Assembly: GCA_964501355.1 (NCBI GenBank)
Contig: CAZCSM010000007.1
Location: 1,096 to 65,095, forward strand
Length of the DNA: 64,000 nucleotides
Source: an uncultured Candidatus Saccharibacteria bacterium
Lineage (GTDB): Bacteria; Patescibacteriota; Dojkabacteria; CAZCSM01
Direction of reading: 5' to 3'
Below, one piece after another: positions 1 through 64,000 of this stretch. Made by a program: the position numbers and the translations under genes. The notes beneath the pieces were generated by a model. That model made no database searches, was not told where the DNA came from, and was given only the letters and a program-made list of their open reading frames with translations. The first letter of the stretch is position 1. Every line of letters begins with the position of its first letter.

Positions 1-1836
1 ATCATCAAGCGCAATGAAGAATCGGGATTCGCCAGGATCACCCTGACGACCGGAACGACCTCGAAGCTGATTATCAATTCTTCGAGACTCATGTCTTTCT
101 GTACCAATAACGTACAGTCCGCCAAGTTCAGTTACACCTTCACCAAGCGCAATGTCAGTTCCTCGACCTGCCATGTTTGTAGCAATTGTCACAGAACCTT
201 TTTGTCCTGCATCTGCAACAATCGAAGCTTCTTTCTCGTGTTGTTTTGCGTTTAGTACTTTATGTTTAACTCCCATTTTCTCAAGTTGCAAAGAAAGCAT
301 TTCAGAAATTTCAACAGATCTTGTACCAACAAGAACAGGTTGTCCTTTTTGGTTTCGTTCCTTAATTTCATCAGCAACGGCTTTGAATTTCGCAGCGGAT
401 GTTTTGTAAATCACATCATTTTGATCCTTTCGAATAATCGGTTTATTCGTTGGCATGACGACAACATCAAGATTGTAAATTCTGGAAAACTCCTCTGCTT
501 CTGTGACAGCAGTTCCTGTCATTCCGGCAAGCACATCGTAAAGTCGGAAGAAGTTCTGGAATGAAACGGTTGCGAGGGTTAATGATTCCTGTTTGATTTC
601 AACTCCTTCTTTTGCTTCGATTGCCTGATGAAGACCTTCTGAGAATCTTCGGCCTTTCATCAAACGACCTGTGAATTCATCAACAATAACAACTTCGCCA
701 TCTCGAACTAAATATTCGTCACCTTCCTTGTACAAAGTTTCAGCTTTGAGTGCATTATCAACATGATGCGCCATTCGATAATCTTCCCAAAGATTTTCAA
801 CACCAAGTGTTTTCTCAACTCTATGCATTCCAGCTTCCGTTAATGTCGCGGAATGAGCTTTTTCATCAATTTCATAATCAGTCGTTGGATCAAGTTTCTT
901 AACGATTTGTGCAAACTTCAAATATAGATCATTTGATTTTTCAGCAGGTGCAGAAATAATAAGAGGCGTTCTTGCTTCATCGATTAACACAGAGTCAACC
1001 TCATCGACGATGCAGAAGAATAAATCTCCTTGAACAATTCGATCTAAACTACGTGTCATATTGTCCCGAAGATAGTCAAATCCGAATTCATTATTTGTTC
1101 CGTATGTGATATCGCAGTCGTATGCTTCTTTCTTCGAACACTCTACCAGATTCGTTCCATGCAAACTTGAAAGCAACATTCTTCCGTTTTCCTTTGCCGT
1201 CTTTTTTCTTGCTTCAATTTCTTCTTTAACCTCATCACCCTTTAATTTTATAGCTTCATCGTCAGTAACGAACTTATATGCAACTTCATGCTGAACAACG
1301 CCGACGGTCATATCAAGTGCAGCGAAAACATGTCCGGCAAACTCCGCACCAACCTTTGCAAGATAATCATTTACCGTAACAATGTGGGATCCTTTGTTTA
1401 ATAATGCATAAAGATAAAGTGCAGGATGACATGAAATTGTTTTTCCCTCACCTGTTCTCTGCTCTGCAATTTTTCCCTCAGCAAGGACAATACCTGCCAT
1501 TAACTGAACATCAAAATGTCTATGCTGAATATGTCTTTTGGAGGCTTCTCGAACAACGGCAAATGCCTCCGGCATTATTTCGAAAAGCTTTGCCTGAACT
1601 TTTCGCATTCCCGCCCTGTACGTATCATCTTTCTGTGTTGGGAAGGTTTGGAAAATTTCGTCAATTTGTGATAAATCTAATCGCTTTTTAAATTCTTCTG
1701 TTTTTGCTTTTAGCTCTTCATCAGATAGTTTGGAAACTTCCGGTTCAAATTCATTCGCTTTATCAACGATTTTCTGAAGACGCTGAATTTGTTTCTCGTT
1801 TGAATCAAAAAGATTTTTGAAAATATTGAAAGCCAT
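1..1836 (-). CDS. secA: Preprotein translocase SecA, N-terminal ~612 aa. ATG at 1836..1834; the ORF runs off the window start.
   Basis: The minus-strand translation begins [53 protein letters not shown] and continues through DEAD-like motor-domain motifs ([39 protein letters not shown]). The ORF track missed it because it is open to the window edge. Confidence 0.9.
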
Positions 1837-1864
1837 TGTTAGTAATTGTAAAAATATAAAGTTC

Positions 1865-1974
1865 TGTCATCTCGACTAAGTTTCGAAGAAACGCATGGAG
1901 AGATCTTTTTATTAAAAGACTTCTCGATTCTCCCAACTTCGCCAAGGCTACGATGGGCTCACTCGAAATGACAT
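1865..1974. repeat. REP/MITE-like element with GTCATCTCGA...TCGAAATGAC inverted termini.
   Basis: Inverted repeat gtcatctcgac / ctcgaaatgac bounds about 110 bp of intergenic DNA. It has the same terminal motif as the other hairpin repeats in the window. Confidence 0.35.
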
Positions 1975-2080
1975 AGCACAGATTCAAATTTGATTATACC
2001 TCAAAAGAGGGAAATGATGTAGAGAGAACTCAGCGATTTTATCACTACATTTAATAGAATTGGAGATCTCCAAATTAGTT

Positions 2081-3433
2081 TTACACGCTTCCCATCATTC
2101 CCCTCGCCGCCATTATCCCCGTACAAGCAGCACCTATTATATTTCCTGACAAACCGGCAGCATCGCCTGCAACAAATAATCCTTTAACGGAAGTCTCTAG
2201 ATTTTTATCTGTTAAAACTTTTGATCCACGATACTTAACCTCTGGAGCGTAAAGGAAATTTGCTCCATTATTAATACCAGGTGCAATACTTGCAAGTTTA
2301 TCCAAGCCTTCAATAATATTAGTAACAACACGATGCGGCAGCGCCATAGAAATGTCACCCGGTGTAACATCCTTAAGAGTCGGTTCAAGAAAACTTTTTT
2401 CAATTCGATTCCAAGTACTCCTTCTTCCCATCCGAAGATCTGCCAAACGCTGAATTATCGGTTTTCCACCGCCAATTGTATTTGCAAGACCCGCGATTGC
2501 CTGAGCATACTCAGTCGTATTGTCTTGAGGCTCTGTTAATTCTATCTCTGTAACGAAAGCAAAATTTGAGTTTGCAGATTGATGATCGGAATTAGAATGA
2601 CCGTTTACACATACATATCCCTGATAGTCCTCCATTGCAACCTTGCCATTTGGACAAGGACAAAATGTTCTGACAACATCATCAAATGTTTTTGTTCGAA
2701 CCTCGTAAATAGATTCATACATATTCTCTTCAAAATCTTTCATAATACTCGAAGGAAATTCATATCTCACGCCAACTTCGACTTTATCGAAGAAAACATT
2801 AATGCCATTCTTCTTGCAAACTCGTTGTAACCACAAAGCCCCTACTCTTCCGGTTGCAACCAAAACTTTAGAAGCCTTCAGTGTCTTACCGTTTACAAGT
2901 TCAACACCTTTCGCCGTTCCCTTTTCCACAATCACATCTTTTACTTCCGCATTACCAATTATTTCAACACCTTTTTCTTCAAGATAATTTTGGAAACTAA
3001 GCATAACATCGAATAATTTATCCGTACCGACATGTCGCATTCTTCGAACGAAGATTCGAATGTCATTTCTCTCACAGAGCTGAACAATCTCGTCTGCAAC
3101 ACTCATATCCTTTGGATAATATTCTGAATCAACGCCGAATTGAGTGTAAATCTCATCAACCTCATCAATTATCTTTTTATACTTGGATTCGGAAATTACA
3201 CTTAATGCTTTTTGATGACTCAAGATTGGAGTGTAGTGCAGTTTGCCATCAGAAAAAGTTCCCGCACCACCGAAACCACACATTACTTCATTTTTCTTCC
3301 TCTTCTCAATTCGGTTCCCTCTATCAAGAAGGGCAATCTTTAGATTTGGAGACTTGTTAATTAACTCATATGCGGCGAACATTCCAGCAGGTCCAGCACC
3401 CACGATTAGCACATCGTAACTTTTCGATTTCAT
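2081..3433 (-). CDS. FAD-dependent oxidoreductase/dehydrogenase (COG2509-like).
   Basis: N-terminal dinucleotide-binding motif DVLIVGAGPAGMFAA and C-terminal GLFVAGDAAGLSGNIIGAACTGIMAA, typical of NAD(FAD)-utilizing dehydrogenases. Confidence 0.7.
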   Translation of the reverse strand: MKSKSYDVLIVGAGPAGMFAAYELINKSPNLKIALLDRGNRIEKRKKNEVMCGFGGAGTFSDGKLHYTPILSHQKALSVISESKYKKIIDEVDEIYTQFGVDSEYYPKDMSVADEIVQLCERNDIRIFVRRMRHVGTDKLFDVMLSFQNYLEEKGVEIIGNAEVKDVIVEKGTAKGVELVNGKTLKASKVLVATGRVGALWLQRVCKKNGINVFFDKVEVGVRYEFPSSIMKDFEENMYESIYEVRTKTFDDVVRTFCPCPNGKVAMEDYQGYVCVNGHSNSDHQSANSNFAFVTEIELTEPQDNTTEYAQAIAGLANTIGGGKPIIQRLADLRMGRRSTWNRIEKSFLEPTLKDVTPGDISMALPHRVVTNIIEGLDKLASIAPGINNGANFLYAPEVKYRGSKVLTDKNLETSVKGLFVAGDAAGLSGNIIGAACTGIMAARGMMGSV

Positions 3434-3643
3434 TTGGGGAAATAGATTATATTAACAATAGATTATATAACGAAATCTATCGTTTGTGAAATGAAATATG
3501 ATGGATGCCTCAGGGAAAACATATGAAAGTTGTGTTATTGCGGATTCTTGTATTAAGCTTATCGAAGTATATTGCGCGATTTCAGTATTTTTAACTGAGA
3601 AAAGAGATACCGGAATAAATCTGGCATGACACGGAGAGAACGT

Positions 3644-4231
3644 TTACTTCCCTGTCAACTGAAACTCTCCAAGCTCCCTGTAAACATAGCCATCCTTTGC
3701 GGGGTCTGAATGAACAAGTTTGATTGAAGTAACAGGCATTACTTTTCCAAAACCTTCCCACGTTGCTCTTTCAATTGCATCGTTGACTTCACCAATTTTC
3801 TTTCGATGAATATTTCCGTGAAGACGACCAATCGTTATGTGTGGAATATAATCTTTTTTCGGGGCGTACAAATCTTTGAATCTTCCGCCGCCCAATGCAT
3901 GCTCTACATCGAGAACAAGCTGAGTTAGCTCCGGACTTGGTGCCAACATTATGTTCAAAACTTTTGGGAATTTATCATGTGGGAAACCAAGTTGAATTTT
4001 ACTTAAGCTAAGTTCAAAGGGTTTATGTTCTTTCAAAACATTCGGAATAATGTTTTTTAATTCTTCAATAGTTCTCTCACCGACTTCCGGGCCTAAATAC
4101 TTCAAAGTTAAATGAACATCCGGTGCCGGGACAAACCGCAGGTTTTGCTTTTGTTTTCTCAGCTGAAGTTTGAATGACTTATAATCATAAAGGATGTCTT
4201 TTGTTGGGAATATCCCCAAAAATGCTTGCAT
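3644..4231 (-). CDS. thpR: RNA 2',3'-cyclic phosphodiesterase / 2'-5' RNA ligase family (LigT/ThpR).
   Basis: Two H-x-T/S-x motifs (HLTLKYLG and HITIGRL) in a 195-aa protein, the 2H phosphoesterase signature. Confidence 0.75.
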   Translation of the reverse strand: MQAFLGIFPTKDILYDYKSFKLQLRKQKQNLRFVPAPDVHLTLKYLGPEVGERTIEELKNIIPNVLKEHKPFELSLSKIQLGFPHDKFPKVLNIMLAPSPELTQLVLDVEHALGGGRFKDLYAPKKDYIPHITIGRLHGNIHRKKIGEVNDAIERATWEGFGKVMPVTSIKLVHSDPAKDGYVYRELGEFQLTGK

Positions 4232-4244
4232 ATTAATAATATTA

Positions 4245-5411
4245 TTATTTATCTCGTTTAAGTGATTCTATAATTATATTCGCGGATTGTACAGCACCGG
4301 ATTTTCCGACCGCAATCTGGGACGACTTAACCTCCGAACTGAATTTAGATATTGCCCGAAGCAAACTTCTTTTTGTATAAAGTATTTTACCCCTTTCTTT
4401 TGTTAACAACATATTAGAGATCGTAAACTGTCCTAACATTTGAGGCCAAGCGAAGACATATTTGCCATTTGTTATCGCTTGCATCAACGATCCTTGTCCA
4501 CCGTGATTCACTACGAAGGAAACATGATTGCTTATGGTACCCCCAGGTAAAAAATCCCTAACGAAATAGTTTTCATTATCATCTTTCACTTTGAATCTTC
4601 CCCCGGTGCTTCCCAAAACGAAATAACCACATTTAACTAGATATAAAAGAATTTCCTCAAAATCATTTTTACCAAAGCCGGTTCCACCTGTGGTTAGATA
4701 AACCAAGGGACGTCCTTTCGCGATCTTATTAATTTGCTCTATATCTATTGGCAAATCCTCATACTGAGATACAGGAATCCACCCGACGAAAATAGCATGT
4801 GGATTAACCCTTGCTATTAATTTATTTTGTGGCTCAGGAACAATTTTTGTACAGCTGAAAACGTACCACCAGAAACCTAAGATCTTCCACGGCTTTACTA
4901 TCAATGCAGGAAAGGTGTTTAAAAGAGATGCGAAAAACAGATGCAGGAGAAAGAAAAGGATCCTTACCGGAATGGTCATAATATCTGTTAATCCATGAAA
5001 GAATAGGTCTCCGATTGGAAATAGTAGATTATATGAATTTGATATCAAGAAAGAAGGAATTCCAAGCTCGTATGCAGCAAACAGACTGGAGAATGAAAAG
5101 TCCGCAACAACGGCATCAATATTATGGCTTTTCAAAAAAATCCGCTCTTCCTTCAGACGACGATTTGTATTTTGAATGAAGGTTAATCCGCGCCGAATAC
5201 CGGATCTGGAGTCATTTTCTTGTGGGACCAAACCTGAAATTTCTCTATGTGTAATGTTGTATTTGGATAAATTCTCGCCAAGAGCACCAAGCTTCGCACT
5301 AGTTATACAAAAAACAACATCTACATCTCTTTGAGATAGGGCCTTTGCAATTTCAAAAGAACGCGTAATGTGAGCTATACCATAATCATTCGGGATAACT
5401 GCAATTTTCAT
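4245..5411 (-). CDS. GT-B glycosyltransferase (UDP-glycosyltransferase / MGT family).
   Basis: The C-terminal donor-binding region HGGQGSLMQAITNGKYVFAWPQMLGQFTISNML resembles the GT1/GT28 signature. It overlaps dgkA by 4 bp, which suggests an operon. Confidence 0.6.
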   Translation of the reverse strand: MKIAVIPNDYGIAHITRSFEIAKALSQRDVDVVFCITSAKLGALGENLSKYNITHREISGLVPQENDSRSGIRRGLTFIQNTNRRLKEERIFLKSHNIDAVVADFSFSSLFAAYELGIPSFLISNSYNLLFPIGDLFFHGLTDIMTIPVRILFFLLHLFFASLLNTFPALIVKPWKILGFWWYVFSCTKIVPEPQNKLIARVNPHAIFVGWIPVSQYEDLPIDIEQINKIAKGRPLVYLTTGGTGFGKNDFEEILLYLVKCGYFVLGSTGGRFKVKDDNENYFVRDFLPGGTISNHVSFVVNHGGQGSLMQAITNGKYVFAWPQMLGQFTISNMLLTKERGKILYTKRSLLRAISKFSSEVKSSQIAVGKSGAVQSANIIIESLKRDK

Positions 5412-5806
5412 TTTGTATTCGCAATTATCTCAGTAATGTATGGGAACCAAATCAGAAAACCGACGGTTGCCGTAGTTAGCGCGCCAATTAAAACTGCACC
5501 TGCCATAGCATCTTTCGCATACTCGATATCTTTGCGGTATTCTGTTGTAACAATATCGCACAAAAGTTCAACCACTCCATTTACGCTCTCTAGAGCAAGA
5601 ATTAATCCTATGCAGAAGACAACTATTGCCATTTCCACATTTGTTATTTCAAGCAGGAAACTTATGACTAGTGAAAATATTGCGGCAAGCACCTCAATCT
5701 TGAAATTGCCCTCGTGATCAAAAATCTTAACTAACCCACGCCAAGCATATTTTTGGGACTTCAGATGATTCTTGATAAGATTTTTATTTTCTACTTTTTC
5801 CTTCAT
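5408..5806 (-). CDS. dgkA: Diacylglycerol/undecaprenol kinase family (DgkA).
   Basis: About 130-aa membrane protein with AWRGL...EAIFSLV...ESVNGVVELLCD...AKDAMAGAVL, matching the prokaryotic DAGK family. Confidence 0.7.
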   Translation of the reverse strand: MKEKVENKNLIKNHLKSQKYAWRGLVKIFDHEGNFKIEVLAAIFSLVISFLLEITNVEMAIVVFCIGLILALESVNGVVELLCDIVTTEYRKDIEYAKDAMAGAVLIGALTTATVGFLIWFPYITEIIANTK

Positions 5807-5851
5807 AATAAGTTAAACTTAATCTTCATATTTTACATAAGGTTATAGGGA

Positions 5852-6220
5852 TTAGGTTTTAGCGTCTAGCTTCTTAATCATGGAATTCAACATTTTTGAA
5901 ATTTCAATAACTGTATCCATAATCTTATCAACTTTTAAGCTATCCATGTAATTTAAATTACATGCAATTCTTAATTGTGTTTCTAATTCAAAAGTTGAAC
6001 CCCTCGCAATATGTAAAAATTGGCAATAATCTTTCCTTGAAGATCGTCCGTAACCTTCTGCGATATTTGAAGGGATAGAAATCGCGGCTCTTCTTATTTG
6101 AGAAGTAAGACCGTACAATTCATCTTTAGGAAACTGTTTCGTGTTTTCATAAACCAATACAACAAGAGACATTGATTTGTTCCAAACGATAAGTTCCTTA
6201 TAAGATTTAATTCTAGACAT
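5852..6220 (-). CDS. Four-helix-bundle protein (23S rRNA intervening-sequence protein family, TIGR02436).
   Basis: 122 aa with ELIVWNKS...QIRRAAISIPSNIAEGYGR...FLHIARGSTFELETQL, characteristic of this family. Flanked by inverted repeats at 5841-5860 and 6231-6262. Confidence 0.75.
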   Translation of the reverse strand: MSRIKSYKELIVWNKSMSLVVLVYENTKQFPKDELYGLTSQIRRAAISIPSNIAEGYGRSSRKDYCQFLHIARGSTFELETQLRIACNLNYMDSLKVDKIMDTVIEISKMLNSMIKKLDAKT

Positions 6221-6259
6221 ATTGATGAAAACTAATCCCTATCCCCTATAACCTAAACC

Positions 6260-6844
6260 CTATTCAGTGGGCTCTAATATTCCATATCCACCGGTTGCTC
6301 TTTTATACACGACTGAATACTCGCCATTTTCAACATTCCGAAACATCCAAAAACGACCATCCGTTAATTCCATTCTCTCAATCGCTTCTTCCGGAGTCAT
6401 TGGCTGAGTATCAACAACTGTTCTTTTTGTAATTTCAGGGAATGAAATCTGGTATTCCTCTTGATACACATCCGTTCCTTCTTCTGAATCTTCAGCTATC
6501 ATATCAGCCTCAATTTCACTAAGACTTTTCTCACCTTTCCAATAATCAAACTTATCCTCATATCGCTTTATTTTTCGGGCTAACTGATCAGAAACTTTAT
6601 CAATCAAAGCATAAACATCGCCGCCTTTTTCGGCAACACGAATTAATGTATTTGGGATCTTGACATTTATTTCCACAACGAAATCCTGAGCAACACCGCG
6701 ATGTGGCATCAGCTCTGTTACTTCAACAAGAATGTGAGTGGCCTTTTCTAAAATATCTGCGTACTTTCCAATTTTATTTGCAGCATAATCTTTGATTGGC
6801 GTTGTTAACTCCATATTTCGAACGGTGATTTGTGGATTGACCAT
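6260..6844 (-). CDS. hpf: Ribosome hibernation-promoting factor, long form.
   Basis: MVNPQITVRNMELTTPIKDYAANKIGKYADILEKATHILVEV... plus the C-terminal dimerization domain (GEYSVVYKRATGGYGILEP). Confidence 0.85.
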   Translation of the reverse strand: MVNPQITVRNMELTTPIKDYAANKIGKYADILEKATHILVEVTELMPHRGVAQDFVVEINVKIPNTLIRVAEKGGDVYALIDKVSDQLARKIKRYEDKFDYWKGEKSLSEIEADMIAEDSEEGTDVYQEEYQISFPEITKRTVVDTQPMTPEEAIERMELTDGRFWMFRNVENGEYSVVYKRATGGYGILEPTE

Positions 6845-6907
6845 CTACTTTTTTTACTAAAATAATAAATACTTTATTTAATCTAGTTTACTATCATTCT
6901 ACACATT

Positions 6908-7570
6908 TTACACGAGATTTTTAAATTGCTTATGAAAATAATTTTCTAACAATTCTGTAAATAACTGTTGACCTAATCTGTAATCCCCGTCAATCTTATC
7001 CTGGAAATGTGATTGATACATTTCCTTCTTATCTTTAATTGATAACGACAAAGGGTTCGTATTGTCAACATGAGCTGTGACGTAATAAATATTATTCGCC
7101 TTATCTTCAAAGATTCTGATGTGCAAACGTCTTTTTCCAAATCCCGGAAGAAATAGTTGAAACTTTGGGAGAGGTAATGATATAAAGAACCAATTGATAA
7201 ATGCCCAGATCGGAGCATACAGGGATGGAATATCTAAATCTTTAACGGCCGCCATATCTGCATATTTTGAAGCTCCCCAAACCATATCCACAATAAAACC
7301 CATCTTAATCAGAAGCTTCTTGAGAAGCATTGATCCGCCGACATATTCTAATTTCACAATCTCCTCTGCACGATTTTTAAATTCGTATTTCAATAATTTT
7401 TCTAATGTTGAGGAAGATGGATTTATAGATTCTTTATCTATAACACTCCATACGAATCCGGGAAGAGGAATAAACATTAAATAAATGGCAGATAGAACCT
7501 TACGATAAAAGTATTTGAACTTTAAAGCCAATTCCACCCAAAGAGATCTCCCCGAAGAATCTTTTATCAT
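6908..7570 (-). CDS. Hypothetical protein.
   Basis: Long ORF with no recognizable motifs. It is first in a co-directional run of genes and its upstream region carries AAACATCGAC repeats. Confidence 0.45.
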   Translation of the reverse strand: MIKDSSGRSLWVELALKFKYFYRKVLSAIYLMFIPLPGFVWSVIDKESINPSSSTLEKLLKYEFKNRAEEIVKLEYVGGSMLLKKLLIKMGFIVDMVWGASKYADMAAVKDLDIPSLYAPIWAFINWFFISLPLPKFQLFLPGFGKRRLHIRIFEDKANNIYYVTAHVDNTNPLSLSIKDKKEMYQSHFQDKIDGDYRLGQQLFTELLENYFHKQFKNLV

Positions 7571-7754
7571 AGACGCATAAACCCTAAATCCGAATTCCTA
7601 AATTCTAAAAAACTTAAAACTCATTTTTGCCAAGTTCCGAAACCTAAACGCCATCCTTCTGTAACCTGCAAATTGCCAACTCGTGACCTTTGACATTATA
7701 GACGTTTGACGTTTAAACAATGTTTCGTCGATGTTTTCTCTACGTTTTATCAAT

Positions 7755-8936
7755 TTATAAAAACAACATCAACAAACTAATCGCAATAATACTAACTCCA
7801 ATCGACAACTTCATTAATGATCTGTTCTTGTGTTCCCACTCCTTGAGTTTAATCAGATCTACACCTTTTGCAATAAGAATTAATATTACAATTAGAGGAA
7901 GAACAAAAAGCAAGTTATACATACCAATTGAGGCGAAAACCTGCCAACCGAGATTTGTTTGTTGACCAAGTACCTGTAACGTCCCAACATAAATTGGGAG
8001 TGAGCATGGAGTTTCAAAAATAGTTACTAGAACACCAAGAAGAATAGTTGCAGGAATTGAACCTTTTTCAACTAGTTTATTCAACATTGGCTGAACTCTT
8101 TTCGGAATTCCAAGAGTGAATCCTTCGTCACCAGGAAACAAGAAATCTTTTATGTTAATAATCCCGGCAAGAATTAGGACCTCCGCCATTACGACTTTTA
8201 TAATATCCGAAATTTTTGAATAAACCGGATTCGCAAGAAAGGAATTTACGGAACTGTATAAAATTAATCCGACGATGAAATATGTTGTGAAAACAGTTGC
8301 AACGTATGTCATTCCGATTGGAAGAACTTTGTGTTTTTGATCTGCAAAAATTACTAAGTAACCCAATAGAAATAACATCATACCAATTGCGCATGGATTA
8401 ATACCATCGGCCAAACCGGCTGCAAATGTAACGCCAAGATTTACGCACTCATCAAGGAAATCACCTTCTTCCATCTCAGCATGGAAAGGACACGAACCGA
8501 ATTCAAGTTCATAATCGGATTGCTCCCAAGCGGAAATTCCACCTTCCAAAACGTAAAGATTGGCAAATCCGTATTCGCGAAGTTTCTTCGCTGCAGTATC
8601 ACTCATACCACAACTGACCGCGCTACAGAAAAGTACATAATCTTTTTTCTTATCTAATCGGGTATAGTCATTATCGATTTGTTCTAGTGTTATCCCAATT
8701 GCAGAAGGGATATGGCCATTTACATACTCCGCTTCCGAACGAACGTCAATTATAACTAAATTGGAATCATTTGCATCAACTCGAGTTTTCAGTTCATCTG
8801 CTCGAATAGTTTGAATATTTATGTTCTTTCTCCACTCTGCCTGAATCTTTGTTCGATATGAAACATAAAAGATAGGAGTACCAAGAGTAATTATCCCGAG
8901 AAGAATTAGTAAGATAAGTTTAATATTTTTATTCAT
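7755..8936 (-). CDS. Rhodanese-domain protein fused to a CcdA/DsbD-like membrane domain.
   Basis: N-terminal TM segment; rhodanese active-site region CSAVSCGMSDTAAKKLREYGFANLYVLEGGISAWE; then multi-TM region with CxxC-like CAIGMMLFLLGY, typical of cytochrome c biogenesis/DsbD transmembrane proteins. Confidence 0.65.
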   Translation of the reverse strand: MNKNIKLILLILLGIITLGTPIFYVSYRTKIQAEWRKNINIQTIRADELKTRVDANDSNLVIIDVRSEAEYVNGHIPSAIGITLEQIDNDYTRLDKKKDYVLFCSAVSCGMSDTAAKKLREYGFANLYVLEGGISAWEQSDYELEFGSCPFHAEMEEGDFLDECVNLGVTFAAGLADGINPCAIGMMLFLLGYLVIFADQKHKVLPIGMTYVATVFTTYFIVGLILYSSVNSFLANPVYSKISDIIKVVMAEVLILAGIINIKDFLFPGDEGFTLGIPKRVQPMLNKLVEKGSIPATILLGVLVTIFETPCSLPIYVGTLQVLGQQTNLGWQVFASIGMYNLLFVLPLIVILILIAKGVDLIKLKEWEHKNRSLMKLSIGVSIIAISLLMLFL

Positions 8937-8960
8937 ATGTAAAAACTAAATAAATTGATG

Positions 8961-9004
8961 TGTCATCCCGGACCGGACGAAGTCCGGAATGATCCGGGAT
9001 CTCG
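8961..9004. repeat. REP-like hairpin unit (GTCATCCCGGACCGGACGAAGTCCGGAATGATCCGGGATCTCG).
   Basis: Nested inverted repeats: outer stem catcccgga / tccgggatc, inner stem ccggacgaagtccgg. Member of a dispersed family. Confidence 0.6.
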
Positions 9005-9153
9005 TAAAATATATGAAATATATTTTACGGTCACTCACGCTGTTTCATTCTACCAATTTCAAGGGAACATTTCAGCAAGATTGTAGCTCCTTTTAGAATA
9101 TAAAAAACGAAGAGATCTATTAAATGGATATGATTTCAAATCTAAAACATTCC

Positions 9154-10161
9154 TTATAGCTCCCGATTTAATAAATCCTCATAATAAGCCGAGTGTTCTA
9201 CTAAAACGGGAACTGTAATTCCGAATCTACCGAAATCCTTACGTTGCCCACCATAAGCAATTGGAGCTTGTAAAGCCATAGGTAGTCCAACAGAACGGCA
9301 GATTGTATCACAACACGTATCAATATTAGCCGTAAATATAAAAGGCGGATAATTATCTCCAGAAAGACCTGTACCCCAACATCGCCTATCGTTAAGTAAA
9401 GTTTCAACAGACGATCTCTTAAAAAAAGGAAAAATATTACCAGCTAAAATGATGTCATCTGGATTAAAAGCACGACCCAATATTGCAAAATAATGAGATC
9501 CTACATTCCCATCAGAATAAACATAAAATGGTAACATCGCCAATATATCAGGTCGATCAACAATGTTTAGAATCGCATCTTTAATTAACTGAGCTTTACT
9601 TTCTCTCTCTCCATCTTCAAAACGTAATGACTTTGTTTTAAGTACTCTTCTTTTCGCCAGATAATTATCTATCACCCCCAGAGGTGTTGGCTCATTATTT
9701 CGTACAGCAAGCCAGAATTTTTTTATTAAACCGTCACCATGCCAATCCATCCCAAGACTAGCAATCTTCTTATATTTTTCTGGTGCTAATAAAAGAGTAG
9801 CAAGAAGCTTGTGCCCTATAGCACAATCGCCCCAAGTTCCTAAGCTTTCATACGATTTGATCTGAATTTGTAAGTTTCGTCGTAGATATTCATACAAAGC
9901 TGCTGGATGTATTAATTTAGCTGTCGCAATTAAATCCTCTAAATGAGCATTTTGGGAACTTAGGGCATAGTTTACTAAAGGAATTGCAGTTGTCATACAC
10001 TCCTCATCTCTTAGTGCAACAAGAATTTCACTTCTAGGAGGAAGTGAGAAGGAGTCAGAGTCAGTTTCTGGGCTCAAACTATAAGTTTTTAATAATACCT
10101 GAGTTTGACTTCCCGGTCCTTCTTGAACCAGACATGTCTCCAATCCAATTTTTCCCGTCAT
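9154..10161 (-). CDS. Hypothetical protein.
   Basis: 335-aa ORF with no recognizable catalytic motifs. Confidence 0.45.
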   Translation of the reverse strand: MTGKIGLETCLVQEGPGSQTQVLLKTYSLSPETDSDSFSLPPRSEILVALRDEECMTTAIPLVNYALSSQNAHLEDLIATAKLIHPAALYEYLRRNLQIQIKSYESLGTWGDCAIGHKLLATLLLAPEKYKKIASLGMDWHGDGLIKKFWLAVRNNEPTPLGVIDNYLAKRRVLKTKSLRFEDGERESKAQLIKDAILNIVDRPDILAMLPFYVYSDGNVGSHYFAILGRAFNPDDIILAGNIFPFFKRSSVETLLNDRRCWGTGLSGDNYPPFIFTANIDTCCDTICRSVGLPMALQAPIAYGGQRKDFGRFGITVPVLVEHSAYYEDLLNREL

Positions 10162-10352
10162 TTATTGACATTTCGGTAAAACAAAATAATATCGTGAGTA
10201 AAATTGTTCAGATTTTAATATGTTAAAAGATTTTATGCAACAAATACCTTTTCCCGCAGATTCAAGTACTTACTTTCCGCAGGAGCAGGTACTTGTGGTG
10301 AGCTATGTTGAACCATCAACCTGCTCCTTATTATTTTCTATTTCTGTGCCAG

Positions 10353-10417
10353 TCACCCGCCTACGGGTGACGAGGGGAAATATCAAAACACAAAGTCATC
10401 CGAAAGACGGATGACTT
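10353..10417 (-). terminator. Two stem-loops (gtcacccgcctacgggtgac and agtcatccgaaagacggatgact) downstream of the 10506 minus-strand gene.
   Basis: Perfect inverted repeats in the intergenic region. On the minus strand the second hairpin is followed by a U-rich tract (ttgtgttttgatattt). Confidence 0.4.
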
Positions 10418-10505
10418 CTACAAACATATTAACGCCTAAAAGTTCAACGATTTTTGCATTTTAATTTGTGACTTTTGAGATTTGATTTTTTATTTTTGGA
10501 TTTAT

Positions 10506-10787
10506 TTATGCTCCAGCCTGCAGTAAAACCCTAAAGACATCAGCTCCGGCAGCAACCTTATCATCCATCTTGACTTTAACCTTTGTTCCCATTTCCGCCC
10601 GAGTTACCGGTTCCTCATCAATTTCCATCTCTTCAACAACTTGCGACAAATTTCCATCCGCCCATCTCACGAATATTGAATCTCCAACTGATAACGACCC
10701 ATTTGTTAAATCTATCAAAGCCATTCCTATCATGTCAATATAGTCTTCAACCTTCCCAATCATTACTTCTTCCTGTAAATCTCCCAT
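10506..10787 (-). CDS. Small hypothetical protein. Start probably at the internal Met (MGDLQEEV...). The listed N-terminus overlaps a palindromic terminator.
   Basis: The first 33 codons of the ORF cover the 28-bp palindrome at 10877-10904 and are low-complexity. The C-terminal portion looks like a small beta-barrel domain. Confidence 0.4.
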   Translation of the reverse strand: MGDLQEEVMIGKVEDYIDMIGMALIDLTNGSLSVGDSIFVRWADGNLSQVVEEMEIDEEPVTRAEMGTKVKVKMDDKVAAGADVFRVLLQAGA

Positions 10788-10876
10788 AAAATAGATAACT
10801 GCTAAATTATAACAGTAAAAGTTTATCGCGAAGGAGTTATTAGAGAATAAATAGAAAGTTAAAGGAATATAAGACA

Positions 10877-10904
10877 GTAGGGACAACCCTAGGGTTGTCC
10901 CTAC
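10877..10904. terminator. 28-bp palindrome GTAGGGACAACCCTAGGGTTGTCCCTAC immediately downstream of serS.
   Basis: Perfect palindrome. A near-identical copy (1 mismatch) sits at 45584-45611, immediately downstream of the DEAD-box helicase gene. Confidence 0.55.
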
Positions 10905-10920
10905 ATAATCACAATAGTTA

Positions 10921-12195
10921 TTAACCTATTTTATCTACCCCAACCCACTTTCTCAAAACCTCCGGAACGACAACACTTCCATCAGCTTGTTGATACTGCT
11001 CAACAATGGCAGGAAGAATTCTCGAGGTTGCAAGACCAGATGCATTAAGAGTATGAACGAATTCTTTTTTATCACCATCTTTTCTTCTGAATCGCATATT
11101 TCCTCTTCTTGCCTGGTAATCGCGAGCATTCGATGCCGAACTGACTTCTTTATAAATCTCCATGCTCGGGATCCAGATTTCAATATCAAAAGTCTTTGCC
11201 ATTCCAGCACTTGCATCACCTGCGGCAAGTTTCGAGACTTGATGATGAAGACCAAGACCTTGTACAAGCTTCTCTGCTTTATTAACAAGTTCATCAAATG
11301 CTGCATCAGAACCTTCCGGTGTTGTGTACTGGAACATCTCAACTTTATTAAATTGATGACCTCGTATCATTCCTCTCTCTTCAGATCGATAGCTTCCCGC
11401 TTCTTTACGATAACATGGTGTGTAGGCAAAGTATTTTTTCGGCAAATCTTCCTCTTCGAGAATTTCATCTCTATGAAAATTGATTAATGCCGTTTCCGCC
11501 GTTGGAAGAAGAAATTGAGTTTTTCCTTCTTCTCCTGTTTGTAGATGAAACACATCATCTTTAAACTTTGGGAATTGACCTGCCGTATATCCGCATTCAT
11601 AATTTAACAAATGCGGAGGAAGAATAAATTCATATCCATCAGCTAAATGCTGTTCAACGAAATAGTTAAGCAATGCCCATTCCAGAACAGAACCCATTCC
11701 TTTGTATAACCAAAACCCATTTCCACCCATTTTCACTCCGCGCTCATAATCGATAAGCCCAAGCTTTGTACAAAGCTCAACATGATCCTTCGGTTCAAAA
11801 TCGAATTCCGGTTTTTCTCCCCAAGTTCGAAGAACCTCATTATTTTCTTTTCCTCCGGCGACTACATCATCATCGGGAATATTTGGTAAAGAAGCCATGA
11901 AGGTCTGAATATTTTCTTCGAATTCTTTGATTTGTTCGTCACCATCTTTAATCTGATCACCAACGACTTTCATTTCTTCTAGAAGATCACCAATATCACG
12001 ACCTTCTTTCTTCATCGTAGGAATTTGTTTTGAAACTTCATTGCGGCGAGCCTTCATTTCATCAACCTCAGAAATCGTTTTTCTCCGTAAATAATCCCAT
12101 TCCAAAACTTCTGTGAAATCAACATGGTCCATTCGCTTCAGAAGTTTTTGTTTAACTTCATCTGTATGTTCTCTAATTAAATTTATATCTAACAT
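10921..12195 (-). CDS. serS: Seryl-tRNA synthetase.
   Basis: N-terminal coiled-coil arm (MLDINLIREHTDEVKQKLLKR...), class II core, and C-terminal HTLNASGLATSRILPAIVEQYQQADGSVVVPEVL. Confidence 0.9.
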   Translation of the reverse strand: MLDINLIREHTDEVKQKLLKRMDHVDFTEVLEWDYLRRKTISEVDEMKARRNEVSKQIPTMKKEGRDIGDLLEEMKVVGDQIKDGDEQIKEFEENIQTFMASLPNIPDDDVVAGGKENNEVLRTWGEKPEFDFEPKDHVELCTKLGLIDYERGVKMGGNGFWLYKGMGSVLEWALLNYFVEQHLADGYEFILPPHLLNYECGYTAGQFPKFKDDVFHLQTGEEGKTQFLLPTAETALINFHRDEILEEEDLPKKYFAYTPCYRKEAGSYRSEERGMIRGHQFNKVEMFQYTTPEGSDAAFDELVNKAEKLVQGLGLHHQVSKLAAGDASAGMAKTFDIEIWIPSMEIYKEVSSASNARDYQARRGNMRFRRKDGDKKEFVHTLNASGLATSRILPAIVEQYQQADGSVVVPEVLRKWVGVDKIG

Positions 12196-12432
12196 TGTAA
12201 TAATCGTTCTAAATTAAAAATAAAAATTATTCTTCGAGTGACCCGATGGAAATCGGGGGAATCGAGAAGTTTACAAGTTCTCGACTACGCTCGAACAGTA
12301 ATCATCAGCCCCAAGACCAGTCCTCCCTAACAAATAGAGTATATCTTTTCAAAGCAAAATCAAAGTTATTTTGTTTTAAGTTATAATTTAATAAACGCAT
12401 TTCAAAAAATGATACTTATTATTATCTCATTG

Positions 12433-12662
12433 TGTCATCCTCCGAACGTGTACTGAGCTTGTCGAAGTATGGAGAATCGGACACTATTTTTTATGTCAGA
12501 TTCTCTCTTCAGAGAATGACACGAAAAAATCCCAAACAAAAAATCGTCCCCAAATTGCAAAACATTAATTCTACAATTTAAGGACGATTTAGGTTTGTCA
12601 TGCTGAACTCGTTTCAGCATCTCGAATACTTACGGGATCCTGAAATAAATTCAGGATGACAC
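12433..12662. repeat. Cluster of three REP-like hairpin units in the serS / cys-repeat gene intergenic region.
   Basis: Units at 12433-12484, 12494-12522 and 12597-12662, each with GTCAT...ATGAC-type termini and internal perfect stems (gattctct/agagaatc; atgctgaa/ttcagcat; atcctgaa/ttcaggat). Confidence 0.5.
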
Positions 12663-12859
12663 TTCATTTCGTGGTGCCACCTTTATTCATTTTCCTTCTT
12701 GCGAAAAGAAAACCTTTGGCGAAAATCTTTAGTTTTACAAATTGAACGGATTCGATGAAATGTTAATTCTCAGTAAACATTAACTTTCTCAAGGTTCATC
12801 TACTATTTTCAATTCACTTAACGGATTGTATCTTGAAAAGCGATTAATTGCAAATACCG

Positions 12860-15232
12860 TTAATCAAATGGTTGACTCGGAGAAGTCGAAAGAGCTGCAG
12901 CCGATTTCTTTTGCACCAGGATATTCTTCTTAATGACGGAACCTTCTTTCGATACGGAAAACTCCACTTCCCCCGAAGATTCATATTTATCCGAGTCTGC
13001 TGTTATCACATAATTACCTTCATCAAGAATAAAACCAAATCGTCCCGAATTATCACTAACCTGGGTATTGATTAGCTTATTATCTTTTGTATCAAATAAT
13101 CGGACAAATACTCCCGACACCCCATTATTATCAGCCAAAGTTAATACTCTGCCCCAGTCACGCCAGTATAATCGCTTAATTATAACAACAAGTGTTATTA
13201 CGGCAACGTTAACTAACAATATACCGAAATTAAGAATAGATGGATTCACTGCAAGAGAAAGTATAATTAAAATCACACCGATAATATTTATGATTAAGCC
13301 GAGTCCAATAGTAAACAACTTTAATTTATCAAGAATAGTTAATACTGAACCTCTCTTTGCCATAAATTTATACTGCATAGGAATATCGTACGCTATCGTC
13401 CTACTTTCTCTAAAATTGATAGCTCCTCCCAGATATTTTCCTAAAAGATCTTTGCCTGCGGAAGTTTGGTTGACCATTTGGTAATCGGAATGTTCAACGA
13501 CCAACTTATATGAGCCTTCGAAAGCATTGAATCTATACCGTCCATCCAAATCTGTAACGGTTTCATCTAAAACATTTCCGCTAGACGCATCCAATAGACG
13601 AACAACAGCGAACGCAATAGGCCTGTTGTTGTTAGCATAATCATATACAACCCCCCAACCTGTTTTGCGCTTCTTCCTATCGAAGATTACTCCCATTAAT
13701 GTAGAAGTGTGGGTAAGAACGTTTCCTGGACCTCCGAGGAAAAGGGCCGTGGTAACAAATTGCGTGATAAGCGTAGCTCCCACGAAGACTGTTAATTCTT
13801 CATCAATTTCATCAACAATCGCAAGCGCCTTGTCAAAAATAGATGACTGGCCTGATTCATCGTCTCCGGTTAATGGCAGTTCTTCGATATCACTTCCTAT
13901 CTTTGATTTCTCAAATAGACAAACATTACTGCAACCGTCGCTATTATACTGGTTACCATCATCACATTCTTCATCACCACGAACGTTTCCATCACCACAG
14001 TATCCATTAACTTCCGTATAACAAACATTACTACAACCATCTCCATTTAACTGGTTACCATCATCACATTCCTCATCATCCTGCAAAACATTGTCACCGC
14101 AAAAAGCATAGGTCTCTACACCACAAACAACTGAACAACCATCTCCATTCCCGCCATTTCCATCATCACAACCTTCTTCCCGATTTTCTGTAAAGTTTCC
14201 ACAAAGATTTATTTTACAGTTTGCAGAACAACCATCCATATTGCTATGATTGCCATCATCGCATTCTTCTTCATTATTAATTATTCCGTCACCACAATAT
14301 GGAGTGACCTCTTCCTGACAGATAATACTGCAACCATCTCCATTTAATTGATTTCCATCGTCACATTCTTCTCCACCCTCAACCTTCCCATTACCACAAA
14401 ACTCAAGGTACTCAGGAATACACACAGTACTACACCCATCTCCAGATACATAATTGCCATCATCACAATCCTCATCATTTAGAATAAAACCATCTCCGCA
14501 ATATTCATAATTCGTTTCAACACGACAATGCCTATTGCAACCATCGCCATCTTCGCTATTTCCATCATCACAAGTTTCACTGCCGTTTAAAATATTATCT
14601 CCGCAAAAAGGCTCAACAATACATACTACGCTACAGCCATCTCCATTGTTCTGGTTGCCATCATCGCACTCTTCTCCGGAATCTATGTCTCCGTCTCCAC
14701 AGTAAGGAGGATAAGGCTTTTCTACTACGCAAATATTGTTGCAGCCATCGCCGTTGAGCTGATTACCATCATCACAAAACTCACCGCTGGAAATAATTTC
14801 ATCACCACAATATAAGTCGGATGGCTCAATAAAACAGGTCAGAGAACAACCATCACCACTTTCCTGATTCCCATCGTCACAGGTTTCACCCAAGTTCAAA
14901 TCTCCATCCCCACAATAGCCAATTATCTCAATACTGCATCTATTACTACATCCATCTCCATTGACCTGATTTCCATCATCACAGGATTCTCTATAACCAA
15001 CTTTTCCATCACCACAATATTCAAGAGGTTTCTCCAATTTGCATAAGGAACTACATCCATCACCGTTAAAGGTATTTCCATCGTCACATTTTTCACTGGT
15101 TTCGATTATTCCATTTCCACAACCCGAGACTGGAACAGGAGGCGGTGGAAGAGAATCCTCATCCTGACATGTGCTTGAACAACCATCTCCATTTGATTGA
15201 TTTCCATCATCGCATTCTTCGCCCTCATTCAA
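12860..15232 (-). CDS. C-terminal part of a giant surface protein (frameshifted). Myxococcus cysteine-rich repeats (CxxGxxECDDGNxxNGDGCSxxC) x ~17; LPLTGDDE motif; TM; CarbopepD_reg-like domain; 2-TM hairpin; second CarbopepD_reg-like domain.
   Basis: Highly regular cysteine repeats matching the Myxo_disulf_rpt pattern. The C-terminal module is homologous to that of the 3911-aa protein. The listed start is a TTG; the frame stays open upstream to 15316. Confidence 0.7.
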   Translation of the reverse strand: MNEGEECDDGNQSNGDGCSSTCQDEDSLPPPPVPVSGCGNGIIETSEKCDDGNTFNGDGCSSLCKLEKPLEYCGDGKVGYRESCDDGNQVNGDGCSNRCSIEIIGYCGDGDLNLGETCDDGNQESGDGCSLTCFIEPSDLYCGDEIISSGEFCDDGNQLNGDGCNNICVVEKPYPPYCGDGDIDSGEECDDGNQNNGDGCSVVCIVEPFCGDNILNGSETCDDGNSEDGDGCNRHCRVETNYEYCGDGFILNDEDCDDGNYVSGDGCSTVCIPEYLEFCGNGKVEGGEECDDGNQLNGDGCSIICQEEVTPYCGDGIINNEEECDDGNHSNMDGCSANCKINLCGNFTENREEGCDDGNGGNGDGCSVVCGVETYAFCGDNVLQDDEECDDGNQLNGDGCSNVCYTEVNGYCGDGNVRGDEECDDGNQYNSDGCSNVCLFEKSKIGSDIEELPLTGDDESGQSSIFDKALAIVDEIDEELTVFVGATLITQFVTTALFLGGPGNVLTHTSTLMGVIFDRKKRKTGWGVVYDYANNNRPIAFAVVRLLDASSGNVLDETVTDLDGRYRFNAFEGSYKLVVEHSDYQMVNQTSAGKDLLGKYLGGAINFRESRTIAYDIPMQYKFMAKRGSVLTILDKLKLFTIGLGLIINIIGVILIILSLAVNPSILNFGILLVNVAVITLVVIIKRLYWRDWGRVLTLADNNGVSGVFVRLFDTKDNKLINTQVSDNSGRFGFILDEGNYVITADSDKYESSGEVEFSVSKEGSVIKKNILVQKKSAAALSTSPSQPFD

Positions 15233-15297
15233 ATCTCCATCTCCGCAATAATATTCTTCTGATTCCTCTTCACAAACATTACTGCAACCATCTCCAT

Positions 15298-18200
15298 TTA
15301 CTTCATTATCATCACATCACATTCTTCTCCGGTTTCAACTATTCCGTTTCCGCAAACTGAACCAGATGGTGTTTCTTCATCCAGACAAACACTGGAACAT
15401 CCATCTCCATTCGATTGATTTCCGTCATCACACTCTTCACCATCATTTACGTCTCCATCCCCGCAATAATATTCTTCTGATTCCACTTCACAAATATTGC
15501 TGCATCCATCTCCATTGATTTGATTACCATCATCACATTCCTCACCAAGATCCAGATCTCCGTCTCCACAATAAGGTTCCAATTCGCAAAGTGAAGAACA
15601 GCCATCACCATTAGCAGTATTCCCATCATCACATTCCTCTCCTAAGTTCAAATCACCATCACCACAACTGCTGATTGTAAAATCATATTCATATACCCCG
15701 GAAATATTTCCCCAGAAATCAGTAACGGTGAACTCTACAGAATGTGAGCCAACAGGTAATGGTTCTGATAAATCACAGGTAAAATCTTCTTCTAACGAAT
15801 CGAAATCACCATCGTCTGCTTCGCACGAACCAGAAACAGGATCACTATAAACAGTAAATAGGACTGAACTTATCGCACTCAAGGTATCTGTTGCCGTACC
15901 GGTGAAAGAAGGCGAAGGTACAGAATATATGCTTTCAACCTGCATACCCGAAAGATTTGGAGCCTCATCATCGATTTCGTAACGACGCCAAAATAAAGAT
16001 GTATGATCGATATGTTGTTCCAACGGATCGCCTTCGAAGTAAGTACGATAATGTATGAAATCAACCTGATTATCATCTATTGTAATATCTAAAGGAGCAA
16101 CTGTTAGCGGAAAAACCAATACCTCTGAAAGTACCTTCCCCGCGATATATCCCCCATCCAAGTTTAGTAATGAGAACCACGGACTACGATGAGTACCGGA
16201 GGCAGATTCGATATTATTGCCGGAATTGGAGTTCAAATCTATATCAGTCCCGGTTATATAACCCCCAATAGCTAAAACAGGATTAGAATTGTAAACTCCA
16301 ATAGAAATGGATTTTGCACTAGAAATGTCATCTTCTTCATCATCTCTCCCGAAAGCAGACGTCCATCCATATGTGCCATCGTAATTTATCCTTGTAACGA
16401 AAGGGTTGAAACAAGTTTCATCGCCTACAGAGCAAAAATTGGGATAGGTATCATTATATGGCATCTCGGCAAAGTCAGCAGCAAAGTTAACTACTGCATC
16501 GTCATTCCCATAACCACCTGATAAATAAATATTAGATTCAGCATCAAGGGTCATATCGTTAATACTAGCATCCTCAATAATTCTCACCCAATCTAACTGA
16601 TAATCAGAATTATATTTAGCTGCAAATCCTGCCCCAACTGCAGAGGTCTTGTTTTCAACCCCTATACCAGGATCAAAGTCTATTGTTCCGGAAAAACCTC
16701 CAGCAACATATATATCGTCATCTGAATTAACCTTTACTTTTAATATTCGTGAAAGAGACGATTCAACACTATTGGAAAATAATTCTGTCAATGAACCACT
16801 AGACGCATCTACCTCATAGACTGTCATAAAAGAGGATAGCCCTTCAATCTTACTACCCGATGTGAATAATTTCGATTCACTAGAATTCAAATCTAATCCG
16901 TCAAAACCCCAGGAAGTTTCATCATTTGAAGAAACCCAGAGTAAATCACCATCCGATGAAAACTTATTTACATATGCGCCTCTTTTTCCCGAAATAACTG
17001 AAATTAAGCTTTCCCCCGAACCTGGATCACAATCACAAGTACTATAAACACCGGGAGCAAAATAGCGACCAAACTGTCCACTAACATATATGTTATCATT
17101 ACTATCAATCACAACAGAATCGGGTTCAGCAGTACAATTAGAATATTCACCGACAATAATCTTTGACCACATATACTCACTATCAGAATTGTATTTGCTC
17201 AGGAAAACTTCAAAATTATTATCCTCAGAATTGGAGAAGATATCTTCGCCAGCCGTAAAATCAAGATCATTCGTACCTTCAAAATAACCAACCATATAGA
17301 TATTACCATCATCATCTTTTGCGGAATCCATAACAATAGCGCCATCATTTTCATATTCTTGTATCTGGACAACGTTTTTGTAAATAAGACTATCTTGTGC
17401 TGTCTTATCATATTTTACAATAAAAGCATCATTCGAAGTGCCTGCAGTATTTATTTCAACACCATCTCCTGAATCGAAATCTATAGAACCCGAGTAGAAT
17501 CCGTATAGGGACAAGTCTTCATCAGTTAGACTATTTATTAAATTGGGATAATAGAGAGGCAGAAGCTCAACATTTACAAAACCATGATTAGAATCGAACT
17601 GTGCTATAAAGCCCGTAATTGATGTTGGACTAGCTTGTAAAAGCTCTCCATCACCCGGATCCCAATCTATCGCCGATTGTAATCTACCGGAAACGAAAAA
17701 TGATCCGTCAGAATGGAATGCGAACCTTGATGAGAGCGGATAAGAGAATGAATAGTCTTGAGATATAGCACCTTCTACACCAAATGTTTTTACATAGAAA
17801 GTATATTGATTGGGAACACCTTCATAATATGGACCGTATAGCAGTAATTCATCTATCTCTGAAAGGTATTTTATATCCGTAACGTTGGTCTTCTCTATTT
17901 CCTCAATCCAATTAATATTTGCATCCGCGTCAAACTGCATTAGAAAAACCGAGTACCCGGCATTCGTAATAAGGTCCTCTCCAACGCCCCAATCAAAATC
18001 CATATCAGCATTGAATTTGCCGGATAGATATAAATTCCCATCAACATCTACCTCCAGATAATCGGCATAAATATTTCCTTCCGTTGCTCCAAGAGGAACA
18101 GTACCCAAAGATCTGCCCCAGACAAATGTTGCGTTTGTGGCGGAATATTTTCCAACAGCTGAATGACCGAATTCATTTGGATTTTCCTGTATGTCTTCCC

Positions 18201-18828
18201 CCAGCCCCGGATCCATATCTATTTCCGTTCCGTAAAATTCCGTTGTTAGGTATACATAACCATCGTATTCCACTGAGGAATATATTTCTTCGTAGCTATT
18301 TCCATCTAGAGTTATTGTCCAAGCATAATCACCATTGGAAAGTAGTTTAAGAAGAAAACCGTCATAATCACCAGGAACGGATGTTCGGATATCTTCTGAT
18401 ACACCTGTATCAAAATCTACAGAATCATAAAAGGCACCGGAAATATAAATGTTATCATCAGGGGATATGTAAATATCATTCGGCCAGAGATCTCCATCGG
18501 CGGAGGTTTCTACGAATTTAAACCAGATAATCTCACCGTTCTCATCAATCTTATTAATATACAGACATGTGTTTGTACAGGTGTATGTATCGTTCGTACT
18601 TTTATCAATGACTATTTCATCCCCATACAAATATCCGACGACGATTGTGTTATTTTCTGAATCTAGACTGCTAAGACCATTGTAATCGTAAGCACTAGTA
18701 CTGATGGAATTTACCCATTCGTAGTATATTTCGTCAGCGGCAAATGTAACTGATGTTGAAATCAACCCGAAGAACGCAAGACTTATTATCAAAAGGATTA
18801 TTTTTCCGAGTTTATACTTCATTTGCAA
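15298..18828 (-). CDS. N-terminal part of the same giant surface protein: signal peptide, SBBP-type beta-propeller repeats, Ig-like region, then the first cysteine-rich repeats. It ends at a frameshift.
   Basis: Signal peptide [30 protein letters not shown]. Many DFD-x-G...Y motifs of SBBP (seven-bladed beta-propeller) repeats. The last ~120 aa are the same cysteine-rich repeats as the downstream ORF. Removing the 2-bp 'tg' at ~15312-15316 restores ...[15 protein letters not shown]... in the frame of 12860..15232. Confidence 0.7.
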
Positions 18829-18894
18829 TATTTAAAACGGTAAATATTTACCTTATATAAAAGTATCAAATACTCGTGTTTTATACAATGAATA

Positions 18895-21312
18895 TCAAAG
18901 AGATGCCGTTAAATTCCTTCTTCGTGTCATTCTCCGAATGGAGAATCTAACATTAAGATATTTATAATTGATTATCAAATATAACCCTATTATGAATTGG
19001 AATATGATTCCGCTTCCCGTCTGAGGTAATACCTCTTCAATCCCAAGTGTAAACTCACTCGATGCTACGTTTCCTGCTGGATCTGTTGTCGTGATTTGTA
19101 CTAGATATGTTCCCACTCCTAATACAGACCCTAGGTCTAACTCCCAGTTACCATCTTCTCCTACTGTTATTTCTGTCTCATATACTATTGTTCCTTCCTC
19201 CGTCAATGCTGTGATTGTTACTACTGTACTCTGTTCTGCTGTACCTCTTACTATTACCGGTTCTCCTTCTGCTCTTGTATATCTTTCCTGTGTTTGTTGA
19301 TATGTTAGGTGTGTTAGATCAAGAGTAAGTAATGCAGAGGTTTTTAGAATAATAGTATCGTTAACTACTAGTGATTCATTTCCTGCATTATCTTTAAACT
19401 TTGCATATACTGTCTTACTCCCATCTCCTGATGGTAAGGACCAAGTCTTTGTTGTATCGTATGATTCCCAACTTGCTCCTGTAAAGGTTGAACTATCTGA
19501 AATCAACATTTGGGAGACTCCCGAAAGATTGTCGGTTGCAGAAAGGTTGAGAGTAACTTCTCTGGTATTGGTATATGCATCTCCCCCATTGATAGTGAAA
19601 CTTCCTGCAGGAGAATGAGTATCTAGTGTAAAAACATCATTCCCATACAATACAGCTGGCATATATACTCCATTATTATCTTTAGTTCTTACATAAATAG
19701 TATGTATTCCCTCTGATAGACTAGAGATATCACAAGAGAATTCTTCGGATGATGAATTAAAAATTCCATCCGCTGCGCTACAACTAGTCCAAAGACCTCT
19801 CACATTGTTTCCGGTTGACCATTCCACAGCTGCAATAGTGTAACCAGGTATTATATCGATAACTGTTCCTAAAATTGAAGAATTAACAGATGTATTAGGA
19901 AAAGATATGGTAGGATTACCATGACCTACTTCATAAATATACACCCTTCCTGCAGCTTGAATTCCATCGTCCGATAGTGCTTGTCCTATATATAGATCTT
20001 TCCAATCATCACCATCCATATCTCCTGAACCTACTACATTCCCAAAAGATCTATTGGGTATTCGAGAAGAAATTGTTAAATCCGCTGTAGTGTCAAAATC
20101 TCTAGTTCCATTACCTAAATAAATGTTTACATATCCATCCTGAGATCCTGATACTTGGTAAGCTCCAACTACAAGATCCATATTACCATCATTGTTAAAA
20201 TCATCTACAACTATGCTTCGACCAAAATTATCATTTGCATTAGCTCCATAAATAGTAAAACCTTCATTAGTAATTCCAAGAGAACCCAAGTCTACATTAA
20301 CCCCATCTTTTAAATCAGTAGTAGAAAACACACATTGGACTATTCCTACGTTTTCATAAGGATTATCGTATTCATATGTCCCTACACAAAAATCATCTCT
20401 TCCATCATTATCTATATCTTTTAATTGAATCTTGCCTCTTCCAATCCTATCCCATGTTTCTTCAGCCGTAAACTTAACATCATAAGTGGCATCCATGTTT
20501 TCACCACCGAAGAAAATAAATTTTTCGTTACCCCAATTCGGCTCTCCAACAACAACATCATCATATCCATCTCCATTAAAATCCCCAGACGTTAGTCCGT
20601 TATAACTAAGCATAGAAGCACTCACAACTCCAAGAGTAAGATCAGATGTAGTACTAACATTTTTAGTTCCATTTCCATAATAAACATTCGCTACACCTTT
20701 ATTACTATTTGCAAACATAGAACCAATGACAAAATCAATATAACCATCACCATTAAAATTTCCTGAAGTACTGCTAACACCTGTTGCCCGTAGATCTGTT
20801 AAATTTCCTTCAAATTCTACATCTGCCCCCTCAGCTACTGTAATATCTCCTCCCCAATCAGATGAACCCCAAAAAATCCAAGCCTTACCTTCATTTCCAT
20901 TTAAAGTAATATCATATCCCCATTCCCCCCCAAGAAAATCTAACCATCCATCATTATCAAAATCCCCAATAGCATAATCAGTATCTGCAGCAGGAAATTC
21001 ACCAGCTCCTGTAATAGTAATATCAGCATCAGTGTCAAGAATTTCTCCTCCAAAATATACATATAACCTATGCTGTTTTACTGCAGAAATTAATAAATCT
21101 TCATAGCCATCATTATTCATATCTCTAGTCATAGGTTCTCCAGATCCCCCAAACCAAGTTATCGAAGATTCTCCTCCACTAACGGTCCCTAGATAATCAA
21201 AATCTATAGCCGCATTAACCTTTCCTACAGCAAGAAAGGCAATTGCACCGACAACCATTACCGAAACAGCAACAAAAGTGAAAGCTTTTATTTTCCTTCT
21301 GAATTTTGTCAT
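18895..21312 (-). CDS. FG-GAP repeat / Ig-like surface protein with a C-terminal LPQTG sortase sorting signal.
   Basis: Signal peptide. At least 6 FG-GAP calcium-binding motifs (DFNGDGYIDFVIG, DFDNDGWLDFLGG, DFNGDGYDDVVVGE, DIDNDGRDDFCVG, DFNNDGNMDLVVGA, DMDGDDWKDLYIGQ). Ig-like domains. The C-terminus is LPQTG, a hydrophobic stretch, then RRMTRRR. Confidence 0.7.
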   Translation of the reverse strand: MTKFRRKIKAFTFVAVSVMVVGAIAFLAVGKVNAAIDFDYLGTVSGGESSITWFGGSGEPMTRDMNNDGYEDLLISAVKQHRLYVYFGGEILDTDADITITGAGEFPAADTDYAIGDFDNDGWLDFLGGEWGYDITLNGNEGKAWIFWGSSDWGGDITVAEGADVEFEGNLTDLRATGVSSTSGNFNGDGYIDFVIGSMFANSNKGVANVYYGNGTKNVSTTSDLTLGVVSASMLSYNGLTSGDFNGDGYDDVVVGEPNWGNEKFIFFGGENMDATYDVKFTAEETWDRIGRGKIQLKDIDNDGRDDFCVGTYEYDNPYENVGIVQCVFSTTDLKDGVNVDLGSLGITNEGFTIYGANANDNFGRSIVVDDFNNDGNMDLVVGAYQVSGSQDGYVNIYLGNGTRDFDTTADLTISSRIPNRSFGNVVGSGDMDGDDWKDLYIGQALSDDGIQAAGRVYIYEVGHGNPTISFPNTSVNSSILGTVIDIIPGYTIAAVEWSTGNNVRGLWTSCSAADGIFNSSSEEFSCDISSLSEGIHTIYVRTKDNNGVYMPAVLYGNDVFTLDTHSPAGSFTINGGDAYTNTREVTLNLSATDNLSGVSQMLISDSSTFTGASWESYDTTKTWSLPSGDGSKTVYAKFKDNAGNESLVVNDTIILKTSALLTLDLTHLTYQQTQERYTRAEGEPVIVRGTAEQSTVVTITALTEEGTIVYETEITVGEDGNWELDLGSVLGVGTYLVQITTTDPAGNVASSEFTLGIEEVLPQTGSGIIFQFIIGLYLIINYKYLNVRFSIRRMTRRRNLTASL

Positions 21313-21384
21313 TACAACTTTCGTGAAATTATCACATACAAATTTTGATATTTAGAAACTTTTTTATTCATAATTCTACTTAAA

Positions 21385-24300
21385 TTACATTCCAAATGGA
21401 GTATCCATATTTTCCAGTTCCTCAGGAAGATCAGTTACCTTGCTCACTCCAATATTTTTCTTTAAAATCTTCTCTTTCTTTTCCACTGTAAATTTCAACT
21501 CTTCTTCCTGTTTGTAATATGGAGATTCTACAAATACTGCATATTCTCCCTCTTCCGCCAAGAATCCATATCTACCCTTATCATCCGTTATTTGCGAGTT
21601 AATCAATTTGTTATCACTCAAATCAAATAGTCTTACAAATACTCCTTCTACTTTATCTCCCATTGGTAACTCAAATACATGTCCCCAGTTCTTTGACAGT
21701 ACATTCGTAATGTATGCAACGATTAGTAATATCAAAATATTAAGTCCTAGAAGAACGAAGTTCCAAATAGTCGGTGCAAAGATTATTCCTAATATCATAA
21801 GTACACCTCCTACTACATTAATCCATAAACCAATCTTGTTCATAAATACCTTAAACTTATCTTTAAAGTTATGATATTTATCATCTTTATCTGCTATTGC
21901 TTTGGGAAGAAGAGGTATGTCATAAGCTACTGCGAAATCATCTCTTACTTCTATCTCTCCTCCTAAATATTTGCCTGTTAAATCGTAACCTTTCATTACA
22001 TCTTCGCTTGCCTGTGGTAATACAAAGTCTGCATGTTCAACACCGATTGTATATTTACCTTCTGGTGCTAAGAATCTATACCTTCCTTCAAGATCTGTAA
22101 CAACTTCTTCTACCATTTCATTAGTTTCTGCTTTGTACAACCTAACAATTGCAAATGGTATTGGTGCTTTTTTATCTATATCAAACACTATTCCCCACCC
22201 TTGCTTCTTCCTCTCTTTATCAAATATAGCTCCCCATAACTGTGGTAGTTTTGGAAAGCCCCCCACTTTCGATAGAAAACCTAAACCCTGAAGCAAAAGC
22301 CCAGAAGTTGTTAAAGCAGGTATCAAAACTCTAGCAATAAAGTCTAACCAATCAAATGACTCCTCATCGCCAGTCTCTGGTAATTCCAAGAGATTGGTAT
22401 ATAGATAATCACGAGTCTTCGCTTGCATTTCATCTTTCCTACAGATAATTCTGTAATGTATCTCAGAATCATCTAGATTGGAGATATCTAATGGTTGCAG
22501 ATACTCAGCTTTGACTTTTGGTTTTATGTTTTCAACTAATTCTCCATATGCAACCGTTTCGCCATAATCCACCAGACATATCATATCCGTACAGCTCGTC
22601 TTCCAACTTACATCTAAATATTTTTCTGAAGATCTTTCATGCAACACGTCTGATATGGCACAAACCATAGGAATTTCGGCCAAGGTTCTAAACATTTGAT
22701 CTGCAGACCTCGTTCTGTAACCATCCTGGTCAGATGCAATAATTTGGAAATGATATGCCGTATCGGAAATTAAATTCTCAAGTAAATAGGAGTGCGTTTC
22801 TTTATAATCACTTGAAGTTAATTCAAACCCATAGGCTATAGTTTCACCATAATTAAGTACTATACTTGCAGGCTTCGTTGTACCGAAAGTAACAATTGCT
22901 GAATTGCTCGTTATGTTTGAAACTTTAATGTTTATTATTTGAACAGCATTAGCACTGGATAAAGTTGAAAAATTTGAAGTCTCAACATCTTGCAAATTTC
23001 CGCTAATTGCCGTAACTCGAATGTAGTACTGAGTGTCGATTGATAAATTATTTAAAGTTTGAGTATGGTTCAATGCAACAGATGAAATCACTGCGCTTTG
23101 TCCATAGGATGTTGTTGTCCCATATTCTAAAATAGCACTTGCCGAAATATTAGTTGTCCAAGATACAATTGCCGAATTAGTAGAAACATTAGATATATTT
23201 AGACTTGTTATCATTAAATCATAACCAAGTGTTGTAAAGGTTTGATCTGAAGATGTAACTTCATTTAGCGACGCATCCCTCGCTAAAATTTGAAAATGAT
23301 AAAGAGTTTCGGCAGTTAATCCTGTTAGTGTAACTGAATGAGTTGTCGATAATTCGTTAATATAATCTGTTGCATTTCCATAAGATGATGTTACTCCATA
23401 AGAAACTTGACCAGTTGTGGGCTCATTGGTTTCCCAGCTAATAACTGCTGATGTCTGAGTTATATTTGTAACTTGAATATTTCTAATTCTTGGTACAACC
23501 ATATCCCTTACTTGCAAAATTGCAGAAGCTTCCTGAGGATCACCATTTAATATAACTGTAATAACTTTATTCTCTGCAACAGTAGAAGAAATTCTACCAA
23601 ACGCTTTACCATTTTCATCCGTCGCTTCGATGGGCTGAATTAAGTTATTACCTGTTCCCGTCGCATTCAAAGTCACAAATGTTCCAATTACAGGATTATC
23701 AAATGAATCCAGTAAAGTAACCTCTATTACAGAAGAAGCCACGCCATCATTATTTATAATAGAAGGAATTAAGTTAATTAATGGGATAACATCGTCTGCA
23801 GACTGCAAAACATCTATGTTCTTCGTATCTGTCAAAGAGCTATTTAAGCTATCAATTATTGTAATCGCTCTGTTTCCAACTGTTTTTAATTGAACTCCAT
23901 TTGTGAAATTTTTTGTACCCATATCATCTGCGACAAAGGTGTAATCAGAAGGTAATACAGCAGCAGAGTCGGACGAACTAAAGGTTACATTTCCTCTATA
24001 TGCAGTATCTACACGACCGTAATCATCTTCTGCATGAACTTGTACCGAAAGAAAACCTCCAGCATTTATTGTGTTAACAGAAGGAGTTAAAACCAATTTC
24101 GTCATCTGTGTCACTATAAAATCTGGTGAAGTTTCTGGATTCCCGCCAAAAGAAACCCATTCGCTAAAAACACCAGAATCATCTCTGACTCTTGCTCGCC
24201 AATGATATTGGGTATTATTTACAAGATCTGTAATTGGAGTTCTTATAACAATCGGTGTTCCCGTAAAATTTGTAGCTACTCCAGTATGAGTTGGAGTTCC

Positions 24301-27300
24301 AGTGAAATCGACACCAACAGGACGCACTTCGAATTGTGGTGTTAAAATATCGGGATTATTAGGATCTGTTGCTGTTAATTCTAAAACGACAGAAGATGGT
24401 GCCGTTCCACCAATTGGAATAGGTTCAAAAGATTCAGGAAGTAATTGCTTCAAGAATTCTGGATTATTCGGATAACCAAAGGGGCCTAAAGCAGTTCCCA
24501 TTTGTCCCGACTGGTAACCGGAACCACCTGAACGACTTATTAAACCAAGATTTACATAATCTGAACCATAAAGAATAGATATTCTACCACCACCACCACC
24601 ACCACCATCAAAAATATCATCTCCACCATTACCACCATCAACACTTATACTTCCAGCCGAAGAGAAATTAACAGTTCCCGCCTTTATAAAAACGCTACCG
24701 CCAGCACCACCGCCACCGCCAGGACTAGATATTCGACCATTGGTACCACTCATATCAATTGCACCAAGAATATTTACAGCCCCGCTCAAGGCGAATATAG
24801 AAAATGCCGAACCTCCAGCTCCTCCAGATGCACCAGCACCAGAAGTACCTCCACCACTACCTAATGATAAAGGACGCAAGGCATCACCATAACTCAACCC
24901 TCCAGCTGTTGTCCCGTTTATTCCATCGCTTGCTCCAAGACCACCATTACCACCATATGCACCGCCACCTCCACCACTACCTTGTCCTCCTCCAGCGATT
25001 GCCCCTGTACTTCCAACCCCAGGACCATCATTCGCCGGAAAGCCCAAACCTTTTCCGTCAATAACGGACCCTTCGCCTAAATCAAAACTATCTAAAACAT
25101 TAAAACTAACACCACCACCGGTTCTCTCATTATACGCATTATCATAATCATCCAAATATTGTTGATATTCGGCAAATGGCATCCCGTAAAAAAGAGCACG
25201 CATTTCTGTTTGAGTTAATGCACGATTATAAACAACAATTTCATCGAAAGTTCCCCATGAGTAATTTCTATCCACACGTCCACCGTTACCCAAGAATTGA
25301 ATAGGTGCAGTTACCTGAGACAGAGATGTTCCCACTAGCTCACCATTCACATAGAAATTAGTTTGACCACTATTGGATACTGCTCCGATATGATTCCAAC
25401 CTGTTAATGTGTTTACATTGTATCCAGAACTGTAGAATCCACCATTTAAGATCCCGAGAAGCCCATTACTGTTAACGACAATATGATGAGATGTTAAATC
25501 TGTATTATCTGCTAAAAGTATTCTGTATCCACCATAAGTGCCTGTATTTAACGGGAAGTTGGACCACGCACTTATTGAGTATGTTGAACCAAGATTTAAT
25601 GGTGATATTTCAAGCTTCTGTAACAAGTCTGTTTTTCTTGCTTTTCCATACTTACCATCAACAATTGTAGAGCCAAAAGAATTTGCATGATTTAAATTGA
25701 CACTCGCATCACATGCATCAAATGGATCTAGTTCTTCTACGATACATAGATTATCTTCCGTTTCGTTAAAATGCAAAAGCAGTGTAGTATATGTGTCTGC
25801 AACAATTTCCCTATCGACCTCAGGAAGTTCTGGATATACTAAGCCAGAAGGCAGTTTTGATGTATCACCAAACATTCGCGCTCGAACATTTTGAGAAATA
25901 AATACATTATCGAAATTATATGTTCCTGCAAAGAAATCTGTTCCTTCCGCACCGATAACATTACCGTTATTTAAATACAAATCACCATATTGCTGCTCGG
26001 ACTGTTTGATAAATATCGTTCCCGGACCACCTAAGTATCCGTAAGATTGAACTCGATCATTCCCAAAATCGAATCCATTATTTTCAGAGTAATAAATAGC
26101 TACTCGACCACCTCCACCATCATATTGGGCAGAAGATCCCTCATATCCATTAGCCTTAATCAACCCTGTACCTGATATTGTCCCAGCATTAATTAGGACC
26201 GATCCTCCACTACCTCCTCCCCAATTTAAACATTCTTCTCCTGCACCAGTCCTGACTCCAGCACCACCATTAGCAGATATTATTCCATTTATTAATAAAG
26301 TATCAATAACATCAATGTTTACACCCCCGCCTCCAGCACCACCAATCATATATGTCCATGCAATGCCAGAACAGTCATTTCCTGCACTTCCTAAATCTTT
26401 CGGAGAATATAGATCGCCGTATGTTAATGTTTTAGATTGAGCCTGCCCATGTCCTCCATATGTACCTCCTCCATAATTTGTTGTTCCAGATGGCCAGCCT
26501 GGTCCTTGAGGTTCCCTGTAACGTCCATAGCCATTACCATCCGCAGTAATTATTGAACCTTCGGAAACCTGAAGATTTGCTACACTTAACTCCGCACTAT
26601 AATCATTATCCCAAACATCATCGTCGCTTATATGAGACTCGAAAAATATTATACTGCTTAAGTTCATTGTCAAGTTTCTGAATTCGTATTTATCTTCATA
26701 GCCCCGGGCCCATGTATTGGGAATCAATGTTAACGCGCCAGAATATGTTGATCCCAAAGTTAAATCCTCTACACCCGTGTATTGACCATTCAATATAAGA
26801 TGAATACCGTCAGCAACAAACAAATCATTTCCTGATAATAATGTTCCATCTATTTGGAGAGAAGGTATGGTTGAATCCCCAGAGATTTCAGAACTTGAAT
26901 CTATTTCTAAGATAGAATTTGTACCCAATATAACCAAATCTCCATATCGAGATAAATTCACAGTATTGAATTTGTATTCATCTTCGATAAGCCCCGCTTC
27001 GTAACCACTTACTCCACCGTTATCAATATATAAATCACCATTTTCACTTGCTTCTGTAAAATAACTAACTTGTTCTACATATACCGTTCCAGGACCAGCA
27101 TTATTACCCCTTGCCATTATGTGCTCTCTGTCTACAAGAAATCCATAATTTTGTTCATAATACAAAGCAACCCTACCACCCGATCCTGAATATGCAACGG
27201 TACCACCATTTGCTGAAATAATACCATTTCCTAACGAAATTAAGTCTTTAACTTTAATATGAACACTTCCCCCGCTACCACCTCCCGATGAACTTGTGCC

Positions 27301-30300
27301 ACCATACATATTGTCACCATTTGAAGAAATGACACCATTCAAAGTAAGGGTGTTATCAACCGTCAAGTCTATAGCACCTCCGCCACTACCACCAATAAGA
27401 GAGGTAGAAGCACTAGAACCACAACTTCCTAGATGAGAAGGTCTAAAAACAGAACCATATATCTGACCCCCCTTATAAGGCCAATAACGAGTAGAAATTC
27501 CTCCATCTCGATACGATTCAGAAAAACCCCCATAACTACCTCCCGCCCGAAGATCTGTAAATCCAGGACCACAGTAAGAGGAATTTAATGGAAAGCGTGC
27601 CCCATAACCATATCCCATTCCATTTGCGTGTAAACTACCACCTGAATCAATCGTTAAATCAGAGACGGATAAATGTACTCCAAAATCATTCTCCCAATCC
27701 GTATCCATAGAATTGTAACTTATGCACCGCAATGTTCCTTGTGGTCCTATGTGTAAATTTTCAAAACTGTATGGATTATCCATTCCTCTTGCCCAAGTCT
27801 TTGCGTACAAAGTCATACCAGATGGAGACAGCAAACCAATATCAATATCTGATACACCTGCAATATCTCCATTAATCCCCAAATCAACACTTTCGATACC
27901 CAAAGCACCCTCACCAGTATATGTCAAGGTTCCATCAATTTTAGCAAATGGAACCGTTAAATCCCCCTGAAAGCCATCACCCGAATTTATCGTTAATATA
28001 GATGTTTCACCAAAGAAGATAACATCTCCATATCCTGTAAGATTTACACTTCCGAAACTATAATTCCCTTCAGGTACACCTGCAGATAAGCCCTGCACAG
28101 CATTATTGTCAACAAACAAGTCTCCATTATAACTTGGACTTGACGACAATGAAGACAACTGTTCTATGTATACTGTACCAGGACCTGATTCATTAGTACC
28201 TCTTGCATATATATTTGAAGTGCTTAATGGGAAACCCATATTATTAACATAATAAACTGCTATCCTGCCCCCTGCACCATCTCCATCACTTCCAGTGCCA
28301 GGATTCTTACCGTTTGCCTGAATAATTCCATCACCAACCAGATTCTGAGCTCGTAAAAATATTGAACCACCGGAACCAGCCCTGTCCTCACATCCAATGG
28401 CACTAGTCCTATAATACCCGCCACCATTACTGGTTATTGTTCCTAACAATGTTAATGAGCCGTTAACAGTTATTTCTATAGCACCGCCTCCAGCTCCGCC
28501 GTTACCACCCCTAGCACCGGCACCAGAACAATTAGACCCGCCACTACCAAGTAAGAGTGGTTCGTATATGCTACCGAAGGGATCTATTGTGTTAGATTCT
28601 CCATATCCGCCATATGTAGCACCAGCGTAAGACTTATAGCCAGGCCCCTTTTCGGATGTTCTAACCCGTCCATAACCTAATTCATTTGCATCTATAAAAC
28701 CTCCTGATAGCACTGTAATGTTTTCTGCGACCAACGGAACAACATAGTCATTCGTTTCATCTCTAGAATCGAGAGTGTCTCCAGACTCATAACTTCTAAT
28801 AAACAAGGAACTTCCACCGAACACTTCTATATCACCGAACACATATTGTGAAGTGGTGCCATATGCCCAAGTTCCCGAGAGCAAAGTTACGGCACCTGTA
28901 ACTGAATTACCAATCCGTAAATTAGTTACACCGCTCAAAGACCCCCCTACTATTAGATTTACACCATTCACATTCAAAGTGTCAGGTAGCAAATTTATAA
29001 ATGAACCATCTACTAGTAGCCCGGGAGAAGATGCATCTCCCGATAAAACTGAACTATCAGTTATTGTTAATGATGATGTCGAACCAATAAACCTTACATG
29101 ACCCCCTCTTGATAATTTAATCTTGGAGAAATTATAATCTCCGCTCAATACACCAGCATAGTTTGATTTAAGTAAATACCTGGCCTCGTCAAAAGTATCA
29201 GCTCCCTTGTAATGAACTATATCATTATTATCAACGTACAACTTACCCTGACTTGGATTATCAATCGCACGATCCTCTATATATACAGTACCCGCACCAG
29301 CACTTGAAACTTTGTCATCCCCATAATCTCCTCCATATGACCTTATAAAGTTCTGGACATTAGTGTCCGACATTGATAAACCGATTAGATTGTCGTAATA
29401 TATGGCAATTCTTCCACCGCCACCATCTGCAGTGCCGTAATAAGAACTAGTTCCTGATCCATTCGCAACAATCAAAGCACTGCTACTAAGCTCTAATAAC
29501 TCAGCATCTATATAAACACTTCCCCCAGAACCACGCAGTAAACCATTACTTGTAATCATTCCTGACAAACTCAGAGATCCTGTACCGTAAGTGTCTTTTG
29601 CGATAAGCTTAATCGCCCCACCACCTCTAGAATTGGCCAGTGTGCTTGAAGATCCTAAATCAGAGGGGGAAAATACACTTCCGTATACACCATTTTGGTA
29701 ATACGAACCATATCCGCCATAACTTGCTCCCGTGGTTCCGCGCCCCGCCCCCCTACCCGTACCATACCCCAATCCATTAGCATTAAATGTTGCATTCTCA
29801 TCAACCGTAATTGTTTTAGCTTCAAGTGTAACACCATAATCATCTGTCCAAACATCATTGGCATTATCGTATCCATAAAAATCAACAAAGCTGCCTCCTC
29901 TCACACGAAATGTTTCGAAAATATATTGTCCTCCAGTTCCCCAATTATTAGCGTGCAATCCCAAACGTGCCGTTGCCACAGCTCCAACATCGACATTGCT
30001 CACACCGCTTAGTGAGCCAAACCATTGCAAGTCTACGTTATTAACTGTGAATGTATCTATGCCCAAATAATTAAATGAACCACGCACAAGAATCTTTGTT
30101 GTGCCATCACCGATAATGGTCGAATTATTTGCTATACTTAAACTTGAGCCGCTACCTAAAAATTCCACATGACCATTTCTCTTTGTATCTATAGAAGAGA
30201 AATTGTAGATACCTGCTGTTATTGTAGCGGACTTTTCACAATTATTTCCGCCGACCAAACAAACCCTCGATGCGGCATCGACTATTAATTTTCCTTGTCC

Positions 30301-33120
30301 AGGAGAATGAATGCCTTTATTTTCAAAATATATTGTTCCTGGAGATCCATAATATGCTCCACCAGAAAACTCTCCACCACCATAAGCCTGTATATTTGTT
30401 GGAAATGAACCTCCACTCAACACCTCGTATTTTATTGAAACACGCCCTCCAGAACCGCCTCCACGCCCAGCTCTACCGTTTCCACCATTAGCCTTAATGT
30501 ATCCGTCGCCAGAAAAAACACTGGTATTTATTAAAACGCTTCCTCCTGTTGCCCCCCCTCTGTTATTCAATGTACCAGAATCGTTCAAACCATTTGCTGA
30601 TATTGTACCGTTGACACTTGTCGTTCCAGTTATTTCTAATTTAATAGCCCCACCACCGCTTACACCGGTTGTTGCACCACCACTACCAAGTGAAGTTGGA
30701 GATAAAACATCTCCATATGACGACCCATCGCCAATAATCGCTCCATATCCATATCCCCCGTAACTTGATCCCCCAGATTTATAACCCGGCCCCTTAGTTG
30801 AGAGGTAGCCTTGTCCATCAGCACTTACAAAAGCCCCTGTTTCAACAGTCAAATTATCAGCTAAAACAGTTACTCCAAAATCATTGTCATAAATACCGTC
30901 GTTGTTGTTGTATGACTCCAATGTCAAGGTTTTCCCTGTTTTAACAACTATTGATATGCCTCTACAATCAATTATTCCAGCATTTACTGGAGTTGCCGAC
31001 CATGTTGTATTCGTATCAATTATTCCATCCGCATCAGGACAAGATCCAAAGGATTCTACAACAGCTAAGGTATTAGAATACCCTTCAACCAAATCTTCAT
31101 CTACACCCTTAATTTTGATACCTTCTATTGTATCATACGTTGCATTATCAATAGTTATAGTACCATTAATAAGTGTTGCTGTAGGATTAGTACATTCTGC
31201 ACCAACACAAAATATACCCGTTCCTGGTAATCCTATATCAGAAGCCAAGACCGCTGACAAATCAATAATTTCATTATTCACTAAAACTAAATTATCAAAT
31301 GAGTCTCGAGCATTAACAGTAATTATAAATTCTTGACCAATAAATACAGCATTCGGAACAATTATTTCATAATACGAAGTATGATCAGATGCAGCGGATG
31401 CCGTAAAAATCATAGGTGAACCCGAAAGACCGCTTCTTGTTGCACTTGCAGTATTATTGTTAATTCCAGCTGTTGGACCAAGGGTTAGAATTGTGGAAAC
31501 AAGCCCAAAACGATTAGAACGTACTAACCCGACATCGGTTGACCCACCCCCTAAAACTGCCGCCCACGTAACATCATGATAATAGACCGGAATTCCAGCG
31601 ACATCTGTCACCATTGCAACAAATGGTTCTGTGAGAGGGTTTAAAACTGTACCTGTTTGATTATCGCCCGATATTTTAATCAACTGTGTGGGCACATCAG
31701 ATATCATGAAATCTGCATCAGTTTCTACGTTTTCTCCGAATGAGACCCATTCACTCACCGCACCAGCTTCATCACGAACGCGAACCTGCCAATGGTAACG
31801 CTTACTTTTAGGCAAATTCTCTATCAGCCATGTAATTGGAACCTCTACTCCTGCATACGCAATTTGTGCACCAGTATGTGTAGGCGCATTTATAAAAGGA
31901 GTATTTATTTCCTGAATTTCAATTTGTGGGTAAAGAATGTCTGTTCCATCTACATCCGATACATTCATTCGAAACTGGATATCATCACTTCGTGTAGACT
32001 CTCCGACATTAAGCTTGTTTGTTACATAAACACCGTCAATTAGTTCTCTATAAGCATATTGCTCAAGAGCAGTCGGAACATTTGGATAACAAGTAGGACC
32101 GATTAAAGTTCCTTCTTGACCATTTTGCAAACCACCAATACCGCCCGATACCACAGCAGAAAGTGTCCCAACTGCAATATTATTACTTTGTGTACAAAGC
32201 AATACAACCCTTCCACCGCCGCCGCCGCCGCCACGAACTCCTGCATCAATAGCATCTCCACCAATTGCAGAAACGTCACCACCTGCACCAGACAAAATTC
32301 TCGCATCTACCCAAACAGTACCACCCGAACCGCCACCACCTGAAGCTCCAAACAAAACCTCTTCAGAGGGAAGACCGTTTGCGTTAATAGAACCATTTAT
32401 TGTAACTTCCCCCGTTGTTGCATCGAGACAATCTGTTTTCTCCGTACCAGTAAGGGTATTACACGTTGAATCGATTTTCAAGAAACCTCCACCTGCACCA
32501 CCAACTGCTCCAGTACCGGCACTCCCTCCACCACTCCCCAAATAATTGGGAAGTAAACTATCCCCATACACATCACCCCCAGCACCTCCCAGTTCTACAC
32601 CCGAAGGAGACCCCTCACCTCCTGCACCTCCATAACCACCTCCACCTCCACCAGAAAGAACCGCTCCATCTCCACCCGCTCCTGCTCCTCTAGAAATAGA
32701 ATACCCCGTACCATCAGCGTTTATAACCGCACCTACCTCCAAATCCAAGCTTCCGACCAACCAAGTAACACCGTAATCATTTTCCCAATTATCATCACCA
32801 TTATCATAACCTTGAATAGTTATTGTAACACCTGTATCGACAACGATATGGGTCATAGAACAGTCAACAACACCACCCGTTGATATAAAAGATGCAGCAT
32901 TGAGTGTAACACTTTCACCTATCGTTAACGTACTTCCAGCATAATTACCCAATGATGCAGGACAACTATCCGCCGCTCGAAGTCCGAACAATGTTTTCCA
33001 ATCAATAGTGAAGATTAATATAATAATAAGAAATGCAGCAAGTATAACGCCAGCATATCTGAACGCTTTAATATTACGCTGAATAAATTCCTTCCATTTT
33101 GCAAGGTTCTCTCGAGTCAT
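21385..33120 (-). CDS. Giant (3911 aa) secreted/surface adhesin-like protein.
   Basis: N-terminal signal anchor. About 8 units of ~370 aa containing xDxWxNDYGVxL...NGxGYG plus a 'GGGAI(K/E/D)L...NGxISANG' motif, resembling Pmp-type beta-helix repeats. Gly-rich stretches. A LamG/concanavalin-like domain. A bacterial Ig (Big) domain. 4 tandem FN3-like domains. Two copies of a YHW(Q/R)xRVRDxxGxxSEWVSFG domain. C-terminal LPETGDEE, a TM segment, and a double CarbopepD_reg module homologous to the C-terminus of the 12860 ORF. Confidence 0.8.
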   Translation of the reverse strand: MTRENLAKWKEFIQRNIKAFRYAGVILAAFLIIILIFTIDWKTLFGLRAADSCPASLGNYAGSTLTIGESVTLNAASFISTGGVVDCSMTHIVVDTGVTITIQGYDNGDDNWENDYGVTWLVGSLDLEVGAVINADGTGYSISRGAGAGGDGAVLSGGGGGGYGGAGGEGSPSGVELGGAGGDVYGDSLLPNYLGSGGGSAGTGAVGGAGGGFLKIDSTCNTLTGTEKTDCLDATTGEVTINGSINANGLPSEEVLFGASGGGGSGGTVWVDARILSGAGGDVSAIGGDAIDAGVRGGGGGGGRVVLLCTQSNNIAVGTLSAVVSGGIGGLQNGQEGTLIGPTCYPNVPTALEQYAYRELIDGVYVTNKLNVGESTRSDDIQFRMNVSDVDGTDILYPQIEIQEINTPFINAPTHTGAQIAYAGVEVPITWLIENLPKSKRYHWQVRVRDEAGAVSEWVSFGENVETDADFMISDVPTQLIKISGDNQTGTVLNPLTEPFVAMVTDVAGIPVYYHDVTWAAVLGGGSTDVGLVRSNRFGLVSTILTLGPTAGINNNTASATRSGLSGSPMIFTASAASDHTSYYEIIVPNAVFIGQEFIITVNARDSFDNLVLVNNEIIDLSAVLASDIGLPGTGIFCVGAECTNPTATLINGTITIDNATYDTIEGIKIKGVDEDLVEGYSNTLAVVESFGSCPDADGIIDTNTTWSATPVNAGIIDCRGISIVVKTGKTLTLESYNNNDGIYDNDFGVTVLADNLTVETGAFVSADGQGYLSTKGPGYKSGGSSYGGYGYGAIIGDGSSYGDVLSPTSLGSGGATTGVSGGGAIKLEITGTTSVNGTISANGLNDSGTLNNRGGATGGSVLINTSVFSGDGYIKANGGNGRAGRGGGSGGRVSIKYEVLSGGSFPTNIQAYGGGEFSGGAYYGSPGTIYFENKGIHSPGQGKLIVDAASRVCLVGGNNCEKSATITAGIYNFSSIDTKRNGHVEFLGSGSSLSIANNSTIIGDGTTKILVRGSFNYLGIDTFTVNNVDLQWFGSLSGVSNVDVGAVATARLGLHANNWGTGGQYIFETFRVRGGSFVDFYGYDNANDVWTDDYGVTLEAKTITVDENATFNANGLGYGTGRGAGRGTTGASYGGYGSYYQNGVYGSVFSPSDLGSSSTLANSRGGGAIKLIAKDTYGTGSLSLSGMITSNGLLRGSGGSVYIDAELLELSSSALIVANGSGTSSYYGTADGGGGRIAIYYDNLIGLSMSDTNVQNFIRSYGGDYGDDKVSSAGAGTVYIEDRAIDNPSQGKLYVDNNDIVHYKGADTFDEARYLLKSNYAGVLSGDYNFSKIKLSRGGHVRFIGSTSSLTITDSSVLSGDASSPGLLVDGSFINLLPDTLNVNGVNLIVGGSLSGVTNLRIGNSVTGAVTLLSGTWAYGTTSQYVFGDIEVFGGSSLFIRSYESGDTLDSRDETNDYVVPLVAENITVLSGGFIDANELGYGRVRTSEKGPGYKSYAGATYGGYGESNTIDPFGSIYEPLLLGSGGSNCSGAGARGGNGGAGGGAIEITVNGSLTLLGTITSNGGGYYRTSAIGCEDRAGSGGSIFLRAQNLVGDGIIQANGKNPGTGSDGDGAGGRIAVYYVNNMGFPLSTSNIYARGTNESGPGTVYIEQLSSLSSSPSYNGDLFVDNNAVQGLSAGVPEGNYSFGSVNLTGYGDVIFFGETSILTINSGDGFQGDLTVPFAKIDGTLTYTGEGALGIESVDLGINGDIAGVSDIDIGLLSPSGMTLYAKTWARGMDNPYSFENLHIGPQGTLRCISYNSMDTDWENDFGVHLSVSDLTIDSGGSLHANGMGYGYGARFPLNSSYCGPGFTDLRAGGSYGGFSESYRDGGISTRYWPYKGGQIYGSVFRPSHLGSCGSSASTSLIGGSGGGAIDLTVDNTLTLNGVISSNGDNMYGGTSSSGGGSGGSVHIKVKDLISLGNGIISANGGTVAYSGSGGRVALYYEQNYGFLVDREHIMARGNNAGPGTVYVEQVSYFTEASENGDLYIDNGGVSGYEAGLIEDEYKFNTVNLSRYGDLVILGTNSILEIDSSSEISGDSTIPSLQIDGTLLSGNDLFVADGIHLILNGQYTGVEDLTLGSTYSGALTLIPNTWARGYEDKYEFRNLTMNLSSIIFFESHISDDDVWDNDYSAELSVANLQVSEGSIITADGNGYGRYREPQGPGWPSGTTNYGGGTYGGHGQAQSKTLTYGDLYSPKDLGSAGNDCSGIAWTYMIGGAGGGGVNIDVIDTLLINGIISANGGAGVRTGAGEECLNWGGGSGGSVLINAGTISGTGLIKANGYEGSSAQYDGGGGRVAIYYSENNGFDFGNDRVQSYGYLGGPGTIFIKQSEQQYGDLYLNNGNVIGAEGTDFFAGTYNFDNVFISQNVRARMFGDTSKLPSGLVYPELPEVDREIVADTYTTLLLHFNETEDNLCIVEELDPFDACDASVNLNHANSFGSTIVDGKYGKARKTDLLQKLEISPLNLGSTYSISAWSNFPLNTGTYGGYRILLADNTDLTSHHIVVNSNGLLGILNGGFYSSGYNVNTLTGWNHIGAVSNSGQTNFYVNGELVGTSLSQVTAPIQFLGNGGRVDRNYSWGTFDEIVVYNRALTQTEMRALFYGMPFAEYQQYLDDYDNAYNERTGGGVSFNVLDSFDLGEGSVIDGKGLGFPANDGPGVGSTGAIAGGGQGSGGGGGAYGGNGGLGASDGINGTTAGGLSYGDALRPLSLGSGGGTSGAGASGGAGGSAFSIFALSGAVNILGAIDMSGTNGRISSPGGGGGAGGSVFIKAGTVNFSSAGSISVDGGNGGDDIFDGGGGGGGRISILYGSDYVNLGLISRSGGSGYQSGQMGTALGPFGYPNNPEFLKQLLPESFEPIPIGGTAPSSVVLELTATDPNNPDILTPQFEVRPVGVDFTGTPTHTGVATNFTGTPIVIRTPITDLVNNTQYHWRARVRDDSGVFSEWVSFGGNPETSPDFIVTQMTKLVLTPSVNTINAGGFLSVQVHAEDDYGRVDTAYRGNVTFSSSDSAAVLPSDYTFVADDMGTKNFTNGVQLKTVGNRAITIIDSLNSSLTDTKNIDVLQSADDVIPLINLIPSIINNDGVASSVIEVTLLDSFDNPVIGTFVTLNATGTGNNLIQPIEATDENGKAFGRISSTVAENKVITVILNGDPQEASAILQVRDMVVPRIRNIQVTNITQTSAVISWETNEPTTGQVSYGVTSSYGNATDYINELSTTHSVTLTGLTAETLYHFQILARDASLNEVTSSDQTFTTLGYDLMITSLNISNVSTNSAIVSWTTNISASAILEYGTTTSYGQSAVISSVALNHTQTLNNLSIDTQYYIRVTAISGNLQDVETSNFSTLSSANAVQIINIKVSNITSNSAIVTFGTTKPASIVLNYGETIAYGFELTSSDYKETHSYLLENLISDTAYHFQIIASDQDGYRTRSADQMFRTLAEIPMVCAISDVLHERSSEKYLDVSWKTSCTDMICLVDYGETVAYGELVENIKPKVKAEYLQPLDISNLDDSEIHYRIICRKDEMQAKTRDYLYTNLLELPETGDEESFDWLDFIARVLIPALTTSGLLLQGLGFLSKVGGFPKLPQLWGAIFDKERKKQGWGIVFDIDKKAPIPFAIVRLYKAETNEMVEEVVTDLEGRYRFLAPEGKYTIGVEHADFVLPQASEDVMKGYDLTGKYLGGEIEVRDDFAVAYDIPLLPKAIADKDDKYHNFKDKFKVFMNKIGLWINVVGGVLMILGIIFAPTIWNFVLLGLNILILLIVAYITNVLSKNWGHVFELPMGDKVEGVFVRLFDLSDNKLINSQITDDKGRYGFLAEEGEYAVFVESPYYKQEEELKFTVEKKEKILKKNIGVSKVTDLPEELENMDTPFGM

Positions 33121-33531
33121 TGAGCAAGTTTCGAATAGATATTATCACCCAACATTAAGGTATCAAGAAGAGAGACAGGAGTCAATTAATACATCGACGA
33201 AAATCGTTAACAATGGTGCCAATGTAGTAACAATATTGTATCAATGTTGTAGCAATGTCGCTCTCGCAACATTGTTTCCATATTGTTAAAACATAGACGA
33301 AACATCGACAAAACATAGTAAAACAAGTTTTAAAGAACTTAGAAAAGATTGTGTTACTATATCGGCAAAAACAAACAACTTGATTAGATATTTATCTAAA
33401 ACTTTATGACTACGTTTCAACAATGTTTGAACTATGTTTAATCAACGTTTCAACAATAAAAAATAATTTTGAATTGTCATAGTTCAACAAGCTCACCACA
33501 AGTTTTGAAATTTGATTTTTGCATTTTGATT
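33121..33531. promoter_or_regulatory. 410-bp upstream region of the giant gene, rich in short direct and inverted repeats (AAACATCGAC, CAATGT, AACAATGTT).
   Basis: Read directly from the sequence: catcgacgaaaatcg, acatagacgaaacatcgacaaaacatag, ccaatgtag/tcaatgttg/gcaatgtcg, caacattgttt, caacaatgtttgaactatgtttaatcaacgtttcaacaat. Confidence 0.35.
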
Positions 33532-34077
33532 TTAGAGACTCAGGGTCTCTTGAATTCCCTGCAACGCTTCGATCATTAACGCCAAGTGATCTGACATTTC
33601 TACACCAAGTTCATCAATTCCAACTTGCATTCTTTCTCTATCCATCTTCGCAGCGAATGATTTATCCTTTATTTTCTTGTTTACAGATTTCGGTTTCATT
33701 CCACCTAGCTTTTCGGGGCGAACAAGTGCAGCCGCAATTATTATTCCAGAAATCGAATCAACTGCATGAAGAGCTTTGTCAATTAATTCTTCTCGAACAC
33801 CTGCCGGCTTGCCATGATTTTCAATTGCTCGAATAACATCTTCCGGCAAATCTTTTGCTGATAACCATTCTCGAACTCGGAATGATGGATGTTCTTCTGG
33901 AAATTCTCCGTAATCGATATCGTGAAGAAGACCAGCAAGGCCCCAAGTTTCTATATCTTCGCCCAATTTTGCAGCATACGATCTCATTCCTGCCTCTACC
34001 GCATAAGAGTGTTGAAGTAAGTTTTCTGCAGTTACATGTTCTTTGAGTAAAGATAAAGCTTCGTCTCGTATGATCAT
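33532..34077 (-). CDS. HD-domain phosphohydrolase.
   Basis: HD motif region LAGLLHDIDYGEFPEEH in a 181-aa protein. Confidence 0.7.
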   Translation of the reverse strand: MIIRDEALSLLKEHVTAENLLQHSYAVEAGMRSYAAKLGEDIETWGLAGLLHDIDYGEFPEEHPSFRVREWLSAKDLPEDVIRAIENHGKPAGVREELIDKALHAVDSISGIIIAAALVRPEKLGGMKPKSVNKKIKDKSFAAKMDRERMQVGIDELGVEMSDHLALMIEALQGIQETLSL

Positions 34078-34170
34078 TTTTATAATGCTTAATTAGAAAT
34101 GATTAATGTTAATTATAAAATAAACTGACAAGGGTGTCATTCCCGATTTAATCGAGAATCTATAACAACG

Positions 34171-35085
34171 TTAATCAAACCATTCTTCTAAAATCTTCTG
34201 ATGCAACACAATACGACCCTTGTTAAAATCATTTAACTCTTCCGAGTACCAAGTCAAATAATCAACCACTTGGCTATAAAAATAAATCTCCTCACGAGCT
34301 TTTCCTTCCTCGGACATTTGAAGAAAATTATTATAATAATCTAAAGAACTATTAGGTAACTCAAAGTGACGAATAAATAATCGAACTCGTGCGAAATCAT
34401 ATAGTGAATCTCCGAACATTGCTTCACTCCAATCAACAATCCCTGTAATTTCTTTTGTATCCGGATTTACAAATAAGTTCCGTTGATTGAAATCCGTATG
34501 CAAAAAAGAAAAATTATTACTTGGCAAATCTGTCTGATTTATTAGTCTGACTAATTTTTCAATCGACTCATGAATCAACTCTGGATTTAGACCATCCCGT
34601 TTTAATGTTTCTTCCCAATTAAACCAACGATGTTTTCCGGAATATTTGAAAAGTAAAATTTCCTTCCAACTTCTTCCCTCATCAAGATCATTTAGCAAGC
34701 CCGCCGAACTTGACTTTATTTGATGAATCTTCCTTAAATTTTCTAACATCGACGGTATGTAGAAAGAATATGAACCCTTATCAATACTATCTAATAGCGG
34801 GAACATTATTCTTTCAGTCACAGTTATGATGTGAGTATCAATCTCAAATTCTCCTACCATTTCGGCAACAGGAATATCAAGGCCACTATCCTTAATTAAT
34901 TTATAAGCAAGCACATCATTAATTTCATCATTTCCAACCTTTATCGCATATTCGCGCCCATTTTCTGTATTCACGAAAAAGACGGTACTGTCCATACCTT
35001 GCGGAGGAATACTCGTTGAAGTGATTTTGGTAGAAAGAATAGTTTCTACTTTTCTGATAATTTGATTTTGTAAATTTTTGTCCAC
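34171..35085 (-). CDS. Phosphotransferase-family kinase (APH / choline-ethanolamine kinase fold).
   Basis: Brenner motif FLHTDFNQRNLFVNP and metal-binding IVDWSEAMFGD. Confidence 0.7.
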   Translation of the reverse strand: MDKNLQNQIIRKVETILSTKITSTSIPPQGMDSTVFFVNTENGREYAIKVGNDEINDVLAYKLIKDSGLDIPVAEMVGEFEIDTHIITVTERIMFPLLDSIDKGSYSFYIPSMLENLRKIHQIKSSSAGLLNDLDEGRSWKEILLFKYSGKHRWFNWEETLKRDGLNPELIHESIEKLVRLINQTDLPSNNFSFLHTDFNQRNLFVNPDTKEITGIVDWSEAMFGDSLYDFARVRLFIRHFELPNSSLDYYNNFLQMSEEGKAREEIYFYSQVVDYLTWYSEELNDFNKGRIVLHQKILEEWFD

Positions 35086-35097
35086 TTTCTATTTATT

Positions 35098-35232
35098 TTT
35101 TATCTGTATTCGGTTGATTAGTCGTTGAAGTCCGAAACGATAGCAGCCGGTTGCTATTTGTAAAAGGTTGATACTGGAAGGCGTGCTATTGTTTCGGAAA
35201 TTTTGGTTACTTTTGTTTGCAAAAGTAACATA
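35098..35232. repeat. ~135-bp structured intergenic repeat, type A, copy 1.
   Basis: Shares tgtattcggttg...gaagtc[ct]gaaac...ggttgctat...gtttc[ag]g...ttttggttacttttgtttgcaaaagtaaca with the copies at 39379, 58373 and 59400. Confidence 0.6.
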
Positions 35233-35252
35233 AAATTATTTAAAAAACTTTT

Positions 35253-36074
35253 CTACAACCTCTCCAAAAACACCTTCGGCGATTGCAGAAAGTCTTTCAT
35301 TAACTGCACACTTTCAATGTCTTCGTATTTTATCAAGTTGAGCACTCCCTCCCTAATTTCATAGATCTCCGCATCAGGAAACGCCATCAACATCGGAGAA
35401 TGAGTTGCAATAATAAATTGTGCTCCAGTTTCAACTTGTTCTTTTATCATTGAAATAAGCGACATTTGTCTAATCGGAGAAAGTGGAACTTCAGGCTCAT
35501 CTAAAATATATAATCCTTCAGGAACAAATCTTTGAGAAAATAAATTCAGAAAGCTTTCGCCATGGGAAAAAGCATCCGGATTTTCACCATATCTTTTTTC
35601 CAGATTGTTAATCTGATTTTGCATTGCACTTGTTGAAAGGAGTTTCCCATAACCTGTGTATTTTTCAGAAAATTCTTGTTTCTGTTTTCTGAGTTCAATT
35701 TGATTTCTTGCAATTTGCCTTTGGAAACCAAAGAAGTCTTCTGCTCGCATGAAAAAACCTCGATGATTTCGGATACTCCAAGTTAGTTGAAGATTCTTTG
35801 CCAATCGACGTGCAGGTTCCAAGGTTTCGTCTTTCGTAGAATTGTCAACACCAATAATCGGAAGATCAGTTGCAACAGCAAGTGCTTCGAGAAGAGTTGA
35901 TTTTCCGGAACCATTTTCACCAACGAAAATAGTAACAGGTTTGGTAAATCGAAGTTCCTCAAGATTTCTAATCAAATCAAGAAAAAACGGATAATCCGTT
36001 TCTTCAATTTTTGATTTTAGTTTAAAAGATTGAAGCTGCATAAATTCAAAATTAAAACCATTAGTGTATGTCAT
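35253..36074 (-). CDS. Small ABC-type / AAA_21-like ATPase (predicted ATPase, COG3910-like). Start revised to MTYTNGF...
   Basis: Walker A VGENGSGKSTLLEAL; signature-like HGESFLNLF; Walker B LYILDEPEVPLSP; H-loop IIATHSP. The first 12 codons of the listed ORF (MYGARLRVKPAM) are encoded by a REP hairpin at 36070-36097, so the ATG at 36074 is the more plausible start. Confidence 0.65.
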   Translation of the reverse strand: MTYTNGFNFEFMQLQSFKLKSKIEETDYPFFLDLIRNLEELRFTKPVTIFVGENGSGKSTLLEALAVATDLPIIGVDNSTKDETLEPARRLAKNLQLTWSIRNHRGFFMRAEDFFGFQRQIARNQIELRKQKQEFSEKYTGYGKLLSTSAMQNQINNLEKRYGENPDAFSHGESFLNLFSQRFVPEGLYILDEPEVPLSPIRQMSLISMIKEQVETGAQFIIATHSPMLMAFPDAEIYEIREGVLNLIKYEDIESVQLMKDFLQSPKVFLERL

Positions 36075-36097
36075 TGCGGGCTTGACCCGCAATCTCG
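36070..36097. repeat. REP-like hairpin unit (GTCATTGCGGGCTTGACCCGCAATCTCG) between the GIY-YIG and ATPase genes.
   Basis: Same family as the units at 36520-36599. The stem is gcgggcttgacccgc. Confidence 0.5.
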
Positions 36098-36106
36098 CAC
36101 CGTACA

Positions 36107-36382
36107 TCAAAATAAATCTTCACCCAAATCCCGGAACTTCGGATTCGTCTCTCTAATTAAATCAATTTTCCATTCCCTCCTCCATTTCTTAATTCTCTTC
36201 TCTGCATCAATTGCATTGTTAATATTTGAGAAGGTATCGTAATATAGTAGCTTCTTCACATTATACCTTTTCGTAAAACCTTCAAAGTCTCCCGATTTAT
36301 GCTGATTAATTCTTTTTGTGAGATCGCTTGTTACACCAGTATAAAAAAACCGTATGCAATTTATTTGAAAGAATGTAAACAT
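36107..36382 (-). CDS. GIY-YIG nuclease family protein (UPF0213/YhbQ-like).
   Basis: FTFFQI...FFYTGVTSDLTKRINQHKSG...KKWRREWKIDLI matches GIY-x10-YIG plus the conserved R, H and KKW elements of small GIY-YIG proteins. Confidence 0.7.
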   Translation of the reverse strand: MFTFFQINCIRFFYTGVTSDLTKRINQHKSGDFEGFTKRYNVKKLLYYDTFSNINNAIDAEKRIKKWRREWKIDLIRETNPKFRDLGEDLF

Positions 36383-36426
36383 AGTAATCTTTCATTCTAC
36401 AAAGCGATAAAACAGAAAGCTTTTCT

Positions 36427-36599
36427 GTGTCACCCCGCACAGGACGAAGTCTGTGATGCGGGGTCTCGCACTTCACACCTAACTAACAGTTAATACAAAA
36501 AATCAGTAAACAATATACTCCGAGATCGCGGGTCAAGCCCGCGATGACATCACGACAGTCTTTTATTTCTGTCATCCCGCGCTTGACGCGGGATCTCGG
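36427..36599. repeat. Three REP-like hairpin units: 36427-36468, and an inverted pair at 36520-36547 / 36570-36599.
   Basis: gtgtcaccccgcacaggacgaagtctgtgatgcggggtctcg; and ccgagatcgcgggtcaagcccgcgatgaca ... tgtcatcccgcgcttgacgcgggatctcgg, two units in opposite orientation in a BIME-like arrangement. Confidence 0.6.
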
Positions 36600-36719
36600 A
36601 CGACCGAACTAGCTAATTAAACAATTTTGAAAACTCATCCCAAGAAACATCAACCCCTATCTTCTGCAAGAGAAAGAAAAGAATTTGCAATACCAATATT
36701 CCAACATCTGCTTTTGAAA

Positions 36720-37217
36720 TTATCCAAGAGTGACAACTGTTGACCCCACAACGATCATAATCAAGATTACGCCCATACACCCCGAAGTTGTCCCATCTAT
36801 ATTTATGTAATCAAAAATTGATTTTCCAAACTTCGACTGAAAACTATTTGCAACAAATTCTAACTTATTCTCATTTATTACATCTCCAATGTTTTTCATT
36901 GTAGTCCGAAGAGAGATATTCTCCATATTCCCTTCTGATAACAATTTCTGTTTCATTTTATTCCAATCAGCCTTGTAAACAGTATATGTTTTGGCATATT
37001 GGTATGTAATATCGCAATTACAATACAAATCAAAAGCTTGATTCCTTTCAACAATAATCATTTGCTCTAACATTGTCTGATAACCTTCTTTTTCTTCTTT
37101 TGATACTTTTGGTGGAATATATTTTTTCACGTCAATTGGATCCGAAAGTTTTCCACAAAAAACACAGAAGAAATAATTGTTATCGAATTCTTGACCACAA
37201 CTTCTGCACTTTTTCAT
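36720..37217 (-). CDS. Hypothetical zinc-ribbon protein with a C-terminal TM segment.
   Basis: N-terminal CRSCGQEF...CVFCGK (CxxC...CxxC). C-terminal hydrophobic GCMGVILIMIVVGSTVVTLG. Confidence 0.45.
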   Translation of the reverse strand: MKKCRSCGQEFDNNYFFCVFCGKLSDPIDVKKYIPPKVSKEEKEGYQTMLEQMIIVERNQAFDLYCNCDITYQYAKTYTVYKADWNKMKQKLLSEGNMENISLRTTMKNIGDVINENKLEFVANSFQSKFGKSIFDYINIDGTTSGCMGVILIMIVVGSTVVTLG

Positions 37218-37310
37218 TTTGGAATATAAAATAAATTAATCATAAATGTTGTGTGCTATACACAATCATCTTAGTCCCGATGACTTCGTCAAGAATACCT
37301 CTTTAGAAGT

Positions 37311-39320
37311 TTATTTCCACAAACTAAACTTTTTCGTCAAACTGTCAATCTTCTCCTTATCCCCGAACATTCCAATTGCATAATGCTGAAGATCATCAAC
37401 ATCCTTATCAGCTAAAACTTCTGCAATATCTTCATCCTTTTGAACTTCCAAATGTTCTTTCAGAAATTCGTAAAACATTAAATCTGATTCCTTCAATTGT
37501 TCCCGAAGATGTGCAAATTGTCCGGGTTTTGCGGAAAGAACAACGACAGGATATTGGCAAGAACGATCAAAACTTTCACCATCTTCCGTTTCAAACTCAG
37601 GCCCAGAGAAAAAGTTCTCATCAATCTTGTGGCCCAAGTATGCAGAAACATGACCAATTGAATTTAGGACTTTCCAATTCTCCAATTCATTATTCACGAT
37701 AATAACAATCTTCTTTGACAAATCCTGTTTGAAAGAGTCCTCCTTATGTTCACTTTGTTCTTCAACTGAATCCTCTTCTACAGAGTGAATTCTTCTAACA
37801 TTCTTGGCCACACCTTCAAAACTATGATTTTCGGCTGTGAGCTGACCGCCGTCCGCTGATAGCTGATCCACAGGCTTCATTAATGGGAAAGCGATAACTT
37901 CTCGCAAAGTTCTTGAGCCGGTAATTAGTGCTGCAAATCTATCAATTCCAATTCCCGTTCCGGTTGCAGGAGGCATTCCGTATTCAAGAGCTTCTACATA
38001 ATCCCAATCGTTGCTCATAGCCTCTTCATCCCCCTCCTCCTTGTTTTTAATCTGACCCTCAAATCGCTCCCTCTGATCAATTGGATCATTAAGTTCCGTG
38101 TACGAGTTGCTCAACTCAAAACCATTAACAATTAGTTGGAACATTTCCGTATATCTTGAATCCTCTGATTTTTTTGCCAAAGGTTTCAATTCAATCGGAT
38201 AATTCAGAACAAATGTTGGTTGAATAATCTTTGGTCGAGTTGTAGCTTTGAATAATTCATCGATCAACTTTCCTCGTTCTGTCACACCTTCTGTGCTATA
38301 ACCACGTTTCTCCATTTCTGCGGCGAGAGTTTCTGCTGTTGGGAAATCGTTCAGGTCAATTCCTGAATGTTGCAGAACAATATCATGGAACATAACTTTT
38401 GGATATGGAGGAGTAAAATCAAGTTGATTATCGTCATGTTCGAATTGAAGAGTTCCAATAGAATTTTTTATTACATAGGGAATCATCTCTTCGTGCATTC
38501 GCATATTATCCTCATAATCAGCAAACGCCCAATAATATTCAAGCATGGTGAACTCAGGATTATGCTGACGATCAACTCCTTCATTTCGAAAAGCTCTGCC
38601 CATATCGAAAACTTTTTCGAATCCACCAACGAGAAGTCTTTTCTGCCATAACTCTCCTGCACAAATTCTCAAATGAACATCAAGATCATAAGCATTCAGG
38701 TGAGAATCAAAAGTCTTTGCCATAGCACCGGAAGAAACAGTTTCAAGAATCGGTGTTTCAACTTCTATAAAACCCTGATCTTGAAGAAATTCTCGAAGAT
38801 AACGTAAGACCTTTCCTCGAACAACAATCTTCTCCCGTTGATCTGGATTGATGTTAAAATCTAAATATCGTCTTCGGTATCTCGCTTCCTCATCTTTCAA
38901 ACCAAAGTGTTCATTTGGCAAAGGTCGAAGTGACTTTGTTAACAATTTCAGATCTTCAACCATGATGGAAATCTGTCCCGTTTTTGTTCGAACAATTTCT
39001 CCACTTGCCTGAATGAAATCACCAAGATCGAAGAGTTTTAAGTTATCGTAAAAGTTTTCGATGTTTTCCTGTTTAATAAAGAGTTGAATCTCCCCAGTCT
39101 CATCGGCAATATCCCAGAAGGTTATTACTCCATGACCTCGAAGACTTTTAATCCGTCCAACAACGAAAGCCGTTTGACCTTCTAGTTCATCAAATTTATT
39201 TAAAATATCCCCACAGGTATGAGTTCTTTTTGATCGAGCGGGAAAAGTTTCGATTTCAAGACTTTGTAATTTTTGAAGTTTTTCCAAACGAACTTGTCTA
39301 AATTCTTCTAATGTCGCCAT
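37311..39320 (-). CDS. lysS: Lysyl-tRNA synthetase (class II) with a ~185-aa C-terminal extension.
   Basis: OB-fold anticodon-binding N-terminus; class II motifs (FRNEGVDRQHNPEFTMLEYY, GGFELSNSYTELNDP, GIGIDRF). The canonical end ...VIAFPLMKP is followed by an acidic linker and a ~135-aa alpha/beta-like domain (KKIVIIVNNEL...PVVVLSAKP...HYAIGMFGDKEKIDSLTKKFSLWK). Confidence 0.85.
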   Translation of the reverse strand: MATLEEFRQVRLEKLQKLQSLEIETFPARSKRTHTCGDILNKFDELEGQTAFVVGRIKSLRGHGVITFWDIADETGEIQLFIKQENIENFYDNLKLFDLGDFIQASGEIVRTKTGQISIMVEDLKLLTKSLRPLPNEHFGLKDEEARYRRRYLDFNINPDQREKIVVRGKVLRYLREFLQDQGFIEVETPILETVSSGAMAKTFDSHLNAYDLDVHLRICAGELWQKRLLVGGFEKVFDMGRAFRNEGVDRQHNPEFTMLEYYWAFADYEDNMRMHEEMIPYVIKNSIGTLQFEHDDNQLDFTPPYPKVMFHDIVLQHSGIDLNDFPTAETLAAEMEKRGYSTEGVTERGKLIDELFKATTRPKIIQPTFVLNYPIELKPLAKKSEDSRYTEMFQLIVNGFELSNSYTELNDPIDQRERFEGQIKNKEEGDEEAMSNDWDYVEALEYGMPPATGTGIGIDRFAALITGSRTLREVIAFPLMKPVDQLSADGGQLTAENHSFEGVAKNVRRIHSVEEDSVEEQSEHKEDSFKQDLSKKIVIIVNNELENWKVLNSIGHVSAYLGHKIDENFFSGPEFETEDGESFDRSCQYPVVVLSAKPGQFAHLREQLKESDLMFYEFLKEHLEVQKDEDIAEVLADKDVDDLQHYAIGMFGDKEKIDSLTKKFSLWK

Positions 39321-39378
39321 TTTGTTAAATAAAAAATAAAGTTTTAAAGTTATTGTTTCTAAATATACTCTTTTCCCT

Positions 39379-39560
39379 TTGTTATCTGTATTCGGTTGTT
39401 AGTCATTGAAGTCTGAAACAAGCCATTCCGGTAGTTATATGTATTTGATTGCTATTTGTCGGAACTAATTCTCCTCTCTGTCACTTCGTGACATCTCTCC
39501 TCCATAGGAGGAAAGTCTTGTTTCAGGAATTTTGGTTACTTTTGTTCCCAAAAGTAACAC
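39379..39560. repeat. Structured intergenic repeat, type A, copy 2 (with a ~45-bp internal insertion).
   Basis: ttatctgtattcggttgttagtcattgaagtctgaaacaag...cttgtttcaggaattttggttacttttgttcccaaaagtaacac. Confidence 0.6.
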
Positions 39561-39577
39561 CATATATTAAAATTCCT

Positions 39578-39620
39578 GGATCCCGGATCACGCTCACAAG
39601 TTCGCTGTCCGGGATGACAC
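39578..39620. repeat. REP-like hairpin unit (reverse orientation).
   Basis: The reverse complement reads gtgtcatcccggacagcgaacttgtgagcgtgatccgggatcc, the same architecture as the unit at 8961-9004. Confidence 0.55.
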
Positions 39621-39625
39621 CGCCC

Positions 39626-40141
39626 TTACTTAAGAATCTTCAGTAACACATTCTCATCAAAATATTCCACTGCCCTATTCCAGCCCTCTGCAGTTGGTGC
39701 CCAAGGGATAAGCTTTTCAATATCACTAATTGGCACTGCCTTTACGAATTTGATAACAGGCGTATCGTCATCCTCATCCTCATGTGGCTCCAAAGTTAAT
39801 TCCGCTGCCAATTTATCTAAAACAATCACATATCTCTCCTGCAAAAACTTCTCTTCAGGAAACTTAATCAAGTAATAACCTAATTTTGCAACACAATCTA
39901 AATTATCTTCAATATCAATGCCCGTTTCCTCATAAACTTCACGCAAAAGAGTTTCCTGCCAGGATTCCGTACCATTCGGGTGGCCTCCCGGAAAATGCCA
40001 ATCTTCATTATTTTTAGAAACAATCACAATATGTTTATCCTTTGTAAAAAGGAAACAATATCTTTGTCGAATTTTAATATCTGAATGTTCCTCTAAAACA
40101 TTTTCCGAACAATCAAACCAGGTTCTGGTAAACTCTGCCAT
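39626..40141 (-). CDS. NUDIX hydrolase.
   Basis: Nudix box GGHPNGTESWQETLLREVYEETGI. Confidence 0.75.
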   Translation of the reverse strand: MAEFTRTWFDCSENVLEEHSDIKIRQRYCFLFTKDKHIVIVSKNNEDWHFPGGHPNGTESWQETLLREVYEETGIDIEDNLDCVAKLGYYLIKFPEEKFLQERYVIVLDKLAAELTLEPHEDEDDDTPVIKFVKAVPISDIEKLIPWAPTAEGWNRAVEYFDENVLLKILK

Positions 40142-40306
40142 CGTTTGAAAACTTATTTAACAAACCCCACTGACTCGCAATGCTCGTCTTCCCCCCTTGA
40201 GCTCAAGGGGAGATTGAGAGGGGTTTGACTTAAAATGCAAAAATCGCCCCCATTTAGTTTCCATCATTATTATAATAGAAACTAAACAAGGACGATAGTA
40301 TTAATT

Positions 40307-40381
40307 GTGTCATCTCGAATTTATTTCGGGATCTCGTGAGCAAACATCAGACGGGATCCTGAAACGAGTTCAGGATGACAG
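40307..40381. repeat. REP-like double-hairpin unit.
   Basis: gtgtcatctcgaatttatttcgggatctcg...gggatcctgaaacgagttcaggatgacag. The second stem is atcctgaa/ttcaggat, as in the unit at 12597-12662. Confidence 0.5.
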
Positions 40382-40619
40382 TACCGCGGTACCACCTTAT
40401 TTCAAAATATTATTACTAATATTTCCTCTGCTCCTAAGGGAGAAATTCCAAATTCAAAATTTCAAATCCCAAACAATCTCCAATTCGCAAAACATTAATT
40501 ATCTAAATGCCTCCTAATTTAGCTAGGTTCTTGTTTGGAAATTGGTGCTTAGTATTTTGAATTTACTCCGCAGGAGTCCTTGCTCTATAACGGGAGTTCC
40601 CGACTAGTTCTACTTGAAT

Positions 40620-40672
40620 TTGTCATCCTCGACCTGATCGGGGATCTAGATTCCCGTCTCCGCGGAAATGAC
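40620..40672. repeat. REP-like unit (degenerate).
   Basis: ttgtcatcctcgacctgatcggggatctag...ggaaatgac. Confidence 0.35.
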
Positions 40673-40792
40673 TCCATTCTTTCTTCTAGCAGCTTGAAAG
40701 TTCTTAATCTGATTTCTGTTGAAAGCTTTCAGCAATCTTTCTTGCTATTTTCGAAATCAAAAATTCTTCCTTAAAACGCTTTTATTAATATT

Positions 40793-41257
40793 CTATTTGC
40801 AACGAATTGAAACAACTTCAATTTCTTGTTCGCCACCATCAGGTCGAACAATATAAACAGTCTCACCTTTCTTCGCTCCAAGCAAAGCTTGTCCAAGAGG
40901 TGATTCATACGAGATTCTACCTTCTTTTGGATCCGTTTCGCTAGCACCGACAAGTCGCAATTCCTTTTCCCCCATTCCCATATTTACAGTAACCCAAGCA
41001 CCCAGAGTAACGTAATCAGTATTGCAGATGTTTTCATCAATCAGTTCAGCCTTTTCCAGAATCATTTCAATTTCCTCAATTCGTCCTTGAACTTCGTCTC
41101 GTTCTTGCATTGCCTCAGCATAGGTGGCATCTTCCATCTGATCCTTCATGGTGCTATCTGCCAGCTTATCTGCAATCTTTCCCGTAAGAATAGAATTAAG
41201 TTCTTCTAATTCCTTTTTCAACTCTGATTTATGTTCTTTTGTTATGTATGTTCCCAT
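40793..41257 (-). CDS. GreA-family transcript cleavage factor paralog (diverged coiled-coil tip; possibly Gfh-like).
   Basis: GreA N-terminal coiled coil plus C-terminal FKBP-like domain (GAWVTVNMGMGEKELRLVGASETDP). The tip motif is KDQMEDATY rather than the canonical DLSENAAY. Confidence 0.65.
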   Translation of the reverse strand: MGTYITKEHKSELKKELEELNSILTGKIADKLADSTMKDQMEDATYAEAMQERDEVQGRIEEIEMILEKAELIDENICNTDYVTLGAWVTVNMGMGEKELRLVGASETDPKEGRISYESPLGQALLGAKKGETVYIVRPDGGEQEIEVVSIRCK

Positions 41258-41317
41258 TTTATTTTTTATGAATTAACCTACAAGTCTAACGTGACCTTCG
41301 ATATATCATTACATATT

Positions 41318-41779
41318 TTAGTCAACCTTAACGACTCGAAAAATGCGATCTCCGGTAGGAAGTGTTATCGTTACGTCCTCTCCTGGCTTCTTTCCCATAA
41401 GAGCAGAACCGATTGGAGATTCGTTTGAAATTCTCCCGCCAATTGGATCCGCTTCCATTGCACCAACTACTTCATAGACAGTTTCCTTCCCTGCAATTGA
41501 AACGGTAACTTTGCTGCCTAATGAAACTTCACCATTTGAAGATTTTTCAATAATTTCTGCTCGAGAAATCATATCTTCAAGATCTCTGATTAACTTTTCA
41601 TTTAGAGTTCGATCTTCAAGAGCTGCCTTGTATGCAGCATTTTCGGACAAATCTCCCATTCGGCGAGCATCCTCAATTGCATCTGCAATTTTAGTTCGAA
41701 CAGTAGTTAAACGTTCTTGTAATTCTTGTTTTAATTTTTCCAACCCAATTCGGGTTAATTGTAATTTTGTATCTTTCAT
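41318..41779 (-). CDS. greA: Transcription elongation factor GreA.
   Basis: Canonical GDLSENAAYKAA tip motif and C-terminal domain (VSLGSKVTVSIAGKETVYEVVGAMEADP). Confidence 0.85.
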   Translation of the reverse strand: MKDTKLQLTRIGLEKLKQELQERLTTVRTKIADAIEDARRMGDLSENAAYKAALEDRTLNEKLIRDLEDMISRAEIIEKSSNGEVSLGSKVTVSIAGKETVYEVVGAMEADPIGGRISNESPIGSALMGKKPGEDVTITLPTGDRIFRVVKVD

Positions 41780-42279
41780 TTTTTAATATCTAAATTTATA
41801 AAGGCAAATAAAAAACCTATTTCATTGAGCACATCAATAAATCTTACGATTTCTGGTTGCTCGATGAAATAGGTTATCTAATCATAAACAAACCAGACAC
41901 TCTTAGGTGCTTTGGTTGCTTGCAGAGCGTATTCAGTTTTCTGCTAGTTGGCAAACGCATTGTCTGGCTGTTCTATGTATATTACTAAATATATTGAACA
42001 TAATAATTAACGAAGTCGATAATACAGTTATGAAATTTAAAAGTCAAGCATGGTTATTCAAACGAACTGTATCCCAACCCATGACGCAAAATCACACGAG
42101 TGTGTATATTAAAGGGTGAATATTAAATAAAAGTAAACTGGATTATATCAAGACAAATGAACCTGATTAACTGAGACTTCACATTGCCACTTGTGCAATT
42201 TCAAAACTGAAGTTTTTCTTTTTCTTTTTATCTTTCCTTGTGCTATATTTAAATTAATCAGTTGTCATAAACCGTAATT

Positions 42280-43047
42280 ATGAAAAAACAAGGACTTCAA
42301 CTTCATCAAGTTTTAGGAATAATTGCAATCCTAGCTGTGCTTGGACTAACCGTCTACATTGCTATTCAGAGAACGCAGCTTCTTTCTGAAGCAGGTGCGT
42401 CAGAAGATCCCAAATTCATTAACGTACTGAATGAGAATGCTGATGGTTTCACTATTGGCTGGGTAACGACAAAAAGCACTCAAGGAGCAATTCTTCTACC
42501 GGAAGAAGGACTAACATTTGTTGAAAAAGAAGAAAAAAGCAAAACACATTTAATTGAAATTACCGGTTTAGAAGCGGGAAAAAGATATGCTTTTCAAGTT
42601 TTATCTGGAACCATACTTGATGATAATGCCGGAGTTAATTATGAAGCATTCACAACAAAATACCAATTCCCGGTTGAAAATAAATTGCTTTTTGGAAGAA
42701 TATTTGGCAAAGACAGCGTTACACCATTATCAGATGGTTATGTAACAATCCATGCCGAAGTGAATGGTGTTACCACGAACAAGATTTATTCTCAACTAAA
42801 TGAGCAAGGTGGTTGGCAACTCGATTACTCCCTACTCCTGAGTAAAACACTTACGCAAAGGTTTGATGTTACGCAAAAAGCATTGGTAACATTGTCCATT
42901 TATTCGCCGGAGATTACAGATCCGGTTACTCGAAGCTACGATATTAAGCTTAGTGAAACACTGCAAATCACTGATATTTTCCTAGGAGAAGACGTTCCTT
43001 GGGAGTTACCAGCAATTGAGGATGAGAGCATACAAGTACAGCCATGA
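42280..43047 (+). CDS. Hypothetical membrane-anchored protein (N-terminal TM segment, beta-rich ectodomain).
   Basis: TM helix GIIAILAVLGLTVYIAI. The stop overlaps the start of the L,D-transpeptidase gene (ATGA). Confidence 0.45.
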   Translation: MKKQGLQLHQVLGIIAILAVLGLTVYIAIQRTQLLSEAGASEDPKFINVLNENADGFTIGWVTTKSTQGAILLPEEGLTFVEKEEKSKTHLIEITGLEAGKRYAFQVLSGTILDDNAGVNYEAFTTKYQFPVENKLLFGRIFGKDSVTPLSDGYVTIHAEVNGVTTNKIYSQLNEQGGWQLDYSLLLSKTLTQRFDVTQKALVTLSIYSPEITDPVTRSYDIKLSETLQITDIFLGEDVPWELPAIEDESIQVQP

Positions 43048-43706
43048 GACTTGAGCTTAGCTCGAAAAAGCTAGATGGAAATCCGTTCTTCAGCACAAGA
43101 AAAGTAATTCTTTTTTCTACCATTCTATTCATATCCATAACAATCGGATATTTTATCATCCCTCAGATTCTGGAAAATCCATCGTCGAATGAGGAAGATA
43201 TTGTTTTCCCCCTACTCTCAGAAATAACCGTTGAAAGCGAAGAAACCCTAGAAGAGGCTTTCCCTAACGAATATGAGGTCAAACTCCTTGATGATTGGTT
43301 GCCATTAATTCCAAGCGCACTGGATGAAACCGAGTGGATTATCGTGGTTGACAGATCGGAGCAAAAAGATTACGTTTTTCAAAACAGGAAGTTTGTAAAA
43401 AGCTACATTGTATCCACAGGATCAGCAACAAGATATGAATATGATGCAACACTACCACTCGGTGTATGGAGAGTCGGAACCAAATACGATTACAGCCTAG
43501 GAGAAATCTACGGCCCAAGACTTATGTACCTAGAAATTTGGAGAGGAAGTTTTTTTGAGAAAACGCTGAAAGCTCTGCACGGAACTAACGAGCCGGAGAA
43601 TTTAGGACAGGCGACATCAATGGGTTGCGTCTATCATTCGAACGAGGATATAATCGAGCTATTCGATTTGATTCCGGAGGGAACATTAGTAATAACTGTT
43701 GAATAA
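43044..43706 (+). CDS. L,D-transpeptidase (YkuD-family) catalytic-domain protein.
   Basis: N-terminal TM segment. C-terminal HGTNEPENLGQATSMGCVYHSNEDIIELF matches the His/Cys LDT catalytic motif (HGT...S-x-GC). Confidence 0.6.
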   Translation: MRLELSSKKLDGNPFFSTRKVILFSTILFISITIGYFIIPQILENPSSNEEDIVFPLLSEITVESEETLEEAFPNEYEVKLLDDWLPLIPSALDETEWIIVVDRSEQKDYVFQNRKFVKSYIVSTGSATRYEYDATLPLGVWRVGTKYDYSLGEIYGPRLMYLEIWRGSFFEKTLKALHGTNEPENLGQATSMGCVYHSNEDIIELFDLIPEGTLVITVE

Positions 43707-43745
43707 CAGTTTCAAATCCTGTAAAATACGAACGCAACTGAATAT

Positions 43746-43822
43746 GGCCCCTTCGTCTAGCGGTCTAGGACATCGCCTTCTCAAGGCGGGAATCGCGGGT
43801 TCAAATCCCGCAGGGGTCACCA
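43746..43822 (+). tRNA. tRNA-Glu (anticodon CTC), with encoded CCA.
   Basis: GGCCCCTTCGTCTAGCGGTCTAGGACATCGCCTTCTCAAGGCGGGAATCGCGGGTTCAAATCCCGCAGGGGTCACCA folds as a cloverleaf: acceptor GGCCCCT/AGGGGTC, anticodon stem TCGCC/GGCGG with loop TTCTCAA, T-loop TTCAAAT. Confidence 0.8.
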
Positions 43823-44290
43823 TGAAGTTCCCAATCCACATGAAGTGGATTTTTTGTTTTTATCGTCATATCTACGCAAATCCTATAATACGTGACTTTA
43901 TCTTTTTTTAATGTTATAATCATCCCACAATTATTCAGAGTAGATCCAAGTGGATATACAAGTACATTAATCTCATTGATTAATTATTCAGACATCGAAG
44001 TACGCTGTAGCAGATGAAAATGCTACGAAAGACGGTACTTCCAGTGCCGAGAGCGTACTTAATTATTCCCCAGAAGAGACAAATTTTAATTATTTCTCGG
44101 ACATCTATTTTGCATAACCCGGTAGATTATCGGGAGATAGAATTGTGCATTAATGCACAAATTGATTCTTAAGTTTTGAAAATTATAAACTAAGGGATCA
44201 CTTCTATCCTTGTCCGTCGTAGCAAACAAACTAGACTTTCAAAGAGTTTGCGAAGACGGATTAAATTACGTTTATAAAAAAAACAAAACA

Positions 44291-45577
44291 ATGGAAACAA
44301 AAAACACGAACACAAAACAATATTCGCCAAGATCCGGTAGTTCACGATCGGGAGGTTTCAGAAGATCCGGAAACGGAGGATCTGGAAGATCCTATGGAGG
44401 AGGACGATCCTTTGGCGGAGGCAGATCTAGATTTCAAGGACGAAGAGGCGGCGGCAGATCAAATCGATTCGGCGGCGCAAAAATCAACCCTGAAAGATAT
44501 ATTGCGAAAGCTATAGAATCAGACGCTCCAGAAATGTATGTTTCAAGTTATGGATATAATGACTTGGACTTACATGAATCTTTGAAACAGAACATCATAA
44601 GACGTTACAAGAACCCAACAAAAATTCAGGACCAGGCAATTCCTCATATTATTGCAGGAAAAGATATCCTTGGTCTTGCAAGTACAGGTTCTGGCAAAAC
44701 AGCAGCTTTCTTAATTCCTTTGATTAACAAGGTTTTAAGAGGTGAACAACAGAGATGTTTGACAATTGTCCCAACAAGAGATCTTGCATTCCAAATTCAA
44801 GAAGAATTTAACAAGTTTGTTGTAGGAACTAGACTTGAATCTACACTTGTCATTGGTGGAGCAAGCATGGGTAAACAAATCAGCCAATTAAGACGAAGAC
44901 CACAATTTATCTTCGGAACACCTGGACGATTAAAGGATTTAACTAATAGAAACGTTTTGCAACTTAACTACTTCAACAACATTGTTCTTGATGAGGTCGA
45001 TAGAATGCTAGATATGGGATTCATTGAAGATATTCGATTCTTAATTTCAAAAATGAACCAACAGAAGCAATCTATGTTCTTCTCTGCAACAATGACGAGA
45101 CAAGCAGAAGATATTGCAAATACACTTCTTGTAGATCCTGTCAGAGTACAAGTCGCAATACAGTCTCCAGGAAAAAATGTTGACCAGGATATTATTAGAG
45201 TGAAATCTGAAAACGAGAAAGTTGAAAAGCTTCACGACCTGTTAATCCAAGACGGTGTAAATAAAGTTTTGGTTTTCACAAGAACTAAACGTGGAGCTGA
45301 CAGAGTTAACTATGATTTGCAAGACCGAGGATTCAAAGTTTCCGCAATTCATGGAGATAAAACTCAATCAAAAAGAAAAAGAGTTATTGAAGACTTCCAA
45401 AATAGCAGAATCCAAGTTCTCGTTGCAACGGATGTTGCATCAAGAGGTCTTGATATCAAAGATATTACACATGTTGTAAACTATGATGAGCCAGCAACAT
45501 ATGAAGATTACATTCATAGAATCGGAAGAACTGGAAGAATTGGAAAAAAGGGCGTTGCGCTAACGTTTGTGAAGTAA
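44291..45577 (+). CDS. DEAD-box ATP-dependent RNA helicase with an N-terminal RGG/RS-rich low-complexity region.
   Basis: Motif I ASTGSGKTAAF; Ia PTRDLAFQ; II DEVDRMLDMGF; III SAT; VI HRIGRTGRIGKKG. The N-terminus is SGGFRRSGNGGSGRSYGGGRSFGGGRSRFQGRRGGGRS. Start chosen at METKNT (44291); the track ORF begins at 44210. Confidence 0.85.
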   Translation: METKNTNTKQYSPRSGSSRSGGFRRSGNGGSGRSYGGGRSFGGGRSRFQGRRGGGRSNRFGGAKINPERYIAKAIESDAPEMYVSSYGYNDLDLHESLKQNIIRRYKNPTKIQDQAIPHIIAGKDILGLASTGSGKTAAFLIPLINKVLRGEQQRCLTIVPTRDLAFQIQEEFNKFVVGTRLESTLVIGGASMGKQISQLRRRPQFIFGTPGRLKDLTNRNVLQLNYFNNIVLDEVDRMLDMGFIEDIRFLISKMNQQKQSMFFSATMTRQAEDIANTLLVDPVRVQVAIQSPGKNVDQDIIRVKSENEKVEKLHDLLIQDGVNKVLVFTRTKRGADRVNYDLQDRGFKVSAIHGDKTQSKRKRVIEDFQNSRIQVLVATDVASRGLDIKDITHVVNYDEPATYEDYIHRIGRTGRIGKKGVALTFVK

Positions 45578-45583
45578 ATTCCT

Positions 45584-45646
45584 GTAGGGACAACCCTAGA
45601 GTTGTCCCTACCATTTATAATCCCAACGCAAGTTGGGATTTTTTAT
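45584..45646 (+). terminator. Tandem terminators: the 28-bp palindrome GTAGGGACAACCCTAGAGTTGTCCCTAC followed by a hairpin atcccaacgcaagttgggat plus a T-run.
   Basis: The second hairpin is followed by ttttttatt. The first palindrome is a near-copy of the one after serS. Confidence 0.6.
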
Positions 45647-45681
45647 TGTATAATTTGTTCTGTAATTGAATTCATACGAAA

Positions 45682-46299
45682 ATGCTAACCATATACCTCG
45701 CAAGGCACGGACAAGATGAAGATAACGCTAACGGTATTCTGAATGGGCAAAGGGACAATCCGTTAACAAAAATTGGCAGAGAGCAGGCAGCTGCACTTGC
45801 AAGAAAGATTAAAGAGCTAAATACCAAATTCACAAAAATTTATTCCTCGCCGTTAAAGCGCGCATTTGAAACCGCAATGATTATTAGCGAGAAGATCAAT
45901 GCACCGAGACCGGAGATTATTGATGATCTAATCGAAAGAGATTTCGGTATCATGACAGGAAAACCGATATCTTCTATCGAGGAGGCTTGTAAACCAGATA
46001 TTCTCATTACCGATACCATTATATATTTTCTAAACGCGAAAGGAGCAGAAACATATCCCGCATTATTAGAAAGAGCAAAAAAGTTTATAGACTTTATTAA
46101 TAATCAAAAACTCGAGGGAGATATTCTTATCATAACTCACGGTGATATGGGGAAGTTACTTTACGCTGCATACTACAAACTTCCCTGGAAAGAAGTTTTG
46201 AAGATGTTTCACTTTGGGAATTCAGATTTAATAAAGCTTTCTCAAGACACGAAACCCCAAGATGCACACGTGTTTGAGAATAGACAATATAATCTTTAA
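45682..46299 (+). CDS. Histidine phosphatase family protein (phosphoglycerate mutase-like).
   Basis: N-terminal LARHGQ (RHG catalytic motif) and an overall GpmB-like layout. Confidence 0.7.
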   Translation: MLTIYLARHGQDEDNANGILNGQRDNPLTKIGREQAAALARKIKELNTKFTKIYSSPLKRAFETAMIISEKINAPRPEIIDDLIERDFGIMTGKPISSIEEACKPDILITDTIIYFLNAKGAETYPALLERAKKFIDFINNQKLEGDILIITHGDMGKLLYAAYYKLPWKEVLKMFHFGNSDLIKLSQDTKPQDAHVFENRQYNL

Positions 46300-46302
46300 T
46301 TT

Positions 46303-46776
46303 CTATACCTTTGCAAAGGCCACAACGTAATTCTTTCCATATTTTTTTGCACACTTGGGGCAAGTCGTGTAGTAGAAATATAAGTCCTGCATTTGCCTTC
46401 CCTTCGACGACACATATTTTTCAACCTCTTCAACCCACTTCGGAGCGTCACTAAAAGGACCTTCGAAAACTCTTGTTAAGAACGTTCCGCTTATCTTTAC
46501 GTTTTCCATATTCGGAACTTCTTTACTAACAGTCATATATTGTTCAGTTCTCCACGGCGTTGGATCCTTTGATAATAATAGAAATTGTTCCGTCGGTAAC
46601 TCCGCTCCCGCTGATTTTACCTTTTCCCACATTCGACCGATTACCTGTCCTATATTTAGAGGAATGTGAAATAACGCCATAACATTATCTTTCACAAATA
46701 ACTTGTCTTTCCAAACGACTTCTTTTTCATCCCAAGGCTCAGGATTGAATTTGGGGCAACAAACTTCTTCGTTCAT
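46303..46776 (-). CDS. Hypothetical protein (possibly GyrI-like / small-molecule-binding fold).
   Basis: 157-aa ORF with good coding character and no diagnostic motif. Confidence 0.4.
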   Translation of the reverse strand: MNEEVCCPKFNPEPWDEKEVVWKDKLFVKDNVMALFHIPLNIGQVIGRMWEKVKSAGAELPTEQFLLLSKDPTPWRTEQYMTVSKEVPNMENVKISGTFLTRVFEGPFSDAPKWVEEVEKYVSSKGRQMQDLYFYYTTCPKCAKKYGKNYVVAFAKV

Positions 46777-46891
46777 TTGTTTCGTATTAAATTAAACTAA
46801 ATCAATAATATACAAATATTCTATTAACGTGCAGTAAAAATTGCAAGGGTTTTGCAGGGACACTCCGCTAGCTGAGTGTCCCGGCCGTTTT

Positions 46892-48241
46892 CTATTTCAC
46901 CTGCCTACTCACTAACTCCGGCCATCCAATCCGAAGAAAAGGTACTCCGTTGACTTCATCTGAAATCTTTTCTGCTAAAGCTTCAAATTCCACCAACCCT
47001 TTTTCCCCTTCAAGTTCCTTTTCCCCCATCACCAAGACATTTGGAATCAAATCCCCATGTGCCATTCTAATCCGCTTGCCAACACTCTCAGCACGATCAT
47101 CAACATCAATACGTATTCTGTCTTTGTATTTTTCAGCTAAGTCCACACACTGTGGAATAAACTTTTCGCTAACAGGAATCAGTCGCAATTGAATCGGCTT
47201 CAACCAAAGCGGAAAACATTCTTCATATTTGTCGAATAACATATACAAATATCTTTCAATTCCGCCGATTCCGGCAGAATGAATAATTAGGGGGCTTACT
47301 TTTTCTCCTTTTTCGTTAATATATTCAATACCAAGCCGACTCGCATTCCCAACGTCAATTTGAATACACGATATTTCTCGGATCTGACCAAAAGAATCAA
47401 CAATATTGTAATCCACGTTTATAATCCAATATTTCGGGATCTCATCCTGACAAATTGAAATTAAAATATCACGTCCGCCATTTACAGCAATTTTAATTAT
47501 CTTCTCTTTATATTCTTCCCACGCATCATTTGAAGAAACTGCCGCAATAATTTGATAATCACGGTTAACTTCCTTTGCAGATTGAATAATTTGTTTTTCA
47601 ATTTTCGGATACCACTCGAATGCTTGGTCTACGTCCAAAAAGTATGGATGCAAATCCGGCATAAAGAATCTTCGCATTCGATAGAGAATCATACATTCCC
47701 CACTTTGTTCCTGACGATAACAATCAGAAATCGAAAAATGTGCAAATGGAAAATCCTTGTGGCTTAATCTATATTTTGAGGCCAAGTTGAATTGAGGATA
47801 GCTAGCATCATAACTCATTACAGATTTTTTCCCGCCAACCTCAAGCTGAAATAGCCGATCGCCATATAATCCAGCATAACTCTCCACCACGGGATGTGAC
47901 AGATCAAACATTACCGATCCTTTCACCTCAAATATTGGCAAATCCATTTTATGAATAATTTGTCTGGAGTATTCTTTTGCCAGCCGCATAATCAAATCCG
48001 CTTTATAATCATTCTGCATAAACCCGGATGGCGCATTTTGTTCCCAATCGAAACCAAGCTTTCTTGCATAATCCAGATACTTTGGCTTTGCATCTTCAGC
48101 AAGACTTCTCTCCACGCCCCTTCCAAAAACTTCACGCTCAATAACAACCCGGAATTCTTCCGAACAATCTTTATGATTAATAAAGAATTCTGGATCTAGG
48201 AGCTTTCCCGATTTATGAATAACAATATATTTATTTTTCAT
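46892..48241 (-). CDS. thrS: Class II aminoacyl-tRNA synthetase, ThrRS-like catalytic core plus anticodon-binding domain. It lacks the N-terminal TGS/editing domains.
   Basis: Motif 2-like CYRQEQSGECMILYRMRRFFMPDLHPYF. Motif 3 region IIHSAGIGGIERYLYMLFDKYEECFPLWLKPIQLRLIPV closely parallels ThrRS HRAILGSIERFIGILIE...FPLWLAPVQV. C-terminal HGTP-type anticodon-binding domain. Only 449 aa, with 240 bp of non-coding DNA upstream. Confidence 0.6.
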   Translation of the reverse strand: MKNKYIVIHKSGKLLDPEFFINHKDCSEEFRVVIEREVFGRGVERSLAEDAKPKYLDYARKLGFDWEQNAPSGFMQNDYKADLIMRLAKEYSRQIIHKMDLPIFEVKGSVMFDLSHPVVESYAGLYGDRLFQLEVGGKKSVMSYDASYPQFNLASKYRLSHKDFPFAHFSISDCYRQEQSGECMILYRMRRFFMPDLHPYFLDVDQAFEWYPKIEKQIIQSAKEVNRDYQIIAAVSSNDAWEEYKEKIIKIAVNGGRDILISICQDEIPKYWIINVDYNIVDSFGQIREISCIQIDVGNASRLGIEYINEKGEKVSPLIIHSAGIGGIERYLYMLFDKYEECFPLWLKPIQLRLIPVSEKFIPQCVDLAEKYKDRIRIDVDDRAESVGKRIRMAHGDLIPNVLVMGEKELEGEKGLVEFEALAEKISDEVNGVPFLRIGWPELVSRQVK

Positions 48242-48484
48242 TTTAATAATTTTTGAATTAACAATTGTCCTCTAACGGAAGGTGCCGCTACACGAGCAAA
48301 TTGTTTTTCAAAAAATGAAAACAAAAAGCTCCCCGTCGGGAGCTATTAATATCGAGGAAAAATATCCAGCATTAACCCGACGAGCCTAAATCGTGGTCGT
48401 CGTTGTTACGTTGAATAAGTTTTGAAGATTTATGAAGCTTTTCATAGTGTGTAGATTATATCCTATAACAAATGGGGTTGCAAC

Positions 48485-49558
48485 CTAAACTTCAACAATC
48501 TCACTCGCCGCTTTTCTCAAACGATTCATCACGGCAAGTCCAAGCTCGATGTCCTCCAACCCCTCGCTTATTATAACATCAACACCTTCTTCATCAAATT
48601 CGCGAAGAACCCGAAACATATTTCTGCCAAAACTTTCCGGGTCATTTCCAATATATTTGACAACATCTGCTTTGAGATTAATATTAGGTTTCGTAGTCAT
48701 TACACCAATCTTCTTCCCTTCTGATTTGTGGGTATAAATAAGCTCAGAGATTTTCATGAGAACTCGCTCATCATCACCTTCGACTAAGATAATGTTCGCT
48801 TTCGGTGCATAATGAGTGTATTTCATTCCAGGAGAACGTGCCTCAACTTTTTCTTCCACCTTTCCCGACTGAACAACTTGATGTCTATTCACATCTCCTA
48901 ACACAGATCCAAGGTTCTCAAAGGTAATTTTACCGGGACGAAGAAGAGTTACGGGATTTGTTGTGGTATCAACAACAGTTGATTCCAAACCGACATCGGA
49001 CGAACCACCATCAATTATCATGGGAATTCGCCCATCCATATCTTGCAAAACATGATCCGCAGTTGTCGGACTTGGTTTTCCGGAAAGATTTGCAGATGGA
49101 GCTGCAATTGGCACACTGGCAGCTTCGATTAATGCTTTTGCAATTTCATTGGATGGCATACGGATCGCAACAGTATCCATACCTCCAGTTGTAATTAACG
49201 GAACAATTTTAGATTTTTTGAAAACCAGAGTCAATGGACCGGGGAAGAATTTCTCAATTAGAGTCTTTGCATTATCGGTTACTTCAGAAACCAGTGGATA
49301 AATCTGATCTAATTTTGATATGTGTAGAATCAAAGGATTATCAGCAGGTCGCCCTTTTGCCTTAAAGATTTTCATAACAGCCTCAGGATCTAAGCCATTA
49401 GCTCCAAGTCCGTAAACAGTTTCCGTCGGGAAAGCAACAACCTCCCCGGATTTAATAAGCTCAGCAGCTTCGCGAACTTTATTTAAATCAGGATTGTTAG
49501 GATTAAGCTTGATTAGTTGGGTGTACATAAAACAGATCTCATTCTTGCCAATATACAA
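48485..49558 (-). CDS. tsaC: L-threonylcarbamoyladenylate synthase, Sua5 type (YrdC domain plus Sua5 C-terminal domain).
   Basis: VVAFPTETVYGLGANGLDPEAVMKIFKAKGRPADNPLILHI signature, ~350 aa with the Sua5 C-terminal domain. The true start may be the Met at 49528. Confidence 0.85.
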   Translation of the reverse strand: MYIGKNEICFMYTQLIKLNPNNPDLNKVREAAELIKSGEVVAFPTETVYGLGANGLDPEAVMKIFKAKGRPADNPLILHISKLDQIYPLVSEVTDNAKTLIEKFFPGPLTLVFKKSKIVPLITTGGMDTVAIRMPSNEIAKALIEAASVPIAAPSANLSGKPSPTTADHVLQDMDGRIPMIIDGGSSDVGLESTVVDTTTNPVTLLRPGKITFENLGSVLGDVNRHQVVQSGKVEEKVEARSPGMKYTHYAPKANIILVEGDDERVLMKISELIYTHKSEGKKIGVMTTKPNINLKADVVKYIGNDPESFGRNMFRVLREFDEEGVDVIISEGLEDIELGLAVMNRLRKAASEIVEV

Positions 49559-49564
49559 TACATC

Positions 49565-49933
49565 TCATACAGATGGAGAAACGTCATGCTGAAAGGCGTC
49601 CAATAGCTTCAAACTACTGAAAACCTCATCTATTCTAGATGGCGATAATTTTCCAATGAAGTCGCCTAAATCCTTTTTGTTAACTAACGAAATATGAGAT
49701 GGGATTATTATACTGCGTTTGTCTAAATTACCTTCGCCAGCATCTAATAAAATGTTCCCAACCTCATACGCTTTTTTCATATTGGTCGATATTTCGCACA
49801 TTACAATTGATTCAATCCTGCTGTTGTTTATAATCGTATCCTGTATCACGAGCTGAGGATGGATAATACCTCGCATATTTCCATGTTCATCCATTGTGGG
49901 TGCCCAAAAGATATCTCCTCGAAAGATTTTCAT
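49565..49933 (-). CDS. MazF/PemK-family endoribonuclease toxin-like protein. No obvious cognate antitoxin.
   Basis: MKIFRGDIFWAP...HPQLVIQD...ESIVMCEIST...IIIPSHISLVNKKDLGDFIGKLSPSRIDEV follows the PemK/MazF SH3-like barrel pattern. The 190 bp upstream contain only 13-23-aa ORFs. Confidence 0.55.
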   Translation of the reverse strand: MKIFRGDIFWAPTMDEHGNMRGIIHPQLVIQDTIINNSRIESIVMCEISTNMKKAYEVGNILLDAGEGNLDKRSIIIPSHISLVNKKDLGDFIGKLSPSRIDEVFSSLKLLDAFQHDVSPSV

Positions 49934-50124
49934 TATTATTCTAAATTCATATGAAATGAGAATATTAAGACCAGACTTTGCACATTATACGCAAAAACGC
50001 TAGAATCATAAATAGTAATAGTTGAGAAAGGGAATGTCATTTAGCAATCTCTGAAAATAAATTAGATTGCTTCATCGTAAACTCTTCACAATGACAAAAC
50101 GCACTCATTGAACAGCTCTACAAC

Positions 50125-50385
50125 CTAAACACCCACAATCTCACTTGCCGCTTTTCTCAATCGATTCATTACAGCAAGTCCAAGCCCAATACCTTCCAAT
50201 CCTTCACTTATTATCACACGAATACCTTCTTCATCAAATTCACGAAGGACCCGAAACATATTTCTTCCAAAACTTTCCGGATCATTTCCAATGTATTTGA
50301 CCACGTCTGCCTCGAAGTTAACATTTTGTTTCGTAGTTATTACACCAACCTTCATACCATTTGATTTGTGGATAGAAATAAGCAC
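50125..50385 (-). pseudogene. Degenerate duplicate of the 3' ~260 bp of tsaC/sua5 (gene fragment).
   Basis: About 85% nucleotide identity to 48485-48750. The translation KVGVITTKQNVNFEADVVKYIGNDPESFGRNMFRVLREFDEEGIRVIISEGLEGIGLGLAVMNRLRKAASEIVGV aligns with the C-terminus of the intact Sua5. No upstream Sua5 N-terminal coding sequence is present. Confidence 0.65.
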
Positions 50386-50565
50386 AGAGATTTTTATTAT
50401 TTAATATAGCTTCGCGATTAGATGAAGTTTTTGCGTAGCAAAAATTGGGAAGAACCTCGAGCCGAGGGTCGAACCATCTAGTCGCTGTTATATTCGGGTC
50501 GAACGAATGGGAGAAGCGCAGCGACCCCGACGACTGTAAGGAGGAGAGAAAATTTCGAGCCCATT

Positions 50566-51063
50566 TTATTTTAAATTATTTAATGAATCTTCTAATTCAT
50601 TTAATTTAATGTATTCAATATCAAGTCCTATTTCTTCAGGAAGTTTTTGAGAGATGAATTCGTTTATTACATAGATTCTTTTAGGATTATAATATCTTGA
50701 AAAACCTATTTCTGCCATAACCATTCCACCATAACCTACACAAAACATCACATCACATTCTTCATTATATCTTGAAGGTTGATTAGGCCATTTTCCACAA
50801 GAAATTAATTCTCCTAAATTGGTATTCAAATAATCTTCGTAATCATCATCTAATGGAACAACTTCATATATTTTTTTACCATTATTCTTTAAATATTCTT
50901 CTCCGAACAATTCCAATAGGGAATTTTTATCAGGGGTTAGAAGAATTTCAAAACCCGTTTTTGCTAAAATTCTTGCAACTTTCCTTAAATTAATTTTTCT
51001 GATTTCTAGTTCTTCTTTATTTAATTGAGGACATTGGTTAGGTCCAATAATTCCTATTCTCAT
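50566..51063 (-). CDS. LOG/TIGR00725-family Rossmann-fold protein (lysine-decarboxylase-like). AT-rich gene.
   Basis: MRIGIIGPNQ N-terminus and VGYGGMVMAE, similar to the LOG PGGxGTxxE motif. The local GC is clearly lower than in the neighbours. Confidence 0.5.
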   Translation of the reverse strand: MRIGIIGPNQCPQLNKEELEIRKINLRKVARILAKTGFEILLTPDKNSLLELFGEEYLKNNGKKIYEVVPLDDDYEDYLNTNLGELISCGKWPNQPSRYNEECDVMFCVGYGGMVMAEIGFSRYYNPKRIYVINEFISQKLPEEIGLDIEYIKLNELEDSLNNLK

Positions 51064-51244
51064 ACAAATTATATAAATACATTAATTTAAGTTATTTTCT
51101 ATTTTTAAGGGCCCAAAAATTTATTGAATATAACCAGTTACTATGCGAAGTGTTTTCACAATTCATACATTTCGTTGTACTTTTTGTGAACAACCTTGGT
51201 ATAATAACTTTAAATCAACTATCTGAAGTTTATCACATCTTAAC

Positions 51245-51946
51245 ATGAAAATTGACATAATCACACTATTCCCGCAAATGTTCTCGGGACCATTTGATGA
51301 AAGTATTGTAAAACGGGCACAAGACAAGGGACTTGTTGAAATTGAAATTCACGATTTGCGAAAATGGACAGATGATAAACGAAAAACTGTTGATGACAAA
51401 CCATTCGGAGGCGGTGCGGGAATGGTAATGAAAGTGGAGCCCGTTTATCGCGCAGTTAAGGAATTGCGAACAGAAGACTCTTTAGTAATTTACACCACAC
51501 CTCAAGGCAGAAAATTAGAACAAAGCTTGAGTAATAAATTTTCTACTCAGACACATTTAATCATACTTTGTGGCCACTACGAAGGGCTAGATGAGAGAGC
51601 GAGAGAAAATTTAATTGATGTAGAAGTATCAATTGGTGACTTTGTACTAACAGGAGGAGAGCTTCCTGCAATGGTAATCGTTGATTCTATTGTAAGGCTA
51701 ATTCCCGGAGTACTTGGCAAAGAGGAATCCCATCAGAACGAGTCTTTCATGGAAGTTGACGGTACAAAGTTACTCGAGCATCCGCATTACACCCAGCCTG
51801 CCGAATTTGTAACAGATGAAGGTGAAACATGGGCTGTTCCGGATGTTCTACTTTCCGGACATCACGAGAACATCGAAAAATGGAGAAAAGAGCAGTCAGT
51901 TAAAAGGACTGAAGAAAGAAGACCGGACCTGCTGAAAAGGTTGTAG
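51245..51946 (+). CDS. trmD: tRNA (guanine37-N1)-methyltransferase.
   Basis: MKIDIITLFPQMF...DDKPFGGGAGMVMKVEPV...LCGHYEGLDERA, the classic TrmD SPOUT signatures. Confidence 0.9.
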   Translation: MKIDIITLFPQMFSGPFDESIVKRAQDKGLVEIEIHDLRKWTDDKRKTVDDKPFGGGAGMVMKVEPVYRAVKELRTEDSLVIYTTPQGRKLEQSLSNKFSTQTHLIILCGHYEGLDERARENLIDVEVSIGDFVLTGGELPAMVIVDSIVRLIPGVLGKEESHQNESFMEVDGTKLLEHPHYTQPAEFVTDEGETWAVPDVLLSGHHENIEKWRKEQSVKRTEERRPDLLKRL

Positions 51947-52018
51947 GTTCTAGTTTCGAGTTCGATGAGCCCAATACAGATTTCTAAATTCTAAACAAAT
52001 CCCGATTTTAAACCATAC

Positions 52019-52148
52019 TGTCTCATTCGGGGTCTGGGGAGATGTGTGTTTCCTCGGGCAAAGATGACTAGAATATCTCAGACTGCAAACGGGAAAATCC
52101 ACATCTCTCCAGCGGTTTTGGTTACTTTTGTCGTCAAAAGTAACAGAA
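52019..52148. repeat. ~130-bp structured intergenic repeat, type B, copy 1.
   Basis: tcattcggggtctggggagatgtgtg...cacatctctccagcggttttggttacttttgtcgtcaaaagtaacag, with the same 3' hairpin as type A. Confidence 0.55.
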
Positions 52149-52395
52149 ATCTACACGCTACCTCGAATGAATGCACAGACTATCAAATTGTACCCCAATG
52201 ATTACTTCTATATAGGTTTATAACCCAATACCGTTGCTGCAACCCTTTCCTTCTTGCAACTTGAAACCTGGCAACTTGTAACAGCTTCTTCCTTTTTTCT
52301 TTTTTAATTTATCATTTTGAGATTTGATTTTTGAACTTTGATTTTTAACACACAATTCTCTATATTAGAAGGAGAATAATATCTGCCTTGAAATA

Positions 52396-53094
52396 ATGCT
52401 CAACGGAAAAATCGTAAACTTCTTCAAAATAATTGTAGTCTTCATCAGCCTCGGAGTAATCGGCGGAGTGGCCTATTATATACTTTCGGACAATGATGTA
52501 ATTGATTTAAACGTTATCCCCGAAGTTGAAGGTGGAATCGAATTCAAGGTATTAATACCCGGAATAGAGCTTGAGAAGGTGGTTATTCCAAACGTAGATC
52601 CAAGAGACGAAGCAATTTATAAAGAAGCTTTCAAACAAGGTGTTGCGCATGGACTCGGAACAAAGTTCCCTGATGAAATTGGAAACACATACCTTTATGC
52701 TCACAGCACAAGAGATGTAGATGACATTGAGAAAAATGCAGGATGGTTTACCAGACTTGATGAACTTGCAATCGGTGATGAATTTGAAATCATCTACGGA
52801 CAAAACATTTACACGTATTCAATTGCCTCAAGAGAAGTAATTGATCCAAGAGCAACTGGTGTTTATACCGCATATGCACCAGTGCAAATGGTTACTTTAC
52901 AGACATGCTATCCGAGAGGAGAGATCGAAGAACGGTTAATAATTAAAGCTCTTCTTCTAAAATCCGAACCGAGATTAGCCGAAGTTACAAATGAGGATTC
53001 TGAGTCTGCTATTGTATTTTTCCAAGACTCTTACTTATTCGCTCATCATCAGATCCCAATGATCCTTGAGCAACGGAAATTGAAAAAAGTATAG
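52396..53094 (+). CDS. srt: Sortase (transpeptidase) with an N-terminal membrane anchor.
   Basis: N-terminal TM segment. Catalytic His in NTYLYAHSTRD. TLxTC motif MVTLQTCYPRG. Conserved Arg in EERLIIKA. The C-terminal ~30 codons overlap the convergent small ORF and may be non-native. Confidence 0.75.
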   Translation: MLNGKIVNFFKIIVVFISLGVIGGVAYYILSDNDVIDLNVIPEVEGGIEFKVLIPGIELEKVVIPNVDPRDEAIYKEAFKQGVAHGLGTKFPDEIGNTYLYAHSTRDVDDIEKNAGWFTRLDELAIGDEFEIIYGQNIYTYSIASREVIDPRATGVYTAYAPVQMVTLQTCYPRGEIEERLIIKALLLKSEPRLAEVTNEDSESAIVFFQDSYLFAHHQIPMILEQRKLKKV

Positions 53095-53311
53095 CAATTA
53101 CAGCAAAGATTCCCCCTGCGATATACAAACCTGTCGAGATATTTCCACACAGTTCCTGATTCTGCTGAAACCAATTTAAACTCCCTGTAACTCCCGCAGG
53201 TAATATTGAATCTTCCGCCGAAAGTCCATTTAGAATTAAACCCAGAACGATTGAAAGTGGTGATAATACCTGAAAGAAAACCATTAGAGATACTTTACTT
53301 GAACTGCCCAT
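53009..53311 (-). CDS. Small hypothetical membrane protein.
   Basis: 100-aa ORF with two hydrophobic segments. It overlaps the sortase 3' end convergently by ~85 bp, so the call is uncertain. Confidence 0.3.
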   Translation of the reverse strand: MGSSSKVSLMVFFQVLSPLSIVLGLILNGLSAEDSILPAGVTGSLNWFQQNQELCGNISTGLYIAGGIFAVIAILFSISVAQGSLGSDDERISKSLGKIQ

Positions 53312-53455
53312 AAAGATGTTGTGTAAAATAGATTAACGTTGAGCAAAATTGAACTAAATAGAAACCAGGACAAGTTTACAAGCTGCTGATGCAAATCCGT
53401 TGACTAAATTCAATGTAGCACCATGTGGTTCTAGGTTGCACAATATTACTCAATT

Positions 53456-54295
53456 TCAAAACTTCGAGCTCAAAATCATCATAGCCAATAACGCCACCGA
53501 AAAGTATTCAACAAAAACAGAAAGATTCAAAGTTCCCTGGGCCTTATGATGCAACAATGAAGATAAAAGATAATATAAAATTGTAAGATAAAGACCGATA
53601 TTAAAATAGCTTGCAAAGAACATTCTTCCAATAAACCATGCGAATAATCCAATTATGAAACTGAAGAATATTGCAATTATCATTGAAATTCTGCTCATTT
53701 GCAGGTATCTCAAAAGGGCAAGGGTTAAGAGCAGCATTGAGACAAAGAATGAAACAATCCCCATGACAAGGTAACTTGAGCCGAGATAATGAAAAAGCTG
53801 CAAATTTACAGTCATTATCAAAAAGAAAACAAACACCTTAACCAAATTGTAAATTCCATGAGTGAAGGTCTCTAATTCAAAATCATGGTTGAATACAGCT
53901 TGAATGTTCACAAATAATAACCAATAAACAGCGCTAATAACCAGAATCATCACATGTGTAATCACATCATATGGATAGAAGAAAATGAAACCAACCATTC
54001 CGATGTAAAGAAGAATCGGCAATATGATTTGATGCAGAATATGAATTCGGATTAGCGGAAAAATTATCTGACGAACCTCACTATCCGTATATCTTTTGCG
54101 AATGAATAGAAGTCCATACAAAAGAAGTCCTAGCAAAATTACACCAAAAAGAACTGCGGTAAAATAGAAACGCGATACTTCCTCCGGCGCAAATTCCTGA
54201 TAAACTTTCATCATCATTTCGAATGCGAAGAAGAGGAATATCGAATAGATGAATGCTTGCTTCTTTTTCTTTATCCAGAAAATAAGGTTCTTCAT
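53456..54295 (-). CDS. Polytopic membrane protein (>=7 TM), hypothetical.
   Basis: Highly hydrophobic 279-aa ORF that follows the CAP-domain LPxTG protein gene with a 1-bp gap. Confidence 0.5.
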   Translation of the reverse strand: MKNLIFWIKKKKQAFIYSIFLFFAFEMMMKVYQEFAPEEVSRFYFTAVLFGVILLGLLLYGLLFIRKRYTDSEVRQIIFPLIRIHILHQIILPILLYIGMVGFIFFYPYDVITHVMILVISAVYWLLFVNIQAVFNHDFELETFTHGIYNLVKVFVFFLIMTVNLQLFHYLGSSYLVMGIVSFFVSMLLLTLALLRYLQMSRISMIIAIFFSFIIGLFAWFIGRMFFASYFNIGLYLTILYYLLSSLLHHKAQGTLNLSVFVEYFSVALLAMMILSSKF

Positions 54296-54296
54296 A

Positions 54297-55829
54297 TTAT
54301 AAAATCAATCCAGTCGCCGCAAAGAGCAGTGCAATAAGTAATAATATTAAAATTGGAATGTGGCTCGCGGATTCTCCACCCTTTCTCTTTATGCCTTTTT
54401 TCCAAAGAACAACAACATCAATAACCGCTAGAATTAAAAGGAAAATACCTATAAACACATTGAGTTTAGAAATTGGAGAAGATTGTACGAAAAAACCGAT
54501 AACTCTTTCCACAAGTTCAGCAAAAATAGATTTTTCTTCATCTCCCGTCTGCGGAAGTTCATCTAAAGGTTCATCCACGTGATCAAGATCAGGAATTGTT
54601 ACGTCTACCAACGATTCATTTCCCGCTTCATCTGAAATAATTATTGTGAAGACACGCCCGGCCTCTTCCAATAGAGTTCCTTCCGGATTGAATTCCGCTG
54701 ACCAGACACCCTCCTCTGTTTCCTCCAAATTAACAGAATAGGCGCCAAGGACGGCCACAACACTGGTCGGATCACCATCTATTGTAATTGAGAATTTGTA
54801 ATTTGAATCCTTTTCATTCCAGGAAATCAATTCGAAGCTATCTTCTTTTGCAGTTGGAGCAACTGTATCGACAGTAACCATAACATCTTCTGATCTATTA
54901 CTCACATTTCCCGCAGCATCTTTTGCAGTAGCACCTAAAACATGTTCGCCGTCTGCTACATTTTCATAGTTATAATCAAAAGCACCACCATCTGCGTTTA
55001 ATGTTCCTACTCTCTCTTCGCCATCATAAATTGCAACTTCAGATCCACCTTCGGCAAGACCCTTTATAGCAAACTCCGAAGTGTTTAACAAAGATCCGTT
55101 TGCCGGTTCTGTAATTACAGGTTTATCCGGTGCTGTCGTATCCTTTGGTGGAGTTGGAACAGGAGTCGGTTCCGGAGTTGGCTCAGGTTCTGGCTCAGGT
55201 TGTGGAGGAGTTGGTTCAGGTTGTGGCTCCGGTTCAGGCGTTGGCTCTGGTTCCGGCTCAGGTGCAGGAGGAATGTATTCCGAACCAAACATCTGGACAA
55301 CAATTATCGTTTCTTTTCCATCAAAAATGCCTGAAATCGCAGCAATTCCAATGTCATTATAATTTACATTAATAATATTATCTCTGTGCGTTGGACTGTT
55401 CATCCAGGCGGTATGAATCGGATCAGTCGATGTAAAGTCCTTTGCTAAGTTCTCACCAGCGTAAATATAATTGTATCCAGCGGCTTTAATAAACTGCCAA
55501 GGCGTCTCTCCATTTGGGCCATAATGCGCCCAATACTGTTTGGCGAACATATCTTCACCTTTCGCCTGTGCAGCTGCAATAAGCCTTGAATCCGTCTTCA
55601 ACGTATTTAGTCCTCTGGCAACTCTTTCTGAATTTGCAAGTTCGATTAATCGATTTACGTCAATAGAAGAAGCGGCAGCCTGTTTTGCACCACCGAAAAA
55701 TACAATCGAAAATGAATTTATTATTAGAAGGAATACAATGAATACAGAGAGAACGGAACGTTTAAAAACGTGTGGTTGATAATTATTATCTTTATTTGGA
55801 AATAAAAAGTTCTTAATACGTTTCGTCAT
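54297..55829 (-). CDS. CAP (SCP/PR-1)-domain surface protein with a Pro-rich linker, Ig-like domains and an LPQTGDEE sorting motif.
   Basis: N-terminal TM/signal. CAP signatures (GENLAKDF, HTAWMNSPTHRDNI). PEPEPEPTPEPEPQPEPTPP linker. DELPQTGDEEKS followed by a TM, KKGIKRKGGE and a second TM. Confidence 0.7.
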   Translation of the reverse strand: MTKRIKNFLFPNKDNNYQPHVFKRSVLSVFIVFLLIINSFSIVFFGGAKQAAASSIDVNRLIELANSERVARGLNTLKTDSRLIAAAQAKGEDMFAKQYWAHYGPNGETPWQFIKAAGYNYIYAGENLAKDFTSTDPIHTAWMNSPTHRDNIINVNYNDIGIAAISGIFDGKETIIVVQMFGSEYIPPAPEPEPEPTPEPEPQPEPTPPQPEPEPEPTPEPTPVPTPPKDTTAPDKPVITEPANGSLLNTSEFAIKGLAEGGSEVAIYDGEERVGTLNADGGAFDYNYENVADGEHVLGATAKDAAGNVSNRSEDVMVTVDTVAPTAKEDSFELISWNEKDSNYKFSITIDGDPTSVVAVLGAYSVNLEETEEGVWSAEFNPEGTLLEEAGRVFTIIISDEAGNESLVDVTIPDLDHVDEPLDELPQTGDEEKSIFAELVERVIGFFVQSSPISKLNVFIGIFLLILAVIDVVVLWKKGIKRKGGESASHIPILILLLIALLFAATGLIL

Positions 55830-55930
55830 ATTCTGGGCAGAAATCTACTAATATCATTGTAAAGAGAATTGAACATTTAATCAACAAATGCGCAAGAGGC
55901 ATCGCCTCTTGCGCATTAAATCTTTATGAT

Positions 55931-58225
55931 TTATTTATCTGAATCATCCTTTTCATCATCATCAAGATGAACAAGTCTTGCATCAACAATCTTTTCCTTT
56001 AACCAGACTAATACGCTGATTAAGAACATAAGTCCGACGAAGATCAATACTCCACCAACACAAATCTGTACGAATATATTGCTTGTGACATTTGAAAATA
56101 CGGTTGAAGCAGAATCCTTTGCATTATTGAAAAATTCTTTCAACTTTGCACCAAAGCTTTCTCCCGTTTCTTCTGATTCTCCCTGATTCTCGACGACGTC
56201 TTCACTATCTTGATCCTCAGAATTCTCCTCACCCACTTCTTCCGTAACTTCGGTTCCTGTAACGACATCTTCGCCGGCACCTTTCCCGACATATTGATAT
56301 TCGTAAATATCATCTGCTGTAGCGACAACTGTTGCAGATTCGCCTAAGATTGCACCGCTTGCAATAACAGGACTTATTACGGATGTATTTCCTAAATCAT
56401 CGACGGCTTCGATTGCATAATAGTAACCAGAGCCGGCATCAAGTCCTGTATCCGTCCAACTTGGATTGTGAGTTTGTACAATTAGATTATTTGCATTTGG
56501 TACAAAGTTCGGAACTGTGCTTCGATAAATATTTACATGATCAAAATCATAATCGCTTGGATCAGTCCATCTTAATGTTGCTTGATTTTCTCCATCTAAC
56601 AATATTGCAGGTTCATTCCATTCGATTGGAGAAACAGTTGTATCTTTAACAACTGTAAATTTTACCGCCTTTGAATAAAATTCTAAGTCTGCACTAACTG
56701 ACTTTACGGCGTATACCATAGCTAAGTTTGAACCTTCTGCCAATGGCATCTCGAAACTAAATACGGTTGAATTATTTGGCTCTACAACGTATGCGGAAGT
56801 TACGGAATTCAATTTGATTCCATATCCTGCAAGTTTCGTTCCGGAGACTCGAACAGTGCCTTCATTCGTTCTCTTTACATAAACAAGATTTTTTACAGAC
56901 TCGACTTTAGTATCATAGATAACCAAATCATGAACTTTACTGAAACAATAATTTTCTTCAGTACCCAAAGTCCCGTCACATTCAGATGAGAAAACATCTA
57001 CCGTAACAGCACTTTCAAGATTTTCAACTGACGGAACTCCAACCGTTCTTTCAACTCGATAAACGTCTTTTCCCTTTACATTCACACCTTCCAAAAGTAC
57101 ACCATTTAATCGAACATCGACCCTGTCTAAATTAGTGACCCCTATCTTATTTCTATATGCATCTCGTGCTTCAAAAACAATCTCTAAATCGCCACTTTCG
57201 ACTTCTACATAATTGGCATCAACTCCGTCTTTTGTAACGGACAAAGTAGAATTTGCTGCAACAGCAGAAGAAGCTTTTACAACAACATTAAAATCAGCAC
57301 TATCTGAGAAGCCATCTTCCGAAGCAACGGTAACACTTAATGTGTAATTTCCTGCAGTTTCCATAACGCCGCTTTCAATTACCCAGACATTACTCTTTAA
57401 ATTCGGATCTACTAATAATGTCCCACCATCAAATGCTGCAGTAACTGTTTCGAATTCTTCAGCTTCATAAGAGAAAACCATTCTCTCACCAGCATTGTAC
57501 GTTAATGGAAAAAATACAGATTCATCAAGAACAGGGAATACAACTTTATAACCAACCGAGTAAAAACTTTCTTGCTCAATTGTTATAGAAGAATAATAGA
57601 TAGAATCTTTCTCGCTGAATACAGGTTTATATGACGATTTGTTTTCTCCAGGAATTGGCATACAATTTTCAAAATCAACAACATCATTATCGTCAACTGC
57701 ACAGTCTTTATACCAATTATAAGCTAATTCTAATTCGGGAACCGAATCAGCTGGTGTGACCGTACTTACAAGATTTCCATTCCCATCAGCTTTAACATCA
57801 ACAGTAATTTCTGGAGTAGCAACAACTGTGAAATCTTTATTTGCTTTTGCATAGTAAACAACAGCAGAATCTAATTTATTAGCTGCTGTCACATAGACAA
57901 AATGAGTACTCAATACTGCAGGAGTATATGTTAACGTATTAAAAACTCCGCAGGAAGGATCATCTACCAGATTATCATTATTGAGATCACAGTCAACATC
58001 AGACCAAATTTGCGAAAGATCATAATCGTCTTCATCGAAATTCACATTTTCGACAGGAATCAATTCATATGACAACACTCCGGAAGATTCAGTTATTTCT
58101 ACTGTAAAAGAGGGTTGTACTTCTTGTGCAAATATTGGCATTACAGCTCCAAACATTTGGAGATATGATCCTGCCAGACAGCCAAGAAGAACCTTTGCGT
58201 AGAGAGTTCTTTTGTTCTTGTTCAT
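55931..58225 (-). CDS. Large Ig-like/FN3 surface protein with a C-terminal TM anchor.
   Basis: Signal peptide. Multiple beta-rich Ig-like repeats. FN3-like TLRWTDPSDYDFDHVNIYRS...GYYYAIEAVDDLGNTS. Acidic stretch. C-terminal TM VGGVLIFVGLMFLISVLVWL plus a charged tail. Confidence 0.6.
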   Translation of the reverse strand: MNKNKRTLYAKVLLGCLAGSYLQMFGAVMPIFAQEVQPSFTVEITESSGVLSYELIPVENVNFDEDDYDLSQIWSDVDCDLNNDNLVDDPSCGVFNTLTYTPAVLSTHFVYVTAANKLDSAVVYYAKANKDFTVVATPEITVDVKADGNGNLVSTVTPADSVPELELAYNWYKDCAVDDNDVVDFENCMPIPGENKSSYKPVFSEKDSIYYSSITIEQESFYSVGYKVVFPVLDESVFFPLTYNAGERMVFSYEAEEFETVTAAFDGGTLLVDPNLKSNVWVIESGVMETAGNYTLSVTVASEDGFSDSADFNVVVKASSAVAANSTLSVTKDGVDANYVEVESGDLEIVFEARDAYRNKIGVTNLDRVDVRLNGVLLEGVNVKGKDVYRVERTVGVPSVENLESAVTVDVFSSECDGTLGTEENYCFSKVHDLVIYDTKVESVKNLVYVKRTNEGTVRVSGTKLAGYGIKLNSVTSAYVVEPNNSTVFSFEMPLAEGSNLAMVYAVKSVSADLEFYSKAVKFTVVKDTTVSPIEWNEPAILLDGENQATLRWTDPSDYDFDHVNIYRSTVPNFVPNANNLIVQTHNPSWTDTGLDAGSGYYYAIEAVDDLGNTSVISPVIASGAILGESATVVATADDIYEYQYVGKGAGEDVVTGTEVTEEVGEENSEDQDSEDVVENQGESEETGESFGAKLKEFFNNAKDSASTVFSNVTSNIFVQICVGGVLIFVGLMFLISVLVWLKEKIVDARLVHLDDDEKDDSDK

Positions 58226-58372
58226 TTTGGAAAATTTGATATAAAAAATAAAAACTGCACAATAACCAAATAGGTTTTATGGGGCAGTTTTTTAATTAAG
58301 TGTTAACACTAAGATACACACTCAGAGGAAAGTATGTCAAGGGAAATCTCTTACTTTCTTTTCTTCTTTTTT

Positions 58373-58509
58373 TGTTACCTGGATTTCGGTTGTTAGACGT
58401 TGAAGTCTGAAACAACAGATGTCGGTTGCTATCTGTTTCAAGGTCGTGCTTGGAGGACGTTCTGTTGTTTCAGAAATTTTGGTTACTTTTGTTTGCAAAA
58501 GTAACAGAA
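58373..58509. repeat. Structured intergenic repeat, type A, copy 3.
   Basis: The internal 13-bp perfect stem ctgaaacaacaga / tctgttgtttcag encloses the conserved cggttgctatctgtttcaaggtcgtgcttggag. The 3' hairpin is ggttacttttgtttgcaaaagtaac. Confidence 0.6.
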
Positions 58510-58513
58510 CTAT

Positions 58514-59269
58514 TTATCTTCCCAGCATATCCTTCACAATCGAACTTCCAATATTCGCAGCAAAGTCGCCGGATCTCAACCCACCATGTTCACCCTGATT
58601 AGCACCGGAGGCTTCCCAGATTCTATTCGCCATTCGAGAGAAAGGAAGTGTTTGCAAATAAACTTTTCCAGGACCTGTCAAGAGTGCAAAGAATAAACCT
58701 TCGCCACCAAACAGAGTTCTCTTAAACCCACCGACAAACTTAATATCATAATTAACAGTTGATTCGAAAGCCACGATACAACCGGTATCAACACGAACTG
58801 ATTCACCTGCTTTAAGTTCCATCTCAACAAAATTGCCGCCGGCATGAATAAAGGCAGAGCCGTTTCCTGTTAAGCTTTCCAAAATGAAACCTTCTCCGCC
58901 GAAAAATCCGGCACCAAGTCTTTTCGTCAGCGCAATATCAACATTCACACCTTCCGTACAGCAAAGGAAAGAATCTCTCTGGCAAAGAATTTCTGTTCCA
59001 TTTATTTTTACCACTTGAAGTTTGCCCGGAAACGGCGAAGCGAAACCAACTTCTCCACCATTTTCACCAGCTTGGAAAGTTGTCATGAATAAACTTTCAC
59101 CACCAAACACTCTTTTTATTCCGCCCATTAGCCCACCCTTCATTTCAGCCTCCATTTCTACTGCACCTCGCATATACATCATAGATCCGGCTTCCGCGTA
59201 CATCTTTTCTCCCTTATCTAAATTCACCACAAGAGCCTGCATATTGTCACCAAGAGTTTGCGTCTTCAT
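58514..59269 (-). CDS. AIM24 / TIGR00266 (DUF124) family protein.
   Basis: Gly-rich beta-helix-like repeats GGESLFMTTFQAGENGGEVGFASP...FFGGEGFILESLTG...LFGGEGLFFALLTGPGKVYLQTLP typical of the AIM24 family. Start set at MKTQ (59269); the track ORF extends to 59329. Confidence 0.65.
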   Translation of the reverse strand: MKTQTLGDNMQALVVNLDKGEKMYAEAGSMMYMRGAVEMEAEMKGGLMGGIKRVFGGESLFMTTFQAGENGGEVGFASPFPGKLQVVKINGTEILCQRDSFLCCTEGVNVDIALTKRLGAGFFGGEGFILESLTGNGSAFIHAGGNFVEMELKAGESVRVDTGCIVAFESTVNYDIKFVGGFKRTLFGGEGLFFALLTGPGKVYLQTLPFSRMANRIWEASGANQGEHGGLRSGDFAANIGSSIVKDMLGR

Positions 59270-59399
59270 TTCTAAAAATTTCGAATAAATTACTACTAAT
59301 AATTTATAACAGAAGAGATGAGAAAACAAATTTAAAGAAAGGGTTTCGAATTTTGAATAACGAGTAATGAAGATCTTTCGGAAAGTTGTGTTTCTGTCT

Positions 59400-59535
59400 T
59401 TGTTACCTGTATTCGGTTGTTAGCAGTCGAAGTCTGAAACAAGTGATTCCGGTTGCTATCTGTTTCAAGGTCGTGCTTGGAGGGAGTTCACTTGTTTCAG
59501 GACTTTTGCATACTTTTGGTCACAAAAGTATGAGA
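59400..59535. repeat. Structured intergenic repeat, type A, copy 4.
   Basis: The stem ctgaaacaagtga / tcacttgtttcag shows compensatory changes relative to copy 3. The 3' hairpin variant is gcatacttttggtcacaaaagtatgag. Confidence 0.6.
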
Positions 59536-59609
59536 GAATAAAACCTTCTTTCTACAAATTTAATAATCACCCGATATTATTAGGACAACCTATTTAACAA
59601 ATGTAATCC

Positions 59610-60119
59610 ATGAAAGCACTCTTTATTATTGCACCAAAAGATTTCCGAGACGAAGAACTCTTCGAACCATATCGAGTATTAGAAACAGCCGGAGTTGGAA
59701 TATCCGTTGCATCACTTAGAATAACAATCGCAGAAGGAATCATGGGTGGAGTTCAGCCAATCGATTTGGACATTGATGATGTAAACGTTGACGATTACGA
59801 TGCGATAATCTTCGTCGGCGGGCCCGGAGCAAAAATTTATTTCAATCACTCGCAAGCTCAATTTATTGCACAGGATGCAAATGTCAAAAAGAAAGTAATT
59901 GGAGCAATCTGTGTGGCACCATCAATCCTTGCAAATGCTGGAGTATTGAACGGGAAAAAAGCGACGTGTTTCTCTTCAGAAGTTCCAAAATTAGAAGAAA
60001 AAGGTGCTCTTGTGCAAAAAGATCAGGATATTGTCGTTGATGGGAATATCGTAACAGCATCCGGACCGGAAGTGGCAAGAGAGTTTGGGGAGAAAGTTTT
60101 GGAAGTGATGAAGAAGTAA
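59610..60119 (+). CDS. DJ-1/PfpI family protein.
   Basis: Nucleophile elbow AICVAPSILANAG and the overall DJ-1 layout. Confidence 0.8.
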   Translation: MKALFIIAPKDFRDEELFEPYRVLETAGVGISVASLRITIAEGIMGGVQPIDLDIDDVNVDDYDAIIFVGGPGAKIYFNHSQAQFIAQDANVKKKVIGAICVAPSILANAGVLNGKKATCFSSEVPKLEEKGALVQKDQDIVVDGNIVTASGPEVAREFGEKVLEVMKK

Positions 60120-60123
60120 GAAT

Positions 60124-60378
60124 TTAAATTTCTTCAAACCTACCAGTGTAAACATCCGCATCATTGCGGAAATTACGGACTAATCCCACCTCTTGTCCAT
60201 TTGCAAATACAACATAATCGTGCCGACCATCGGCCCGAGAAACACCTTTGATAGTAACCCAATAACCGCATTTCAATTCGAAGAGCGTATTCCCTCCGTA
60301 TGACAAATCCTCAATATCAGCTCCGGGAAGATCCGGATCGTAGAAATAATCCCGGTAGATTTGATTAAGTGAAGTCAT
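60124..60378 (-). CDS. Small hypothetical protein.
   Basis: 84-aa ORF with reasonable coding character and no motif. Confidence 0.3.
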   Translation of the reverse strand: MTSLNQIYRDYFYDPDLPGADIEDLSYGGNTLFELKCGYWVTIKGVSRADGRHDYVVFANGQEVGLVRNFRNDADVYTGRFEEI

Positions 60379-60530
60379 TGTTTGCAGACATAAACTTTCA
60401 GCGATTATTGAATTTTACAGTTCAGATAATTAAATTTGCATAAAATAGAATCTCAAAGGGAATATTTAGACGTCATCAAGCCTTAAGTGGCTTAAGAATT
60501 CGGAAAGGAAGTTTTGGAAGTGATTAATAG

Positions 60531-61289
60531 TTAAAGTCTTCTGATTTTCTGCAGAAGTTCAACAACGGAAGGTTTATAACCGCCAAGATTATTCAGATAG
60601 TTTTTTAAAGCATTCTCTTCCACAAAGATGATTTTCTTCATCTCCTCGTCAGCATTTGAAAAAAGTTGACTCAGTTGATTGCTATTTACTGCCAAGTCCG
60701 TGAAAGTAATCACTATTACATTGCCAGTGTTTGAAAGAACGAGCCCCAGAATTTCAATGCTTCGTATGTCCAAATCACCAATCCCAAGCTCCTCACAAAG
60801 CTCCGATTTATCCTTCTCTAACAAAGAACTCCCATCTTTAAATTCGAAATCTTCCAAAATGCCACCAATAAAGTCTATATCCGTTGGGGTAACAGATTTA
60901 CCAGATCGTAGCCCAAATACATATTTTCCATCCAAAGTTCTGACCGGACCACCAATCGCCATTCCTTTTCCATAAAAATCCTCGCCATATTCAGATAGGA
61001 TATCTGATAGTCCCGCTAGAGAACGACGAATATTGTACTTAATCTCCGCAACTTCCAATTTTACAGCATCATCAACTTCGGTAACCGTATTCAAACGATA
61101 AGACGTCCCATTAAAAAGAGTTCTACCTTCCCGATCGGCCCACGACTTCAGCTCTTTCCACTTCTCTTCAACCATTTGGTCAATTTGGGGATTCGTTCTT
61201 CTGTTTGATTCAACGACATCAACCTTCAACTTTGAGGAATCAATAGGACCAACAAAAAGAACTTTGGGTTCAATCATAACCGGAAACAT
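60531..61289 (-). CDS. Hypothetical protein, possibly NUDIX-like with a degenerate Nudix box.
   Basis: GGILEDFEFKDGSSLLEKDKSELCEELGI resembles GX5EX7REUXEEXGU with the RE replaced. Confidence 0.4.
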   Translation of the reverse strand: MFPVMIEPKVLFVGPIDSSKLKVDVVESNRRTNPQIDQMVEEKWKELKSWADREGRTLFNGTSYRLNTVTEVDDAVKLEVAEIKYNIRRSLAGLSDILSEYGEDFYGKGMAIGGPVRTLDGKYVFGLRSGKSVTPTDIDFIGGILEDFEFKDGSSLLEKDKSELCEELGIGDLDIRSIEILGLVLSNTGNVIVITFTDLAVNSNQLSQLFSNADEEMKKIIFVEENALKNYLNNLGGYKPSVVELLQKIRRL

Positions 61290-61307
61290 CTAAATTATTT
61301 TCAAACA

Positions 61308-62567
61308 TCAATGACTAGCTCCGTTTCCCGCCACATATCCACTACTCCACGCCCATTGCAGATTATACCCGCCACTATCACCCGCAATATCAACAACCTC
61401 ACCGCAAAAATGAAGACCCGGAACAATTTTCGATTCCATAGTTTTAGGATTAATTTCCGTAACGGAAACACCGCCCATTGTAAACTGAGCTTCATCCCAG
61501 CTTCGAACAGAGACTATTTTAAATTTGTACTTTTTCAATAAATCAACAATCGCCAATCTATCTGCCTTTGAAATCTCCCCTGCTTTTTTGGAAATATCAT
61601 ACCCGGCGAATTCCAGAATTGCCGGAGCAATCTTCTTTTGCATTAAACCAACAAAGCTGAAGCCCAAAGATTTTTTCGGATTAGCTTCCCACCGATCACG
61701 AAGAATTGAATCTAGTGTATTCTTGTCATACTGTGGAAAGAAATCAAGAAATACATCAACGGATGGTTTGTTTTCCAAGTTTAGTACTCTTGAAATTTCA
61801 AAGCTCAAACGCATAATTGCCCAAGCCGATAAGCCAAAATGAGTAAAAAGAACCGTGCCTTCATCTTCCGAAAGTCTTGCGTCACCATCATATGCTGAAA
61901 CTCCGGCTTCAATCTTTACCCCCTGAAGTTTGTTCACAAGAGGCTTGAATGGAGAATCTACATCCAGACCGGATGATACAGGGTATAAGTCCTCAATCGT
62001 ATGACCGAGATTCTTGGCGAAAGAGTAACCATCGCCAGAACTACCAAAAGCAGAATAAGTTTTTCCACCAGTAGCGATAATAACCTTATCCGATTTTAAA
62101 ATTTTACCGTTAAACAAATGCGTTACAAATTCATCTCCAACCTTTTTTATCTCTGTAACTTTTGACTGGAATAAAATCTCAACGCCGAGACTTTCCAGTT
62201 CATATGTCAAAACATCAAGAACAGAATCCGCTTGATCAGAAAGAGGAAAAACACGCCCCTTATCCTCAACCTTGGTTTCCAGTCCGAGTGAGTGGAAGAA
62301 ATCTAATGTATCCCAATTGGAAAATTGCGCAAAAACCGAGGCTGCAAACTTGGGAAACTTGCCGTGATAATTTTCCCATGATACTTCCTGATTTGAGAGA
62401 TTACACCGGCCATTTCCGGAAATTAAAATCTTTTTCCCAAGTTCATTCTTCTTTTCTAAAATAGTTACCTTCGCACCATTTCTCGCTGCAACAATTGCAG
62501 CTGTCATGCCGGCAGGACCGCCACCGATTATAACAATGCTTAATTTTGATTGTTTAATGTTTTTCAT
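61308..62567 (-). CDS. HI0933/BaiN-like flavoprotein (NAD(P)/FAD-dependent oxidoreductase, TIGR00275).
   Basis: IVIIGGGPAGMTAAIVAARNGAKVTILEK...ISGNGRCNLSN and C-terminal GLHFCGEVVDIAGDSGGYNLQWAWSSGYVAG. Confidence 0.8.
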   Translation of the reverse strand: MKNIKQSKLSIVIIGGGPAGMTAAIVAARNGAKVTILEKKNELGKKILISGNGRCNLSNQEVSWENYHGKFPKFAASVFAQFSNWDTLDFFHSLGLETKVEDKGRVFPLSDQADSVLDVLTYELESLGVEILFQSKVTEIKKVGDEFVTHLFNGKILKSDKVIIATGGKTYSAFGSSGDGYSFAKNLGHTIEDLYPVSSGLDVDSPFKPLVNKLQGVKIEAGVSAYDGDARLSEDEGTVLFTHFGLSAWAIMRLSFEISRVLNLENKPSVDVFLDFFPQYDKNTLDSILRDRWEANPKKSLGFSFVGLMQKKIAPAILEFAGYDISKKAGEISKADRLAIVDLLKKYKFKIVSVRSWDEAQFTMGGVSVTEINPKTMESKIVPGLHFCGEVVDIAGDSGGYNLQWAWSSGYVAGNGASH

Positions 62568-62597
62568 TTATAAAACAGCTTTTCAAATATTCTTTTC

Positions 62598-62722
62598 CTT
62601 TTGGGGTCTGGGGGGATGTATGTTTTCTCGGGTAAAGATAAATTCATTATTTCAAAATACAAACGGAAAATGCTACATCCTCCCAGCACTTTTGGTTACT
62701 TTTTGTGTAAAAAGTAACAGAA
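62598..62722. repeat. Structured intergenic repeat, type B, copy 2.
   Basis: ggggtctggggggatgtatg...tacatcctcccagcacttttggttactttttgtgtaaaaagtaacag. The stem shows compensatory changes relative to B1. Confidence 0.55.
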
Positions 62723-62783
62723 CTTTTCAGAGCAAACCTCACCCTACCCCTCTCCTATTAGGAGAGGGAACAGCACTCTACCT

Positions 62784-63989
62784 TCAATTCACTTCGGCAA
62801 CAGTATTATCTTTCAATAAAAATCCCAATATCAAATAACCAATAGATGCAATTAAGAACAGAACCCAATATTCATAATTCAGAAAAATCAAAACTGCTGC
62901 AACAATCGACATCAATGTCCTACCGATATCAAGAGCTACCTCCCGTATTATAACAGGCCACATCGGATTGTCATGCTTTGCATCAGCATACACAATAACG
63001 TCAATTGGAACTGAATAAGCTGTGCGGAAAAGACTGAAGAGCGAATCTAAAAAGAATATGTGTAGACCATTCTGAACAAACAGCTTTCCAATCCAGATAA
63101 TTCCATTAAACACAGCGCTAAACTTATCAATTCCGCCAACCTTCTTTTCATCAGACAACTTACCGATAAAGTATGTGAAGATGGCTAATGCGAGTGAAAT
63201 GGATGATGATAAAACCCCAAGTTTCAAAATATTGTTAATGAAGAGGAAGATGAATATTCCCCAAACAACATCTTGAATTATACTTTCAAAACCAATTACA
63301 AAATAATCTGGAAAAAGCCTTTTCTCTTTTTCATACTCTTTCCGAAAATCTCTTGTATTAATATCACCAATATCCAAATCAAGTTCTCCAAAGTTCAAAG
63401 CAATTGAAGAGAGAACAAACATGAAGAATGCAATCACAAAAAGAACGTTGTATCCTCCGAAATCTTCAATGATCAATGCGGAAAGCGTAGGACTAACAAT
63501 ACCGATTATCGAACCTACAATACTTAGAAATCCCATCTGCTTCCCCATTGTGTCCGATTTGTTCTTTACGGAAAAAACAGTATGGTACGGAATCCAATAA
63601 ATATTTGTCATTATCGCTGCTGTGAAAATGTTGGGAATTAGCCACCACAGATTGTTTTGAGAAAGGGCATAAAGAGAAATCGAGATTGCGGACAAAGCAG
63701 ATCCTGTGATTAATAAAGTCTTTGAGCCGATTTTATTAACAAGTTTTGCAACAGGGATAATCGTTATGAATTTCACAAGGTAGATTGCTGCTTGGCGGAG
63801 AAGAACTAAAGCAAAGGATGTTGTTTCTGAAAACCCAAAAGCTTTGAACACGTTAAAAAGAAAAATATTTCCGAAAATTCCAAGGAAGCTATATCCAAAA
63901 TTTCGGAGGATTGATCCCAAATAAAGAAACTTCGGAACACCGTCTGTTACTTTTGATAAGAAGTGATCACTACGAAACCGAGTACTCAT
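62784..63989 (-). CDS. MFS transporter.
   Basis: 12-TM hydrophobicity pattern with an MFS-like loop between TM2 and TM3. Confidence 0.7.
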   Translation of the reverse strand: MSTRFRSDHFLSKVTDGVPKFLYLGSILRNFGYSFLGIFGNIFLFNVFKAFGFSETTSFALVLLRQAAIYLVKFITIIPVAKLVNKIGSKTLLITGSALSAISISLYALSQNNLWWLIPNIFTAAIMTNIYWIPYHTVFSVKNKSDTMGKQMGFLSIVGSIIGIVSPTLSALIIEDFGGYNVLFVIAFFMFVLSSIALNFGELDLDIGDINTRDFRKEYEKEKRLFPDYFVIGFESIIQDVVWGIFIFLFINNILKLGVLSSSISLALAIFTYFIGKLSDEKKVGGIDKFSAVFNGIIWIGKLFVQNGLHIFFLDSLFSLFRTAYSVPIDVIVYADAKHDNPMWPVIIREVALDIGRTLMSIVAAVLIFLNYEYWVLFLIASIGYLILGFLLKDNTVAEVN

Positions 63990-64000
63990 AATCCAAGTTC

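Follow-up and report, generated by a model that had tools for sequence, protein, structure and literature searches.

The 64-kb window, i.e., the whole stretch of DNA analysed here, which probably belongs to a Patescibacteria/CPR genome, carries exactly six copies of a repeat of approximately 110-190 nt, all intergenic and all on the + strand, whose sequences indicate that they fold, as RNA or as single-stranded DNA (ssDNA), into a long stem followed by a pseudoknotted terminal hairpin. They form the local part of a class that spans several phyla and was found neither in Rfam nor in the literature searched. The best reading of the element is, in our opinion, a structured, REP-like RNA module whose ends are locked by triplexes, which we put forward with somewhat less than even confidence and for which we infer both the function and RNA as the active form.

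The six copies and their common fold

A repeat search of the window recovered the six copies as families D8-D11, and the hairpin pattern gave 10 matches (five copies on both strands) where 0.26 were expected. A covariance model built only from other, unrelated lineages detected six + strand matches in the window with scores of 75.3 (B2; E 1e-17), 73.0 (B1), 60.4 (A3), 58.0 (A4), 55.6 (A1; E 1e-12) and 38.9 bits (3' part of A2), and the rest of the window scored 9.4 bits or less, except for reverse-strand echoes of the same six copies (up to 32 bits). Since this model, which contained no window sequences, scored them at 39-75 bits, all six are members of the class. All six copies lie where a sequence-only reading of the window had located them; the stem sequences quoted there are all correct, and each copy lies between ORFs, as had been claimed. 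The two subtypes proposed at the same time do describe the A and B copies of the window, but they are not separate types, as intermediates in related genomes join them into one family.

All copies show the same order from 5' to 3': a purine leader, a 3-nt turn, a 10-14-bp near-perfect stem around a variable core (H1), a pseudoknot strand, a U3-5G linker and a terminal hairpin with a UUUU:AAAA tract (H2). The features given below are all on the + strand. In A1 (35098-35230), a type A copy with a 5' extension of approximately 30 nt, the leader TGAAG, the turn and the 5' strand of H1, CCGAAACGATAG, occupy 35126-35143; the 3' strand of H1, CTATTGTTTCGG, is followed by the pseudoknot strand AAA and the linker TTTTG (35186-35205), and H2 is formed by GTTACTTTTG, the loop TTTG and CAAAAGTAAC (35206-35229), with the loop pairing with the AAA at 35198-35200. 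A2 (39379-39559), also of type A, holds an insertion of approximately 50 nt in its core, consisting of two small hairpins, between the leader GAAGT with the H1 5' strand CTGAAACAAG (39408-39422) and the H1 3' strand CTTGTTTCAG with the pseudoknot strand GAA and the linker TTTTG (39517-39534); its H2 (39535-39558) has the loop TTCC and forms four pseudoknot pairs via GGAA/TTCC. A3 (58373-58506), the copy under which the family was originally described, is separated by 8 nt from the stop codon of a convergent AIM24-family gene (58514-59275, - strand). It combines the leader TGAAG, the turn and CTGAAACAACAGA (58401-58419), which contain the mirror repeat GAAG-TCT-GAAA, with the H1 3' strand TCTGTTGTTTCAG, the pseudoknot strand AAA and the linker TTTTG (58461-58481), and has the same H2 as A1, GTTACTTTTG/TTTG/CAAAAGTAAC (58482-58505).

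A4 (59400-59533) is located between divergent AIM24-family and DJ-1/PfpI genes and comprises the leader CGAAG, the turn and CTGAAACAAGTGA (59428-59446), the H1 3' strand TCACTTGTTTCAG with the pseudoknot strand GAC and the linker TTTTG (59488-59508), and an H2 of the sequence CATACTTTTG/GTCA/CAAAAGTATG (59509-59532), in which GAC and GTC provide the pseudoknot pairs; this is indeed a compensated hairpin variant (GCATAC/GTATG), as previously noted. B1 (52019-52145), downstream of trmD, has the leader CGGGG, the turn and CTGGGGAGATGTG (52028-52046) with the class signature GGGG-TCT-GGGG, the H1 3' strand CACATCTCTCCAG with one G.U pair, the pseudoknot strand CGG and the linker TTTTG (52100-52120), and an H2 with the loop TCGT (52121-52144). 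Finally, B2 (62598-62719), between HI0933-like and MFS genes, has the leader TGGGG, the turn and CTGGGGGGATGTA (62602-62620), the H1 3' strand TACATCCTCCCAG, again with one G.U pair, the pseudoknot strand CAC and the linker TTTTG (62674-62694), and the H2 variant GTTACTTTTT/GTGT/AAAAAGTAAC (62695-62718), where a G-C pair is changed to U-A and CAC/GTG are the pseudoknot pairs. A 110-aa ORF overlapping B2 (62506-62838) is probably spurious.

Compensatory changes maintain H1, H2 and the pseudoknot. In a window-lineage set of five window copies and three copies from relatives (A2, whose insertion disrupts the alignment, was omitted), all 206 pair cells (100%) were paired compared to 73.8% after shuffling (0/500), both sides had changed in 20 of 26 pairs, and the covariation score was 0.80 as opposed to 0.06-0.17 for slid registers. 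The covariation described in the sequence-only reading is thus confirmed, and the compensatory changes support the selection for secondary structure deduced from it. Similarly, 20 cross-phylum seeds were 97.3% paired compared to 73.6%, with a covariation score of 0.64 as opposed to 0.06-0.16 for slid registers, values that are partly circular for the H1 helix and the H2 core, for which the seeds were chosen; the pseudoknot, NN pair and triplex signals lie outside the seed selection and are free of such circularity. G.U exceeds A.C by 26:7 in H1 and the + strand folds 4-11 kcal/mol more stably in five of the six window copies, hence one strand clearly folds. For an RNA stem, H1 is unusual in its scarcity of G.U pairs and near absence of mismatches. 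The H1 core is dispensable, since minimal members of 62 nt exist, and certain motifs of the core, GAGCG...GCGAGUUU among them, show enrichment (41/102 vs. 9/82, and 19/102 vs. 0/82).

Pseudoknot, linker and leader

The 3-4 nt following H1 pair with the loop of H2, forming an H-type pseudoknot of the topology S1-L1-S2-S1'-S2', both helices of which have covariation support. Across the cross-phylum seeds and the window-lineage set, pairing within the pseudoknot reached 96.7-100%, and each position showed 3-4 pair types; a/a' comprises three pairs, and the free pairs of H2 covary. Among 114 independent metagenomic matches, 2.86 of 4 pseudoknot bases paired compared to 1.78 ± 0.075 with permuted partners, the pseudoknot being a feature that was not used when choosing sequences, and it was also present in copies detected by the model without the search pattern. 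We argue that the full pseudoknot, with a 5-nt L1 and a 1-nt L3, should be geometrically feasible.

The linker and the purine tract of H2 vary together in three lineages, where UCUUU/AGAAA, UUCUUU/AAGAAA and UUUCUU/AAAGAA are found, and in these three independent variants it is only in the parallel register that the C of the linker matches the G of the tract. An alternative in which linker and A-tract form Watson-Crick pairs was rejected for this reason. Judged from the aligned sequences, parallel C/G matching of this kind would be characteristic of a U•A-U / C+•G-C triple helix, and the covariation supports a linker lying parallel to the H2 purine strand, as in a major-groove U.A-U / C+.G-C triplex. 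The lengths of linker and tract correlate weakly (r = 0.21). H-type RNA pseudoknots typically hold parallel pyrimidine-motif triplexes, and triplexes act elsewhere as RNA stability elements (PMC7583470). The triplex pseudoknots of telomerase RNA and of the SAM-II, SAM-V and preQ1-II riboswitches resemble the 3' module in their S1-L1(U-rich)-S2-S1'-S2' arrangement, in an L1 parallel to the S2 purine strand and in the isomorphic U.A-U / C+.G-C substitution (PMC7583470). However, the riboswitch examples have two canonical triples, bind ligands and reside in the 5' UTRs of specific genes, whereas 4-6 consecutive triples are predicted for the 3' module, which has no gene association and terminates a larger repeat on its 3' side.

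At the 5' end, the purine leader mirrors the base of H1, with an identity of 0.82 in the mirror register compared to 0.72 in the direct register, and the mutual information between leader and H1 is maximal on the mirror diagonal. Triplet rules were obeyed at 0.81 compared to 0.63 ± 0.03 with permuted leaders (P < 0.0005), and type A GAAG-UCU-GAAA corresponds to type B GGGG-UCU-GGGG. This covariation supports a leader that mirrors the H1 base in the manner expected of a stack of antiparallel G.G-C / A.A-U triplets. The leader was also considered as a direct repeat, i.e., as an alternative pairing with the H1 3' strand, and this received less support than the mirror register. Purine-motif triplets are better established for DNA, and we know of no documented purine-motif triplet runs in natural RNAs, so ssDNA is no worse a fit than RNA for the 5' feature.

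Distribution and turnover of the class

Members of the class, which are 60-190 nt long, were found in CPR, Gammaproteobacteria and Clostridia, and many further phyla have the 3' module by itself. Treating all matches to the hairpin pattern as one family was rejected, since many of the matches in Bacteroidota and Xanthomonas have only the 3' module in common. Copies in an Acetobacteraceae MAG were likewise excluded from the family, because they are long AT-rich palindromes of another style. A type A-specific metagenome scan gave zero matches, indicating that the type A body is lineage-restricted.

As already suspected, the element is not a known Rfam family. With Rfam 15 at the gathering threshold the window yielded one tRNA and no match to the element, and at E ≤ 10 the element regions gave chance miRNA-like matches far below threshold; among 18 + 20 loci from other lineages, searched with gathering and permissive thresholds, nothing was found at the elements. 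Annotated plasmids, phages and E. coli genomes contained no informative match, nothing relevant to the element turned up in the literature, whether searched by concept or for sequence strings, and the gLM2 preprint does not cover it. The pseudoknot, the triplex-type covariation, the leader/H1 mirror and the cross-phylum class membership had been missed in the sequence-only reading.

Related genomes show orthologous retention in some cases and empty sites in others. The relative L132 has orthologous copies at the same sites with the same H2 variant, including an ortholog of A4, and in these orthologs H1 is completely replaced, yet perfectly paired. In contrast, the B1 site is empty in L253 (TrmD 86% identical) and L256, and the sites of A3, A4 and B2 are empty in L129 and L128.

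Possible nature of the element

In the REP-like RNA reading, the + strand would be transcribed from a promoter or by read-through, and the module would fold into a compact body in which the 5' and 3' ends are both triplex-locked. Such a body may resist exonucleases and define or stabilise RNA ends, as a functional analogue of the enterobacterial REP/BIME stabilisers and of ENE/MALAT1-type triple helices. H1 would be able to hold variable inserts (a "payload" core). The family multiplies and is lost as repeats are, and the persisting copies stay under purifying selection for the fold. REPs stabilise upstream mRNA against 3' exonucleases; stabilisation of flanking mRNAs is, however, ruled out for five window copies, since four are antisense to both neighbours and A4 has no co-directional upstream gene. 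REP/BIME elements of enterobacteria are, like the repeats described here, multicopy, structured, intergenic, biased towards gene 3' ends and variable between strains, and often occur in mosaics with other palindromic modules. On the other hand, REPs are simple imperfect palindromes of 20-40 nt with a conserved GTAG foot, species-specific and RAYT-linked, whereas the elements here are 60-190 nt long and have a pseudoknot, triplex-type covariation, a leader and a cross-phylum 3' module; they are no simple palindromes and lack a GTAG foot, and no RAYT was found, nor a Y1_Tnp gene in the window.

The likeness to ENE + A-tract helices (PAN, MALAT1, plant and fungal transposable-element RNAs) lies in a U.A-U run with occasional C+.G-C at an RNA 3' end, and by analogy suggests protection from decay; some ENEs also lie in transposable-element transcripts. 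The topology is nevertheless not that of an ENE, in which a 3' A-rich tail is clamped between two U-rich internal-loop strands, as here the A-tract is the 3' strand of H2 and the third strand is the upstream linker. To our knowledge, no ENEs are known in bacteria. A more specific proposal is possible but more doubtful, namely an undescribed multi-phylum class of bacterial RNAs of 60-190 nt with triple helices locking each end, an antiparallel purine clamp on the H1 base at the 5' end and an H-type pseudoknot with a U.A-U / C+.G-C helix of 4-6 triplets at the 3' end. If true, bacteria would have a first equivalent of the ENE/MALAT1-type stability elements, in the form of a self-contained, nuclease-resistant frame with variable payloads that spreads as a genomic repeat. 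If the fold is that of an RNA, it would constitute a new, widely distributed structural class of bacterial non-coding RNAs and the first long major-groove triplex in bacteria outside riboswitch aptamers, and possibly a natural "end-protected" frame of relevance to RNA stability engineering.

The leading alternative, which we consider rather unlikely, is a non-autonomous mobile DNA that folds as ssDNA, either REP/RAYT-like or similar to the PATEs of IS200/IS605, with an HUH/Y1 transposase acting in trans. The hairpins, the pseudoknot and the two triplexes would then be recognition structures in ssDNA, and in one variant the scaffold might be an orphan omega-RNA with the 3' flank as guide. Such a mobilisation system, recognising pseudoknotted or triplex DNA, would be without described precedent. 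The multiple copies are clustered in the window (six in 28 kb) as well as in other lineages, metagenome assemblies break inside H2, close relatives have empty sites, and folding is strand-specific. Moreover, DNA is the classical setting of both triplex motifs, H1 consists almost entirely of Watson-Crick pairs, and conservation ends directly after H2, like at the right end of a transposon. PATEs are documented as gene-less IS200/IS605 derivatives with omega-RNA scaffolds (PMC10055086), and they share with the element the absence of genes, strand-specific hairpins, a structured scaffold ending at the boundary and, on this reading, dependence on proteins supplied in trans (PMC10055086).

In contrast to PATEs, the element showed no TnpA/TnpB linkage: transposase, TnpB, IscB or integrase genes were found neither in the window nor recurrently near about 245 loci, and a Pfam analysis of 40 ORFs identified no mobility gene in the window, Y1_Tnp included. 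A Y1_Tnp gene is encoded by the relative L128, but the IS200 ends of this genome are dissimilar to the element, their end hairpins reaching 22.3 bits at best compared to a shuffled mean of 21.7, i.e., similarity at chance, and a link was therefore rejected. There was no Rfam match to IS605-orfB or HEARO, no conserved 4-5-nt motif at a fixed upstream position that could represent a transposon-adjacent motif, and no definable target duplication. IS608-type elements have a known strand bias, which is opposite to that of the window elements, where the folding strand is the C-rich lagging strand (leading-strand template). Furthermore, the orthologs keep the fold despite full turnover of H1, which is unexpected of decaying selfish insertions, and the 3' module is conserved across phyla in hosts of very different GC, indicating long residence under selection.

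The same evidence bears on the earlier suggestion of a MITE, which is not supported in the strict sense: it agrees with the multiple copies, the presence/absence pattern and the assembly breaks, but general terminal inverted repeats, target-site duplications and a transposase were not found. MITEs such as Correia/NEMIS, RUP and ERIC are likewise short, non-coding, multicopy and polymorphic for insertion, and form a long stem when transcribed; their defining features, however, are terminal inverted repeats that match those of a parent IS, which the element lacks, and target-site duplications, which were not found here. The reverse complement of H2 does not match the 5' end, whether leader or type A extension, and H1 cannot be an inverted repeat recognised by a transposase, since its sequence differs between copies. 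A TGTTAC hexamer is common to the ends of three type A copies and missing in A1, B1 and B2. No direct repeat was seen flanking any window copy, the ends of which are approximate, as the empty B1 site of L253 is too diverged to align.

A family of independently transcribed, trans-acting sRNAs or RNP scaffolds (paralogous sRNA genes) is also unlikely. Here, the triplex-capped frame would serve stability or the binding of a conserved protein, and the variable H1 and core would address targets or partners. Free-standing intergenic positions in any orientation, strongly conserved tertiary-type features, a constant frame around a variable payload, orthologous retention and the enriched core motifs are in line with this, whereas the variable stem is fully base-paired and thus unavailable for target pairing, and both copy number and presence differ between close relatives. 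No sigma-70-type promoter was found at a fixed distance from the elements, and a scan revealed no terminator-like site at H1 or H2. These negative results weigh against the REP-like RNA reading as well; the non-coding RNA proposed in the sequence-only reading is plausible, as one strand clearly folds. A sigma-54 or Bacteroidetes-type promoter in H2 was rejected by eye due to inconsistent spacing, and the motif in question also occurs in Proteobacteria and Firmicutes, which speaks against a promoter. Nor was a co-occurring partner protein found: among ORF clusters within 0.7 kb and 3 kb of about 245 loci no family was present in more than seven loci, and the top clusters were housekeeping genes.

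Quite improbable is an unconventional terminator or insulator at gene ends, the hairpins of which would block read-through between neighbouring or convergent genes. It is consistent with the overrepresentation of members at the 3' ends of genes and between convergent genes, with the position of H2 within about 16 nt of the convergent stop codon in one quarter of the members with a convergent downstream gene, with the short distance of H2 from such stop codons in the window (8 nt for A3 and 23 nt for A1), and with the rarity of canonical terminators in the window, where the spacer orthologous to that of L132 copy E3 has instead a GC-rich 14-bp hairpin (55887-55917). However, H2 is AU-rich and followed by variable sequence, with no U-tract after H1 or H2 on either strand, A4 sits in a divergent promoter region, and the pseudoknot, the triplex covariation and the leader would be left unexplained. 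Orientation relative to neighbouring genes does vary, as stated in the sequence-only reading, but all six copies lie on the same C-rich + strand, opposite in direction to 84% of the window genes; an upstream co-directional gene is present in 64 of 99 members. This gene-end bias, together with the closeness of H2 to convergent stop codons, also counts in favour of the REP-like RNA reading.

Disfavoured and hardly credible is a cis-regulatory role in the 5' UTR, for example as a riboswitch, with a triplex pseudoknot of the SAM-II or preQ1-II kind as the aptamer. The H-type pseudoknot with U.A-U triples does share the topology of several riboswitch aptamers, but the flanking genes are functionally unrelated (in the window kinase, ATPase, aaRS, NUDIX, TrmD, sortase, AIM24, DJ-1 and flavoprotein), no orientation rule was found, a downstream co-directional gene occurs in only 45 of 99 members and in two of the six window copies (A4, and B1 at 250 nt), and no Rfam riboswitch matched.

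Whether RNA or ssDNA, the element accounts for breaks that recur in the assemblies of CPR and other metagenome-assembled genomes, and the derived alignment and structure (A3, model R1) can seed the annotation of this repeat, which is missing from current databases. An unrelated REP-like palindrome is located 3' of A2, at about 39571-39618.

One strand of the element has a conserved, pseudoknotted fold

Four type A copies (A1, 35098-35230; A2, 39379-39559; A3, 58373-58506; A4, 59400-59533) and two type B copies (B1, 52019-52145; B2, 62598-62719) of the element, all on the forward strand, were independently recovered by an unbiased repeat search (families D8-D11) where the sequence-only reading had placed them. 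A pattern for the terminal hairpin (H2) gave 10 matches in the window, corresponding to five copies with both strands read, compared to 0.26 expected, and the compensated hairpin variant GCATAC/GTATG claimed for A4 was present. As had also been stated, each copy sits between ORFs; the flanking genes are functionally unrelated (APH kinase, AAA ATPase, class II aaRS, NUDIX, TrmD, sortase, AIM24-family protein, DJ-1/PfpI, HI0933-like flavoprotein and MFS transporter).

The six window copies and three later copies from L132, a locus of a relative, have a common fold in which a near-perfect long stem (H1) surrounds the core and is followed by a short linker and H2. In five of the six window copies this fold was 4-11 kcal/mol more stable on the forward than on the reverse strand because of G.U pairs, and across 47 members G.U exceeded A.C in H1 by 26:7, so that one defined strand folds. 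The element is not a symmetric duplex palindrome. The folding strand in the window is the C-rich strand, and 37 of 44 genes run opposite to it.

The compensatory stem changes of the sequence-only reading were borne out in an alignment of eight window-lineage copies (five from the window and three from relatives, A2 being left out since its insertion breaks the alignment), where 100% of 206 cells were paired compared to 73.8% when shuffled, 20 of 26 pairs had changed on both sides, and the covariation score was 0.80 compared to 0.06-0.17 for slid registers. For 20 seed sequences the corresponding values were 97.3% compared to 73.6% (0/500 shuffles), both-sided changes in 13/13 H1 pairs and a score of 0.64 compared to 0.06-0.16, figures to be read with the caveat that only sequences whose H1 helix had 9 bp or more were taken as seeds and that the H2 core was set by the search pattern. 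As an independent control, a helix of at least 10 bp closed directly before the linker in 69/221 matches but in only 15/195 shifted windows.

The H2 loop furthermore pairs with the 3-4 nt immediately 5' of the U-run, as GGAA/UUCC, GAC/GUC, CAC/GUG, CGG/UCG (with a G.U pair) and AAA/UUU in the window and as AGAC/GUCU and GAGC/GCUC in L132. This pairing played no role in choosing sequences, and it held among the matches listed both for 113 genome matches (2.78 compared to 2.23 +/- 0.05) and for 114 metagenome matches (2.86 of 4 compared to 1.78 +/- 0.075 with permuted partners). It was 96.7% paired in one alignment and 100% in the other, each position showing 3-4 pair types, and it was also present in copies detected without the search pattern.

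Retention in relatives and a cross-phylum class

TrmD homologs came from Dojkabacteria (64%) and 'Patescibacteria group' (63%), from which we infer a placement of the organism near Patescibacteria/CPR. Syntenic loci were retrieved via the AIM24-family protein encoded between A3 and A4. L132, whose AIM24 protein is 82% identical, carries one copy at the A4-orthologous site, one at the A3-orthologous site and a third that is similar to A2. The A4 ortholog has the same unusual H2, GCATAC/GTATG, and a wholly different yet perfectly paired H1 (TTGGGGTGAATAAA/TTTATTCACCCCAA compared to CTGAAACAAGTGA/TCACTTGTTTCAG in A4). Empty sites were observed for A3, A4 and B2 in L129 and L128, and for B1 in L253 (TrmD 86%) and L256, thus indicating, together with the kept pairing of orthologous copies, long-term retention under structural selection plus gain or loss. 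Two Logan short-read contigs of the same organism, L001 (1-30) and L127 (945-976), start or end exactly inside H2 of A4 and A3, as expected at a repeat that breaks assemblies. The element acts like a repeat, and structural selection keeps copies where they persist. In the spacer after a 764-aa ORF, the window has a GC-rich perfect 14-bp hairpin (55887-55917), and the apparently orthologous spacer of L132 holds element copy E3 (5482-5650); the two may be functionally equivalent, or the spacer may just be a hot spot.

A covariance model (R1) of 20 aligned full-architecture members, none from the window lineage, found five window copies at full length on the forward strand (75.3, 73.0, 60.4, 58.0 and 55.6 bits) and A2 at 38.9 bits, its core insertion interrupting the match; elsewhere in the window nothing exceeded 9.4 bits except reverse-strand echoes of the six copies (at most 32 bits). 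R1 also found the three L132 copies, one L128 copy whose H2 had drifted to GUACCUUUU/AAAAGGUAC with the fold kept, and, in other lineages, additional clustered copies that lack the search pattern; L173, for instance, has three within 10 kb.

A scan for the H2 pattern alone, with a single genome taken for each species, gave more than 117 loci in many phyla, GC-rich hosts included, and the bodies upstream formed 82 unrelated clusters among the matches listed. A metagenome scan with a pattern generalised from the window and L132 gave at least 120 loci. Many matches had the full window-type architecture, GGGG-UYU-GGGG[H1 5'] ... [H1 3']CCCC-AR-NNS-UUUUG-NN-UAC-UUUUG-N4-CAAAAGUA-NN, and in these members the core motifs GAGCG (41/102 compared to 9/82) and GCGAGUUU (19/102 compared to 0/82) were frequent among the matches listed. 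Among named genomes, the full architecture occurred in Candidatus Falkowbacteria, uncultured Gammaproteobacteria and Clostridia. The Clostridia copies are minimal, 62 nt in length, with a small loop closed by H1, which shows the core to be a payload that can be dispensed with. The 3' module alone was seen in many Bacteroidota, Xanthomonas and Acinetobacter matches, and the Acetobacteraceae MAG matches were of a different kind, AT-rich palindromes; the set of matches is thus heterogeneous.

In that GC-rich MAG (bog_899; L015, L016, L025, L056, L063, L068, L069, L074, L086, L102 and L107), dozens of long AT-rich palindromes carry an H2-like hairpin GGTTACTTTTTTTCAAAAAAGTAAC between AACTTTTG...CAAAAGTT stems and occupy nearly every intergenic gap on some contigs; they are probably a different repeat type having the hairpin in common. 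Several modules are strung in one intergenic tract in Gammaproteobacteria (Xanthomonas hortorum L090, ~7130-7470; L012, L078, L067), namely a box module GGCGCCC-UGUCUGAGCG-NA-GCGAGUUU-GGGCGCC, the 3' pseudoknot module, then a GC hairpin (CCGCGCGACAGCGCGG type), and also GGAUUCCCGCCUUCGCGGGAAUGAC palindromes.

The element class is widespread, and a comparison with Rfam proposed in the sequence-only reading returned zero family matches at gathering and permissive thresholds alike; nor was the class found in the literature searched. Structured intergenic repeats and ncRNA motifs are a known kind of thing; neither Rfam 15 nor the literature searched describes this architecture, the cross-phylum 3' module or the triplex covariation set out below.

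Predicted triplexes, genomic context and possible function

The order of the 3' part, a-L1(UUUUG)-H2 5' strand-a'-H2 3' strand, would place the U-rich linker in the H2 major groove, parallel to the A-tract. Three lineages with G in the H2 tract have C at the matching linker position (UCUUU/AGAAA, UUCUUU/AAGAAA, UUUCUU/AAAGAA), as predicted by a U.A-U to C+.G-C substitution; Watson-Crick pairing of these variants was ruled out, as they match in the parallel register only. The predicted 3' triplex is well supported by this covariation. H-type RNA pseudoknots typically contain triplexes of the parallel pyrimidine motif. The documented bacterial examples are confined to riboswitch aptamers and have about two canonical triples; in eukaryotes and viruses, long triplexes of this type serve to stabilise RNA (PMC7583470). 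At the other end, the purine-rich leader mirrors the first H1 bases (identity 0.82 in mirror register, compared to 0.72 in direct register), leader/H1 mutual information is highest along the mirror diagonal, and G.G-C / A.A-U / U.A-U rules fit at 0.81 compared to 0.63 +/- 0.03 when permuted (P<0.0005), and at 0.65 compared to 0.49 in the window lineage (P=0.02). Leader and H1 also differ concordantly between type A (GAAG-UCU-GAAA) and type B (GGGG-UCU-GGGG), and together these signals are suggestive of a 5' triplex of the leader on the H1 base.

We tentatively favour, at less than even confidence, an active form that is RNA, in which triplexes would lock both ends, confer nuclease resistance and define the ends, a module likened to REP in its role and to ENE in principle. 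An unlikely explanation, and the best placed of the others, is a mobile element acting at the ssDNA level, REP/RAYT or PATE-like. The repeat behaviour, an almost purely Watson-Crick H1 and DNA-friendly purine triplets would fit, whereas the strand bias, the fold retained in place and the absence of a linked enzyme, ends or target motif argue against it. The window contains no transposase, TnpB, reverse transcriptase or integrase, and an IS200 copy in L128 was unrelated.

Next in rank, and also improbable, is a trans-acting sRNA or RNP scaffold; clustering of ORFs around about 245 loci gave no recurrent protein family near the elements, no sigma-70-type promoter or canonical terminator coincides with the window copies, and no -10 box lies at a fixed distance from the copies. 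In the various lineages the elements lie preferentially at the 3' ends of genes, with a co-directional upstream gene in 64/99 and convergent arrangements in 30%, and where the downstream gene converges, H2 lies at most about 16 nt from its stop codon in a quarter. A terminator or insulator of an unconventional kind is a poor candidate, and a riboswitch-like cis-regulator is very improbable.

Other repeats and genes of the window

Type A copies have an additional 5' extension of ~30 nt, TTTGTTAYCTGTATTCGGTTGTTAG (35098-35125, 39379-39407, 58373-58400 and 59400-59427), partly common to the L132 copies and outside the cross-phylum model; it contains CGGTTGYTA, a motif recurring in the core (CCGGTTGCTA). 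Unrelated to these elements, a further family of REP-like palindromes, with the form (C)GGGATCCTGAAAC-N-GTTCAGGATGACA or else ATGTCATTGCGGGCTTGACCCGCAAT, lies at 12596-12661, 40351-40380, 39571-39618 (directly after A2), 3602-3631 and 36068-36097 / 36521-36550. In several other lineages, members of the element class are followed within 20-40 nt by modules in this style (GGATYC...GRATGAC), forming BIME-like mosaics. A perfect palindrome of 29 nt, GTAGGGACAACCCTAGGGTTGTCCCTAC, occurs twice, at 10877-10905 and 45583-45611, with 35 kb between the copies.

About 16 tandem coding repeats of ~102 nt (13919-15675, reverse strand) span a 790-aa ORF (12860-15232) with an adjacent 1176-aa ORF (15298-18828), and after them come an 805-aa ORF and a giant one of 3911 aa (21385-33120); these look like surface proteins. 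Adjoining A1, the ORFs of an AAA_21/AAA_15 ATPase and a small GIY-YIG nuclease share a 4-nt overlap (35253-36382) and may be a two-gene defence-like pair. The 3' part of Sua5/TsaC is duplicated over 277 nt at 84% identity (48481-48757 and 50121-50397), flanking a MazF/PemK-like toxin gene (49565-49933). The window also encodes a class II aaRS (D/K/N type) with a DUF2000 domain fused at its C terminus (37311-39320), two tandem GreA paralogs (40793-41779) and a 23S-rRNA-intervening-sequence / bAvd-like four-helix protein (5852-6220).
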